This document shows, piece after piece, positions 1 through 64,000 of a stretch of DNA of 64,000 nucleotides. The notes below the pieces were generated by a model. It searched no databases. It had not been told where the DNA came from and saw only the letters and a program-made list of their open reading frames with translations. Source of the stretch: Macrostomum lignano (taxonomy: Eukaryota). A program made the position numbers and the translations under genes. The stretch covers positions 372,001 through 436,000 of the forward strand of contig NIVC01000621.1 of assembly GCA_002269645.1 (NCBI GenBank), read 5' to 3'. Every line of letters starts with the position of its first letter. Position 1 is the stretch's first letter.

Positions 1-490
1 GTAGTATTGAATGCTACGGGCGTAATTGTAAATCCAAATACATGTAACTCAAAACGCTATCACAAGATTTGTGTTTCAAAAGATGCATACTATAGTAATA
101 GAAGTGCCGATCAGATTGTTTATTGGAACGTGCAAAATAAATTCGTCTTACTCTCGAAAATACATACATGTATCCTCATGCACACTCATTCGATAAAAGT
201 ACATTATCGATCGGTTTTTTAAGTCCAATATGTACAATTTATAGACTGACAATGCGTGCATACCAATTGCTCATTAAACTCTCTCGATATCAAATTTTAT
301 CGGTCAGTATACATGTGTCTATATACCAGAGACTAAACACAGTAGTGAATCGTGATAAACCAGAGACTAATTGAAGTGTCTTTATAGCTGCTCTATACTC
401 ATAAAAAAAACAAATTGTTTATCAAGGTTCTAGATTTGGTTTTTGATCGCTTGTCTGTTGTATAGCCTCAATCGATTTTCAACAAAAAAT

Positions 491-2447
491 ATGGCTGGCT
501 CAAACGACAGAGCAGACTGCTTGCATCACATTCACAATTGGTACAAAGAGTCCGATTCGAAAGACACCATCGTCCCGCTGCATACCATGGAGATGTTCAT
601 CATGAGCACACTGGGTGCCAATCTGAGTACGTTTACCGATCCGCAGAATCCCAATTTCAAGCCATTCTATCACGACTTTATGGAACCCGTTGGCAACTCC
701 AGACAGTTTGCTGACAAGCAATCGTTTATGAATAAGACGCGCCTATCAGTCCGACGGGTCCTCGGCTGCGGTCACTTCATGCTGTGCGCCCTGCGAGCCA
801 CCTACAATCAGTTGGAGAGCAAATACGGCGACTTATGGGAAAATGTGAGCTTCTGGCGAAGCAAGAAAAAACAAATCGAAGAAGAGAATCTGCTCGATCC
901 CGAGCGACCGTGCAACAGCCAAGCAGTGCTGAAATGGATGCAGAAGTTCTATTTTGAGCTATTCCTCAGCTGCATTCCGATGGACGAGTGCTGGCACAAT
1001 GCCAAGATTTCCTATACTATGCTGCGCTTCACTTCCCCGTGCGAACCAGCAGATGCGGATGTTCGATCGGAGGAATTTCTGAGGAATTATCAGTAAGTGT
1101 ATTGTCTAATTTTTTTATTAATTGATGCTTTTACATACATGTAGCTATATAGTATAGGCATTATTATTTTGAAATTTTGTCTAAGAATGAACCATCATAT
1201 TCAGCAGAAGTCCTGGTTGGAGTGCGACAAGAATTAGTAAAAATAGCTATATACGAGCGTACATCATGTACTTTCGTAGTAAGAGAAGACATTTCTTAGA
1301 AAAAAAATAAAAGCTTTATAAAGCTACGCTCACGAATCCCTATACTAATCCTTTGAATAGAAAACCCAAATTAAGCCCCTAGTAGTTTATGGCTTCAGGT
1401 ATTGTACAATCCATGGACAAATATTTGTACTGACGTTAATTGGTTTAGACAATTTTAGATGATCAAGACATGTACAGGGAATTTATGAAATATAATAACA
1501 AGATAGGGAAATCAAGAGTCAATCAAAACAATATTTATTTTCACTTCTAGTCTCGTACGTGTGGATCATAAATTATAATTTTGGGCATTTTATATTGCAG
1601 CGTTCGATTTATGTAACATTACGTGTAATACAAGTATGTATAATTGATGAGGACGCACTTTTCCCAAATTCCACGCTAGCACATGGGCTTTAAACTTGCT
1701 AGCCTACTGACAACAGGCTATGGGCATTTTTTCTTCTCTTTATGTAATTTTCCTAGAATTCATACTAGTCAAATGATTTTGCCATACTTGTAGTTATAAT
1801 AACATAGCTGTGCGGCTTTAGGGTCATAAATCTGGCTTCTGCTTTCGAGCTGGTCTGACAGCCACCTGCGCCTCACTCAATGCTGAGACTGCGGCGCCAG
1901 ATGGTCTGAGAGGATGCGGGCGGTAGATTTTTTCTCATCCTTACAGGAGTCCTCCACAGGACTCTAATTGATTTATTTCTGAGACCTAAGGCCCGAAGGC
2001 TTCCCCACAAGGGGGCCGAAAGGTCGAAACCCATCATAATTTGCTATGTAAACTTATTGTACGTAAACATGCTCGCATGTAGCTATAGTAAAAATTAAAA
2101 TCTATAGATAATTGGCTGCCTACTACTCGTAGTAGAGTAGGTATAGCTATTTTGAAAAAAACAATATTAATATTTATTTGCTTCATTTTTCAATCCTAAC
2201 TATAGAAATGTTTTGTTATAGTCAATGTTATTGAAAATGAATTTTGATTTACATCGATAAAACAAACAATTTCAGAGAATTCGTCATATTCCTGCTGGTG
2301 AACATGCACGAATTGGGTCTGCTGACCGGCGACCCCCTACAGCAGTACCTCAGGCTGGTGCGAAAGAAGGGCAGCCCGCCAGCCAATCAAATTAGCGCCA
2401 GTCAGAAGGACAGTCTGGCTAAAAATATTGGCGAAATTTTGAATTAA
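491..2447 (+). CDS. Two-exon gene for an uncharacterised ~258-aa protein (exons 491-1092 and 2276-2447)
   Basis: ATG at 491. The ORF's stop lies inside a canonical donor (CA|GTAAGT, 1093). The acceptor TTTCAG|A at 2275 restores the frame (..RNYQ|EFVIFLLVNMHELG..) to TAA 2447. No family recognised. Confidence 0.7.
1645..2036 (+). mobile_element. Internally deleted solo LTR (TGATG...CATCA family) in the intron of the 491-2447 gene
   Basis: Ends TGATGAGGACGCAC...GAAACCCATCA and is flanked by a TAAT/TAAT 4-bp duplication. Both ends align by eye to 43201-44630 and to the reverse complement of 54921-56885. Confidence 0.8.
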
Positions 2448-2989
2448 CCATCATTGTCTTAAAATGAGAGAAACCAAAGGCTTTCAATACTGACTTTTCA
2501 TTTTATGATTATCTATGAGACGACAGCAAGAGTTGGGAATTTTAATTTCGAGAAAATTAAATAAACAAGAAAACGATTTTAGTTGTGAAAATTGAATTTA
2601 GTTACCAGCCATTCTTTTGCATGTTCATTAGGTTGGAAGTAGCTCCTTATGTATCTGCAGAGGCAGTGGGCAGAGCAGCTCGACACAAAATACGTCTGAC
2701 ACTGGAGCCACGACACCCTCTAGAAAATATTTGTAGTCACTATTTATTCTAACCAAGTTGAGTCACGACCGTACATAATTTTCTTTTGTTTATATATTTT
2801 TACCTGTAAGCAACTTTCGGGTCAACAAAAATATGATTAATCAAGACGAGTTGAAAAAGGGATCATAGGAGTTTTTTTGTACAAAGATGGCTTTTTTTCT
2901 ACAGAAAATTGTCACTCGTTGGCGGGATTTGAAGGCCTGTTTTCTTCTGAAAAGTGCATCAGCGAAACAGGGAGCCTTTTATTGCAGGC

Positions 2990-3240
2990 AGTGGTTCTCA
3001 CACAACCGGCGAGAGGCATTACTGCCCATTCCGTCGACTCCCCTGAGCAGGCACACAAGCGCGCGGATACGTACGCAGTCATACGCACAGGCACACACTC
3101 ACACAGGAGTGTACAGCGGCCCTAACTTTATATTATCGTTAGGCATGTACACTTCACTGTGCCTTGGGGGTTGGCCCTCAAGGCCGTTAATTGCAAGAGC
3201 AGAGCCAAGCCGAGATTCCAATTTAGCCCCGAATTAATGC
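2990..3240 (-). repeat. Interspersed repeat family X, copy 1
   Basis: Aligns by eye with 32235-32465 (same strand) and 21745-21945 (opposite strand), e.g. the CAGCGGCCCT..AGGCATGTACAC..TTGGGG.TTGGCCC core. Boundaries are approximate. Confidence 0.6.
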
Positions 3241-3585
3241 ACTTGGAATCGAGCCTGGGCCGCTGTAGGCAAGCCTGAGCAAAACTTTTCTAGAAGGATA
3301 TTTCTAGAAAGAAAAGACGCTAAAAAATGTGAGCTTTTCTAGAAACTACGATTACTCATTGATGAGCTAGCAACGATTTTTGCAATTCAGAAGTCCAGAT
3401 GGTGAAATTATTGGGAATTAAGTGCTAAAAAATCCGAAAACTTAGTCGATCCTATCTCGCTAATTGGATGTCCCATTCTAGAGCAAGTTTCATCTTTACT
3501 AGCAAACTCAAAAGCTACATTTACATGTAGGCTAAATTAGAAGCACGATATGCAAACGTCCATCTCGACAGTACATATTTGGGGG

Positions 3586-3880
3586 GGGGGGTGAATTAGC
3601 CTATTGGTTAAAGTGTCGGAATCAGAGGTCGGGGGTTCGATTCCCGATCCTACTGAAACAGTTGTTGTCCTTGAGCAAGACGCTTAACTCTGCATTGCTT
3701 CAGTTCACCCAGCTGTAAAATGGGTGCCAGCTTTAGCTGGGGTAATTGAGGCTGTGTGTGGCGACCCCCCCCTCCCCCAGTGCTTGGACTGAACAGCCGT
3801 ACGCAGTCGTCAGATGCGCTGCGCAATAGCTGCGGCTGAGCTGTCGGTTGCACATCTGGCCTAATTGGGGCAGGTGTAAT
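3586..3880 (+). mobile_element. tRNA-derived SINE with CORE-like central domain, copy 1
   Basis: A-box-like TAGCCTATTGG and B-box GGTTCGATTCC. CCTTGAGCAAGACGCTTAACTC...CAGCTGTAAAATGGG resembles the MIR/CORE consensus. A near-identical inverted copy lies at 5935-6236. Confidence 0.8.
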
Positions 3881-4063
3881 TAATGAGTATTGTCATTACT
3901 GTCACTTTGTTTCGACCTTGTATTTTTCCTTTGTAGCCAGCCTTTACAAGCAAAAGATTTTCTAAGAAAAAAGTGTTGTTCTCGGGACAATTTAGTGATA
4001 CAACAGCTAGAAATTACCCCGAAGTTCGCTAATCCGCTTCGAACCTCGATAATCCATCGGCAT

Positions 4064-5446
4064 TTATTCACCGCCAACTGTCGCGACTACACCAGCCGGC
4101 CTATCAGCCTCCTGCCCAGCTTCATCAACCACTTCGCCGCCCCAGCCGTCGTCAACCGGTCCGGTCGAGTCTCCACGCCAGGAGGTGTCGCGCAGCGGCC
4201 AGGGCCGCCGCCCCAGGAACAGGCTGCCGCCCGTCTTCGGCCTCTTGAAGTGGCTGTAGAAATTTTCCGAGAACCGAGGCAGCCGCTCCGGCAGCTCGGG
4301 CGGCGGCGCGTCGGCTGGAGTTGTCAAGTCGGCCGCCTGACGACGGGTCAGCTCGCGAGAGATGAACGCCTCCGAGGCCAGGCAGGCGTGGAAGGCGACG
4401 GCGGTGGCAGCTGCGGCAGCGTCGAACGCCGCATCGACAGCCGCTTCGCTCTCCTCGGCAGATGTGGCAACGGTTGTGCAGCTCGTCTGCAGCTGCATCG
4501 CCGGCATCATCGGCCGTAGTGGTCGCGTCCGACCAGTGAGGCGTCGTTTCTTCTGCCGACGACTGGCAGCCGATTCTGTTGACGCCCTGGTCGTTGCCGC
4601 CGCTGTTGCCGCCGTCGCAGTGTACGGCCTTGCTGGTGGCCGCGTATCGTTGGACACCGCTAGCTGGCTGATGAGGCAGTCCAGCCGAGCCAGTCGTTGA
4701 CGGTTCTTCAAACATAGCGGACAGTCCTCGCATTTGTCCGAGGAATCTGACGGCTGTTGTTGTTGCTGATGAGGCGGCGGCGGCGGCGGCGGCAACGGCC
4801 GTGCCAGCAGGCAGTAGCTCGACTCCAGCGGGGCGGAGGCGCGGCCGGCGGCAGCGGCTGCAGTTGCCGGCCTGCTGGCCGGGGTCAGGCGGACCAGCTG
4901 CGCCGATTTCTCCGACCTGCGCAGTTGCATCGGCGTTGGTTTCGACTGTTCCTCTTGGCGGTTGAACTGTCGATCCAAGCCAACTCCAGCCAGTCGGATG
5001 GCGCCAACATCCGCGTCCAGGCAGGCTCGAGCGCGGGCCTGGCGTCGAATTTCGGCACCCATAGTTCTGCCGATGCCGGCAGGTCCGGTTGGGAAAGTCG
5101 CATGTTGCGGCTGCTGCTGCTGATGCGGCAGCGCCGGCACAACCCGCCGCACTCCGCTAAACGTGACGGAGCGTTGAGTTTTGCTTCGATTTTCTTCCAA
5201 CGTCGATTTGGCATCGGTTTTATTGCTTTCGTTGCAGTCGTGATCGCTGCCCCGACGATGTCGAAGTATACCGCCGGCTGATGTTGTCGAAGCGACCGGA
5301 TGTTTGCCGACGTCTCGGTTGGTGGCGCGGCCACGCAGACAGTTCGAAGCGTCCAGAGAGACGTAGTGAGTCCGCACGGTAGGCTTGTTGGCGTTCTGCT
5401 TCTGATGCTGATGAAGGACCCGCAGTTCTGCCAGCACGGTTGCCAT
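4064..5446 (-). CDS. Intronless low-complexity (Ala/Gln/Pro/Arg-rich) 460-aa protein, possibly RFX-regulated
   Basis: ATG is in a good context (agcATGG) with an in-frame stop upstream at 5530. The TAA stop is embedded in AATAAA (4063-4068). An X-box lies ~250 bp upstream. No domain recognised. Confidence 0.6.
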   Translation of the reverse strand: MATVLAELRVLHQHQKQNANKPTVRTHYVSLDASNCLRGRATNRDVGKHPVASTTSAGGILRHRRGSDHDCNESNKTDAKSTLEENRSKTQRSVTFSGVRRVVPALPHQQQQPQHATFPTGPAGIGRTMGAEIRRQARARACLDADVGAIRLAGVGLDRQFNRQEEQSKPTPMQLRRSEKSAQLVRLTPASRPATAAAAAGRASAPLESSYCLLARPLPPPPPPPHQQQQQPSDSSDKCEDCPLCLKNRQRLARLDCLISQLAVSNDTRPPARPYTATAATAAATTRASTESAASRRQKKRRLTGRTRPLRPMMPAMQLQTSCTTVATSAEESEAAVDAAFDAAAAATAVAFHACLASEAFISRELTRRQAADLTTPADAPPPELPERLPRFSENFYSHFKRPKTGGSLFLGRRPWPLRDTSWRGDSTGPVDDGWGGEVVDEAGQEADRPAGVVATVGGE

Positions 5447-5696
5447 GCTGTGACGGATCTTGAGCTGCAGGGCTGAGATGCTGGGCTTAGCTTTGGCTTT
5501 GGGTTTGAGTTGACCTGGCTGATCAATTCAAAAGTTAGCTCTCTCCCTCTTCTACTGAGCCTGTCCGTGGAAGCTTTATGCCGCAGGTCTGTCGCTATTC
5601 AACTCCATTGAAACGGACAGCTTTTCTTGGGTCCTGCGCAGAACAGGAAACTGTTTCATTCTTCAGTTTCCTGTCGCAGCCCAGACGGTCTCAGCC

Positions 5697-5710
5697 GTTG
5701 CTATGGCAAC
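5697..5710. promoter_or_regulatory. RFX X-box
   Basis: GTTGCTATGGCAAC, a 14-bp near-palindrome matching the established RFX consensus GTTGCCATGGCAAC. Confidence 0.65.
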
Positions 5711-5934
5711 AATGCTAATGCTCACGTAGTAATGTACAGCGCCGCCTTTGTATGAAAGAAGCACTACTAAACTCTTATATGGCTTCCACGCGCTATTGCG
5801 GGTCAAATTTTATGGCCATAACGGGTGGGCCTTTAAAATGCATTGAAATGGTTGCAAACTTAAAATTAAATGTACAGTGTCATTTGCATCAGATCCTGAC
5901 TTAAAGTAATTGAATCGTTGAAAGTCAATAATGA

Positions 5935-6236
5935 CAATAATAATTAATTAAACCTGCGCTAATCGGCAGATGTGCAACCGACAGCTCAGCCGCAGCTATT
6001 GCGCGGCGCATCTGACGGCTGCGTACGGCTGTTCAGTCCAAGGACTGGGTGGGGGTCGCCACACACCCTCACTTACCCCAGCTGATGCTGGCACCCATTT
6101 TACAGCTGGGTGAACTGAAGCAATGCAGAGTTAAGTATCTTGCTCAAGGACACAAATTGTTTCAGTGGGATCGGGAATCGAACCCCCGACCTTTCATTCG
6201 TAAGTCTGACGCTCTGACCACTAGGCTACAATCCCA
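5935..6236 (-). mobile_element. tRNA-derived CORE-like SINE, copy 2 (full tRNA head)
   Basis: The minus strand reads GGGATTGTAGCCTAGTGGTCAGAGCGTCAGAC...GGGGGTTCGATTCCCGATCCCA, followed by the same body as 3586-3880 and an AT-rich tail. Confidence 0.8.
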
Positions 6237-6974
6237 TGTCAAGAAGCCATGGAGATATCAGCACGTGTTACTATAACCATTCAAAACAGCATGCACTCAA
6301 GCACTTGGTTGAGATATGAGGCTCAAGCACACAAGTAAGATTGGAACCGTTATCAAATCCCTATAAGCGTTACATTAAGCTGTGAAAAATGCTGTACGAC
6401 TATAGCTGTCCTGATAACAGTTTTTGCGAGCAATAAAATCCGCTGACCCTGCAATGCAGGTTAGAAGTTTCTGGAGTTTACCGATTCAACCTGACACAGA
6501 TAGCAGTCTATAAAGCTTTTTAATAGTCACGATTAGTGTCAGTCACTAACAATTTATAACAAGCAGGTGTGTAAGTGTTTAATTGTCAGGTGTCACCTTT
6601 CGGACAAATTTAAACAAATCCATTTCGCGTTCTGGTACACACGGTAGCTCTCTGTGCTGACTAACTTTATCAGCATAAATTGGAGCGAAAGCCACGAATC
6701 AAGCTATTCATTGATTAACTATTCTGTTCGGTCGCTTCTGTACAATTTACTGCACTTTTGCGGCGGGATTCTCAGGTAAATACCGTCCGCTATCTATCTA
6801 GAACTAGCCTAAACCCGAGATTTGCGGGGGTTGGCTCTCACGGCTGTGAATTGCTCGAAAACCCCAAGGTCAATCATTGTGCAATAAGTTCCAAATGAAC
6901 TTAGTGCCAACAACCAAACAGGCTGGCATGTGTACCTCAACGGTCACATTATTTACCAACAGGTCCTTAAAAAC

Positions 6975-9900
6975 ATGTCCGAGGTGTCTCACCTGACAGA
7001 CCAGCTGTCCAAGGCCAGTTGGGCCTACCGCTGGTCCGTCACTGTTCTCTTGTCCTACGTGACAATGAAAGCAGCATTCGACATATTCATACTGAACCTG
7101 GCCACCGCCAACGTGCCATTCCACTGCGCCCAAGCCGTCATCGACAACCAGACCACAGAGTGGGGCAGCGTCAACGTTAGCGAACTCGCTGATACGGCCA
7201 ACTTTTCCATCTTGGACTACAAGTGCTTTGCGCCGCAGTTCGCTCGAGAGGACAACGGTCGACTGGCACCGATACAAGTCATAAATGACTCGTCAGCTAG
7301 CAACAGGCCGTGCACCGCGTGGACTTATTGGCCAACGGAGCCAGGAAGACGGAACATGCTGATGGAATACGATTTCATGTGCGACAGAGCCTACCTGGCT
7401 GACCGGATGCAGACTATCATGCAGGTACGTAGTTGAGGTTAACGCAGAATCCAACAAATTATTTCAGTGTTTTACAAGATACGATCTCAGATTTGATCCG
7501 GTAGACGGTTGCAGAACAGGTATAGATGAGATGAGAACACAGTGATCAGGTTGCACAGCAGGTATAGATGAGATGAGAACACAGTGATCAGGTTGCAGAA
7601 CAGGTAGATGAGATGAGAACACAGTGATCAGGTTGCACAGCAGGTATAGATGAGATGAGAACACAGTGATCAGGTTGCAGAACAGGTAGATGAGATGAGA
7701 ACACAGTGATCAGGTTGCAGAGCAGTTAGATTTCAATGTATACTATTTACTAAAGCAATTTCGAAACCGCCATTCAGGCAGGCATTTTTGTCAGCTGCTG
7801 TTTCGCTCCTCTGGCTGACGCATTCGGCAGAAGGCTGCCATTCATATTGTTCGCGTACATCGACCTGACCAGCACAATTCTGGTTATTTTCGTGCGTGAC
7901 CTCACAGCCCAGATGGTCCTGCGCTTCTTCATGGGCTTCGGCTCTCCCGCTGTGCTCACCGGAGTAGCCTATCTCACCGAGCTGATCTCTGAAGACTATC
8001 ATGGATTGCATGGAAATTTCTACTGGATTCTGTGGGTAGTTGGCTACACGACATCTGGCGTGATTGCCTACCTGGTGATGGAGTGGCGGCTGCAGATGGT
8101 TTTGGTTGCTGCGATTATTGGTTAGTTTTGGAGTTTTCGTGTGCGTCTGTGTCAGGTGTTCTCCAGTGCGTCTGTGTCAGGTGTTCTCTAGTACGTCTGT
8201 GTCAGGTGTTCTCTAGTGCGTCTGTGTCAGGTGTTCTCTAGTGCGTCTGTGTCAGGTGTTCTCTAGTGCGTCTGTGTCGGGTGTTCTCCAGTGCGTCTGT
8301 GTCAGGTGTTCTCTAATGCGTCTGTGTCAGGTGTTCTCTAGTGCATCTTTGTCAGGTGTTCTCTAGTGCGTCTGTGTCAGGTGTTCTCTAGTGCATCTTT
8401 GTCAGGTGTTCTCTAGTGCGTCTGTGTCAGGTGTTCTCCAGTGCGTCTGTGTCAGGTGTTCTCCAGTGCGTCTGTGTCAGGTGTTCTCCAGTGCGGCTGT
8501 GTCAGGTGTTCTCTAGTGCGTCTGTGTCAGGTGTTCTCTAGTGAGTCTGTCGGTGTTCTCTAGTGAGTCTGTGTCAGGTGTTCTCTAGTGAGTCTGTCGG
8601 TGTTCTCTAGTGAGTCTGTGTCAGGTGTTCTCCAGTGCGTCTGTGTCAGGTGTTCTCCAGTGCGTCTGTGTCAGGTGTTCTCTAGTGCATCTTTGTCAGG
8701 TGTTCTCTAGTGCGTCTGTGTCAGGTGTTCTCCAGTGCGTCTGTGTCAGGTGTTCTCCAGTGCGTCTGTGTCAGGTGTTCTCCAGTGCGTCTGTGTCAGG
8801 TGTTCTCCAGTGCGTCTGTGTCAGGTGTTCTCCAGTGCGGCTGTGTCAGGTGTTCTCCAGTGCGTCTGTGTCAGGTGTTCTCCAGTGCGGCTGTGTCAGG
8901 TGTTCTCCAGTGCGTCTGTGTCATGTTCTCGTGTGCGTCTGTCGTGTCAGTTACTTCAGCTGTTCAAAGACAAACAAGCACATCTTACTTGAACCTTCCA
9001 GCCACAGGCTACCTGAGCTATCCCTGGTCCCTGATCGACTCACCAAAGTGGCTGTTCGCCAGCGGTCACCAGTCGGCCGCCAAGGACTCTCTGCTCCGCC
9101 TGTTCCGTCGGCACGGACTCGACACGGCCACAGTCGAGACAATGAAAGTCGACGAAGAATCAACGGAACTGAAGGGCGAATCGGAGACGCTGCAGTCTTC
9201 CCAGGCGAACGCCGAGTTGGATAGCGATTCTAAGAAACGACGTCGCCAACAGCCGAGCAACTTCGAGCTGGTCCGTCGGCAGCTGAGCCGCCTGCTGCCC
9301 AAGGAGAGCCTGTGCCAGAGCAAGTACCTGGCTGTAGAGGCTGCATTCACGGTTCTGTTTGTTGCTAACGCAATGTCATATTTTTCCTCGTCATTCCGCC
9401 GCGACTTCATCACAAAGAATCCGTACTTGAACGTGGTGATCTCTGGAGCGCTGGAGCTTCCGGCCGCATTCCTGGCTTGGTTTCTGACCGACCGCTGCGG
9501 TCGCCGGATTAGCAATATGCTGCTGCTGCTCCCCGCGGGGCTGCTCCTGATCCTCGTGCCGTTCGTGCCGCAACCGCCGGACGTTACCTTCGGTGCGAAG
9601 AGCGCCTGCGCACTGTTGTCTAAGTTCCTCATCACTGTGTCGTTCTGCATAGTGCTCATATTCGGGTCGGAAAGCCTGCCTACGAATATTCGGGCAACTT
9701 CTTTTATCTTGGCGTCGCAGGTTAGTTGAAACTGTTCTGCTGTGGCAGTCTGAGCTTCTCGCTGTAAATATCTCTAGTCCAGTCCCGAATTCTACACGTA
9801 ATCTAGTCCCGATTCTACACGTAATCTAGTCCCGAATTCTACACGTAATCTAGTCCCGATTCTACACGTAATCTAGTCCCGAATTCTACACGTAATCTAG

Positions 9901-12034
9901 TCCCGAATTCTACACGTAATCTAGTCCCGATTCTACACGTAATCCAGTCCCGATTCTACACGTAATCTAGTCCCGATTCTACACGTAATCTAGTCCTGAT
10001 TCTACACGTAATCTAGTCCCGAATTCTACACGTAATCTAGTCCCGAATTCTACACGTAATCTAGTCCCGATTCTACACGTAATCTAGTCCCGATTCTACA
10101 CGTAATCTAGTCCCGATTCTACACGTAATCTAGTCCCGAATTCTACACGTAATCTAGTCCCGATTCTACACGTAATCTAGTCCCGAATTCTACACGTAAT
10201 CTAGTCCCGATTCTACACGTAATCTAGTCCCGAATTCTACACGTAATCCAGTCCCGATTCTACACGTAATCTAGTCCCGAATTCTACACGTAATCTAGTC
10301 CCGAATTCTACACGTAATCTAGTCCCGAATTCTACACGTAATCTAGTCCCGATTCTACACGTAATCTAGTCCCGAATTCTACACGTAATCTAGTCCCGAT
10401 TCTACACGTAATCTAGTCCCGATTCTACACGTAATCCAGTCCCGATTCTACACGTAATCTAGTCCCGATTCTACACGTAATCTAGTCCCGAATTCTACAC
10501 GTAATCTAGTCCCGAATTCTACACGTAATCTAGTCCCGAATTCTACACGTAATCTAGTCCCGATTCTACACGTAATCTAGTCCCGAATTCTACACGTAAT
10601 CTAGTCCCGAATTCTACACGTAATCTAGTCCCGATTCTACACGTAATCTAGTCCCGAATTCTACACGTAATCTAGTCCCGATTCTACACGTAATCTAGTC
10701 CCGAATTCTACACGTAATCTAGTCCCGAATTCTACACGTAATCTAGTCCCGAATTCTACACGTAATCTAGTCCCGATTCTACACGTAATCCAGTCCCGAA
10801 TTCTACACGTAATCTAGTCCCGAATTCTACACGTAATCTAGTCCCGAATTCTACACGTAATCTAGTCCCGATTCTACACGTAATCTAGTCCCGAATTCTA
10901 CACGTAATCTAGTCCTGATTCTACACGTAATCTAGTCCCGATTCTACATGTAATCTAGTCCCGACTTCTACACGTAATTTAGACCCGACTTCTACACGTA
11001 ATCTAGACCCGACTTCTACACGTAATCTAGTCCCGATTCTACACGTAATCTAGTCCCGATTCTACACGTAATCTAGTCCCGAATTCTACACGTAATCTAG
11101 TCCCGATTCTACACGTAATCTAGTCCCGAATTCTACACGTAATTTAGTCCCGAATTCTACACGTAATCTAGTCCCGAATTCTACACGTAATCTAGTCCCG
11201 ATTCTACACGTAATCTAGTCCCGAATTCTACACGTAATCTAGTCCTGATTCTACACGTAATCTTGTCCCGATTCTACATGTAATCTAGTCCCGACTTCTA
11301 CACGTAATTTAGACCCGACTTCTACACGTAATCTAGACCCGACTTCTACACGTAATCTAGTCCCGAATTCTACACGTAATCTAGTCCCGATTCTACACGT
11401 AATCTAGTCCCGATTCTACACGTAATCTAGTCCCGAATTCTACACGTAATCTATTCCCGATTCTACACGTAATCTAGTCCCGATTCTACACGTAATCCAG
11501 TCCCGATTCTACACGTAATCTAGTCCCGAATTCTACACGTAATCTATTCCCGATTCTACACGTAATCTATTCCGATTCTACACGTAATCCAGTCCCGATT
11601 CTACATGTAATCTAGTCCTGATTCTACACGTAATCTTGTCCCGAATTCTACATGTAATCTAGTCATATTTCTAAACGTAATCTAGTTCCAATTCTGTGTT
11701 TCGTATGGAATCCACGTGCTTTAAGCACTCCGCTAAATCCTACTGTACAACTCAACTCAATCAGGTGATGCGCCTTGGTCAGACCCTGGCTCCGGAGCTC
11801 AACGGCCTGCTACTCAACGTTAATCCAGCTTTCCCAAATTTTTTTTACGGCGGTTTCTGTGTGGCCTCAGGCCTGCTGCTCATTCTGCTGCCGGAGACTC
11901 ACAACAGACCCATGCCGGACAGCATTGCGGACATGGCCGGCCTCAGCCTGCCCGACGCCTGCCTACCGCGTGCACGTCGGCAACTGCAGCTTCAAAGCGT
12001 TGAGCTTCCATCGCGGCAGTCACCCACTGTGTAG
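6975..12034 (+). CDS. SLC22-family (organic cation/anion, MFS) transporter, 593 aa; exons 6975-7424, 7778-8120, 9002-9720, 11765-12034
   Basis: All junctions are GT-AG and phase-consistent (0,1,0; 1782 nt). Motifs: Cys-containing first loop ending EYDFMC, ADAFGRR, LTEL, DSPKWL, TDRCGRR, SESLPTNIR, RLGQTLAP, LPETHNRPMPD. The exon-3 acceptor at 9001 was chosen over in-frame alternatives at 8950 and 8959. Confidence 0.9.
7500..7722. repeat. ~42-bp minisatellite, SLC22 intron 1
   Basis: About 5 copies of CAGGTA(TA)GATGAGATGAGAACACAGTGATCAGGTTGCA(GAA/CAG). Confidence 0.9.
8138..8945. repeat. 25-bp minisatellite, SLC22 intron 2
   Basis: About 30 copies of TGCGTCTGTGTCAGGTGTTCTC(C/T)AG. Confidence 0.95.
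9775..11690. repeat. 23/24-bp minisatellite, SLC22 intron 3
   Basis: About 80 copies of CTAGTCCCGA(A)TTCTACACGTAAT. Confidence 0.95.
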
Positions 12035-12094
12035 TGCAAGACTCAAGTACTCTATCTGGGGGATGAGGGGAGCGACGTGACGGACACCCCAGGA

Positions 12095-13090
12095 ATCAGA
12101 GGATGTGACAGGCACATGACACATGAAGGATTAGAGGATGTGACTGGCAGAAGACACATGAACGATCAGAGGATGTTACAGGCAGAAGAAACATGAAAGA
12201 TCAGAGGATGTGACAGGCAGAAGACACATGAAAGATCAGAGGATGCGACAGGCAGAAGAAACATGAAGGATCAGAGGATGCGACAGGCAGAAGACACATG
12301 AAGGATCAGAGGATGTGACAGGCAGAAGACACATGAAGGATCAGAGGATGCGACAGGCAGAAGACACATGAAAGATCAGAGGATGCGACAGGCAGAAGAA
12401 ACATGAAGGATCAGAGGATGTGACAGGCAGAAGAAACATGAAAGATCAGAGGATGTGACAGGCAGAAGAAACATGAAGGATCAGAGGATGTGACAGGCAG
12501 AAGAAACATGAAGGATCAGAGGATGTGACAGGCAGAAGACACATGAAGGATCAGAGGATGTGACAGGCAGAAGACACATGAAGGATCAGAGGATGCGACA
12601 GACAGAAGACACATGAAAGATCAGAGGATGCGACAGGCAGAAGAAACATGAAGGATCAGAGGATGTGACAGGCAGAAGACACATGAAAGATCAGAGGATG
12701 CGACAGGCAGAAGAAACATGAAGGATCAGAGGATGTGACAGGCAGAAGACACATGAAGGATCAGAGGATGTGACAGGCAGAAGACACATGAAGGATCAGA
12801 GGATGCGACAGGCAGAAGAAACATGAAGGATCAGAGGATGCGACAGGCAGAAGACACATGAAGGATCAGAGGATGTGACAGGCAGAAGACACATGAAGGA
12901 TCAGAGGATGTGACAGGCAGAAGACACATGAAAGATCAGAGGATGCGACAGGCAAAAGAAACATGAAGGATCAGAGGATGTGACAGGCAGAAGACACATG
13001 AAGGATCAGAGGATGTGACAGGCAGAAGACACATGAAGGATCAGAGGATGTGACAGGCAGAAGACACATGAAAGATCAGGGGATGTGACG
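12095..13090. repeat. 35-bp minisatellite downstream of SLC22
   Basis: About 28 copies of GGATCAGAGGATG(T/C)GACAGGCAGAAGA(C/A)ACATGAA. Confidence 0.95.
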
Positions 13091-13504
13091 GGTTTTTATA
13101 TCAGGCAATATTTTATGAGTAACGTTGATTATGAGAAAACTTGTAATCTTAATTTTAATTAGCTTTGTAATTTCTATTAGTACATACGCGACATCACAAT
13201 AAAGTTGATTGATAGAAGCACAAAAGCAAGCAAAAAAGCAAATGCTTGTTTCTTTTATTAGAACAGCAGCAATTGTAATGCTTAACATGTAAATAAATAT
13301 CAGTGTATCTTTTTACAATCACAAGACTTATAAGGTTCCATGGCGATCGCGCTTAGTTTAACCCTCGCAACAAAAGTTGCAAAAAATTTTCGTAAGATGG
13401 TAAAAACTTCAATATAACGCAATAAATAACATGCCGACTAAAGTTCGAGTGCTGAAGAAGAGACTCTTTTTGTTGCTAGGGGGCGATTCTTGCTTGTAGT
13501 ATTC

Positions 13505-14570
13505 AGGTTTGCTATGTGGAGCTAGAGTGTTGCTATGGGGAGCTCAAGTATTGCTATAGGGAGCTAGAGTGTTGCTATGGGAAGCTAGAGTGTTGCGATA
13601 TGGGGAGCTAAAGTGTTGCTATATGGGGAGCTAAAGTGTTGCTATGGGAAGCTAGAGTGTTGCTATGGGAAGTTATTGTTGCTATGGAATGCTAGAGTGT
13701 TTGTATATGGGGAGCTAAAGTGTTGCTATGGGAAGCTAGAGTGTTGCTATATGGGGAGCTAGTGTTGCTATGGGAAGCTAGAGTGTTGCTATATGGGGAG
13801 CTAGTGTTGCTATGGGAAGCTAGAGTGTTGCTATGGGAAACTAGAGTGTTGCTATATGGGGAGCTAAAGTGTTGCTATGGGAAGCTAGAGTGTTGCTATG
13901 GGAAGTTATTGTTGCTATGGAAAGCTAGAGTGTTTGTATATGGGGAGCTAAAGTGTTGCTATGGGAAGCTAGAGTGTTGCTATATGGGGAGCTAGTGTTG
14001 CTATGGGAAGCTAGAGTGTTGCTATGGGAAGTTATTGTTGCTATGAAAAGCTAGAGTGTTTGTATATAGGGAGTTAAAGTGTTTCTATGGGAAGCTAGAG
14101 TGTTGCTATGGGAAGCTAGAGTGTTTGTATATGGGGAGCTAAAGTGTTGCTATGGGAAGCTAGAGTGTTGCTATGGGAAGTTATTGTTGCTATGAAAAGC
14201 TAGAGTGTTTGTATATAGGGAGTTAAAGTGTTTCTATGGGAAGCTAGAGTGTTGCTATGGGAAGCTAGAGTGTTGCTATGGGAAGCTAGAGTGTTGCTAT
14301 ATGGGGAGCTAAAGTGTTGCTATGGGAAGCTAGAGTGTTGCTATGGGAAGTTATTGTTGCTATGAAAAGCTAGAGTGTTTGTATATAGGGAGTTAAAGTG
14401 TTTCTATGGGAAGCTAGAGTGTTGCTATGGGAAGCTAGAGTGTTGCTATGGGAAGCTAGAGTGTTGCTATATGGGGAGCTAAAGTGTTGCTATGGGAAGC
14501 TAGAGTGTTGCTATGGGAAGTTATTGTTGCTATGGAAAGCTAGAGTGTTGTTGGCTAGTTGCTATGGACC
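13505..14570. repeat. Composite minisatellite built on GTGTTGCTATGG units
   Basis: Variable ~18-23-bp units such as GCTAGAGTGTTGCTATGGGAA, with recurring higher-order blocks. Confidence 0.9.
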
Positions 14571-15289
14571 GCCTATAAATATTTGAAGTGCAAAAATTTC
14601 TTTAATGTATTAAAAACCACTTTGTTGCGATTTCTGGGACTCAGCAAGAAAATCCACATTAGCTAAGCTGCTAGTCTAGCACCAAGTCAGTTAGGACTCG
14701 GGCTAAAAAACACAGACGAGACGGCCGACAATAAATATGCAGAATTTATCATTAAAATACCCTTTTAAACTATGCCATTCACAATTATGGTGTCACAAAA
14801 AATTGAAACCAAATTAACTAGACAATGTCCAATCAAAGAAAATACACTTTAAGAATGAGCATTCGAAATAAGACTAGATCTCTTTAAAAAGAGAAATCCA
14901 AAAAAGAAAACAACGCTTTATCCATTGGCAAGCGAAACAGCCCGTCACAAATACAAAAAACCTGTTTTGTTTTTAAAAAAACCATATTTGGTCGACTATT
15001 TGAAACACTTGCTACATACTCTACTTATACCAACTCTTTGAGTAGGCAGGGGGACATTTTTCGTCCAATTTGTAGAGAGGGGCACAAGCACAGACAAAAC
15101 ATTTTATATTTAAAAAAGTTTACAAAATGTTCTTATTATACAAAAGCAAAAACATTGTTTCAATAATACGAACTAATTGTCTAATTTAGACCAGAGCATG
15201 AATGCTTCAGTGACTGCATGGCTGGCTCACTCGATGGATTTGAAACTTTGAAAATAATCATTTCTAATGAGTCAAATCGGAATGCTTAA

Positions 15290-15775
15290 GGAGTTTCAGG
15301 GAATTTCTAAGAGGTTGCAGGGGAGTTCCTAAGGAGTTGTAGGGGAATTCAAAAGGAGTTGTAAGAGATTTCTAAGAAGTTTCTAAGAAGAAGAAATATT
15401 CCTAAGAAGTTATAAGGGAATTATAAAAAAGAGTTGTAGAGGAATTCCTAAAGATTTGTAGGGAATTCCTAAGGAGTTGTAGAGAAATTCCTAAGGAATA
15501 GTAGGGGAATTCCTAAAGAATTTTAGGGGAATTCCCAAAGATTTGTAGGGGAATTCCTAAAGATTTGTAGGGAATTCTTAAATATTAGTAGGGGAATTCC
15601 TATGAAGTTGTAGGAGAATTCCTAAGGAGTTGTAGCGGAATTCCTAAAAAGTTGTAGGGAAATTCCTAAGGAGTTGTAGGGGAATTCCTAAGGAGTTGTA
15701 GCGGAATTCCTAAGGAGTTGTAGGGGAATTCCTAAGAAGGTGTAGGAGAATTTCAAAAGAGTTGTAGAGGAATTT
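15290..15775. repeat. Degenerate ~22-23-bp tandem repeat
   Basis: GGAATTCCTAAGGAGTTGTAGG(G)-like units. Confidence 0.8.
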
Positions 15776-15927
15776 CCATTGAGTTATGGAAGAATAAATG
15801 TAAATATTTACAATACATTTCAACTCATTCACGCTCTTTGTCAGGCTCCAGATTTATATACAAATTTTAACTCTCTAAGTCTAACAAAAACTAAAAACAC
15901 AAAGTGAGAGACAGAGGCCACAGAGCA

Positions 15928-18900
15928 TCACGTGACCCGAGGCCCAGTGTACTCAACTGACGCGCAAACAAAATCCCTGGGCTGAGGTATTTCGGCCAGG
16001 TAAACCAGGTGACCCCGGCTTTCGTTACCTGCAGTGCCTCCGCCAGCAGCCGCGGCCGCCGCTGCAGTAGCCGCCGTTGCCGCGGTTGCATCTTCGACCT
16101 CCAGCGTGACTTCGCGGTAATATCGACAGACCCGACGGCCCAGGTCGTGATCGTACGGGGGCGCAAGGATCTCCAGAAATGCGGCCCCGTCGGAGAGAGC
16201 CTGAATTTCGATGGCGGAGCGATTTCCTTTGGTTGGAGACAAGCTAAACTGCTTTGATCTGAGCTGGCACTGCACTAAACTGCTTTGATCTGAGCTGGCA
16301 CTGCACTAAACTGCTTTGATCTGAGCTGGCACTGCAGCTAAACTGCTTTGATCTGAGCTGGCACTGCACTAAACTGCTTTGATCTGAGCTGGCACTGCAC
16401 TAAACTGCTTTGATCTGAGCTGGCACTGCAGCTAAACTGCTTTGATCTGAGCTGGCACTGCAGCTAAACTGCTTTGATCTGAGCTGGCACTGCAGCTAAA
16501 CTGCTTTGATCTGAGCTGGCACTGCAGCTAAACTGCTTTGATCTGAGCTGGCACTGCAGCTAAACTGCTTTGATCTGAGCTGGCACTGCACTAAACTGCT
16601 TTGATCTGAGCTGGCACTGCACTAAACTGCTTTGATCTGAGCTGGCACTGCAGCTAAACTGCTTTGATCTGAGCTGGCACTGCACTAAACTGCTTTGATC
16701 TGAGCTGGCACTGCCCTAAACTGCTTTGATCTGAGCTGGCACTGCACTAAACTGCTTTGATCTGAGCTGGCACTGCACTAAACTGCTTTGATCTGAGCTG
16801 GCACTGCACTAAACTGCATGGTTGAACAGATATATCTCACCTGCAATTCGTGGAAGTTAGCCTCAGTAGGCGTGTGCACAATTGTCTGCTGTTGGCGCTG
16901 CGCAGACGCTACAGACAGCACCAAGTCCATAGCCAGCTTGGCCGGGGTCAGGTCTGCCAATAGGGCGTCCCGTTGCCAACCGCGCAAAGGTGTAGGCGGC
17001 AAGGTGTTTGGTCTCTGGCCAGCTGGCAGAGTTGTGTAAGCTCTACATCGAAGACTCCCGTGCAGCAGTTTGCACAGGCCAAACATGCCTGGGTGGTCGT
17101 GAAGCGGTATCCTCGCTCCGGGCCGCAGCACGTAGATGCCCATGGATAGTACACCGTTGTCCACTATGTGTAGGTAGACTACTGGGGCGTGAACACGCGA
17201 TGCGTCCGTGACTAAGCCAGCGTCTAAGTCCACATCCTTGGCTGTGAGACTGTGTAATTGCAGTAGCAACTGCGTCAAGCCTTCTTGACTCACCTGGAGA
17301 CGGGATGAAGGATCGGGGATACGATGCATTACCTAGTTAATTAATTAGGGTCATAGGGAGATGGGATCGATATATGTGGGATCTGGGATACATTATTATG
17401 GAAATGGGATCAATAGGGTGTGAGATCTCCATGGCATACATTATTATGGAGATGGGATCAATAGGTGTGAGATCTCCATGGGATTCATTATTATGGAGAT
17501 GGGATCAATAGGTGTGAGATCTCCATGGGATTCATTATTATGGAGATGGGATCAATAGGTGTGAGATCTGGGATGTATTATTATGGAGATGGGATCAATA
17601 GTTGTGAGATCTGGGATGTATTATTATGGAGATAGGATCAATAGGTGTGAGATCTGGGATGTATTATTATGGAGATGGGATCAATAGGTGTGAGATCTGG
17701 GATGTATTATTATGGAGATGGGATCAATAGATGTGAGATCTGGGATGTATTATTATGGAGATGGGATCAATAGATGTGAGATCTGGGATGTATTATTATG
17801 GAGATGGGATCAATAGATGTGAGATCTGGGATGTATTATTATGGAGATGGGATCAATAGATGTGAGATCTGGGATGTATTATTATGGAGATGGGATCAAT
17901 AGATGTGAGATCTGGGATGTATTATTATGGAGATGGGATCAATAGATGTGAGATCTGGGATGTATTATTATGGAGATGGGATCAATAGATGTGAGATCTG
18001 GGATGTATTATTATGGAGATGGGATCAATAGATGTGAGATCTGGGATGTATTATTATGGAGATGGGATCAATAGATGTGAGATCTACATGGGATGTATTA
18101 TTATGGAAATGGGCTCAATAGATGTGAGATCTACATGGGATGTATTATTATGGAAATGGGCTCAATAGATGTGAGATCTACATGGGATGTATTATTATGG
18201 AGATGGGATCAATAGATGTGGGATCTACATGGGATGTATTATTATGGAGATGGGATCAATAGATGTGGGATCTGCATGGGATGTATTATTATGGAGATGG
18301 GATCAATAGATGTGGGATCTACATGGGATGTATTATTATGGAAATGGGCTCAATAGATGTGAGATCTACATGGGATGTATTATTATGGAAATGGGCTCAA
18401 TAGATGTGAGATCTACATGGGATGTATTATTATGGAGATGGGATCAATAGATGTGGGATCTACATGGGATGTATTATTATGGAGATGGGATCAATAGATG
18501 TGGGATCTGCATGGGATGTATTATTATGGAGATGGGATCAATAGATGTGAGATCTGGGATGTATTATTATGGAGATGGGATCAATAGATGTGAGATCTGG
18601 GATGTATTATTATGGAGATGGGATCAATAGATGTGAGATCTGGGATGTATTATTATGGAGATGGGATCAATAGATGTGAGATCTACATGGGATGTATTAT
18701 TATGGAAATGGGCTCAATAGATGTGAGATCTACATGGGATGTATTATTATGGAGATGGGATCAATAGATGTGGGATCTACATGGGATGTATTATTATGGA
18801 AATGGGCTCAATAGATGTGGGATCTGCATGGGATGTATTATTATGGAAATGGGCTCAATAGATGTGAGATCTACATGGGATGTATTATTATGGAAATGGG

Positions 18901-19531
18901 CTCAATAGATGTGGGATCTACATGGGATGTATTATTATGGAAATGGGCTCAATAGATGTGGGATCTACATGGGATGTATTATTATGGAAATGGGCTCAAT
19001 AGATGTGGGATCTACATGGGATGTATTATTATGGAGATGGGATCAATAGATGTGGGATCTACATGGGATGTATTATTATGGAGATGGGATCAATAGATGT
19101 GGGATCTGCATGGGATGTATTATTATGGAGATGGGATCAATAGATGTGGGATCTGGGATGCATTATTTTGAAGATGGGATCAACAAAAGTGGGAACTGGG
19201 ATGAATTATTGAGATAGGCTGCAAACAGGATTGGAAATCCTGGATTTGAGAAAGATTATGAGGATAAGATGAAATAGCTTGGGATCTAAGATTGGTTAAA
19301 TAATTGTGGAATATTTAGGATCGTTTGGAAGTGAATGTCAATAATAAGAAAGACTATTTATGACCTGTCACAAGAGATCCATAATTCATACAATGAACAA
19401 GTTGATTAGCAGAAACTCACATGAATGTCAGTGCAAGTTGGCTGCTGCATAGGCGGTAGACTCTCTGTGGCGGTGGGGCCGCCAAACAGCTGGTAGGCTC
19501 TATTAGCGACCCCAGCTATGCGGGAAGTCAT
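15928..19531 (-). CDS. ADO: 2-aminoethanethiol (cysteamine) dioxygenase, ADO/PCO cupin family, 278 aa; exons 19531-19421, 17293-16841, 16200-15928
   Basis: Exon 1 MTSRIAGVANRAYQLFGG resembles the ADO N-terminus. Exon 2 has PVVYLHI, GARIPLHDHPGMFG and NFH, giving the three metal-binding His. Exon 3 has AAFLEILAPPYD. All introns are GT-AG, phase 0 (837 nt). Confidence 0.93.
16244..16817. repeat. 31/32-bp minisatellite, ADO intron 2
   Basis: About 18 copies of TAAACTGCTTTGATCTGAGCTGGCACTGCA(G)C. Confidence 0.95.
17365..19200. repeat. 43/47-bp minisatellite, ADO intron 1
   Basis: GATGTATTATTATGGAGATGGGATCAATAGATGTGAGATCT(ACAT)GG units, with degenerate edges. Confidence 0.95.
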
Positions 19532-21744
19532 GCTTGGAGTGGAAAATGTAATCAAGTAAAATCTGTGAATATAAAAAATATATAATAGCTACAAGCTTGA
19601 TCTGAAAAGCTGACAATGATGGCTTAGGACGCCTTAGACGTCCAACACCAAGACTTTTGTTGATAAATTTCCAGTCTGAAATAGATAATTAATAAATATT
19701 AAATTATCATAAAGGAATTCACTTTGTTATAAAATATTTTATGGATCTTTCATGTTTTATATAAACTCAAAGTTTTTTTTTAAATTTGCCAACTTAAATA
19801 TTTTGGTATTTTAAAGTAAAAGAGAATACAAAACTAAGATCTTTTTGAACTGACCAAAGGAATAATACGAATGATTATTGTTTGTACTTCGTCTTGCTTA
19901 AAAATCTAATATTTTCTGATGTCAACATCATTCCTTTCTTTTCTTTGATCAGAAATTAAAAGCAGTCATAAGAATAAAATGCATGAATACCTAATAAGTG
20001 AATAGTAATTTTTTTCAAACATTTATCTAATACTTTTAATAAATATTTGGAAGAAAAAAATAGCTATATATTATATATTATTAAAAATCATTGCTTGCAT
20101 CACATTATTTTATTTTTTGATATTGTTTTTATTCTGAATTTAAAAAAACAAAATATCATACTGCTTTATCCACAATGAATAGTTATTTATAATTGCAGCC
20201 AATGAGATTACTGTAAAGCTTTTTTATGACTAAAATGCCTGCCCAGAAGCAGGATTACTAGTAGGCTGGCTATATACTAAATCATTTAAAACAGGTACAG
20301 TTTCATAAAACTGAAGACAGCAACTTAATTTAGTTTAAATAACTATACATTGTAGGCCCAACTAATGCATTCAATAGGTAGGAAGTGGCCTCCGCATTTG
20401 TCGATTTCGATTGCACTGTTTGTCATAGTTGTTGTTTCTTCCAGTTTTACTACAATACACCATCATATATTTTGTTAGTTATTAGCCTATTGATGAGTGC
20501 AATTTTTTAAAACTAAAATAATAAGTTACCTCAATTTTAAGATAAAATACAATTTTTTTCATTCATAAATGATGGTTGGTTCGTATATATGTACTACATA
20601 GTAGTAGTAGTAGTAAGAATTTGGTTCAGGCAACCAGATGCTGCCTGGTTACATCGGAATCTTAATACAAAAGTTAAATACTTGATTATTTTATTATTGA
20701 AACCTACTTCTCGTCAAGCTGTCTCACGAACGCGTAATAAAAACTCTCAGAAAACTTTTACTGCTGCATTAATGAGTGAACAAAGTCAAATGATGTTGTT
20801 TTTTGTTATGTTGCATTGCATGAAATAATCAGAAGCCGTGTTCCTGACTGTTTAACAGAGCAAGCCATTCAATTTTCCGAAGTTCGCCACTTTAGTTGCA
20901 TCACGCATTCTTTAAACAATTGAAATATATTCCAGAAAATGAGACCCATACAAAAGAAATTGTGAGCTTTATAGTTTACATCTCAACCCTTCTCATTTTA
21001 AGTTTTTTCCTATTTTCTGTTTTCCTTAATTTCGTTCTTCGTTCTTTTGTTCTTTCGTTTTGTACAATGTATGATATTCGATTTCGGATCGCAATTTGCG
21101 TGTACAGTACATATACTGTATGCCAGTGAGATAAATTCTCGACTGAAGAGGTATTCCGTGCAGTTTCTATTGAATAAATCCTTAAACCTTGTCATCGTAT
21201 AATTTGTTAGCAATTTAATTAAACAATGTATACATATGCACATGCAGTACATGTAAGGTCATAGTAGCATCGTTTTCTGTATCTAACTGAGCCTTTTAGC
21301 ACACATGCTTTTTACAGCCTTGTATACAGCTGCTAATGTAATAAAATCAGATAGATTTTTCGATTAAATAAATTAATCAACCGCGGCCGGGCCGGTACCA
21401 CTTAAAGTAGTCCTTGCTTATCATTTCTAGTGGTCAGTTTAACAAAAGGAAAATTATAGTGCTTAATTAGGTTAAGAAAACGTTTGATAGAGAATTTATT
21501 AGATTAATTTCTTATTTACGAGTAGTCGTCGAAACTATAGGGCACCGGAAAACAAGCTGCATGCAGGGTACCGAAATGCTGGGTACCGAAAAGTTTCAGG
21601 GATGCCGAAAAGACACGGAAAACTGTATTATACAGCTAGTGTACCCTTACTAGTATAGCTATTAACTATACTATAGTACATATATACTTGTGAATTTTTA
21701 AACTGGTGCTGCTATGCATAATTATTGTGAAAAACTGGGAAGAC

Positions 21745-21945
21745 CGGCAATTCACAACACCCACGAGCCAACCCCCAATGCACAGAGAGTGTACAATACG
21801 ATGTCTGACGATTAGAAAATTAAGTTAAGGGGCCAGTACACCTCGTGTGAGCGTATATATGAGTGCGTGCAGTCAGCGTACAGTAATGGCGCTTGAATGT
21901 GTTCTGGAGTCAGCTGAATGGGCAGAATTACGAGTATCCACATAT
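21745..21945 (+). repeat. Interspersed repeat family X, copy 2
   Basis: GGAGTCAGCTGAATGGGCAGAATTACGAGT matches the reverse complement of 32236-32275. The GGGCCAGTACACCTCGTGTGAG segment matches the other copies. Confidence 0.55.
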
Positions 21946-21952
21946 CCATCCG

Positions 21953-22448
21953 CAGGGGCGTCGCCAGGGGGGAGGACATGTCCCCCTAGTAAAGGCTATG
22001 GGGGGACATGCCAATGCTAATGTGGGACTAATTGGCCTGCGTCGGATCTGGATCTGCAGATCTGGATCTGTGCCTGCGGCGCCAAAATGAGTGACTGCGG
22101 CGCCAAAATGAGTGCCTGCGGCGCAAAAATGAGTGCTTGCGGCGCAAAAATGAGTGCCTACGGCGCAAAAATGAGTGCCTACGGCGCAAAAATGAGTGCC
22201 TGCGGCGCCAAAATGAGCGCCTGCGGCGCCAAAATGAGTGCCTGCGGCGCCAAAATGAGCGCCTGCGGCGCCAAAATGAGTGCCTGTGGCGCCAAAATGA
22301 GTGCCTGTGGCTAGAAAATAAGTTCTTGTGGCGCCAATGAGCGCTGACTCATTTACAGAGTCTGAAAATAATGTACATGTACATGTTTAGTACATGTTGA
22401 ATTCTTGGCTTCGTCCTCCCTACCATAAAATCCATGGCGACGCCCCTG
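21953..22448 (+). mobile_element. Short non-autonomous hAT-type element (MITE) with ~11 internal 21-bp repeats
   Basis: TIRs CAGGGGCGTCGCCA...TGGCGACGCCCCTG. It shares GGACATGTCCCC, ATGCCAATGCT, the 21-bp unit and ATAAAATCCATGGCGACG with the 34225-40618 element. No 8-bp TSD is visible. Confidence 0.8.
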
Positions 22449-23164
22449 CGTTTTCAGATATCCTCTGCTGCAGCCCAGCTCCAACTGTGAATGTACATGT
22501 TCATTATTCTTCTTACCATACAGACACTATACGGTATATGCTGTAATAATGAATGAACTGTCGTGAGTTAGAGCTGTATGTTCCGATGACATGTAATTAC
22601 TTCTCAATTGCGGTTAAACTTATCGGGATTCGAATAAGTATAGAAAACCGCCTTTAAATCGCGTCGCTTTTTCACATAGTATAGGATATCATATTTCAAG
22701 ATGACGACAATTTGGGCTAAATTTAGTTTACAGAAATTGACAGGGCAAGAAGGGTCGCCCCTCTCGATAGATGGATGATTAATGGATTCACAGGCACAGG
22801 CGGTTCAGATCGTGCGAAATAATTCTTACAGGCTGGACACAAATTACCAATTAAGACAACAAGAAGATTCATTTAATTTCTTTCTGATTCGTTTAATTTC
22901 GCTTGATTTTAAGGGCAAAAAATGTCGAAGCTAAGCTTCCGGGAAGCCATCCGGGTGGCTTCATTTTTAATTTTACTTTTATACTTGAGCTTCCAAGACA
23001 CAGTTCAGCTAACGAACCCCGAGGGTAAAATCAGTGCGTTTCAGCAAGAGCAGCAGAAAAAAAGTTGCTTATAAACTTTTTTTGAGGCTTAAATTCTAAA
23101 AATTGCTTGAGTCGTCTATGAGAGCGGCTTCCGCTCCAACGCTGTCTTTGGGTTGATTTTACTG

Positions 23165-23515
23165 ATCGATTTAGCAGCTACCTTCACAAGCTCGAAAAGT
23201 CACAAGCTCGAAAAGTCACAAGCTCGAAAAGTCACATCGTCGAAAACTGATTTAGCAGCCACCTTCACTAGCTCGAAAAGTCACAAGCTCAAAAAGTCAC
23301 AAGCTCGAAAAGTCACAAGCTCGAAAAGTCACAAGCTCGAAAAGTCACAAGCTCGAAAAGTCACAAGCTCGAAAAGTCACAAGCTCAAAAAGTCACAAGC
23401 TCAAAAAGTCACAAGCTCGAAAAGGCACAAGCTCTAACCCTAACCCTAACCCTAACCCTAACCCTAACCCTTTTCGAGCTTGTGATGGTGGTTGGCTTTC
23501 AATCAGTTGAAAACT
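23165..23515. mobile_element. Foldback/MITE-like element with 17-bp subterminal repeats and an internal telomeric tract
   Basis: Tandem TCACAAGCTCGAAAAG(T) units on the left. An inverted, ~40-bp imperfect copy (CTTTTCGAGCTTGTGATGGTGG...AATCAGTT) on the right. Confidence 0.55.
23434..23470 (-). repeat. Interstitial telomeric repeat (TTAGGG)6
   Basis: (CTAACC)6 on the + strand. Confidence 0.95.
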
Positions 23516-24289
23516 CCCCAGTTCTAAAAACATTATCCTAACTTACTAAATCGTACAGCTTATCACAAAAGTACTCGCAAATGTGGAATCGTGACTTCTA
23601 AGCTTGAGAAGGCCTATTTTTATCTTCTTCCTGTTCACAAGCAGAAAACAGAACTTGGCGGCAACGCGAATGCAAAGAGGCCGAGGCGCGGAAGGCAGGC
23701 TTGAAATAGAAATTATAATAGTTATGGAATTGAGTTTTGAGCCTTGAGTCTCTGTGCGCCTCGTGTTCGAGAAGCTACTCAAGACAGGTGCAGGCATGGG
23801 GATTGGGGCGCAAATGTCTCCTACAGCAGCAGATTGGCCAGGACAGCCTAGGGGGAGCTGAGGCATGAGGAGTCCGAAGCTCCCTTCTCCTCTCTCAACC
23901 CCTCTTCTAGCCCGGACTCTGATTGATGAAGCACGAAGACCGCCTCCTAACCTAGCAGACCTAGCCTAAGCCTGTGTTTAGTGCAGAGACGAGACCGTCG
24001 GTTCTTCTGCCTTTAACCAGGGAGTCTTCGTATTGAGCTTTGAGCAAGCCTAGCCGCCTGTAGCCTCTCTGCTAATAATTAATAGGAAGCACAACTCAAG
24101 AAGAGAGAATTAACGATTGCAAAGTCAAAAGCCAGTGCAGTAAAACAGATTAGCAGCTGTGCTACCCCCAACCCCCCATCAGCTCTTATATATAATATAG
24201 CTAGGACTGACAACATTTACGAGTCAAGCCTTATCTGTATGTACAGGTCAACCCGTTACGCCAGCACTCGGAGACCCGACCCGGCCGCT

Positions 24290-27200
24290 ATGGAGACGGC
24301 ATCGAATGCTCTGCTGGATGCAGTGAACCGCGGCAAGAGCCATCTGGTAAAGTTCATTCTGGAGGCCTGCGAGGGCGACGTAAGGAAGGCGACTAATTAT
24401 CGCGACTTCAAAGGCAAAACGCCGCTAATCCGGGCGGTGTACATTACGGTGAGTGGGGCTGCGACGGCGGGGGGGGAGAGTCTGATGAAATCGGGGAGAG
24501 AGTCTGATGAAATCGGGGAGAGAGTCTGATGAAATCGGAGGGAGAGTCTGATGAAATTGGGGGGGGGGAGTCTGATGAAATTGGGGAGAGAGTCTGATGA
24601 AATCGGGGAGAGAGTCTGATGAAATCGGAGAGAGAGTCTGATGAAATTGGGGGGGGAGTCTGATGAAATTAGGGGGGGGGGAGTCTGATGAAATTGGGGG
24701 GGGGGGAGTCTGATGAAATTGGGGGGGGGAGTCTGATGAAATTAGGGGGGGAGTCTGATGAAATTGGGGGGGGGAGTCTGATGAAATTAGGGGGAGAGTC
24801 TGATGAAATTGGGGGGGGAGTCTGATGAAATTGGGGGGGGGAGTCTGATGAAATCGGAGAGAGAGTCTGATGAAATTGGGGGGGGAGTCTGATGAAATCG
24901 GAGAGAGAGTCTGATGAAATCGGAGAGAGAGTCTGATGAAATTGGGGGGGAGTCTGATGAAATTAGAGGGGGGAGTCTGATGAAATTGGGGGGGGAGTCT
25001 GATGAAATTGGGGGGGGGAGTCTGATGAAATTAGGGGGGGGGAGTCTGATGAAATTGGGGGGGGAGTCTGATGAAATTAGGGGGAGAGTCTGATGAAATT
25101 GGGGGGGAGTCGTCTGATGAAATTGGGGGGGGAGTCTGATGAAATCGGGGGGAGTCTGATGAAATCGGAGAGAGAGTCTGATGAAATTGGGGGGAGAGTC
25201 TGATGAAATTGGGGGGAGTCTGATGAAATTGGGAGGGGGGGGAGTCTGATGAAATTGGGGGGGGAGTCTTATGAAATTGGGGGGGAGTCTGATGAAATTG
25301 GGGGGGGAGTCTGATGAAATTGGGGGGGGGGGGTCTGATGAATTCGGGGGAGAGTCTGATGAAATTGTGGGGGGGAGTCTGATGAAATTGTGGGGGGGGA
25401 GAGAGTCTGATGAAATCGGGGGGGGGGAGAGAGTCTGATGAAATCGGGGGGAGTCTGATGAAATTGGAAAGAGTCTGATGAAATTGGAAAGAGTCTGATG
25501 AAATCGGGGGGAGTCTGATGAAATTGGAAAGAGTCTGATGAAATTGGAAAGAGTCTGATGAAATTGGAAAGAGTCTGATGAAATCGGGGGGAGTCTGATG
25601 AAATTGGAAAGAGTCTGATGAAATTGGAAAGAGTCTGATGAAATTGGAAAGAGTCTGATGAAATCGGGGGGAGTCTGATGAAATTGGAAAGAGTCTGATG
25701 AAATTGGAAAGAGTCTGATGAAATTGGAAAGAGTCTGATGAAATCGGGGGGAGTCTGATGAAATTGGAAAGAGTCTGATGAAATTGGAAAGAGTCTGATG
25801 AAATTGGAAAGAGTCTGATGAAATTGGGGGGAGAGTCTGATGAAATCGGGGAGAGTCTGATGAAATTGGGGGGGGGAGTCTGATGAAATTAGGGGGGGGA
25901 GTCTGATGAAATTGGGGGGGGGGAGTCTGATGAAATTAGGGGGAGAGTCTGATGAAATTGGGGGGGGAGTCTGATGAAATTGGGGGGGGGAGTCTGATGA
26001 AATCGGAGAGAGAGTCTGATGAAATCGGGGAGAGAGTCTGATGAAATCGGAGAGAGAGTCTGATGAAATTGGGGGGGGGAGTCTGATGAAATCGGAGAGA
26101 GAGTCTGATGAAATCGGGGAGAGAGTCTGATGAAATCGGAGAGAGAGTCTGATGAAATTGGGGGGGGGGAGTCTGATGAAATTGGGGGGGGGAGTCTGAT
26201 GAAATTGGGGGGGGGAGTCTGATGAAATTAGGGGAGAGTCTGATGAAATTGGGGGGGGGGAGTCTGATGAAATTGGGGGGGGAGTCTGATGAAATCGGGG
26301 GGAGTCTGATGAAATCGGAGAGAGAGTCTGATGAAATTGGGGGGAGAGTCTGATGAAATTGGGGGGGAGTCTGATGAAATTGGGAGGGGGGGGGAGTCTG
26401 ATGAAATTGGGGGGGGAGTCTTATGAAATTGGGGGGGGAGTCTGATAAAATTGGGGGGGAGTCTGATGAAATTGGGGGGGGTCTGATGAATTCGGGGGAG
26501 AGTCTGATGAAATTGTGGGGGGGGAGTCTGATGAAATTGTGGGGGGGGGAAAGAGTCTGATGAAATCGGGGGGGGGAGAGAGTCTGATGAAATCGGGGGA
26601 GTCTGATGAAATTGGAAAGAGTCTGATGAAATTGGAAAGAGTCTGATGAAATCGGGGGGAGTCTGATGAAATTGGAAAGAGTCTGATGAAATTGGAAAGA
26701 GTCTGATGAAATTGGAAAGAGTCTGATGAAATCGGGGGGAGTCTGATGAAATTGGAAAGAGTCTGATGAAATTGGAAAGAGTCTGATGAAATTGGAAAGA
26801 GTCTGATGAAATTGGAAAGAGTCTGATGAAATCGGGGGGAGTCTGATGAAATTGGAAAGAGTCTGATGAAATTGGAAAGAGTCTGATGAAATTGGAAAGA
26901 GTCTGATGAAATTGGAAAGAGTCTGATGAAATCGGGGGGAGTCTGATGAAATTGGAAAGAGTCTGATGAAATTGGAAAGAGTCTGATGAAATTGGGGGTA
27001 GAGTTTGATGAAATCGGTGGAGAGTCTGATGAAATTGGGGGTAGAGTTTGATGAAATCGGTGGAGAGTCTGATGAAATTGGGGGGGGGGAGTCTGATGAA
27101 ATCGGGGGTAGAGTCTGATGAAATCGGGGGGGGAGAGTCTTATGAAATCGGTGGGAGAGTCTGATGAAATCCGTGGGAGAGTCTGATGAAATTGGGGGGG

Positions 27201-30200
27201 GGAGTCTAATAAAATCGGGGGAGTCTGACAAAGTCTACACAGACAGCTAACCACTTTTTATGCATAGGAGGCCGAAAAAGACCCTTTAAAGTGCAGCAAA
27301 GAGAGGCTAAAACGAAGGATTTCTCGAGGCGGAAAAAACTCTAGTAGTGGGGCCACTCCAATTCCATCAGTAATAGGATGATGGGTTGTCCTTTCTTACG
27401 ACTGTCCCGCTCTATTTAATCCCCGAAAAACCTTATTCCTTACTACCTTTGCTCTGCGCTAGGTTTAAAATGAGGATTTTGAGCTGACATCTCGGATTGT
27501 AGAGACGCTCCTTTAGCTGAATAATGTGCTTGTATAGTTCGGGTAATAAGACTAATTATTGTGTCGATGAGTCGAAAGTCGATATTTTAACCTATATGGT
27601 TAGGATGGAAATATTGATGCAAAAAATGCAATGCAGGCTCAGATAGCTTCGAAAGTGAACCTGTCATAGAATCTCATAGAATGTACCAGATAAGAGAGTG
27701 CTCATATCTAACAGATAAGAGAGTGCTCATATCTAACAGATAAGAGAGTGCTCATATCTAACAGATAAGAGAGTGCTCATATCTAACAGATAAGAGTGCT
27801 CATATCTAACAGATAAGAGTGCTCATATCTAACAGATAAGAGTGCTCATATCTAACAGATAAGAGTGCTCATATCTAACAGATAAGAGTGCTCATATCTA
27901 ACGGCTAAGGATTCCTATATCTAACACACTGACTACGCCTTGTAATAACATTCAATTTTACAAGTCAGCCACCCGAATACATCAGATGAACTAACTGGAT
28001 ACTCAGGCGGCGCCATTAGCCTTCAAATCATCAAAGGCCCTACGAACCCTCTGTTCTGAGATAAACAAAATCTGTTATAGAATTCACATGTATAGAATTT
28101 TTTCCAACTCAAAAACATCAGTTCCTTAGGCAAAGTCGCAGTTGCGAAAATACGTTAATTAGAGCCCGCATACCTCTGTCGCCGAATGCATTCCGAAAAT
28201 ATTCGGTCTAAAAATAAATCATAACGAGGCCGGAGCGCATAAAATCAAAGGACATCGGATGCTGGATTAACTTTCCAATTACAGGAATCTGGGAAATGTT
28301 TTGAATATGGGGGGGGGGTGGGGCTGTGGGCGCTGCCGCTCAGCAGGGCGAACGGCTGACACGCTGATCACTGAGCAGGCACACACGCATAATAATACAA
28401 AGAAAAATCGATAATGGAGAGAAAAATCGATAATGGAAAGAAAAAACGATAATGGAGAGAAAAATCGATAACAGAGAGAAAAATCGATAATAGAGCGAAA
28501 ATCGATAATGCAGAGAAAAATCGATAATTAAGAGAAAAATCGATAATGCAGAGAAAATCGATAATGGAGAGAAAAATCAATAATGGAGAGAAAAATCAAT
28601 AATGGAGAGAAAAATCGATAATGGAGAGAAAAATCTATAATTAAGAGAAAAATCGATAATGCAGAGAAAAATCAATAATGAAGAGAAAAATCGATAATTA
28701 AGAGAAAAATCGATAATGCAGAGAAAATCGATAATGGCTAGATAAATCGATAATGGGGAGAGACTAATCGATAATGGAGAGATACAACATCGATGATGGC
28801 GAATTACTTTCATAATCGGCGAAATTTGGAGCTTGGAGTGGGGCGGCTGCATTGTCCTCACGGGGGTAAATCTTTTACCATCATAAGCTCTTAGGCCAAT
28901 ATCCGTGCGCGAAATTTAACTTGGCGCCCTCTATCCAATATTGCCATCCCAAATCTCCACTCCAGGAGGAGAAGTGCCGTCAAAGAATCATGCAGATGCT
29001 CCTGACTCACGGTGCCAATCCCAACTATCAAGACGATGCCGGTCGAACTGCGCTCAGCTACGCTTGCGAACTGCGTCACAACGACGTTGTTAGGCTGCTA
29101 ATTAAGCACAATGTCGATCCTGAGATGCCGGATAAAGAGGGTTAGTGCTAGGGGAGTGACCATACGCTTGTTAGCAAAAGATCGTGCACTCTCTTTACCC
29201 CATAGACATCAGACATCACCAAGCAGACTGTGCACTCTCTTTACCCCATAGAAATCAGACATCACCAAGCACACTGTGCACTCTCTTTACCCCATAGACA
29301 ACACATATCACCAAGCAGACTGTGCACTCTCTTTACCCCATAGACAACACACATCACCAAAGCAGACTGTGCACTCTCTTTACCCCATAGACATCAGACA
29401 TCACCAAGCAGACTGTGCACTCTCTTTACCCCATAGACATCAGACATCACCAAAGCAGACTGTGCACTCTCTTTACCCCATAGACATCAGACATCACCAA
29501 GCAGACTGTGCACTCTCTTTACCCCATAGACATCAGACATCACCAAGCAGACTGTGCACTCTCTTTACCCCATAGACATCAGACATCACCAAAGCAGACT
29601 GTGCACTCTCTTTACCCCATAGACATCAGACATCACCAAGCAGACTGTGCACTCTCTTTACCCCATAGACATCAGACATCACCAAGCAGACTGTGCACTC
29701 TCTTTACCCCATAGACATCAGACATCACCAAGCAGACTGTGCACTCTCTTTACCCCATAGACAACACACATCACCAAGCAGACTGTGCACTCTCTTTACC
29801 CCATAGACATCAGACATCACCAAGCAGACTGTGCACTCTCTTTACCCCATAGACAACACACATCACCAAAGCAGATCGTGCACTCTGTTTAGCTCATAGA
29901 CAAGACCAAGATCGCGCTAATTATACATACATAAAATCAATCTGCAGGCAACACACCTCTGATGCACTGCGCTCGCGTTGGCAACGATACAGGCATCGGC
30001 ATCTTGATCAAATGCTTCCGACGACTCGGTTTAGACATCGACAGGTGCAACAAAGACGGATTCACCGCGATGCTGATAGCTGCTAGGCAGGGCTTCACAG
30101 AGAGCGCTTCTCTGCTGGCCATTGAAGGTCACGCTTCCGTCACTAAGACTGACGAACGGTAATAAGTTAGCTAAATGCAAACAGCGTTCTTTGCATGAAC

Positions 30201-31336
30201 CCTATTTTCCAACCATATCTATGTAAAGGGCCAAAAAACTTTTAACATTTACGATTGTGAAATGCAAGGGCTAGCAACCTCTTTGAGCAGTGGGATTAGT
30301 GCCTCTATTGAACCATTATCGATCTTAGCCTTTAACTCCTGGGCTTTAATACGAAGTAACTACACATTATATCTCTCCGCATCTCAAAATTCGGTTCCCG
30401 ATAGTTCCAACATCTCAAACTTGGGTTCCCGATAGTTCCAACATCTCAAATGACCATATTGACCAACCCGCAATCCATAAACAAAGGTACGGCCGTAACG
30501 CGGAGCAGTGGGCCCGTTCCCAAGGCTGCACCACGCCCGAGGTCGCCCTGTTCAGCACGGCCGCTGAGAAGCTGGTCAAACGCCGACCGAAGTCGCTCCG
30601 GGTGGACACCCGACCGGCCTATCCGAGCAGTCGAACTTCGCCATACCGTCCGCCGGCTCAGCATCAGATGCCGCTGCACCCGCCCTGGAAAAACAGCCGG
30701 CCGGGCGCGCGCACGCCCTCCAACAGCCGGAAGTCTCCATCGCCGAGCATCCAGCTGGCGCCGCCGCCGCCGCCGCCTCAGCCAAGAAAGTCGCTGACAC
30801 CGAAGGACGCCTCGTCGGCAGCTCTGGGCGCCAGCCGATCCAGAAGCTCAACAATGACAACTCTGCTGACCAATAGTCGAACAACCGTTCGTGGCAGCAT
30901 CAGCAGCGTGGGCAGCGGAGGCAGCGGCGCCGAATCCAGCACGGCTAGCCGGTCCCGACCAGTCCGAGGCGTAGCCGTACCAACAACAAAAGCATCGGGC
31001 GCCAACAGTCGACGAGCTAGCAGAGAATCCACCACGTCGACAACTAAGAAAAAGCAGCAGCAGTCAGTTGCTGTGGCGGCGGCCGCAAGCAACTCGGAGC
31101 GCAAGGACTCCACTGATGGATCACTAAGCGACGCAGATCTGGACGAGTTGTACAACGCTCTCACAAGCAACTACACTGTGGAGGAGATGTCAAAACGAGC
31201 TGGACTCTTAACTACCAGCAGCAGCAACAATGCTCAAAATGAAGAGGATCAAAATGAAGACCAGGACAATGACGAAGACGACAACAATTATGGAGCTGTG
31301 GCGACGTCAGTTAGTCTGACTAATTTGCACTTGTAA
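24290..31336 (+). CDS. Ankyrin-repeat protein (ANKRD34/63-like architecture: N-terminal ANK repeats plus long Ser/Pro-rich tail), 464 aa; exons 24290-24448, 28966-29140, 29948-30158, 30487-31336
   Basis: GT-AG junctions with consistent phases (0,1,2; 1395 nt). ANK motifs: GKTPLIRA, HGANPNYQDDAGRTALSYAC, GNTPLMHCA, GFTAMLIAA. An alternative upstream start at 24239 cannot be excluded. Confidence 0.88.
24475..27230. repeat. G-rich minisatellite GAGTCTGATGAAAT(T/C)G(n) with higher-order duplication, ANK-gene intron 1
   Basis: A constant core with G-runs of variable length. The block containing ATTGTGGG and GGAAA variants occurs twice (~25350-25810 and ~26495-26990). Confidence 0.95.
27686..27905. 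repeat. 25/23-bp minisatellite
   Basis: About 9 copies of CAGATAAGAG(AG)TGCTCATATCTAA. Confidence 0.9.
28395..28790. repeat. ~20-bp minisatellite
   Basis: ATCGATAATGGAGAGAAAA-like units. Confidence 0.9.
29180..29890. repeat. 46/47-bp minisatellite, ANK-gene intron 2
   Basis: About 15 copies of GCACTCTCTTTACCCCATAGACATCAGACATCACCAAGCAGACTGT. Confidence 0.95.
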
Positions 31337-32234
31337 ATTCTGTTTAGGTACACCTGTACACGAACTGCCTACAGGTACTATTTCGGACAAGACAGGACAG
31401 ATAGCTGCCTACATCTCTATAGTTATTAGTGGACACAGCCATTAGCACAAAACCTTGACCCCCTCCCTTAAAAAGCAACTTGATTACAGCAATTTAATGC
31501 ATTCGTTATTCGCCTACGACCTAAGCCTAATAATTACGAGCTAGAATGCAATATACGCACAGATCTAGATGTATTCGCTCCGTAGGATGCACTCAAATAT
31601 TGATATTTCTCTGCTTTGGGACAGTTTTTTGGGACAGGATGCTAAAAGGGAACTTTAATTAAGAAGCCTTCTAAAAAGAAGAAGGCTTAACCGGGCCTTT
31701 ACTGCAACTGATATTGATCATCTCGATCTGTTTCATTTTTTAAGCAAGATAAAGTCTCCGAACAATTCATGAAATTTCATAGCGATTCATAGCGACCAGC
31801 CCTGCATCTCAGTGCAGCCTTTCCAAGCCTCTGAACTTCATCAGCACGTCGACCACATGTGTCTGCATCAGCTTTGCCTTCGTTGGTCACTGGCCTTCAC
31901 CCAGGCGGAGCTTCTGGACCTTCAATCTAAAAGATTTTCTCTAGTTTCGCCGATCAGGCCTCAATTGTTGGACATCCTCAGCTACATGTAGTCTCTTAAG
32001 CATTCCATCATCACCCCCGACACTGTCGGCACATTCAACAGATGACACCAGTACTCTGGGGCGACTATGGACATCCTGTTGAAATTAGTCAGATTTTTCT
32101 TTCCAAACTTCAACACTGGACAAGTCTCAAATACTGGACATCTTCAGCTAGTCTCTCGAGCGTTCCGTCATCCCCCTCTTGGTAGTTCGACGGGCGGTAA
32201 AATGACTTGTTATTCCTACTGTTAAGGCATCGCT

Positions 32235-32465
32235 GACTCGTAATTCTGTCCATTCCCCTGACTCCTGAACACAATACGATCACGCCAATAATGTATGCAG
32301 GCACTCACTCATACACACGCTCACACAAGGTGTAAACAGCGGCCCTTTGATAACTTTCTAAATCGTCGATCAGGCATGTACACACTCCACTCTGGTGCTT
32401 TGGGGATTGGCCCCTCATAGCTGTGAATTTTTAGAGCACGCGTAAGCCCCCCCAAATTAATGAGC
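32235..32465 (-). repeat. Interspersed repeat family X, copy 3
   Basis: Aligns to 2990-3240. It is adjacent to a decayed, internally duplicated coding-like stretch (~31950-32230). Confidence 0.55.
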
Positions 32466-32709
32466 TGATGGGCTAACTGAATCGAATAGCACAGATACTA
32501 AAATAACTAGATAGGCCCCACTCAGGCATATATGCATGTACTTATCAAAACAGCTTTCTACTTTCAGTTCAGTAGCAAAGAAGAATACATGAGCTATTTT
32601 ATGAAAATAAAGTTAGCGCTAAAATAACTTTGATAAGTTTAGAAGCCCCCAAGCTTGCAGGCGTAAACAGCTTGCTAATTGGTTCGTCCAGCAATAATGT
32701 ACATTAGCC

Positions 32710-32979
32710 ATTCTTCTCAATGTGATTCTTCTCAATGTGATTCTTCTCAATGTGATTCTTCTCAATGTGATTCTTCTCAATGTGATTCTTCTCAATGTGA
32801 TTCTTCTCAATGTGATTCTTCTCAATGTGATTCTTCTCAATGTGATTCTTCTCAATGTGATTCTTCTCAATGTGATTCTTCTCAATGTGATTCTTCTCAA
32901 TGTGATTCTTCTCAATGTGATTCTTCTCAATGTGATTCTTCTCAATGTGATTCTTCTCAATGTGATTCTTCTCAATGTG
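32710..32979. repeat. 15-bp tandem repeat, 18 copies
   Basis: (ATTCTTCTCAATGTG)18, essentially perfect. Confidence 0.97.
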
Positions 32980-34224
32980 GTTATTCTGAAGACGATTCTC
33001 ATTGCTGGCAATAATTGTCCTAAGTCTAATGACTCATAGGAAGATTTCATGTTCTGAAATACTTCAGGTAGCTAGAATGTGCTTTGGCGTTGCGAAATTT
33101 AGGTCAAAAAATGCAAACTCTAGCCAGATTAGAAAAAAGTGTATGTCAGTTTTTTTCTGGAGTGCATGAGCACTCAGACACGACCATATAAAGAGTTTAT
33201 GATAGCGCAAAAAATTTATTTAGGAAAGAGTGTTCAAAATTAACTTTAGACAGAAAATTCATACATGTTATTTTGTAAATCGAAAACAGAGTTACCTGCT
33301 AAAAGTAGCCATACATGTGGGTTCCCGTTGCTGAAGAAATTTGCATGGATTGAGAAAAATTGCACGTCGGGACCCTGACCTGATGAGGTTCAACTCAAGG
33401 ACGACTTAAGTAGTCCTTGGTTCAACTCAAGCAGGTATCCGGCTGCGACTACGAGAAATTTTGCTGAGTACAGAGGCCAGTGCGAGATCTACAGAGGTTG
33501 CGTTCAAGGCAAAGGAATTATATATCAAAAAGAGAGAGCATAAAAAATAGTAGATAGTCGATTTCTTTAAAACAAACAAACAGTTTATGCATAAAATCGA
33601 AAACCTTTCGATTTTCGAAAAGTACAAAAGTCGAAATTCAAAAGGAAGGTATTCGTTTGAACACTATGACAAAAACTACTAGTCAAAAAGCCTTGAAAAG
33701 TCGTAAATTATATCCATAAATTAAATTATCTTCAACTTCGAAGTCACCCGAAGTGTAGCGAAAGTTAAAACTCTATATCAAATTCAATCAAAATCATCAT
33801 CCCACATCCGGAAAGTTGATGAAGTGCCGGCGAGGCCAACCAGATTTGCTGAGCACCTGCGTTGTCTTGAGGTTGACTCTGCTGCCGGTCCGATGAAGCG
33901 CGGCCGCTGAACAGCCGACTGCCGCCTGTGATCGGCAGGTAGCCGCCAATCAGGATTCGCTTTCGCTTACCCGACCACCTGCCCAGCATCCTGCTCAACA
34001 AACTCCTGATGCAGCTGTAGTCTCGCTCGATAATCTTGGCCACAGTCAGTGAACAGGACGTAGGTCACGTGGGTGATGAGGAGGTCGATCCGGTTGATCT
34101 CGGGGACGTAGAGTTTTGTGTCCACAATGTTGAGGGACACCAGGAAGGTGGTGTAGAATTCCTTTCCATAGCCAGTTAGTGCGTTAGCATTGTTTGTAGT
34201 CGAGTTTGTTCTGACGGTCATGGG

Positions 34225-37200
34225 CAGTGGCGTCGCCAACGGGGGGGACAGGGGGGACATGTCCCCTCCAGTAAAAGATCTGGGGGGTACATGCCAATGC
34301 TTTGCCCCCCCCCACCCCCACCTTGTGGCCCGTTGTTAAAATCAATAATTTTCGCTGCATGGCGACAAAGTAGCGCCTGCGGCGCTAAAATGAGTGCCTG
34401 CGGCGCTAAAATGAGTGCCTGCGGCGCTAAAATGAGTGCCTGCGGCGCTAAAATGAGTGCCTGCGGCGCTAAAATGAGTGCCTGCGGCGCTAAAATGAGT
34501 GCCTGCGGCGCTAATATGAGTGCCTGCGGCGCTAATATGAGTGCCTGCGGCGCTAATATGAGTGCCTGCGGCGCTAAAATGAGTGCCTGCGGCGCTAAAA
34601 TGAGTCCCTGCGGCGCTAAAATGAGTGCCTGCGGCGCTAAAATGAGTCCCTGCGGCGCTAATATGAGTGCCTGCGGCGCTAAAATGAGTGCCTGCGGCGC
34701 TAAAATGAGTGCCTGCGGCGCTAAAATGAGTCCCTGCGGCGCTAATATGAGTGCCTGCGGCGCTAAAATGAGTGCCTGCGGCGCTAAAATGAGTGCCTGC
34801 GGCGCTAAAATGAGTGCCTGCGGCGCTAAAATGAGTCCCTGCGGCGCTAATATGAGTGCCTGCGGCGCTAATATGAGTGCCTGCGGCGCTAATATGAGTG
34901 CCTGCGGCGCTAATATGAGTGCCTGCGGCGCTAAAATGAGTGCCTGCGGCGCTAATATGAGTGCCTGCGGCGCTAAAATGAGTGCCTGCGGCGCTAAAAT
35001 GAGTGCCTGCGGCGCTAATATGAGTGCCTGCGGCGCTAAAATGAGTGCCTGCGGCGCTAAAATGAGTCCCTGCGGCGCTAATATGAGTGCCTGCGGCGCT
35101 AAAATGAGTGCCTGCGGCGCTAAAATGAGTGCCTGCGGCGCTAAAATGAGTGCCTGCGGCGCTAAAATGAGTCCCTGCGGCGCTAATATGAGTGCCTGCG
35201 GCGCTAAAATGAGTGCCTGCGGCGCTAAAATGAGTGCCTGCGGCGCTAAAATGAGTGCCTGCGGCGCTAATATGAGTGCCTGCGGCGCTAAAATGAGTGC
35301 CTGCGGCGCTAAAATGAGTCCCTGCGGCGCTAATATGAGTGCCTGCGGCGCTAAAATGAGTGCCTGCGGCGCTAATATGAGTGCCTGCGGCGCTAAAATG
35401 AGTGCCTGCGGCGCTAAAATGAGTGCCTGCGGCGCTAAAATGAGTGCCTGCGGCGCTAAAATGAGTGCCTGCGGCGCTAATATGAGTGCCTGCGGCGCTA
35501 AAATGAGTGCCTGCGGCGCTAAAATGAGTGCCTGCGGCGCTAAAATGAGTGCCTGCGGCGCTAATATGAGTGCCTGCGGCGCTAAAATGAGTGCCTGCGG
35601 CGCTAAAATGAGTGCCTGCGGCGCTAAAATGAGTCCCTGCGGCGCTAATATGAGTGCCTGCGGCGCTAAAATGAGTGCCTGCGGCGCTAAAATGAGTGCC
35701 TGCGGCGCTAAAATGAGTGCCTGCGGCGCTAAAATGAGTGCCTGCGGCGCTAATATGAGTGCCTGCGGCGCTAAAATGAGTGCCTGCGGCGCTAAAATGA
35801 GTCCCTGCGGCGCTAAAATGAGTGCCTGCGGCGCTAAAATGAGTCCCTGCGGCGCTAATATGAGTGCCTGCGGCGCTAAAATGAGTCCCTGCGGCGCTAA
35901 TATGAGTGCCTGCGGCGCTAAAATGAGTGCCTGCGGCGCTAAAATGAGTGCCTGCGGCGCTAAAATGAGTGCCTGCGGCGCTAAAATGAGTGCCTGCGGC
36001 GCTAAAATGAGTGCCTGCGGCGCTAATATGAGTGCCTGCGGCGCTAAAATGAGTGCCTGCGGCGCTAAAATGAGTGCCTGCGGCGCTAAAATGAGTCCCT
36101 GCGGCGCTAATATGAGTGCCTGCGGCGCTAAAATGAGTGCCTGCGGCGCTAATATGAGTGCCTGCGGCGCTAAAATGAGTGCCTGCGGCGCTAAAATGAG
36201 TGCCTGCGGCGCTAATATGAGTGCCTGCGGCGCTAAAATGAGTGCCTGCGGCGCTAAAATGAGTGCCTGCGGCGCTAAAATGAGTCCCTGCGGCGTTAAT
36301 ATGAGTGCCTGCGGCGCTAAAATGAGTGCCTGCGGCGCTAAAATGAGTGCCTGCGGCGCTAAAATGAGTGCCTGCGGCGCTAATATGAGTGTCTGCGGCG
36401 CTAAAATGAGTGCCTGCGGCTCCAAAATGAGTGCCTGCGGCGCTAAAATGAGTGCCTGCGGCGCTAAAATGAGTGCCTGTGGCGCTAAAATGAGTGCCTG
36501 CGGCGCTAAAATGAGTGCCTGCGGCGCTAAAATGAGTGCCTGCGGCTCCAAAATGAGTGCCTGCGGCGCTAAAATGAGTGCCTGCGGCGCTAAAATGAGT
36601 GCCTGCGGCGCTAAAATGAGTGCCTGCGGCGCTAAAATGAGTGCCTGCGGCGCTAAAATGAGTGCCTGTATCGCTAAAAAGAGTTCTGTAGTGTACGTAC
36701 GTACAGTATGATACGCCCGGGCAGTCTGATTGGCTGCGGAGTGGGGTGGGTGCCGCCACCCCAATTCTAACTCCAAAATATATAGACGCGTGCCCAGCGC
36801 GGCGAGATTGTAAGAGTTTGGGTACACAGCAAACACGGCCTCTGACTCAGTTATTACAAGTGCCCGTGGCGCTAAAATGAGTCCCTGCGGCGCTAATATG
36901 AGTGCCTGCGGCGCTAAAATGAGTGCCTGCGGCGCTAAAATGAGTGCCTGCGGCGCTAAAATGAGTGCCTGCGGCGCTAAAATGAGTGCCTGCGGCGCTA
37001 AAATGAGTCCCTGCGGCGCTAATATGAGTGCCTGCGGCGCTAAAATGAGTGCCTGCGGCGCTAAAATGAGTGCCTGCGGCGCTAAAATGAGTCCCTGCGG
37101 CGCTAATATGAGTGCCTGCGGCGCTAAAATGAGTGCCTGCGGCGCTAATATGAGTGCCTGCGGCGCTAAAATGAGTGCCTGCGGCGCTAAAATGAGTGCC

Positions 37201-40200
37201 TGCGGCGCTAATATGAGTGCCTGCGGCGCTAAAATGAGTGCCTGCGGCGCTAAAATGAGTGCCTGCGGCGCTAATATGAGTGCCTGCGGCGCTAAAATGA
37301 GTGCCTGCGGCGCTGATATGAGTGCCTGCGGCGCTAAAATGAGTGCCTGCGGCGCTAAAATGAGTGCCTGCGGCGCTAAAATGAGTGCCTGCGGCGCTAA
37401 AATGAGTCCCTGCGGCGTTAATATGAGTGCCTGCGGCGCTAATATGAGTGCCTGCGGCGCTAAAATGAGTGCCTGCGGCGCTAAAATGAGTGCCTGCGGC
37501 GCTAATATGAGTGTCTGCGGCGCTAAAATGAGTGCCTGCGGCTCCAAAATGAGTGCCTGCGGCGCTAAAATGAGTGCCTGCGGCGCTAAAATGAGTGCCT
37601 GCGGCGCTAAAATGAGTGCCTGCGGCTCCAAAATGAGTGCCTGCGGCGCTAAAATGAGTGCCTGCGGCGCTAAAATGAGTCCCTGCGGCGCTAATATGAG
37701 TGCCTGCGGCGCTAAAATGAGTGCCTGCGGCGCTAAAATGAGTGCCTGCGGCGCTAAAATGAGTGCCTGCGGCGCTAATATGAGTGCCTGCGGCGCTAAA
37801 ATGAGTGCCTGCGGCGCTAAAATGAGTCCCTGCGGCGCTAATATGAGTGCCTGCGGCGCTAAAATGAGTGCCTGCGGCGCTAATATGAGTGCCTGCGGCG
37901 CTAAAATGAGTGCCTGCGGCTCCAAAATGAGTGCCTGCGGCGCTAAAATGAGTGCCTGCGGCGCTAAAATGAGTGCCTGCGGCGCTAATATGAGTGCCTG
38001 CGGCGCTAAAATGAGTGCCTGCGGCGCTAAAATGAGTGCCTGCGGCGCTAAAATGAGTGCCTGCGGCGCTAATATGAGTGCCTGCGGCGCTAAAATGAGT
38101 GCCTGCGGCGCTAAAATGAGTGCCTGCGGCGCTAAAATGAGTCCCTGCGGCGCTAATATGAGTGCCTGCGGCGCTAAAATGAGTGCCTGCGGCGCTAAAA
38201 TGAGTGCCTGCGGCGCTGAAATGAGTGCCTGCGGCGCTAAAATGAGTGCCTGCGGCGCTAATATGAGTGCCTGCGGCGCTAAAATGAGTGCCTGCGGCGC
38301 TAAAATGAGTCCCTGCGGCGCTAAAATGAGTGCCTGCGGCGCTAAAATGAGTCCCTGCGGCGCTAATATGAGTGCCTGCGGCGCTAAAATGAGTCCCTGC
38401 GGCGCTAATATGAGTGCCTGCGGCGCTAAAATGAGTGCCTGCGGCGCTAAAATGAGTGCCTGCGGCGCTAAAATGAGTGCCTGCGGCGCTAAAATGAGTG
38501 CCTGCGGCGCTAAAATGAGTGCCTGCGGCGCTAAAATGAGTGCCTGCGGCGCTAATATGAGTGCCTGCGGCGCTAAAATGAGTGCCTGCGGCGCTAAAAT
38601 GAGTCCCTGCGGCGCTAATATGAGTGCCTGCGGCGCTAAAATGAGTGCCTGCGGCGCTAATATGAGTGCCTGCGGCGCTAAAATGAGTGCCTGCGGCGCT
38701 AAAATGAGTGCCTGCGGCGCTAATATGAGTGCCTGCGGCGCTAAAATGAGTGCCTGCGGCGCTAAAATGAGTGCCTGCGGCGCTAAAATGAGTCCCTGCG
38801 GCGTTAATATGAGTGCCTGCGGCGCTAAAATGAGTGCCTGCGGCGCTAAAATGAGTGCCTGCGGCGCTAAAATGAGTGCCTGCGGCGCTAATATGAGTGT
38901 CTGCGGCGCTAAAATGAGTGCCTGCGGCTCCAAAATGAGTGCCTGCGGCGCTAAAATGAGTGCCTGCGGCGCTAAAATGAGTGCCTGTGGCGCTAAAATG
39001 AGTGCCTGCGGCGCTAAAATGAGTGCCTGCGGCGCTAAAATGAGTGCCTGCGGCTCCAAAATGAGTGCCTGCGGCGCTAAAATGAGTGCCTGCGGCGCTA
39101 AAATGAGTGCCTGCGGCGCTAAAATGAGTGCCTGCGGCGCTAAAATGAGTGCCTGCGGCGCTAAAATGAGTGCCTGTATCGCTAAAAAGAGTTCTGTAGT
39201 GTACGTACGTACAGTATGATACGCCCGGGCAGTCTGATTGGCTGCGGAGTGGGGTGGGTGCCGCCACCCCAATTCTAACTCCAAAATATATAGACGCGTG
39301 CCCAGCGCGGCGAGATTGTAAGAGTTTGGGTACACAGCAAACACGGCCTCTGACTCAGTTATTACAAGTGCCCGTGGCGCTAAAATGAGTCCCTGCGGCG
39401 CTAATATGAGTGCCTGCGGCGCTAAAATGAGTGCCTGCGGCGCTAAAATGAGTGCCTGCGGCGCTAAAATGAGTGCCTGCGGCGCTAAAATGAGTGCCTG
39501 CGGCGCTAAAATGAGTCCCTGCGGCGCTAATATGAGTGCCTGCGGCGCTAAAATGAGTGCCTGCGGCGCTAAAATGAGTGCCTGCGGCGCTAAAATGAGT
39601 CCCTGCGGCGCTAATATGAGTGCCTGCGGCGCTAAAATGAGTGCCTGCGGCGCTAATATGAGTGCCTGCGGCGCTAAAATGAGTGCCTGCGGCGCTAAAA
39701 TGAGTGCCTGCGGCGCTAATATGAGTGCCTGCGGCGCTAAAATGAGTGCCTGCGGCGCTAAAATGAGTGCCTGCGGCGCTAATATGAGTGCCTGCGGCGC
39801 TAAAATGAGTGCCTGCGGCGCTGATATGAGTGCCTGCGGCGCTAAAATGAGTGCCTGCGGCGCTAAAATGAGTGCCTGCGGCGCTAAAATGAGTGCCTGC
39901 GGCGCTAAAATGAGTCCCTGCGGCGTTAATATGAGTGCCTGCGGCGCTAAAATGAGTGCCTGCGGCGCTAATATGAGTGCCTGCGGCGCTAAAATGAGTG
40001 CCTGCGGCGCTAATATGAGTGTCTGCGGCGCTAAAATGAGTGCCTGCGGCTCCAAAATGAGTGCCTGCGGCGCTAAAATGAGTGCCTGCGGCGCTAAAAT
40101 GAGTGCCTGTGGCGCTAAAATGAGTGCCTGCGGCTCCAAAATGAGTGCCTGCGGCGCTAAAATGAGTGCCTGCGGCGCTAAAATGAGTGCCTGCGGCGCT

Positions 40201-40618
40201 AAAATGAGTGCCTGCGGCGCTAAAATGAGTGCCTGCGGCGCTAAAATGAGTGCCTGTATCGCTAAAAAGAGTTCTGTAGTGTACGTACGTACAGTATGAT
40301 ACGCCCGGGCAGTCTGATTGGCTGCGGAGTGGGGTGGGTGCCGCCACCCCAATTCTAACTCCAAAATATATAGACGCGTGCCCAGCGCGGCGAGATTGTA
40401 AGAGTTTGGGTACACAGCAAACACGGCCTCTGACTCAGTTATTACAAGTGCCCGTGGCGCTAAAATGAGTGCCTGCGGCGCTAAAATGGGTGCTGACAAC
40501 ACCGATTCTGAAAATAAAGTACCTGTAGGAATTTCCTCGTGCACATGTACTTGTACTTGTACATGTACATGTTCTTGGCTTTGTCCCCCCCACCATAAAA
40601 TCCATGGCGACGCGCCTG
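34225..40618 (+). mobile_element. hAT-type non-autonomous transposon expanded to 6.4 kb by an internal satellite
   Basis: TIRs CAGTGGCGTCGCCA...TGGCGACGCGCCTG and an 8-bp TSD GTCATGGG (34217-34224) / GTCATGAG (40619-40626). Removing the element plus one TSD restores the channel reading frame. Confidence 0.88.
34372..40487. repeat. 21-bp satellite with three identical ~200-bp spacers
   Basis: (GAGTGCCTGCGGCGCTAA(A/T)AT)n, with spacers at ~36668-36867, 39176-39375 and 40256-40455 (offsets 2508 and 1080 bp). Confidence 0.97.
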
Positions 40619-42504
40619 GTCATGAGTTCGCTTCCGAGAAACATGCGCGCAAATATTGCTGTGAGACCAAGGTAGAACATGAAAAACATGAGAAAATTTG
40701 TTAAACTACGATGAAAACTGCTCATCAGGGCTGATATTGACGGCACAAGGCGCATGAACCAGAAAATCAGGCTTAGACTCGACAGTAGAACAATTTTTAT
40801 GCCAGAACCTTGCACAGTGTAGACCATCTGATTGAACAGAGCGCAGCTACTTCGAATGTCGACGTGCAGCCAGAGGAGCAGCGCAGCAGTGGGCAGCAAC
40901 ACGGCGCATGGCAGCAGCCACGACAGCAGATCTCTGTAGCTCCTTCGGGGCCGCCTTGGGTAGCCGACCTTCCTTCTGGTTTATTAGTTATTGAATAATA
41001 TCAATTCATTTTTTATCCTAATATTGTTCAAATGCAAAAATACACAGTCATGCATGCTCATAAAAGTCAAACTTCGGTTACTGACCTAAAAGTTTCCTTT
41101 CCTAGCAGGCCTCCTGCTGCGAAGAGCAGAAAGAGCAGAGAGGTTGTCAGGCATGCAGAAAGTACGAGAAGAAGGGGTGCAGGATCCCTATCCCAGTTTG
41201 ATGACGCACTGAAATAGTATGTGAAAAATAGGCGCTTTATACCTGGACCTGAGAAGATGGTGACAGACACCAGCTGTAAGAAAATAAGACAGGCAATAGC
41301 TATCACGATCCACCGGTTGCGGTCGTACAGCGCCTCGACCCAGCGCCTTCACAGGAAGCCGTTGCGGAACACGTCCGCCGCCTTCAGCTCCGGATCGCCG
41401 GATCACCGGACCAGATGAAATCATGAAATCAGCTTGGTGTTGAGCTCAAGCTCCTCTGTGGTTGGAGCTGGCGAGAAATTCGGCCCAGTCGGAGGGTCCG
41501 AGAGAGTCGCGGAACTCGTTGAGTTCGTCAGCATTGTCGTCGGCGATGCAGCGGACGAACGCGAGCCAGTCGCGGGTACGAGCTATCAGGATGGAAGTCC
41601 TTCGACTGCTTATGTTTGAACTTTTCCATTTCAATGGTAATTCAGAGGCCCTGACTTCTGATTTCTGAGCAGATTGTATCAGGTGTATCGGGAATACTTA
41701 TTCGGTCTTATACACGGGGCAGATGTGACGCCCTCCCCCAAATAATTGTTTGCTCCATTTCCGTGAGCACACAGCGAGAGCTGGCCGTGCCCGGTGGATG
41801 CAGAGGATCAGGAACTGCGAGCTACTTTTGGTGCCTTATCCGGTGCTGTGGTGGCTATCCTGTAAATCATTGCGTGTTTGCTCACGTCACGAGCCGGTTT
41901 GTTCTGCAACTATACTTTTGTGTTTGCACAGCTGCCTCATGTGGGCCAGCCATATACGATATTTGTGTAGAGAAGTGACCAAAAAAACGCGTGAATAAAC
42001 CGCCTGACAGCATGATAATGGCTACTTTACCCAGTCATGAGATGAGATTAAACTGAATTCTGGTGATTTCTTTTATTCTTTTTGATTGCTGACTCATCAG
42101 CTGTGATTGATTGATGATGCGCTGTTGATATAATTAGCGGGATGGAAGATTGATTTCTCTGCATAGAAAATCGGAATGAAGTCAAGTGTGTATGTGCGGA
42201 TTATGGTGTCAATTTTTAAGTATAATTTGCAGCTGCAGAAACATGTAGAACCGTTTCTTATCAAGGGAATTCTGTAACCCAGATGCATACATGTACACAC
42301 TGTGCATGTACCTACAGGTGTACGTGCAGTGTAATTTAAACACCTGAAGGGGCTCAATATAAACTGGACTGGATTGTTTTGATTTGTACCACGCCTTTAA
42401 CCCAAACTTGTGTACCCAGTTTTGTACTCCTCTGTCAAATGTTACAATTGTTCAAGTCAATATATAAAAGCAAAATCTTTCCCTTCGTTTAATAAATTTA
42501 GTAA

Positions 42505-42541
42505 GCCCTGACGATGTCCATTGTCGTCGAAATACATCGGC
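42505..42541 (+). ncRNA. Candidate minimal type-I hammerhead ribozyme (Penelope-like element end)
   Basis: GCC-CTGACGA-n14-GAAA-TAC-ATC-GGC. Core boxes are present, stem I is GCC/GGC, stem III is 2 bp and the triplet is AUC. Stem II pairing is poor. Confidence 0.35.
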
Positions 42542-43200
42542 ATTGAAAACATTCTATTTGGTTATCTCCTTCATTCATTTACTTTTTATAAAGCGAGTTA
42601 CATTATTCCCTGAATTATAAATGAGGAGGCTTTTCTTGTTTTTGGCTATCCAACTTTTAAACTACTAACCACTGCAGTGTAAAAAGAAATTGCTGATTAC
42701 TGACTTAGAGATTATTTCTTCTCTCTATATTATTTACCTGTACTCACATTTGAAGTTCCGTTGAAATTACACGTAGATTCTGTAACAAGGTAATTTTAAA
42801 TCGCTATAATTATTGCCATGCATATGCACAGTTAAAAGGGGGGCGTAGCAGCCTTTGGGTTTTCAAGACACCATTTAAGACACCAAATTTAGAGCAAAAC
42901 GATAAAATTGATTGTTAAAAGCTAATGATGGACACTTGGGGCTCAGGCCTCAGTTTCTTTTGAAACCCGACATCAACAGTTTATCTGCAGTGCACATTTC
43001 TGCAGCCGAAGCATTAAAAGTAGCCGAGACTTAAAATATTACATGTACAATTTTACATGGACAAAGGTGTGCATGTACGTGTACTGCTTAGAAATTATGA
43101 AGCCTCCACATGCACCGGCGCAATATTTGTCACATCCTACAGTCACTACATTGCCCAAATTAAGTACCTAAATACATGCGCGTACATGACTTAATTACAT

Positions 43201-44630
43201 TGATGAGGACGCACTTTTTTTCAAATGTCACTCGCACATGGGTTCCAAACTTGTTAGCCTACTAACAGCAGGCTATGGACATTTTTCTCCGTTTTTTGTA
43301 ATTTTCCTAGAATTCATACTAGTAGGATCTTTGTAGCTGTATGATTTTGCCATACTTGTAGTAACATAGGCGCGGTTTTCGCTATTTTTGGGGTCAAAAA
43401 TCATTGCTTGTGAGTTGGTCTGACAGCCACCTGCGTCTCACTCAGTGTTGAGGCTGGCGCCAGATGGTCTGAGAGGATGCGGGCGGTAGCTTTTTTCTCA
43501 TCATTTTGACAGGCCATCAGATTTATGAGGTCAGGGCCTATTGTTCGTGTTCACTCAAGCGTGTGACAGCTTTGGAATCTATGCGTTTTACCCCTAAACT
43601 TTGAGATTAGCGATTATCTTGCTTACTTGCTTGATTGGGTGATCCCTTATCTGTCCCCTGTTTCAGTAGCGGACAAGCAAACATACAAACCTTAGAGATT
43701 TAGTAATTTGGATTAGGCGCACACTTTTGCAAATTTTGTTCAGTAGTGCTGTTGCTGAGGCAGAAATCATTCAATAATACTGCTAGTAGTCTGAAACTCC
43801 AATTCAATCTGAAGTGTGAAGTGATCTAAGGAGAAGGTTAAATCTGACAGATATTTTTATCGTTTTTATTTCTTTGTTCGCCGATGGCTCAGATGAGTAG
43901 CTAAGCTAGTAGGCGCCGGTCACAGTGGACCAATGGCAAGGCAGTTCTCAGTCGATCAATGTATCAAATCAGTTAGCGAAACTGCCAATAGTGCAAAATC
44001 GGTGCTAGAGATGTACTTTGTGCACTCTAGGTTAGCCAGCGGCTCGGGTAATGAATCATGCGGTCTCTGATGTTCGAGTTAGTCTATCATCAGCGCTACG
44101 AGAGGCTGGATGGCGCGTTGAAGGCCAAAATTACATTCTCTCGTATTTAGCAATGTAATAGTACATGTAGCTACCCCATAGTCTCGCCACTGCAAGAATC
44201 CCCTGCACAAGTCCCCTCTGTACCTCTGAATGGCCAATGCGATCAAGTCCCAGCAGTGTCCCTTATCATCGGCTATGACTTCGAGATTGACAGCAAAAAG
44301 TCACTAGTTGGCAGGTAAGTGCAAAGCCCATAGCTTCTAGTCGGAAGACCGATTTCGAAAGTTCCGGTTTGGTGAGCCAGGACACACGGGCTGGTGGCAG
44401 CGGGTTAGTTAATCTGCGGATTAGCTGATCTCTATCTTCAAAATTCTCCCTGCTTGTCTCTCACTGTCCCTCTGTTAGCTATAGGACCTAGACTGCTCGC
44501 CACACAGATCAAAGCTATCATGGGGCTGACCATCTGACAGGAGTGGGGGCCAGGATCCTCTCAGATGTATTTCTGAGACCTGAGGCCCGAAGGCTTCCCC
44601 AAAAGGAGCCGAAAAGGTCGAAACCCATCA
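43201..44630 (+). mobile_element. Solo LTR (TGATG...CATCA family) lacking its promoter core
   Basis: TG..CA ends with a 5-bp inverted terminus and ACAT/ACGT flanks (4-bp TSD, 1 mismatch). Collinear with the reverse complement of 54921-56885 except for ~0.6 kb missing. Confidence 0.85.
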
Positions 44631-46094
44631 ACGTGATGGATATGCATGAGGTGCTGATCCAGATAATTAATTGAACGGGGGAGCGCATAGACTACTATAG
44701 CTATAGTCTATAGCCACACTAAAGGTATATGCATATGATATCATGTATCATGTATACGTACATGATAGTGTGTATTACTCACTCATAGATAAAATAAAAA
44801 AGCAAACTCGACGGGGGCAGCGTCCCCCCTAAGTTCCGCCACCGCGAATTGATGAAGTAGTGTAAGTTATACTTAATTCACTACATACGAGCGTACAATT
44901 AAATTGGGAACATGCTAAAGATCTTGGATTACTAAAATATGTCCTTTTTCTTCGCATTTCTTGTTTTCGTAAAATTAAGAGATGTGTTGTTTCTTCCTAT
45001 TGTCATCAGTAGCGTATTGTTTCCTGCTTTGCTAAGGTAAGATTTAAACAATATACTCAACTTTTACTAACAAAGTATTGCTATTCATTAGAAATGCGTT
45101 TCTTATTATTAGTCCTTGTAAAATAGAAACATAAGCCTTTTATTAATAAAGCAAAATCTTTTATTTATCAATTGCCACGGAATCTTACTGGTAAATATTT
45201 AAAGTAGATTCCATCCAGTAACACGGTACTAAAATATAAACACATTATTTCATTTGTGAATCGCATACTCAGTTACGACTTAACTGCATACAAAATTAAT
45301 ACTTTTACACTTTAAGTGTTCTCGCTGATCACTTGTAATGTAATCCAAGAGTGCTGAGAGCATGATTTAATAAATGTTCTAGCATTTTAAAAGATTTCGT
45401 ACGCAGATATATTTTTTCACTATTTTTTTACTAATAAAACTAGTTTAAACATACAGATTTATATTAAGTGCATTTTTATCTTGTTTTTAGCTTATTAGTA
45501 TTCATACATTAGCAGTCGATTTTCTTCATTAGATGTTTATTTAAGATTCAGCACTAGAATTTGAAACAAACAAATACACTTAGTAGGAAATTCCTTAAAG
45601 TACAGGGATACTTGTAATCATTTTAAAATTACAAATAGTCAACAAAAATTCTATTAGGTTAATCTTGAATGACCTGAAAACCGAATGTCAATCTCTATAA
45701 ATATAGCATAGTTTTTAGTACTTTTTGGAGATGCAAATGCTAAAACATTTTTCTTGCGTTTCCTTTAGGGACAACTTAAGTAGTAGCTAGGGGTATGGTA
45801 TAATATCTCTTATTTTTTTCGAAAATCATTTTAGTGAATAATATATAGCTACACTATAAAGAAGGAAGTTTGCATTTTAGACACAATGGAACTCTTGGAA
45901 CTTCATATTTACTTTCTACACTACATTAAAAATATAAAATGACACGAGTAGTCTCCAAAAAATCTTCACACTATTCTAGTGTGAAGTCTAGTCAGAAATA
46001 AATAGTCTAGTCAGAAACGAGATACTTTTCCTTGATTTCTGTCCCCAGCTCACACAACACTGAGACACAAGAAACGCAGTAAAGAACAACCGCG

Positions 46095-49000
46095 ATGGCC
46101 GAGGCGTTCCCTGCTCCAGCAGAGCCCGAGCCACCTCAGCCTGCTGATGAAGAGACATTTCAGCGAGCTTTTCAAAACTCGGACTGGAAGAAGATGGTGG
46201 AGCTGCTTAGAGCGTCTGTCGCTACAAACAACTCAGATCTTGCCCACAGGTTCTGCATGAAAGCTGTGGCAATTGCAGCTGGTAAAAAAAGTTGGCAGTC
46301 GGTGATTGAACTGATTTCAGCCGCTCCTGACGCTCGCACCATGAATGCTTGCTGCGCTCTGGTGGTCGCTGCGGCAGCCAAGGACCGTCAGGCAGATGTG
46401 GTGCGTCAACTGCTTGACCTGACTGACTTCAGAGCCAGAGACCAGTTTGCCTTGGTGTCCTTGCTGTCAGCTCAGTTCCAGGAGGACAAAGTAACTGAGC
46501 TGCTGGAGGCCGCTGAGACTTGTGCTGCCCGAGATGCAATTTGCGCCCTGGCTGCTCGACTTGCAGCGAAAAGTGCAAACTGGCAAGCCGTGGTTCAATT
46601 TTGTAAATTGATTGAATCAACCAGTGTCAGAGACAAGTGCTGCATCGATATTGTGAGTACAGTGGCTCACAATCAACAGTGGAATTTGGTGTATGAAATT
46701 CTTGACATTGTCTCACCTGGATCTGCTACAGACCAGTGCTGTTTAGAAGCAGTGAAGCCGTCTGCAGATAACAGGAACTGGAAGTTGGTGATGAAACTGA
46801 TAGAAATGGCTTCTGAAAATGAAATTGAATTCAAGGACCAGTGCTGCGTTGATGCGATGAATCGAGAACAGTCCAAAACTGTGACAGTCCGTGACAAATG
46901 CTGCAATGATGCAGTTCAGTCTGCAGCTTCTCATAAACAGTGGAAAATGGCAATCGAAGTAATTCCCATTATCTCTCAAGTCGCTCTGAGAGTTCACTGC
47001 TGTGCTCATTTGATGAAGCCACTAGCTGATAGTCAAGAATGGAACCTCGTTCTCGATCTGGTTAAACTTTCCAAAGAAATATCTGAAAGTGACGAGTGCT
47101 GGATTACTGCATTGGAACTGGCATCGTTCGGCAAGCAATCAGAAACAGTGAGACAGCTCCTTCAGATGCAAGGCACAGAGAAGGTCAGAGAAGATTTCAT
47201 TCTGAAGCTACTCGATTCAGAAAAGTATGAAGCGGTGCTGTTTTTGTTGGAGTTCTTCGCTGAAAATCTCGAAGAAGTAGAAAATTTTATCGCCGATCGT
47301 GAGAAGTCTGATTTCAAACAGCTCGATAAAAAATGGAAGTGGCTCATTGTGGGCATCGAAAGAATACCAGATACGCGTAAAAGGCACTATTTGCAGAAGC
47401 TGCTCGATCTGTCAATCGACCAAAAGGAGTGGCGTGCCGTCTGCCTGATTGCAAGCCTCTTTAACCAGGTCACTGAAAGGAAGCCCATCGAAGGTCTTCG
47501 TGCAGACAGTGATGGCTCTTTCAAACAGGCTATAATTGCGGTGCTTTCAATTATCGATGAACAAACAAAGTCGCATTGTTGTGTAGCTCTATTCGTTTAT
47601 TCGTTGGAATTCAATGACTTTACTCGTAACTATTGGCCGTACTACGAGTATGATTCAGATACAAATTTATTAGCCAGCGCTGAAGCCAACGAAGAACTCG
47701 AAGATGCTCTCGTTTCAATGCTTGCTCGTCAGCAAAGTAATCGGGATATCTACAACCGGATTTCTCGTTGTTTCTACTATTACGTGCACTGCAACCGATA
47801 TGAAAATGAAAAACTAGTTAAAGTTTTTGCCAAAGTGGCTGTAAAACTGAGAGACTTTAGGATGATTCAAGTGCTGATTCATTTGTGCTCCATTTGGTGC
47901 TGCCGAATGGTTTTTTGTGAATCTACATGTAGATGCGACATGTGCAAAATAAAAGACAGTCAAGGAAGTCACTGTGACGATAGATGGTATTCGAATTTTT
48001 GGAGGAACATTTGGTTCTGGGATGACAGTCAAAGAAGTCACTGTAACCATAGATGGTGTTCGAATTTTTGGAGCGACATTTGGTTCTGGGATGACAGTCA
48101 AAGAAGTCACCGGCGTGAAGAGTGGCGTAAAATTAAATGTTCATGCAACTGTAGCAATTGTAGGAAACTGAACGAGAAGCTCAATGCTTTCATCGACTCT
48201 TATCCGTTTGGTTCTCAGGATTTGAACGAAATTTACAGATGGCTGGACAGACAAAATTATAAAAATTATCTAAAGAATTGTCTCCTAGAAAATATAAAAT
48301 CAGCTCTCATGGATACAGAGCAGAAGACACACAAAGAAACTGCTGAGCCCGAAGTGGAACAAGTGGAACCAGCAGGACCCATCAAAACTACAGTATTGCA
48401 TCGCATGCTTCAAGAGTTACAAAATCTTACAACTGCAACCGAATCTCAGAGGCAGAGTTGGTGGAAAGAAATGCTCGGATTAGCAAATTCAACTCAAGGA
48501 GCGGAACTGTTTTGCGATCAACAAGAAGTCGAAACATTTTGCACCAGCCTCAAACGTCATTTAAAATCTCGCCCAGACTGGCTGCGGGATGAAGCAGTAT
48601 TCAAGCGAATCGCGGAGCTCAATATTTTATCAGGAGATTTATCCAATATAAATAAACTAGTGAGCTGTGTTAATGCAGCTGATCCCCAACTGGCTACGGA
48701 TGTCATTGTCGGAGCCGTTGAGTTCGCATCAAAGCATCAAAAGTGGAGCTTGATGGAGCACCTGATTGCTTCCGCGCCCAACCAATATGCAAAGATTCAG
48801 AGCTACCTGAAGGCTTTCAAATTCGGCTGGAGAACGACTGACAAAATTCTTGACTGTGCAGCCACCAGCTGCAAATTCGTTGGCGGTGTCTGCAACGATG
48901 AAGACAGGAAGCGAATCGTGCAGCATCTGATCAGGGGGAAGCAGTGGGAAGAGTTGAGCGAATGCTGCTGCGATGACTTTCGAACATTTCCTGAAGCTGA

Positions 49001-52000
49001 TGAGCACGAAAATGTTTCCAGTTTGTTCATCAAAGTGTCCGAGTTTCCACTTGAAAACTGTCATCCCACAAGAGCTACTTTGAGTCGATTGGCTTGGCCT
49101 CATGCTGTTCGGATCAAGGACTGGGAGCTCATCGAGCAACTGGCTCGGGAGCTGCCTGACCCAGAGAGCGATACAATATGCATTAAGCTCCTCCCAGCCG
49201 AAGTGAAGAATTGCCAAACAAAGACGTCGCTCATACTGATAAGGCTCATTAGGGACTCACTGCAGAAAAGCAAATGCTGCTCAAAAGCTGCGTGCCTCTT
49301 TGGAAAGTGTGGTCCGCTAGACCTGCTATTGAGTCTGCTAGATTTAGTCAATGAGCGACATGCTAGGATTCTGAAACAGTGCCATCACAAGGCATTTGTT
49401 GGAGCTCTCAAAGGTAGAAACAAAGAAATCGTGTGCTACATTGTGAAGTCTAAATTCAAGCCGGACTTCACTGACCCTGACATCCTGCATTATTTGGCGA
49501 ACGAGGCTCTTCACGGCGACTTTGAGCTCATCGAATTCATATTTGGTGAGTTGAGCTGTGTTGAAGAATTGCAAGAGCCCCAAGGAATATCTGATGTTGA
49601 TCTCAGAAAAGAATGTGCAGAGATAATCGCTGCCGTGCTTTACAAAAGCATGTCAGAAGGATTTGTGTCCCTTGCTAGTGCGGTAATCAAATACGCAAAC
49701 ATAAGCTACCTGTACAAAGGCGGACTTACCTGTCTGATGGTGGCAGCGCTGGCCGGACATCACGAGCTGGTGAAACAAATTCTCGGCTCACCGGACACCG
49801 ACATCGATGCGGTGGATGAAACTGGCCAATCAGCTCTGGCCAAGGCGTGCGTCAGAGGCCACCTGAGAGTCGCGATGACTTTGTTGGATTCAGGGGCAAA
49901 TTTGAAGCTTACAGATCATAGAGGACGCGACTGCCTCCATCTGGCACGGCTTTACAGGCATAGAGACCTCCTGAGACTGCTTCAATACCGACTTAAGTTT
50001 AAAAGCACATCAGAACAGCCGTAAGTATTTTGACCTAACGCTTTCTTAGTGCCATCAGCAGTAGGAATATCAATCCATTTTTAATGAGGCTCTCTTTTCA
50101 ATGAGGCGTCAATTTTTGTTGCTAGGCCTGGATATAGCGGAGAAAGGCAAAACAATTGAAAGTTTTTATTTTTTGCACTTTACAGCCAGTTTCAAGTTGA
50201 AAGCATTCAAGACCATCGAGGGATCCAATTAGGGTTCCTTTCCAAAAAAGGTTGTCTATTAAACTTTTTTCTGTCTTTAATCCACAGCCACGTCTTTTCT
50301 TTCATAGTACCAAAGTATCAAAGCAATATAGTCGTGATGAACTCTACAGAATTACGTTTCAAACTTTGTTCCGTTTCTTTACAGTTTGTGAGTGAGGTTT
50401 ATCATTATCTTTACCTTGTCTTAGTCATGTTGAAGTGTTCTTCGGTGTCTTTCCTTATGCTACGATTACTGTTGATGTTTCACGATTACGCTCATGGGAT
50501 TAGTTTACGCTGAGCTCATTGATGAGTCCGTTCTCTGAGCATGCCTGTATTGAATACCTCTCGCGCAGTTCTTCCTTCAACTGTTGCCCCTCTACAGCGA
50601 AATCATCCAGAGTCCCGGAAACCATATGCGCGGTGAAAGTCTGAGCAGAATTCTCAGCAGCGCAGGCTTCACTCGCGAGCGGGCCGAGCAGCAGCAGAGA
50701 ATGGCTGACTTTTTGGAGACGCTGGCTCGCATCATCACCAAAGACGGTAGGTGCATGACTGGCAGCTACGCAGACGGATGGGGCAACAGTCTGAAGCAGG
50801 TGAACGGACTGACCGCTGCCGACTCCGACATTGACTGGACAGTAATCGTTGGCTCACAAGACAAAGATGAAGACAAAATTAGGAAGCTGGTGTTTCATCT
50901 TGAGAGCTGTTGCAGATGTGGTGACGTTCAAGACCGCCCACGCATCATTGATGGTCACGCACAGATGCAGTCCCCTGGAGGTGAGTAGCTAATAAACTAA
51001 TAATATAAGAAACTGGGTTCGCAAACCGCTCCGGAATTCCTGTTCCAGGAAGCCAGCCGGCGGTGGCAGCGGACGCTTGCGGAGTTCGACCTGCCGAAGA
51101 CACATGCCATGCGTACCAGTGCTGCGGCAGTCTCACTCACCCGAACAGAGTTGAGAAACTGCTTCCAGCAGGTGCCTTAGCGATGAAGGTGCACCTGGTG
51201 ACTGCTACCAGACCTAACTCAGACAACGAGATGAGAGTGAGTTTCAGCTTTCATGAGAAGAAGATCATGAGAGACCTGAGCGAGACCCAGGGTCAGCTAT
51301 TCGTGCTCATCAAGTTCATCTTTAAGAGGCTTTTACCAAGATATTATAATCTGTCCGGGCTTAAGACTTACCATGCTAGAACTTTGATGTTCTTCATTCT
51401 GCATACTTTTCCTAGCGACAGTTGGAGTCGGGAGAACCTCAGAAGCCTGCTAGCAAAGGCTTTAAACACGATGCTTGAACTGATGGAAGAAAAAGGCTGT
51501 ACTGACATTTGTATGCCGCACTTCTTCATTCCTGGCGCATTTTTATGCGTCAAAAATGCTGGAATCGGCGGCCCCTTTTTGAAATCAAAAGTTGAAATCC
51601 TTGAAAAACTGATTGAGATTAAGGACAACATCGAGATTGTAGAACGGCACCTTCTCGAGACCGTGAGTCCGTTGGAATCTGACGTTTTCCACTTCCACCC
51701 GTTCGCCCTGCTGCCTCTGACAGTGCCTCCAGATGAGGAGGAAGTTCAGCAAGACAAGTTCGCTCACATCTACTGCATCGTGTTCGAAATTCTCGGTGAG
51801 CTGCGCTCTGAAATTTGGGACAAAGAAGCCTTGCTGAGTCAAGCAGAGCGATTGCCAGACTGCTGTATGATGGCCAAGCTGTGTCTCATGGCCATGGCTC
51901 ACTTGAAATCCAACGATGAGAGCACAGCCAAACAGCTTCTGCAGCGACACTCTCAGCTCAAGGTTCTCAGATCTCTGTCGCCTGAAAATGTGCGCCACCT

Positions 52001-52622
52001 TGACGAAATCACATCGGACTGGCTGTGGCGGTTCTGCTTCATTCACCACAACCTGCCGGAGATGGAGTTTCTGCCCGAGTTCTCCAGATCCCTGATCTGC
52101 GTCAAGAGACCGGAGCGAGGACCGACCCACCTGTACGTGAACTTCCGCTGCCTCTGGTGGAGTCTCGGAGCTGAGCTTCTTGCCGACTCCAGGAAGTCAC
52201 AAACTGACAGCTGGTTCCAGGAGCTTCAGGACAGTCCGGGCAGCGAGGATTTTGAGGAGCTGCGCACACTGACTGAGTTCAGCGACAGTCAGCACCACGT
52301 GAATTTCTGTCTGGAGAGAGCCAGGAAACTTAAGGACGAAAAGCGATTGCAGACAACAGACGATGTACATTTTACACAGATGATGCAGAGGCAGAGCAGC
52401 CCACACTTACGAGTCGAAACGCATCAAAAAATGTCGATTTTCGACCAGATTGTCTGGATTCTGCTGGCTGTTTCAGTCTGGTTTTATTTTTATTTTTATC
52501 TCGATACAATTCGAAAGTTCGTATCGCCCGTGGTGAATTTTCCGCACCACCCCATGGACACGCTGGTGCAGCTTTGGCATCTCGCCGATGAATTCCGTTT
52601 TCTGAGGTTTGCAAGAATTTAA
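46095..52622 (+). CDS. Ankyrin/helical-repeat + cGAS-like (Mab-21/cGLR) nucleotidyltransferase + C-terminal TM protein, 1960 aa; exons 46095-50020, 50598-50980, 51049-52622
   Basis: Donor CC|GTAAGT 50021, acceptor CTACAG| 50597, donor G|GTGAGT 50981 and acceptor TTCCAG| 51048 are phase-consistent (5883 nt). NTase motifs: TGSYADG (50758-), DSDID (50821-50835), EDTCHA (D at 51099). Mab-21 motifs: HLV..EMRVSFSFHEK, LIKFIFK, LKTYHARTLMF, W..ENL, MPHFFIPG. Canonical ANKs at ~49720-50000. Confidence 0.9.
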
Positions 52623-55600
52623 TTTACATTTGTTTTCACCTCGACAATTCTCACTCTCTGATCACTGTTTCCAACCCACCCTATAATTGCTACTGTTATT
52701 AATCGTGTGCATACACAGTTTCCTCAAATCCCAACCAGCTCAGCATGCACGTGCAACTAGATCGAGTCCCACAGCAGTCCTGTGTGGTCCGGCCACATCC
52801 CAGACTTCTCTAAATTCTCATATTTCTTCATTTTCCCTTCCGTAGTATTTTTTTATTCAAATAGATATTTGGGACTCCCATGCATATGCTTCTGCGTTTT
52901 ATGAGCTAGCTAAGGTCCTGTCTTTGTCAGGTTTTGCCTTCAGTCCTGCGCCTACGGTAGTCATTTATTAATTATAATTCAATAACAAGCCATTATGGCA
53001 GGATTATAATTGTTAAGACTCTTTTTAACCATTTATTCCTATCTAGTATACTAATCATTTTCTAAATGAGTTCAATTCATTCCCAATGGCTTTCTAAGAC
53101 AAAGCTATCTAGGTCCCCACAGTTTTTTCCCAACCTGAAAGGTACTACTCGATTCTCTCAAATGGTCCCAAGGGCAGGTCAGATACAATTACCGGCCTAA
53201 ATTTCTGAGAAGACAATCAGTAAGGTGAATGCAGATCAGCTACAAGCAGAAGAAATGAGAGCTTTAGACAACGTGAAGAAAAGGAAGAGTTTATTTAATT
53301 GAGGACTAGACTGCTAGTAATTCTGGCCAATTAATTCGGTCACTGCTGGCTCTGTCCGTCTGTTGCTATATTTATTTTCATCTCGAAATCATCTTTAAAT
53401 CGCTGTTTGTACTTCGTACAAATCGTTAAACTCTCCGGTTTCTGAAAATCGAATTATTTCATTCAGGTATTGAAATCGGCTTCGGTAATTTTTCGCTTTC
53501 ATATGCGTCTCTATTTGGTTGTGAGACTTGTTGCTTCCATTATCAGTTGTGATTTGGTATTATCAGCTGTTTTACTTCCTCTGTGTTTTTTTGTGCTAGA
53601 GTTCTTTGCCGTCACTGTCTTCAAACTTATTCTTCCTTAAAAATCAATGACAGCTTAATTAGTTGTCAAGATGAAAGCTCATCCTTGATTTTTTATTCGA
53701 CCTAGTGTCTCATAGAATCATATTTATTTATTGTCACTTTATTTTCAAATTTTGTTTTTTTGGTTGAATTCGTGCACTCATCCGTGAGTTAGGCTGGATA
53801 TTTTTCATCAGTTTTTACCTAAATTCCAAATACGCTCGTACCAACTTTGAGAGCTTTCATCTGTAGCACAGATACTGTAAAATGAAACACTGCATATAGG
53901 TTGACTAACTTACTCAAATTCGTGAGTATCTGATCGAGTATCATGAGTATCGTGAGTATCGTGAGTATCGTGAGTACTGTCTGATTTTCTTACAGCCGTT
54001 ATCTTAGCCAGCCAGGATACGAACATTTTTAATAGGGATAATGCTTCAATGTGTGTCTCAATTGTATTAGTGATGGCATGATACATTTACGTAGAAGTTA
54101 GTAATAATATTAGAAATTAAGTTTAAAGCCGGAAGCAACTATACGGTCTAACAAACAATCAGTGAACTCATATGAATAATCAACTTCTTCTGTCTTACGG
54201 ATTACTGACGACATCTTCAAAACGAACCTTTTGCTGGCCCATTAAGGTTGTAAAGTTGAAATAATCTGTGTAAGGCTGGGATCAATCCAAAATATCATCG
54301 CCACGGATATCATCTGATCACAGAATCATTCAGATAACATCAATGGCTCAATTTGGAAATTCTGAGGCTAAGTGTTTCCGATATCTGCGATTCATCTGTG
54401 TATCCTCTTTTTCTTTCGAGCTTCTGTTGCTGAAGTTGCCATTGTGATAATTATTTTCTTGTAATTATCCGTTTTATTAACATACGCTTGTACTTTTCTT
54501 GAGTTTTTGAAGCTGTGTAGTTTTGTTTTGTTTTGTTTTGTTTAATCGCGTTGTACGAGCGTTTCTGCTCTTGCTACTGTGATTTAGTTGATCTGGTGTC
54601 GCTGTAGCTATAGTTATTATAGCTATATTGTGGCGGCCAGACTGTACGCGACCGGCAGCACCAGTGCAGCCGCACTGGAAAACCCCCAACCTCTGTCTAG
54701 CTGAGGTGGGTGGTTGCGCACCGCGCTAGCCAGCTCGCTAAGCCAGGGGGTTGGCGTAGCCAATCACGCCACGCCACCTGTTTCGCACCTCCCTTGGCTT
54801 GGCCCCTCAATCTTGCGTTGTTTGTAAATATATAAATACACGCGCAAAGCAGCACAAACTCTTCGCTGCCATTCCATTTATTGAAACTAAAAGGCCTTCC
54901 GCCTCTAGATATTTAGATATTGATGGGTTTCGACCTTCGGGCTCCTTGTTAGGGAAGCCTTCGGGCCTCAGGCTCAGAAATAAATCAATTAGAGACCTGG
55001 CCCCCCACTCCTGTCAGATGGTCAGCCCCATGGTAGCTTGATCGTGTGGCGAGCAGTCTAGGTCCTATAGCTAACAGAGGGACAGCGAGAGACGAGCAGG
55101 GAGAATTTCGAAAGTAGAAATTAGCTAATCCGCAGATCAACTAACTTGCTGCCACCAGCCCGTGCGCCCTGGCTCACCACACCGGGACTCTCGAAATCGG
55201 GCTTCCGACTAGAAGGGGCTTTGCACCTACCTGCCAACTAGTGTCTTTTTGCTGTCAATCTCGAAGTCATAGCCGATGATAAGGGACTCTGCTGGGACTT
55301 GATCGCATTGGCCATGCAGGTACAGAGGGGACTTGTGCAGGGGATTCTTGCAGTGGCGAGACTATGGGGTAGCTACATGTACTATTACATTGCTAAATAC
55401 GAAGGATTGTACTTTTTGCCTTCAACGCGCCAACTAGTCTCTCGTAGCGCTGATGATAGACTAACTCGAACTTCAGAGACCTCTCAGAGATCTCAGAGAT
55501 CTCTGGCGCCGATTCTGCACTTCTGGCAGTTTGCTCACTGATTTGATAGATTGGTCGACTGAGAACTGCCTTGCCATTGGTCCACTGTGACCGGCGCCTA

Positions 55601-57242
55601 CTAGCTTAGCTACTCATCTGAGCCATCGGCGAACAAAGAAATAAAACCGATAAAAATAACTGTTAGATTTAACCTTCTCCTTAGTTCACTTCACACTTCA
55701 GATTGAATTGGAGTCTTAGACTACTAGCAGTATTATTGAATGATTTCTGCCTCAGCAACAGCACTACTGAACAAAATGAGCAAAAGTGTGCGCCTAATCC
55801 AGCTACTGCAACAGGGGGCAGATAAGGGATCACCCAATCAAGCAAGTCTAGGTAGCCTCTCACCCAACCAATCAGAAACTCAACAGCCGGAGACCAGGAA
55901 ATCCACAGTGACCGAATCGGCTCGATGCTCTGCAGCTGTAGACTCGGGATGATGCTGTCACAATCTTTGCTGTTAGCTAGCAGGTGATGCTCTTAACTTG
56001 ATGTTCGCTGCTGATGACCGGGGAACTCGTCCTTGATGATGAGGGGGGAAGTCGCAATCTGGGGATCAAGAAACGACGGTCAGTTCCGGGCCGGTGGAGT
56101 AGGAACCAGGCCAGAGTCGGAACAGGTTGAACCAGGTTGAAGTCCGAGCGGGCCAAAAACTCCGGTTTAAATAGCCGCCAACTGGACCGCAGTTTGTTAT
56201 AATGGAACACGTCGATTCTGATTGGCTGAGCCGTTTTGTTAAAATGAGCGCCGAATTTTCTGATTGGCTAAGCTTGTTGCTACCCAGAATCACGTGACCG
56301 GGAGATCCTATCAGTTCCCACAGGGTCGTAAAAATATGACAGGTGCGGCCATAAATCACTCAAAATCGCAACAAAATGCTTTATGACTTTTCGCGTAGGA
56401 TTGACAGAAATTAATGAAAAAATATACATTAGAAAGCTCTTATTAAATAGAAAGTGAAGATAATGAAGAGAAATTGCTAATCGCTAATCCCAAGGTACTT
56501 TTAGGGGTAAAACGCATAGCTGTCAAAGCTGTCACACGCTTGAGTGAACACGAACAATAGGCTCTGACCTCATAAATCTTGATGGCCTGTCAAAATGATG
56601 AGAAAAAAGCTACCGCCCGCATCCTCTCAGACCATCTGGCGCCCGCTTCAACACTGAGTGAGGCGCAGGTGGCTGTCAGACCAGCTTCGAAAGCGATGAT
56701 TTATGACCCAAAAAGCTGCGCCTATGTTATTATGACTACTAGTATGACCAGACATTATATCTAGTATAGATTTTATGAAAATTCGCAGAAAAAGAATAAA
56801 AATGCCCTTAGCCTGCTGTCAGTAGGCTAGTAAGTTTAGAGCCCATGTGCTAGCGCGGGATTTGGGAAAAAGTGCGTCCTCATCATATGCCCCCCCTATT
56901 TGTGAGTTGATCACAGATTAACTCAAAAACAAAGAAGAAAAATGAGCGCAGTTTTGTACAAAATCGCAGCTAGCGCATTGAAAAGAGTAGTAAAAAATAA
57001 AAATAGTTACTCACAAATAGGTACTAAAAATATTAGACTAATACGCATCCCAAGAATGGAAATCCCAAAAGAGAAAGAAATTGGGGGAAAGGGAAGGACT
57101 GAAGAAAGAAAGGGATCAAAAGAAAGGTGCTTCAACTAAATATTGCATTGCAAATACAGTATCAAGTGCGAGCTACACGTAAGGGGATAATAGACAGATA
57201 AATTATTGCCGCGCGAGAAGGTATAATTCAAAATGTGCGAGA

Positions 57243-58240
57243 TGGAATAAACAGCGCATGTTCGATGAGACTAAGCTTCATTGTTCGCGTTCGAGTCAGT
57301 CTCGATTCTACCTGTTAAGCCTCTTGATGACTTAATTCCTTTGCCGCGCGGCCGACGCGAGCCAGGATGGGCGAGGAGCTCGGGAAATGCGTTGCACATT
57401 CTCCCCTCCCGCCTGTGGAATCCACGTGCCTGGGGTTGCCGTGCTCATCTGGCGGCTGCTGGCGAATGGCGACCCTCAGAGGATTTAGAGACCCTCGAGT
57501 CATCTTTGCTGACTGGCTGAGACGCTGCTCGGGGGAGGGTGATCTCAACCACCTCGAGTTCGCAGGGAGATAAAAGCGACTGACCACTCAGGTCATCCAC
57601 AAATTATGATTTTCATCTTCGAATCCTGCGTCAGCGTCCGACTTGCCAGCCAGCGCTTCGCCACCGCCACTTTTGCTGATTTTGCACCGAGCCAGGCCAG
57701 CCACTGCAGACCTCCGATCTTCAACTGGTAAGTCTCATCTCAGCTCTGTGATACTCTACCGTACACGTTACTCAATCGGATAATCCCAGACCCATCCCAC
57801 AGTCTCAGCAGCCTTCAGGGTACACTCCCTCCTACTCATTTGCCCATTCAGTGCTGTGCAGATAGGTACTTTAAGATGTATTATTAGCAGAGTTTCAGAT
57901 AAGAGGCAGAATAATTTTGAGCACTAGTGTTAAATTTTAAAAGTTCTTTCAAAGATTTTTGTCTTCAAGACTCCGCTTCAATTGCATTCACTTCCTAATT
58001 TAATTCACACAACCCTATTTTGTTTTACACTCAGTATTACTACATGTCAGTAGTATCTATCGCACGGCCGCGAGTTAAGTTTTCGAGTACAATTAGAATT
58101 TCGTATTAATTCAGGTGGACCATTCGTACCTTATTTAAGACTTTATTAGTTTAATCATGCCTAGTATTCTTCTATATTAATTACCTAATTCGCTTATTAT
58201 TGATCTCTTTCTTCGCCTTGGCTCAGTGAGTTTAGTAACA
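57243..58240 (+). mobile_element. Probable solo LTR of a different family inserted in the 3' UTR of element A
   Basis: TG...CA block flanked by a 5-bp direct repeat CGAGA (57238-57242 and 58241-58245). Imperfect terminal inversion TGGAATAAAC / GTTTAGTAACA. It has a TATA-like GATAAAAG and an internal GTAAGT, and differs compositionally from the A-rich flanks. Confidence 0.5.
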
Positions 58241-58952
58241 CGAGAAGTCCTAGATTTCAGTTTCAAACTTAACTCAAACCAAGGTTCAGTTTCACATTTA
58301 ATTTCGAAAGCACTCACGACAAATTAGGCACAATAAGCAAGCAGTCACATTCGCGCACACAACATATTGTTTCCGCCACCATTTGATGAACTTTTTACGA
58401 AAAAAATGAGCAAAGAAGAAATTAGGCAAGACAAAATAAGCAATGACACAACAGAGAGAGAAATACGCGGAAATAAATAGTGGCACAATATTGAATATAA
58501 ATATAAAAAACGCATTTTCAAAGCACCGGGGGGTATTTACAGGGGAATCGGGGGGGTACAAAAGACAGTATGAGAAAGCAATAGTTCACGCAACAAGAGG
58601 ATATATTTACAAGGGGCATAGCAGCACAAAAAAAAGAAAAATAGGGAGTTCGAAATTTGCTCCGGCATGACAAAAACTTGGTTAAAAGTTGAACATGCAA
58701 ATATAGGTACTATTCGTTAACTATCACTTGAGCCGAGCGGTTTAATCGAAAGATTACGTAAAATATTCTCCCTAATTAAAAGGTTGTTCACATCAGTCCC
58801 TCCCTTAGTCTTGTCACTCTTGGTTGGCATTTTGGCTTCGCTGATGCCTCACCGCCAGGCTCAGCTCCCAAATCTTCCGGGCAGCCTCGAGGGCGGCAGA
58901 CCTCTTGAGGACCGAACGCGGGGGTCACAGCCGGGACCGGTTGGCCTGGCAA

Positions 58953-60108
58953 TCAGAAAGAGTGGTTTCCTAAGAAAAACTGGATCTGTCGATCGAGCAC
59001 CTCACGCCAGTTCGGGATCAAGCGAGGGGTGTGCTCAACCCTACAGACATTCTCGTTGGTCCCACGAGGGCTCGCGCAGGAGAGCCGGTTGGCAAACCTG
59101 ACTTGCTTCGGTCTCGCAACTCGTACCGATTCTGAGAGGATCACCTGCCGAGGGAACCCCCAACGATCCGGTGGCGCCACAGCCTCTCTAGGCCTCAAAC
59201 GCTGACCAGGGTTCACTAGGTCTGGTTGGCGATCCGGCGCCGCTTCGTCCGGCGACGGTGAGCGCTGAACTTCCACCGGCGCTGGCACTTCGGGTTCTTG
59301 ATGCGCTCCATCCAGAGCGACCGGTGCCTCGACCTGCCGGTCTCGAGGAGGTTGAAAGACCCAGCGTCTTGGAACTAAAATATGTTCCTCCTCTTCGTCC
59401 TCTGACTCCGATTGGCAAGGGTGCCCTGCCGACGCTGGTGCGGGCCTTGTAGGCGGCCGCCCTCTCTCATTTCTAATTATCCCGGGCCTCTCTTCTTCTA
59501 CCGGCCTGGGTTGAAAACCTGAAGGAGCCGGGCGCAGAGTGTCCCTATGAGTTCGGAAGGTCTCCCTTCGTCCCGGGAGTGGGCACACTGGCGAGATGTC
59601 ATAGACCACAGGGGCCGGCTTCCCGACTATCCTCCAAGGCCCGGTATGTGTCTTGTGGAATTTGGGGATCTCCCAGTCTTCGATGACGGGATTCGCGAGG
59701 AAAACGATGTCACCGACCTCGAGATCTCGACACTTGTTGGGCCGCCTGGCTTGCGACTGCACTCTGCTCTTAGCTAGGTCTTCGAGATTTCGTCTGGCTT
59801 CCTGCAGACTCGACAGGAGTTGACTAGCATAGGCGTCATGACCTGGAGCTGGAGGAGCCGGTCCGACCGCGACGTCTAACGGAAGCCGTGCTTCTTGACC
59901 GTAGACTAGGAAGAACGGCGAGTACCCGGAGGTCCTTGTTACGCTCGACCGCATTGCCATTAGGCAGGAAGGCAGTTCCTCATCCCAATCCTTGTGATCC
60001 TTTTCCAGCAAGGTCGTGAGCAAAATTTTCAGCGTTCGATGCTGGACTTCAGCCATTCCGTTGCCTTGTGGGTGATAAGGAGTCGTTCGAGTCTTCCTGA
60101 TTCCCATC
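58953..60108 (-). pseudogene. Gypsy integrase, C-terminal half (element A), 5'-truncated by insertion of element B
   Basis: GIRKTRTTPYHPQGNGMAE, WDEELP..LMAMR, TGYSPFFLVYGQEARLPLD and the GPY/F motif HTGPWRIV. The first track residues (MLSVSIQTNTHGLSEFL) are LTR-B sequence. Confidence 0.9.
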
Positions 60109-60326
60109 TGTAGGAACTCTGACAAGCCGTGTGTGTTTGTTTGGATCGATACCGACAGCAAAGTCCCAAATACGAGTAAATGCCAATGCGTGTATTTAAA
60201 TATTAGTCAATGGGGGGTTGGCGCGTGCATGGTTAGAGAGTTGAATGTACGCCGATATAGAATGACAGAGAGATAGAAAGAGGCTAGTAAATACGACACT
60301 GAGAACTGCTAAGGCGCAAGCCTACA
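60109..60326 (-). mobile_element. 3' LTR (218 bp) of Gypsy element B with adjacent PPT (60327-60340)
   Basis: Perfect 6-bp inverted termini TGTAGG...CCTACA. The minus strand reads TAGGGGGGAAGAAT|TGTAGG. Confidence 0.88.
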
Positions 60327-60471
60327 ATTCTTCCCCCCTAAGGAAAAAGTGATGAGGAATAAAAAAAACAGCTGACGGAAATAAAAAATATTGTTATTGT
60401 CAGTAAATCAGTTGACGGGAAAAAAATAATATTGTTGTTGTCAGTTCAGTTAGTGATTCAAACAGCGTTTG

Positions 60472-63400
60472 TCATTTATAAATTTTCGGCCCCTCTTTAG
60501 CCTCACGTGGATGCCTCCTGAAGGCTAGGAAGTCCCTCTGGCCGGCGGGCTGGCCGGCAGACACAGGCTGGCCGGCCGAGGCAGGTTGGCCGGCAGACAC
60601 AGGCTGGCCGGCAGACACAGGCTGGCCGGCCGAGGCAGGTTGGCTGGCTGAGGCAGGTTGGCCGGCTGAGGCAGGTTGGCCGGCTGAGGCAGGTTGGCCG
60701 GCTGAGGCAGGCTGGCCGGCTGAGGCAGGCTGGCCGGCAGAGGCAGGCTGGCCGGCAGAGGCAGGCTGGCCGGCTGAGGCAGGCTGGCCGGCTGAGGCAG
60801 GTTGGCCGGCTGAGGCAGGTTGGCCGGCAGAGGCAGGTTGGCTGATAGGTCGCAGATGCGTTACATGGCGCATGCAGGACTGTCGCCCTCGCTCTAAGAT
60901 GCAGGTGTCTCCTCGAACTTCCTTTACCGTCCATGGCAGAGGCTCGAAAGGCAGTTGCAGTTTGTTTCGCGTCTGTTGTTTGCGGAGCACTTGGTTGCCG
61001 GGTTGGATGCTGTGATCCTTCACTGCGTTGCGCGTGTCAAATTGCTGCTTCATGCTGTCGGCATACTTGCGATTCCAGGCTCTAACAGTGTCGTGGACCT
61101 CACCGGCTGTTGGAACGAACGGTTTGCTAGTCGGGATTCCGTCGTTGATTTTTCTGCCCATTAGAAGCTCTGTAGGAGTGCGTCCGGTAGCCCTGTGTGG
61201 TGTCGTGCGGAAAGCCAGCAGCCAGTCTTCGATGGCTTCTCTCCAATTGCGACCTTCAGAAACTGCGGTTTTCACTGCTTTGCCGATGCTTCGATTGAGG
61301 CGCTCGGTGGCCCCATTGGACTCCGGATGCAGCGGGCAGATGAGGCGATGATGGACTCCGAAGTCGGCTAGAAAGCTTCGAAAATCGGCCGAACTGAAAG
61401 GAGGCCCATTGTCTGTCACGACTTCGACTGGAACGCCGTGCCTGCTGAAAAGTCTCCTCAGATGCGGTTTTACACTCTCTGCTGTTGTCGAGCTCAAAAT
61501 GTTGATCTCCGGGTATTTAGAATACAGGTCCGTGGTAACTAGAAGCATTTGGCCTTGGACAGGTCCGAAGAAGTCCATTCCAAGTTGCTGCCAGGGACCC
61601 TCGGGTAACTTTGTCGGTCTCAGAGGTGTCTGATTGGTAAGAGTGTCCGACGCTTGACAAGGAATGCAGCATTTCACGAAGGCACCACAGTCACTGCGCA
61701 TCCCTGGCCACCAGACTTTGGTCTGCAGACGCTTGAGTGTTCGATCGGCACCAAGATGTCCGGTGTGGGCCAGTTGCAAAATTGGTCTCCGTAGTGACTC
61801 TGGGACGACAATGAGGTCTCCTCGAAGTAGCATTCCATTGTCTTCTGTCAGTTCGCTGCTGATGGCTTTTAGTGCGCGTTGTACCGAGTCGTGTGTGTTC
61901 CAGTTTCCTGTCTTGATGGCGCTCAGCGCGGCTTGAATTCCTGCGTCTGTCTTTGCTGCGTCTCGGATTTGTTCCGCACTGAAACCTTTTGGCACGGCTC
62001 CTGTTGATACAGCGTTGACGTATGCGGTGTCGAAGACCTCTCCCCAGTTTTTCCTGAGCTCTGGAAGCGGTTGGCGGCTTAGTAGATCAGCTGGGTTGGA
62101 CGGCCCTGGTCTGTACACCAAGTTGAAGCGGAGGTGTTGAATTCGAAGAACCATGCGTTCAATCCGTGGTGGCGGGCGGGATCCCGGTCTGAAGAGTGGC
62201 AGGAGCGGTCGGTGGTCGGTCACCACTGTAAAACTTGGATCACCAGCCAGGTAGTTTTCGAACTTCAAGCAGCCAAATTTGATAGCCAGCGCCTCCCGCT
62301 CAATCTGGGCGTACCGCTGCTAAACTTGTGACAGCGCTCTGCTGGCGTAAGCCACTGGTCTGCAGATTCCGTCCGGCTGCTTTTGTGTCAGAATCGCACC
62401 AAGTCCGATTGGCGATGCGTCAACTATAAGCTCTGTTTGGTGTTTGCGGTCGAAAAAGGCAAGAGTTTCTGCCTTACTGATGATCGATTTGATCTCTTCG
62501 AAGGCTTTTGAGTGGCTGGCAGTCCACTCGAATGTCTCCCCTTTCTTTGTTAATCTGCGCAGCGGTGCGGAGACATCAGCGAAGTTAGGTATGAATTTTG
62601 CCAGAAAGTTTGCTGTGCCTAGGAACGAGCGAACTTCGGATACGTTGGTCGGCTGTCTGAAGTGCTTCATAGCTTCGATCTTCTCATTAGCAGGCTGCAC
62701 TCCCTTTGCAGATAGGCGCATTCCCAAGAACTCGACAGCGGGGACGGCGAATTTGCACTTTTCTTTATTTAGCGTAATTCCGAATTCTTCGAGACGCTGC
62801 AGACAGGCTTCGAGTCTTTTGCAGTGCTCTTGCAGGTCCGAAGCGTATACGATGACGTCGTTGTGGACCCAACGAACACCATCGATTCCGCTAAGCACGC
62901 CGAGCATGACTCTTTGTAGGATTTCGGATGCATTCGTAAAGCCCATGCTCAGTCTTTTGAGGCGCATTAGTCCGAGCGGCGTGCTAAATGTGAAAAGGTG
63001 CCGGCTGTTCTCGTGCACTGGGATCTGGTAAAAGGCTTTACGAATATCTAGCTCGCTGAACAGCTTGGCTCCGGACATCTCCTCGGTGACCTCGTCCAAT
63101 GTCGGTATTTGTTGTTTTTCAGGGATGACATAGGCGTTTAGGTTGCGCAGGTTCTGGCAGATTCGGACTCCGCCATCGTCCTTTGGAACTACTACCATGC
63201 GGGCCACCCACGCGCAGGGTCCTTTTACTGGCTCGATGATATCTTGCCTTTCTAAGTCTTTCAGCTCCTTGATAACAGATTCTCGGAGATGCGCTGCAAC
63301 TCGGGCTGGCGGATGACACGCCGGGGCCGCGTTGTCCGACAGCTGAACTTCGACCTGCACGCCTTTGATGCATCCAATTCCGTCAAATACTTTTTTGTGC

Positions 63401-64000
63401 TGATGCAAGATGTCCTGAATATTCTGGCTTTCATACCCCTCGGCTGCCTTGACGTTGGAGTTGACATCTTCTGTCTGGCTGAGAATTGGCCGCTGGATAT
63501 GCAGGATTCCTAGCTCAAAGGCAGCTTGGCGTCCGAGTATCGTTAGACCGTCGCCGTCGAGAACGTGGAAAGGCACAGTTGCGCTAGCGGTACCTATTTT
63601 GATGCCTAAGCTCGCAGTACCGATGATTTTGAGAGGTTCGGGCGTTCCATATGCATGAACTTTTACCTTGGTGGTTCGAATTCGCTGATCATCCAGCTGT
63701 CGAAATGTTTTGATGCTCATGATACTGCAGCTGGCTCCGCTGTCCACCATCACCGGTAGCTTACAGTCTCCGATTTCGACAGTTAACGAGACGTCTGCTG
63801 GGTAGCTGCTGTCTTTGCACAAGCCAAAAACGTCTTCGCCGATGCTAGCATCGAAGTTTGGCTCCGGTGAGGTGCTCACTAGGTTAGCGCTGACTTGCGA
63901 TCGAATCGTGTTGTTACTCCAGCGTGCTTTGCGGCATGCTTTGGCTAGGTGATTGGTTTTTCCGCAGTTGAGGCAGATTTTTCCTCTCGCCAAGTCGCAT
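60472..64000 (-). pseudogene. Gypsy (Mag-like) gag-pol of element B: CCHC knuckle, protease, RT, RNase H, integrase; premature TAG at 62322-62320
   Basis: CLNCGKTNHLAKAC, VDSGAS, DIRKAFYQI, RT motif WVHND (D->N), VDASPIGLGA..YASRAL, HTGH..CIPC, GMDF, TDNGPPF, ESNGATE. ..ALSQV*QRYAQIE.. joins the two track ORFs in the same frame. Confidence 0.92.
60543..60846 (-). repeat. 18-bp in-frame repeat (ASAGQP)n in the tail of the element B integrase
   Basis: About 16 copies of GGCAGG(T/C)TGGCCGGC(T/A)GA. Confidence 0.9.

Follow-up and report, generated by a model that had tools for sequence, protein, structure and literature searches.

Does one gene of the flatworm Macrostomum lignano join a very long repeat arm to a nucleotidyltransferase (NTase) related to cGAS, and, if so, what might the protein do? 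The question is raised by the window, a 64,000-nt stretch of contig NIVC01000621.1 (GenBank assembly GCA_002269645.1, positions 372,001 to 436,000), in which an earlier note had proposed that three separate ORFs are spliced into a single 1960-aa protein combining an ankyrin/helical-repeat scaffold with a cGAS-like receptor (cGLR). Our analysis confirms an intact three-exon gene encoding a solenoid, three ankyrin repeats, a cGLR/Mab-21 NTase and an extension, and leads us to think it probable that its product acts as a ligand-gated nucleotide-signal enzyme.

The three exons lie on the (+) strand (Table 1), are joined in phase, and are separated by two introns that both have GT-AG boundaries (donors GTAAGT and GTGAGT). 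As the joined exons amount to 5883 nt, a multiple of three with a sole, terminal stop codon, the product is 1960 aa long; an in-frame TAA is located at 46080-46082, 15 nt upstream of the ATG. The 491-aa M. lignano protein UniRef100_A0A1I8HGV1 is identical along its whole length to aa 1100-1590 of the spliced product and covers both junctions. Two GenBank proteins from a second, ~90% identical locus also span them, PAA46602.1 crossing both and PAA75335.1 the first. At the intron 1 junction, EQP is followed by EI(I/L)QSPGN in all three proteins and, at that of intron 2, QSP(G/A)G by SQPAVAA in UniRef100_A0A1I8HGV1 and PAA46602.1. The M. lignano GenBank annotation has its source in RNA-seq transcript assemblies (PMC5730564). 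With canonical introns, correct phase, and a UniProt protein matching exactly across both junctions, the proposal that the three ORFs form one protein holds. In the rest of the window, a tblastn search yielded no second family member, and a 2108-aa ORF at 34218-40544, a candidate for a neighbouring giant gene, was rejected as a 21-bp satellite array (TRF).

Table 1. Features of the three-exon gene, in positions of the window
Feature	Position	Strand	Content	Basis
Exon 1	46095..50020	+	from the ATG to the donor site; encodes aa 1-1308 and contributes two bases to codon 1309	ORF listing, sequence
N-terminal alpha-solenoid	46146..47174	+	aa ~18-360; about ten repeated helical hairpins of 33 residues, Cys-Cys in several	AF2, motifs
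Tandem repeat	47955..48110	+	69 bp (23 aa), 2.3 copies; Cys/Trp-rich segment	TRF
Second well-predicted helical-hairpin stretch	49062..49694	+	aa ~990-1200, leading into ankyrin	AF2 pLDDT 70-87, regular helix pairs
Canonical ankyrin	49698..49985	+	about three repeats, aa 1202-1297	Pfam Ank_2 E 4e-16, Ank E 6.5e-11, Ank_4 E 3e-10
Intron 1	50021..50597	+	577 nt, GTAAGT...CTCTACAG	sequence; 73% identity to second locus
Exon 2	50598..50980	+	aa 1309-1437: linker helices, first part of NTase N-lobe	sequence, family alignment
GS motif	50761..50766	+	G1364, S1365 (TGSYADG)	follows strand 51-54 of AF2 model
Catalytic D-x-D	50827..50835	+	D1386, I1387, D1388 (DSDID)	start of strand 78-84, AF2 model
Intron 2	50981..51048	+	68 nt, GTGAGT...TTCCAG	sequence
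Exon 3	51049..52622	+	remaining N-lobe of the NTase, then Mab-21 C-lobe, family-specific C-terminal extension, tail, stop codon	ORF listing, sequence; 96% identity to second locus
Third catalytic acid	51099..51101	+	D1454 in RPAxDxxxA..CC	inside strand 144-152, AF2 model
R-V-S-F-S-F-H-E	51234..51257	+	R1499, S1501, S1503, E1506; counterpart of cGAS WRLSFSHxEK	profile-to-PDB alignment, mouse cGAS and Sp-cGLR1
Mab-21 C-lobe core	51336..51536	+	aa 1533-1599, HhH/H2TH-like	Pfam PF20266 (Mab-21_C), 27.3 bits vs gathering cutoff 24.1
C-terminal hydrophobic helix	52446..52502	+	aa 1903-1921, QIVWILLAVSVWFYFYFYL	top Kyte-Doolittle 19-residue window of protein, 1.75

The second copy of the gene (BOX15_Mlig015886g1/g2, in the same assembly) is a colinear three-exon locus whose protein identity to the window copy is 80-93%. 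Nucleotide identity is 92-96% in the exons (92% in exon 1 and 96% in exon 3) but 73% in intron 1, and the flanks also fall well below the exons. Overall dN/dS is 0.58, which speaks for the gene model but indicates weak constraint only. The Cys/Trp repeat of the second copy is 39 aa (117 nt) shorter, and its deposited models, of 792 and 1083 aa, are shortened by a contig end and by indels. The full 1960-aa reading is found in the window copy only, and the present model is a full-length one for a gene whose other-copy models are truncated. The second locus (L001) carries frameshifting 1-bp and 4-bp indels. In L002, which is 99.4% identical to L001, the indels are different ones and exon 2 reads through, and such differences at this level of identity suggest assembly errors rather than decay; we therefore rejected the frameshifts as a pseudogene mark in our main reading. 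The truncation of PAA46602.1 is likewise an assembly effect, since the model starts 364 nt from its contig end.

The C-terminal part of the protein has the fold of cGAS. When a model of the NTase region (AF2; pLDDT 74.8, pTM 0.77, with N-lobe confidence of 40-70) was compared with the PDB using Foldseek, human cGAS ranked first (E 2.7e-6, target TM 0.5-0.57), followed by MB21D2, MAB21L1, and Sp-cGLR1, and then by bacterial CdnE. Every one of ranks 1-39, of which 38 have E<=1e-3, is a cGAS, MB21D2, MAB21L1 or Sp-cGLR1 structure, so that the comparison with cGAS and cGLR structures suggested in the earlier note places precisely those structures at the top; there is no OAS entry in the top 50 fold matches or among the PDB sequence matches. 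The Mab-21 C-lobe, also part of that note, is confirmed by a Pfam match above the gathering cutoff and by a family profile that matches Sp-cGLR1 (E 2.4e-8) and cGAS (E 2.7e-6) in the PDB, and phmmer also matches the C-lobe to both. The Pfam model of the Mab-21 N-terminal NTase gave no match at E<=1, and the divergent N-lobe could be identified only from its motifs and by fold comparison.

These motifs make up a complete active site. TGSYADG, DSDID, and EDTCHA are all present, and the catalytic positions originally proposed are the conserved ones, with the refinement that, in EDTCHA, it is the D and not the E that is the third acid. G1364, S1365, D1386, D1388, and D1454 are each conserved in at least 90% of sequences in an alignment of 37 paralogs and are invariant in an 11-sequence trimmed alignment, three of whose members are divergent M. 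lignano sequences taken from Li et al. (2023). The RxSFSxxE motif is nearly invariant in the family, and the invariant Y of the KTYHA(K/R) motif in the C-lobe core aligns to its cGAS counterpart. A large Cys/His-rich insert lies between the DxD strand and the strand bearing the third acid. The bilobed fold, GS, D-x-D and third D, RxSFSxxE, and Y are shared with human cGAS, Drosophila cGLR1, Sp-cGLR1 (Stylophora, 8GJY), and human MB21D2 (7LT1), although identity to these proteins is only 14-19% and the window protein differs from them in its large Cys/His-rich insert, its near-neutral rather than basic NTase, its ~300-aa C-terminal extension, and its ~1300-aa N-terminal arm. The window protein has the cGAS/Mab-21 fold, and its full complement of catalytic and nucleotide-binding residues is conserved across a very large paralog expansion, in which every member looked up is from M. 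lignano.

The arm is all-helical for the most part. In the model of the N-terminal solenoid, helices of ~17 and ~10 residues alternate with short loops between them (pLDDT 70-87); CC motifs are found at aa 86, 182, 215, 250, 269, and 302, and the repeats align to those of a paralog (P0133; BLASTP 2e-12). The middle third of the arm is poorly predicted and the model of the whole arm has a pTM of 0.33; the tandem-repeat segment has pLDDT <50 and a local dN/dS of ~1.1. Ankyrin was detected near the end of the arm, where the Ank_2 match spans aa 1214-1297 and Ank, Ank_3, and Ank_4 also pass their Pfam cutoffs, with no Pfam Ank match at E<=1 outside aa 1202-1297. The description of the arm as an ankyrin/helical-repeat scaffold is thus apt for a ~1200-aa all-helical solenoid, but canonical ankyrin accounts for only ~100 aa of it. 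Foldseek with the arm model returned generic TPR/HEAT/clathrin-type solenoids at TM about 0.1, matches that mean "alpha-solenoid" only and so were not used to name a family. With the N-terminal 1204 aa as the query, the gene's own second copy was the only homolog found, and Pfam identified no domain there, the TPR-like matches being weak and sub-threshold. When the full 1960-aa protein was the query, vertebrate ANKRD17/ANKHD1 matches to the ankyrin repeats dominated the results, leaving PAA75335.1 as the only informative match.

The gene belongs to a large family. The family search yielded 96 clusters (50% identity) at E<=1e-10 and 269 at E<=1e-3; all ten of the close clusters looked up are M. 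lignano Ank+Mab-21 proteins, and the more distant matches are cGAS/MB21D2-like proteins of molluscs, cnidarians, and barnacles. More than 30 paralog models are continuous from ankyrin to NTase. PAA68676.1 (BOX15_Mlig016402g1, cGLR #93 in Table S3 of Li et al., 2023) and PAA93208.1 (#92) have the same order of Cys-Cys repeats, ankyrin, NTase, and extension; paralogs of this type are 42-47% identical over 84-90% of the C-terminal 651 aa, and their active-site motifs (TGSYAxGW, DSDIDW, RPAxDTCHA, RVSFSF, and KTYHAK) are identical to those of the window protein. What sets the window protein apart from them is an extra 10-aa insert after the DxD strand, together with ~830 aa of arm (aa ~360-1190) and a hydrophobic helix that are confined to this gene and its second copy.

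The novelty implied for the fusion was overstated, since ANK-cGLR fusions are already a listed architecture class, with M. lignano PAA accessions in the ANK domain table (Li et al., 2023), and the databases already include paralogs 2111, 2381, and 3379 aa in length. The window gene is a new member of this large, catalogued M. lignano family and not a new kind of gene. It shares with the ANK- and TPR-fused cGLRs of corals and other invertebrates (Li et al., 2023, Figures 1C and S2A) an N-terminal repeat module on the NTase, but its ankyrin part is short and the bulk of its arm consists of the family-specific 33-residue Cys-Cys repeat and an orphan helical region that Pfam does not recognise. 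PAA46602 and PAA75335 were not found in the portions of the Li et al. supplement that were searched, and no paper devoted to the Macrostomum cGLR expansion came up in our literature search.

In the mechanism that we favour, the enzyme would be held inactive until a ligand binds. Two Mg2+ ions would then be coordinated by D1386, D1388, and D1454, and NTPs joined to give a nucleotide signal, cyclic or 2'-5'/3'-5'-linked, to be read by a receptor further down the pathway. The solenoid-ankyrin arm would most likely serve in recognition of a ligand or partner or in control of location, and a role for it as the sensor is conjecture. As the NTase domain is near-neutral (pI 6.65) and the cGLRs that sense dsDNA and dsRNA have pI values above 8.5 (Li et al., 2023), a ligand other than nucleic acid, such as a protein, is more likely than dsDNA or dsRNA. 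An active enzyme with a role in immunity and an arm that sets its ligand specificity, as the earlier note proposed, is likewise an inference. Counting against the mechanism are the divergent, low-confidence N-lobe, the weak constraint, the activity screen described below, and the lack of cGAS and STING in other flatworms.

It is unlikely, though worth weighing, that the protein is a competent NTase that makes something other than a cyclic dinucleotide immune signal, for example an enzyme acting outside pathogen sensing that makes OAS-like linear 2'-5' oligonucleotides or nucleotidylates RNA or protein. The catalytic triad is common to the whole Pol-beta NTase superfamily, and enzymes of the Cid1 and poly(A)-polymerase type do appear lower in the fold list, but the nearest structures and sequences are those of cGAS, cGLR, and MB21D2 and not of OAS or terminal transferases, and the cGAS-type RxSFSxxE and Y motifs are retained. 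Published activity data would agree with such an enzyme: the M. lignano relatives are treated as predicted cGLRs, and five of their NTase domains, one of them 45% identical to that of the window protein, were cloned for a 140-enzyme cyclic-nucleotide screen with dsDNA and poly I:C in which none of the 15 active enzymes was from a flatworm (Li et al., 2023). The absence of the five domains from the active set could mean either that the right ligand was missing or that the domains are inactive. STING is reported to be lost in Schistosoma and Schmidtea, and other flatworms to be without cGAS and STING, which also fits a product of another kind; set against this, many divergent paralogs with repeat arms are a pattern typical of immune receptor families.

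We consider it quite improbable that the protein is a non-enzymatic scaffold of the Mab-21 type or a nucleotide-binding adaptor (as are MAB21L1 and MiD51), with an arm for protein interactions. Dozens of paralogs, some with identity as low as about 30%, keep GS, DxD, and the third D unchanged or almost so, which would not be expected had catalysis been lost, and Mab21L1/2/3 have no predicted functional active site (Li et al., 2023), even if the fold search does return MAB21L1 and MB21D2, the relatives have no known activity, and the N-lobe, with its large Cys/His-rich insert, is poorly predicted. Least probable is that the fusion is an annotation artefact, the locus being either two genes or a decaying pseudogene copy from which no 1960-aa protein is made: the transcript-derived models come from the second locus and not from this exact one, that locus has frameshifting indels and truncated GenBank models, polycistronic precursor transcripts are possible in M. 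lignano (PMC5730564), and dN/dS is 0.58, but 1960 codons are open across canonical junctions, paralog models run on from ankyrin to NTase, conservation of the exons clearly exceeds that of intron 1 and of the flanking sequence, and both the indels and the shortening of PAA46602.1 have the assembly-related readings given above.

Returning to the ligand-gated enzyme, we can extend it to a broader picture, itself rather unlikely as a whole, in which the M. lignano ANK-cGLRs would form a diversified repertoire whose variable arms activate the NTase on directly binding ligands other than nucleic acids, much as the LRR arms of NLRs do. The present member would then have an unusually long orphan arm and might be membrane-anchored, and the pathway would operate despite the loss of cGAS-STING in the other flatworms examined, possibly through a non-STING receptor. 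M. lignano, in which RNAi and transgenesis are available, offers a workable system for how non-nucleic-acid ligands might activate cGLRs, and its family could reveal a signal reader in a phylum whose other members lack cGAS and STING.

The hydrophobic helix close to the C-terminus is absent from the other paralogs read and is kept in PAA46602.1 from the second locus. Judged by its hydrophobicity, it is a possible membrane anchor. The gene shows that some members of the M. lignano ANK-cGLR family have arms of >1300 aa and perhaps a membrane anchor as well.

Three forward-strand open reading frames (46095-50024, 50584-50988 and 51063-52622 in the ORF listing of the window) join across two GT-AG introns into a spliced frame of 5883 nt, divisible by three, with 1960 codons and a single stop at its end; the same frame holds a TAA 15 nt before the ATG. 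UniRef100_A0A1I8HGV1 is an exact substring (residues 1100-1590) of the spliced product and covers both junctions, and two GenBank proteins from a second locus of the gene cross the same junctions, PAA46602.1 both of them and PAA75335.1 the first. Because these proteins span the junctions and the GenBank annotation of GCA_002269645.1 was built from RNA-seq transcript assemblies (PMC5730564), we take the frame match not to be due to chance. Phase, introns and database proteins together bear out the proposal of the earlier note that the three frames form one gene for a 1960-residue protein.

Features of the window, with nucleotide identity of the gene to its second locus (NIVC01000890.1)
Feature	Coordinates	Strand	Identity	Remarks
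Exon 1	46095-50020	+	92%	GTAAGT directly follows 50020
Intron 1	50021-50597	+	73%	GTAAGT donor; pyrimidine-rich CTCTACAG at 3' end, 50597
Exon 2	50598-50980	+	92%	GTGAGT directly follows 50980
Intron 2	50981-51048	+	94%	68 nt; GTGAGT donor, TTCCAG at 51048
Exon 3	51049-52622	+	96%	terminal stop
3' flank			62%	
Transporter-like ORF	8710-9729	+		sugar/MFS transporter models, Sugar_tr E 7.6e-8
LTR-retrotransposon pol region	58953-63993	-		protease, RVT_1, RNase H, Integrase_H2C2, rve domains; continues past window end

The protein matches Mab-21_C (PF20266) above the Pfam gathering cutoff, and the Mab-21 N-terminal model has no match in its 1960 residues. Phmmer matches to PDB sequences were cGAS, MB21D2 and Sp-cGLR1 only, and a trimmed family profile found Sp-cGLR1 at 2.4e-8 and cGAS at 2.7e-6. 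The comparison with cGAS and cGAS-like receptor (cGLR) structures suggested earlier was run with AF2 and Foldseek: a model of residues 1310-1960 made with 37 paralogs (pLDDT 74.8, pTM 0.77) matched human cGAS (E 2.7e-6, target TM 0.5-0.57), MB21D2, MAB21L1 and Sp-cGLR1, with bacterial CdnE enzymes after them. These matches bear out the Pol-beta-like NTase/Mab-21 domain originally claimed. G1364-S1365, S-D1386-I-D1388 and D1454 (in RPAxDxxxA..CC) are at least 90% conserved in the 37-paralog alignment, and G1364-S1365, D1386/D1388 and D1454 are invariant in an 11-sequence alignment in which three of the sequences are divergent M. lignano ones taken from Li et al.; in the AF2 model GS, DxD and D1454 lie on or beside the three strands expected of a Pol-beta-type site. 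This conservation and placement show that the three acids had been correctly named, the third being the D of EDTCHA (D1454). In the profile alignment, the family motifs RVSFSFxE and KTYHAK pair with cGAS WRLSFSHxEK and SYHVKT, respectively. Sequence comparison and modelling together show a predicted cGAS-type fold with a complete, conserved set of catalytic and nucleotide-contact residues. Between the DxD and third-acid strands lies an N-lobe insert (50860-51130, residues ~1397-1464) with His and Cys residues that the family conserves (FHL..C.C, GH, and CC after the catalytic D). The insert could be a metal-binding module; its position is not that of the zinc thumb in vertebrate cGAS.

The ~1300-residue ankyrin/helical scaffold described previously stands as a helical arm, but canonical ankyrin repeats are limited to residues 1202-1297 (Pfam). 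The AF2 model of residues 1-1200 is all-helical (pLDDT 60, pTM 0.33), well predicted at ~18-360 and ~990-1200 and poorly in the middle; in both good stretches ~17- and ~10-residue helices alternate with a period of ~33. A Cys-Cys motif recurs in the first stretch, which aligns with the repeats of a paralog (P0133) at 2e-12, so we regard this 33-residue Cys-Cys helical repeat as common to other family members and distinct from ankyrin. Foldseek with the arm model returned generic TPR/HEAT/clathrin-like solenoids alone (TM ~0.1), and a homolog search with the 1204-residue arm found none besides the second copy of the gene. At the other end, ~40 residues before the C-terminus, lies a hydrophobic helix, QIVWILLAVSVWFYFYFYL (52446-52502, residues 1903-1921; Kyte-Doolittle 1.75). 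It is confined to the window gene and the second copy, and may serve to anchor a cGLR in a membrane.

An exhaustive HMMER search gave 269 clusters of relatives (50% identity) at E<=1e-3 and 96 at E<=1e-10. All ten close clusters looked up are M. lignano Ank/Mab-21 proteins of 1171-3379 aa; remoter clusters hold cGAS/MB21D2-like proteins of mussel, sea-anemone and barnacle that match in the C-lobe only. One cluster (P0233) takes in M. lignano proteins of ~1400 aa named SPRY domain-containing, so this NTase family may also occur in fusion with other recognition modules. ANK-cGLR and TPR-cGLR fusions are architecture classes in Li et al. 2023 (PMC9980059), whose ANK domain table contains M. lignano PAA accessions and who cloned five M. 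lignano NTase domains (#89-93), among them PAA68676.1, 45% identical to the window protein. This kind of protein is thus already catalogued, and the gene is an additional member, unusual in the ~830-residue orphan helical region of its arm, its possible anchor and its Cys/His-rich insert. The same study notes 'most platyhelminthes' to be without cGLRs beyond Mab21-like proteins (PMC9980059), and Schistosoma and Schmidtea are described in other published work as having lost cGAS and STING.

The earlier functional reading, an active pattern-recognition enzyme with a repeat sensor, is a reasonable one: we infer a ligand-gated NTase, in which the ligand would gate the domain and the domain would then make a nucleotide signal. 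The computed pI of the NTase domain is 6.65, against >8.5 for nucleic-acid-sensing cGLRs, and none of the 15 enzymes active in the dsDNA/poly I:C screen is from M. lignano (Li et al., 2023; PMC9980059). Both observations speak against a nucleic-acid ligand, and we therefore conjecture that the arm or another partner is the likelier recognition element. NTase chemistry of a different kind is a rival to this signalling role; a non-enzymatic scaffold of Mab-21 type is another, but the invariance of the catalytic acids argues against it.

That the gene is an annotation artefact or a pseudogene is difficult to reconcile with its open frame, the database proteins and the contrast between exon and intron conservation. 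The second locus keeps the three exons in order, with an overall dN/dS of 0.58 relative to the window (Nei-Gojobori), and by the same method values of ~1 are confined to the surroundings of a Cys/Trp-rich tandem repeat; this repeat, with a 69-bp unit (47955-48110), is of unequal length in the two loci. NIVC01000890.1 carries frameshifting indels of 1 bp and 4 bp. Since a 99.4% identical contig has different indels and reads through exon 2, the frameshifts of both are most likely assembly errors. The differing indels (at 9850 and the 13600 region of NIVC01000890.1, and at 283 of the other contig) shorten the deposited protein models to 792 and 1083 aa, and PAA46602.1 is short because its gene begins 364 nt from a contig end. 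Among the copies examined, the complete 1960-residue frame is read in the window copy only.

Elsewhere in the window, 7500-33000 is a patchwork of minisatellite arrays, more than 15 in number and unrelated to one another (periods 15-47 bp, each up to 2.7 kb), which make the composition profile swing strongly in local GC skew. The transporter-like ORF is probably a single exon of a transporter gene; a 25-bp minisatellite ahead of it (8141-8942) reads as a Cys/Val-rich repeat. At 34375-40272 lie ~280 copies of a 21-bp satellite, GCCTGCGGCGCTAAAATGAGT (90% matches), interrupted at higher order every ~2.5 kb. A 2108-aa minus-strand ORF there was rejected as a spurious product of the array, several other frames of which also give long ORFs. 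In the LTR-retrotransposon, the integrase is followed by a run of QPASAG, for which an 18-bp repeat (60544-60842) codes.
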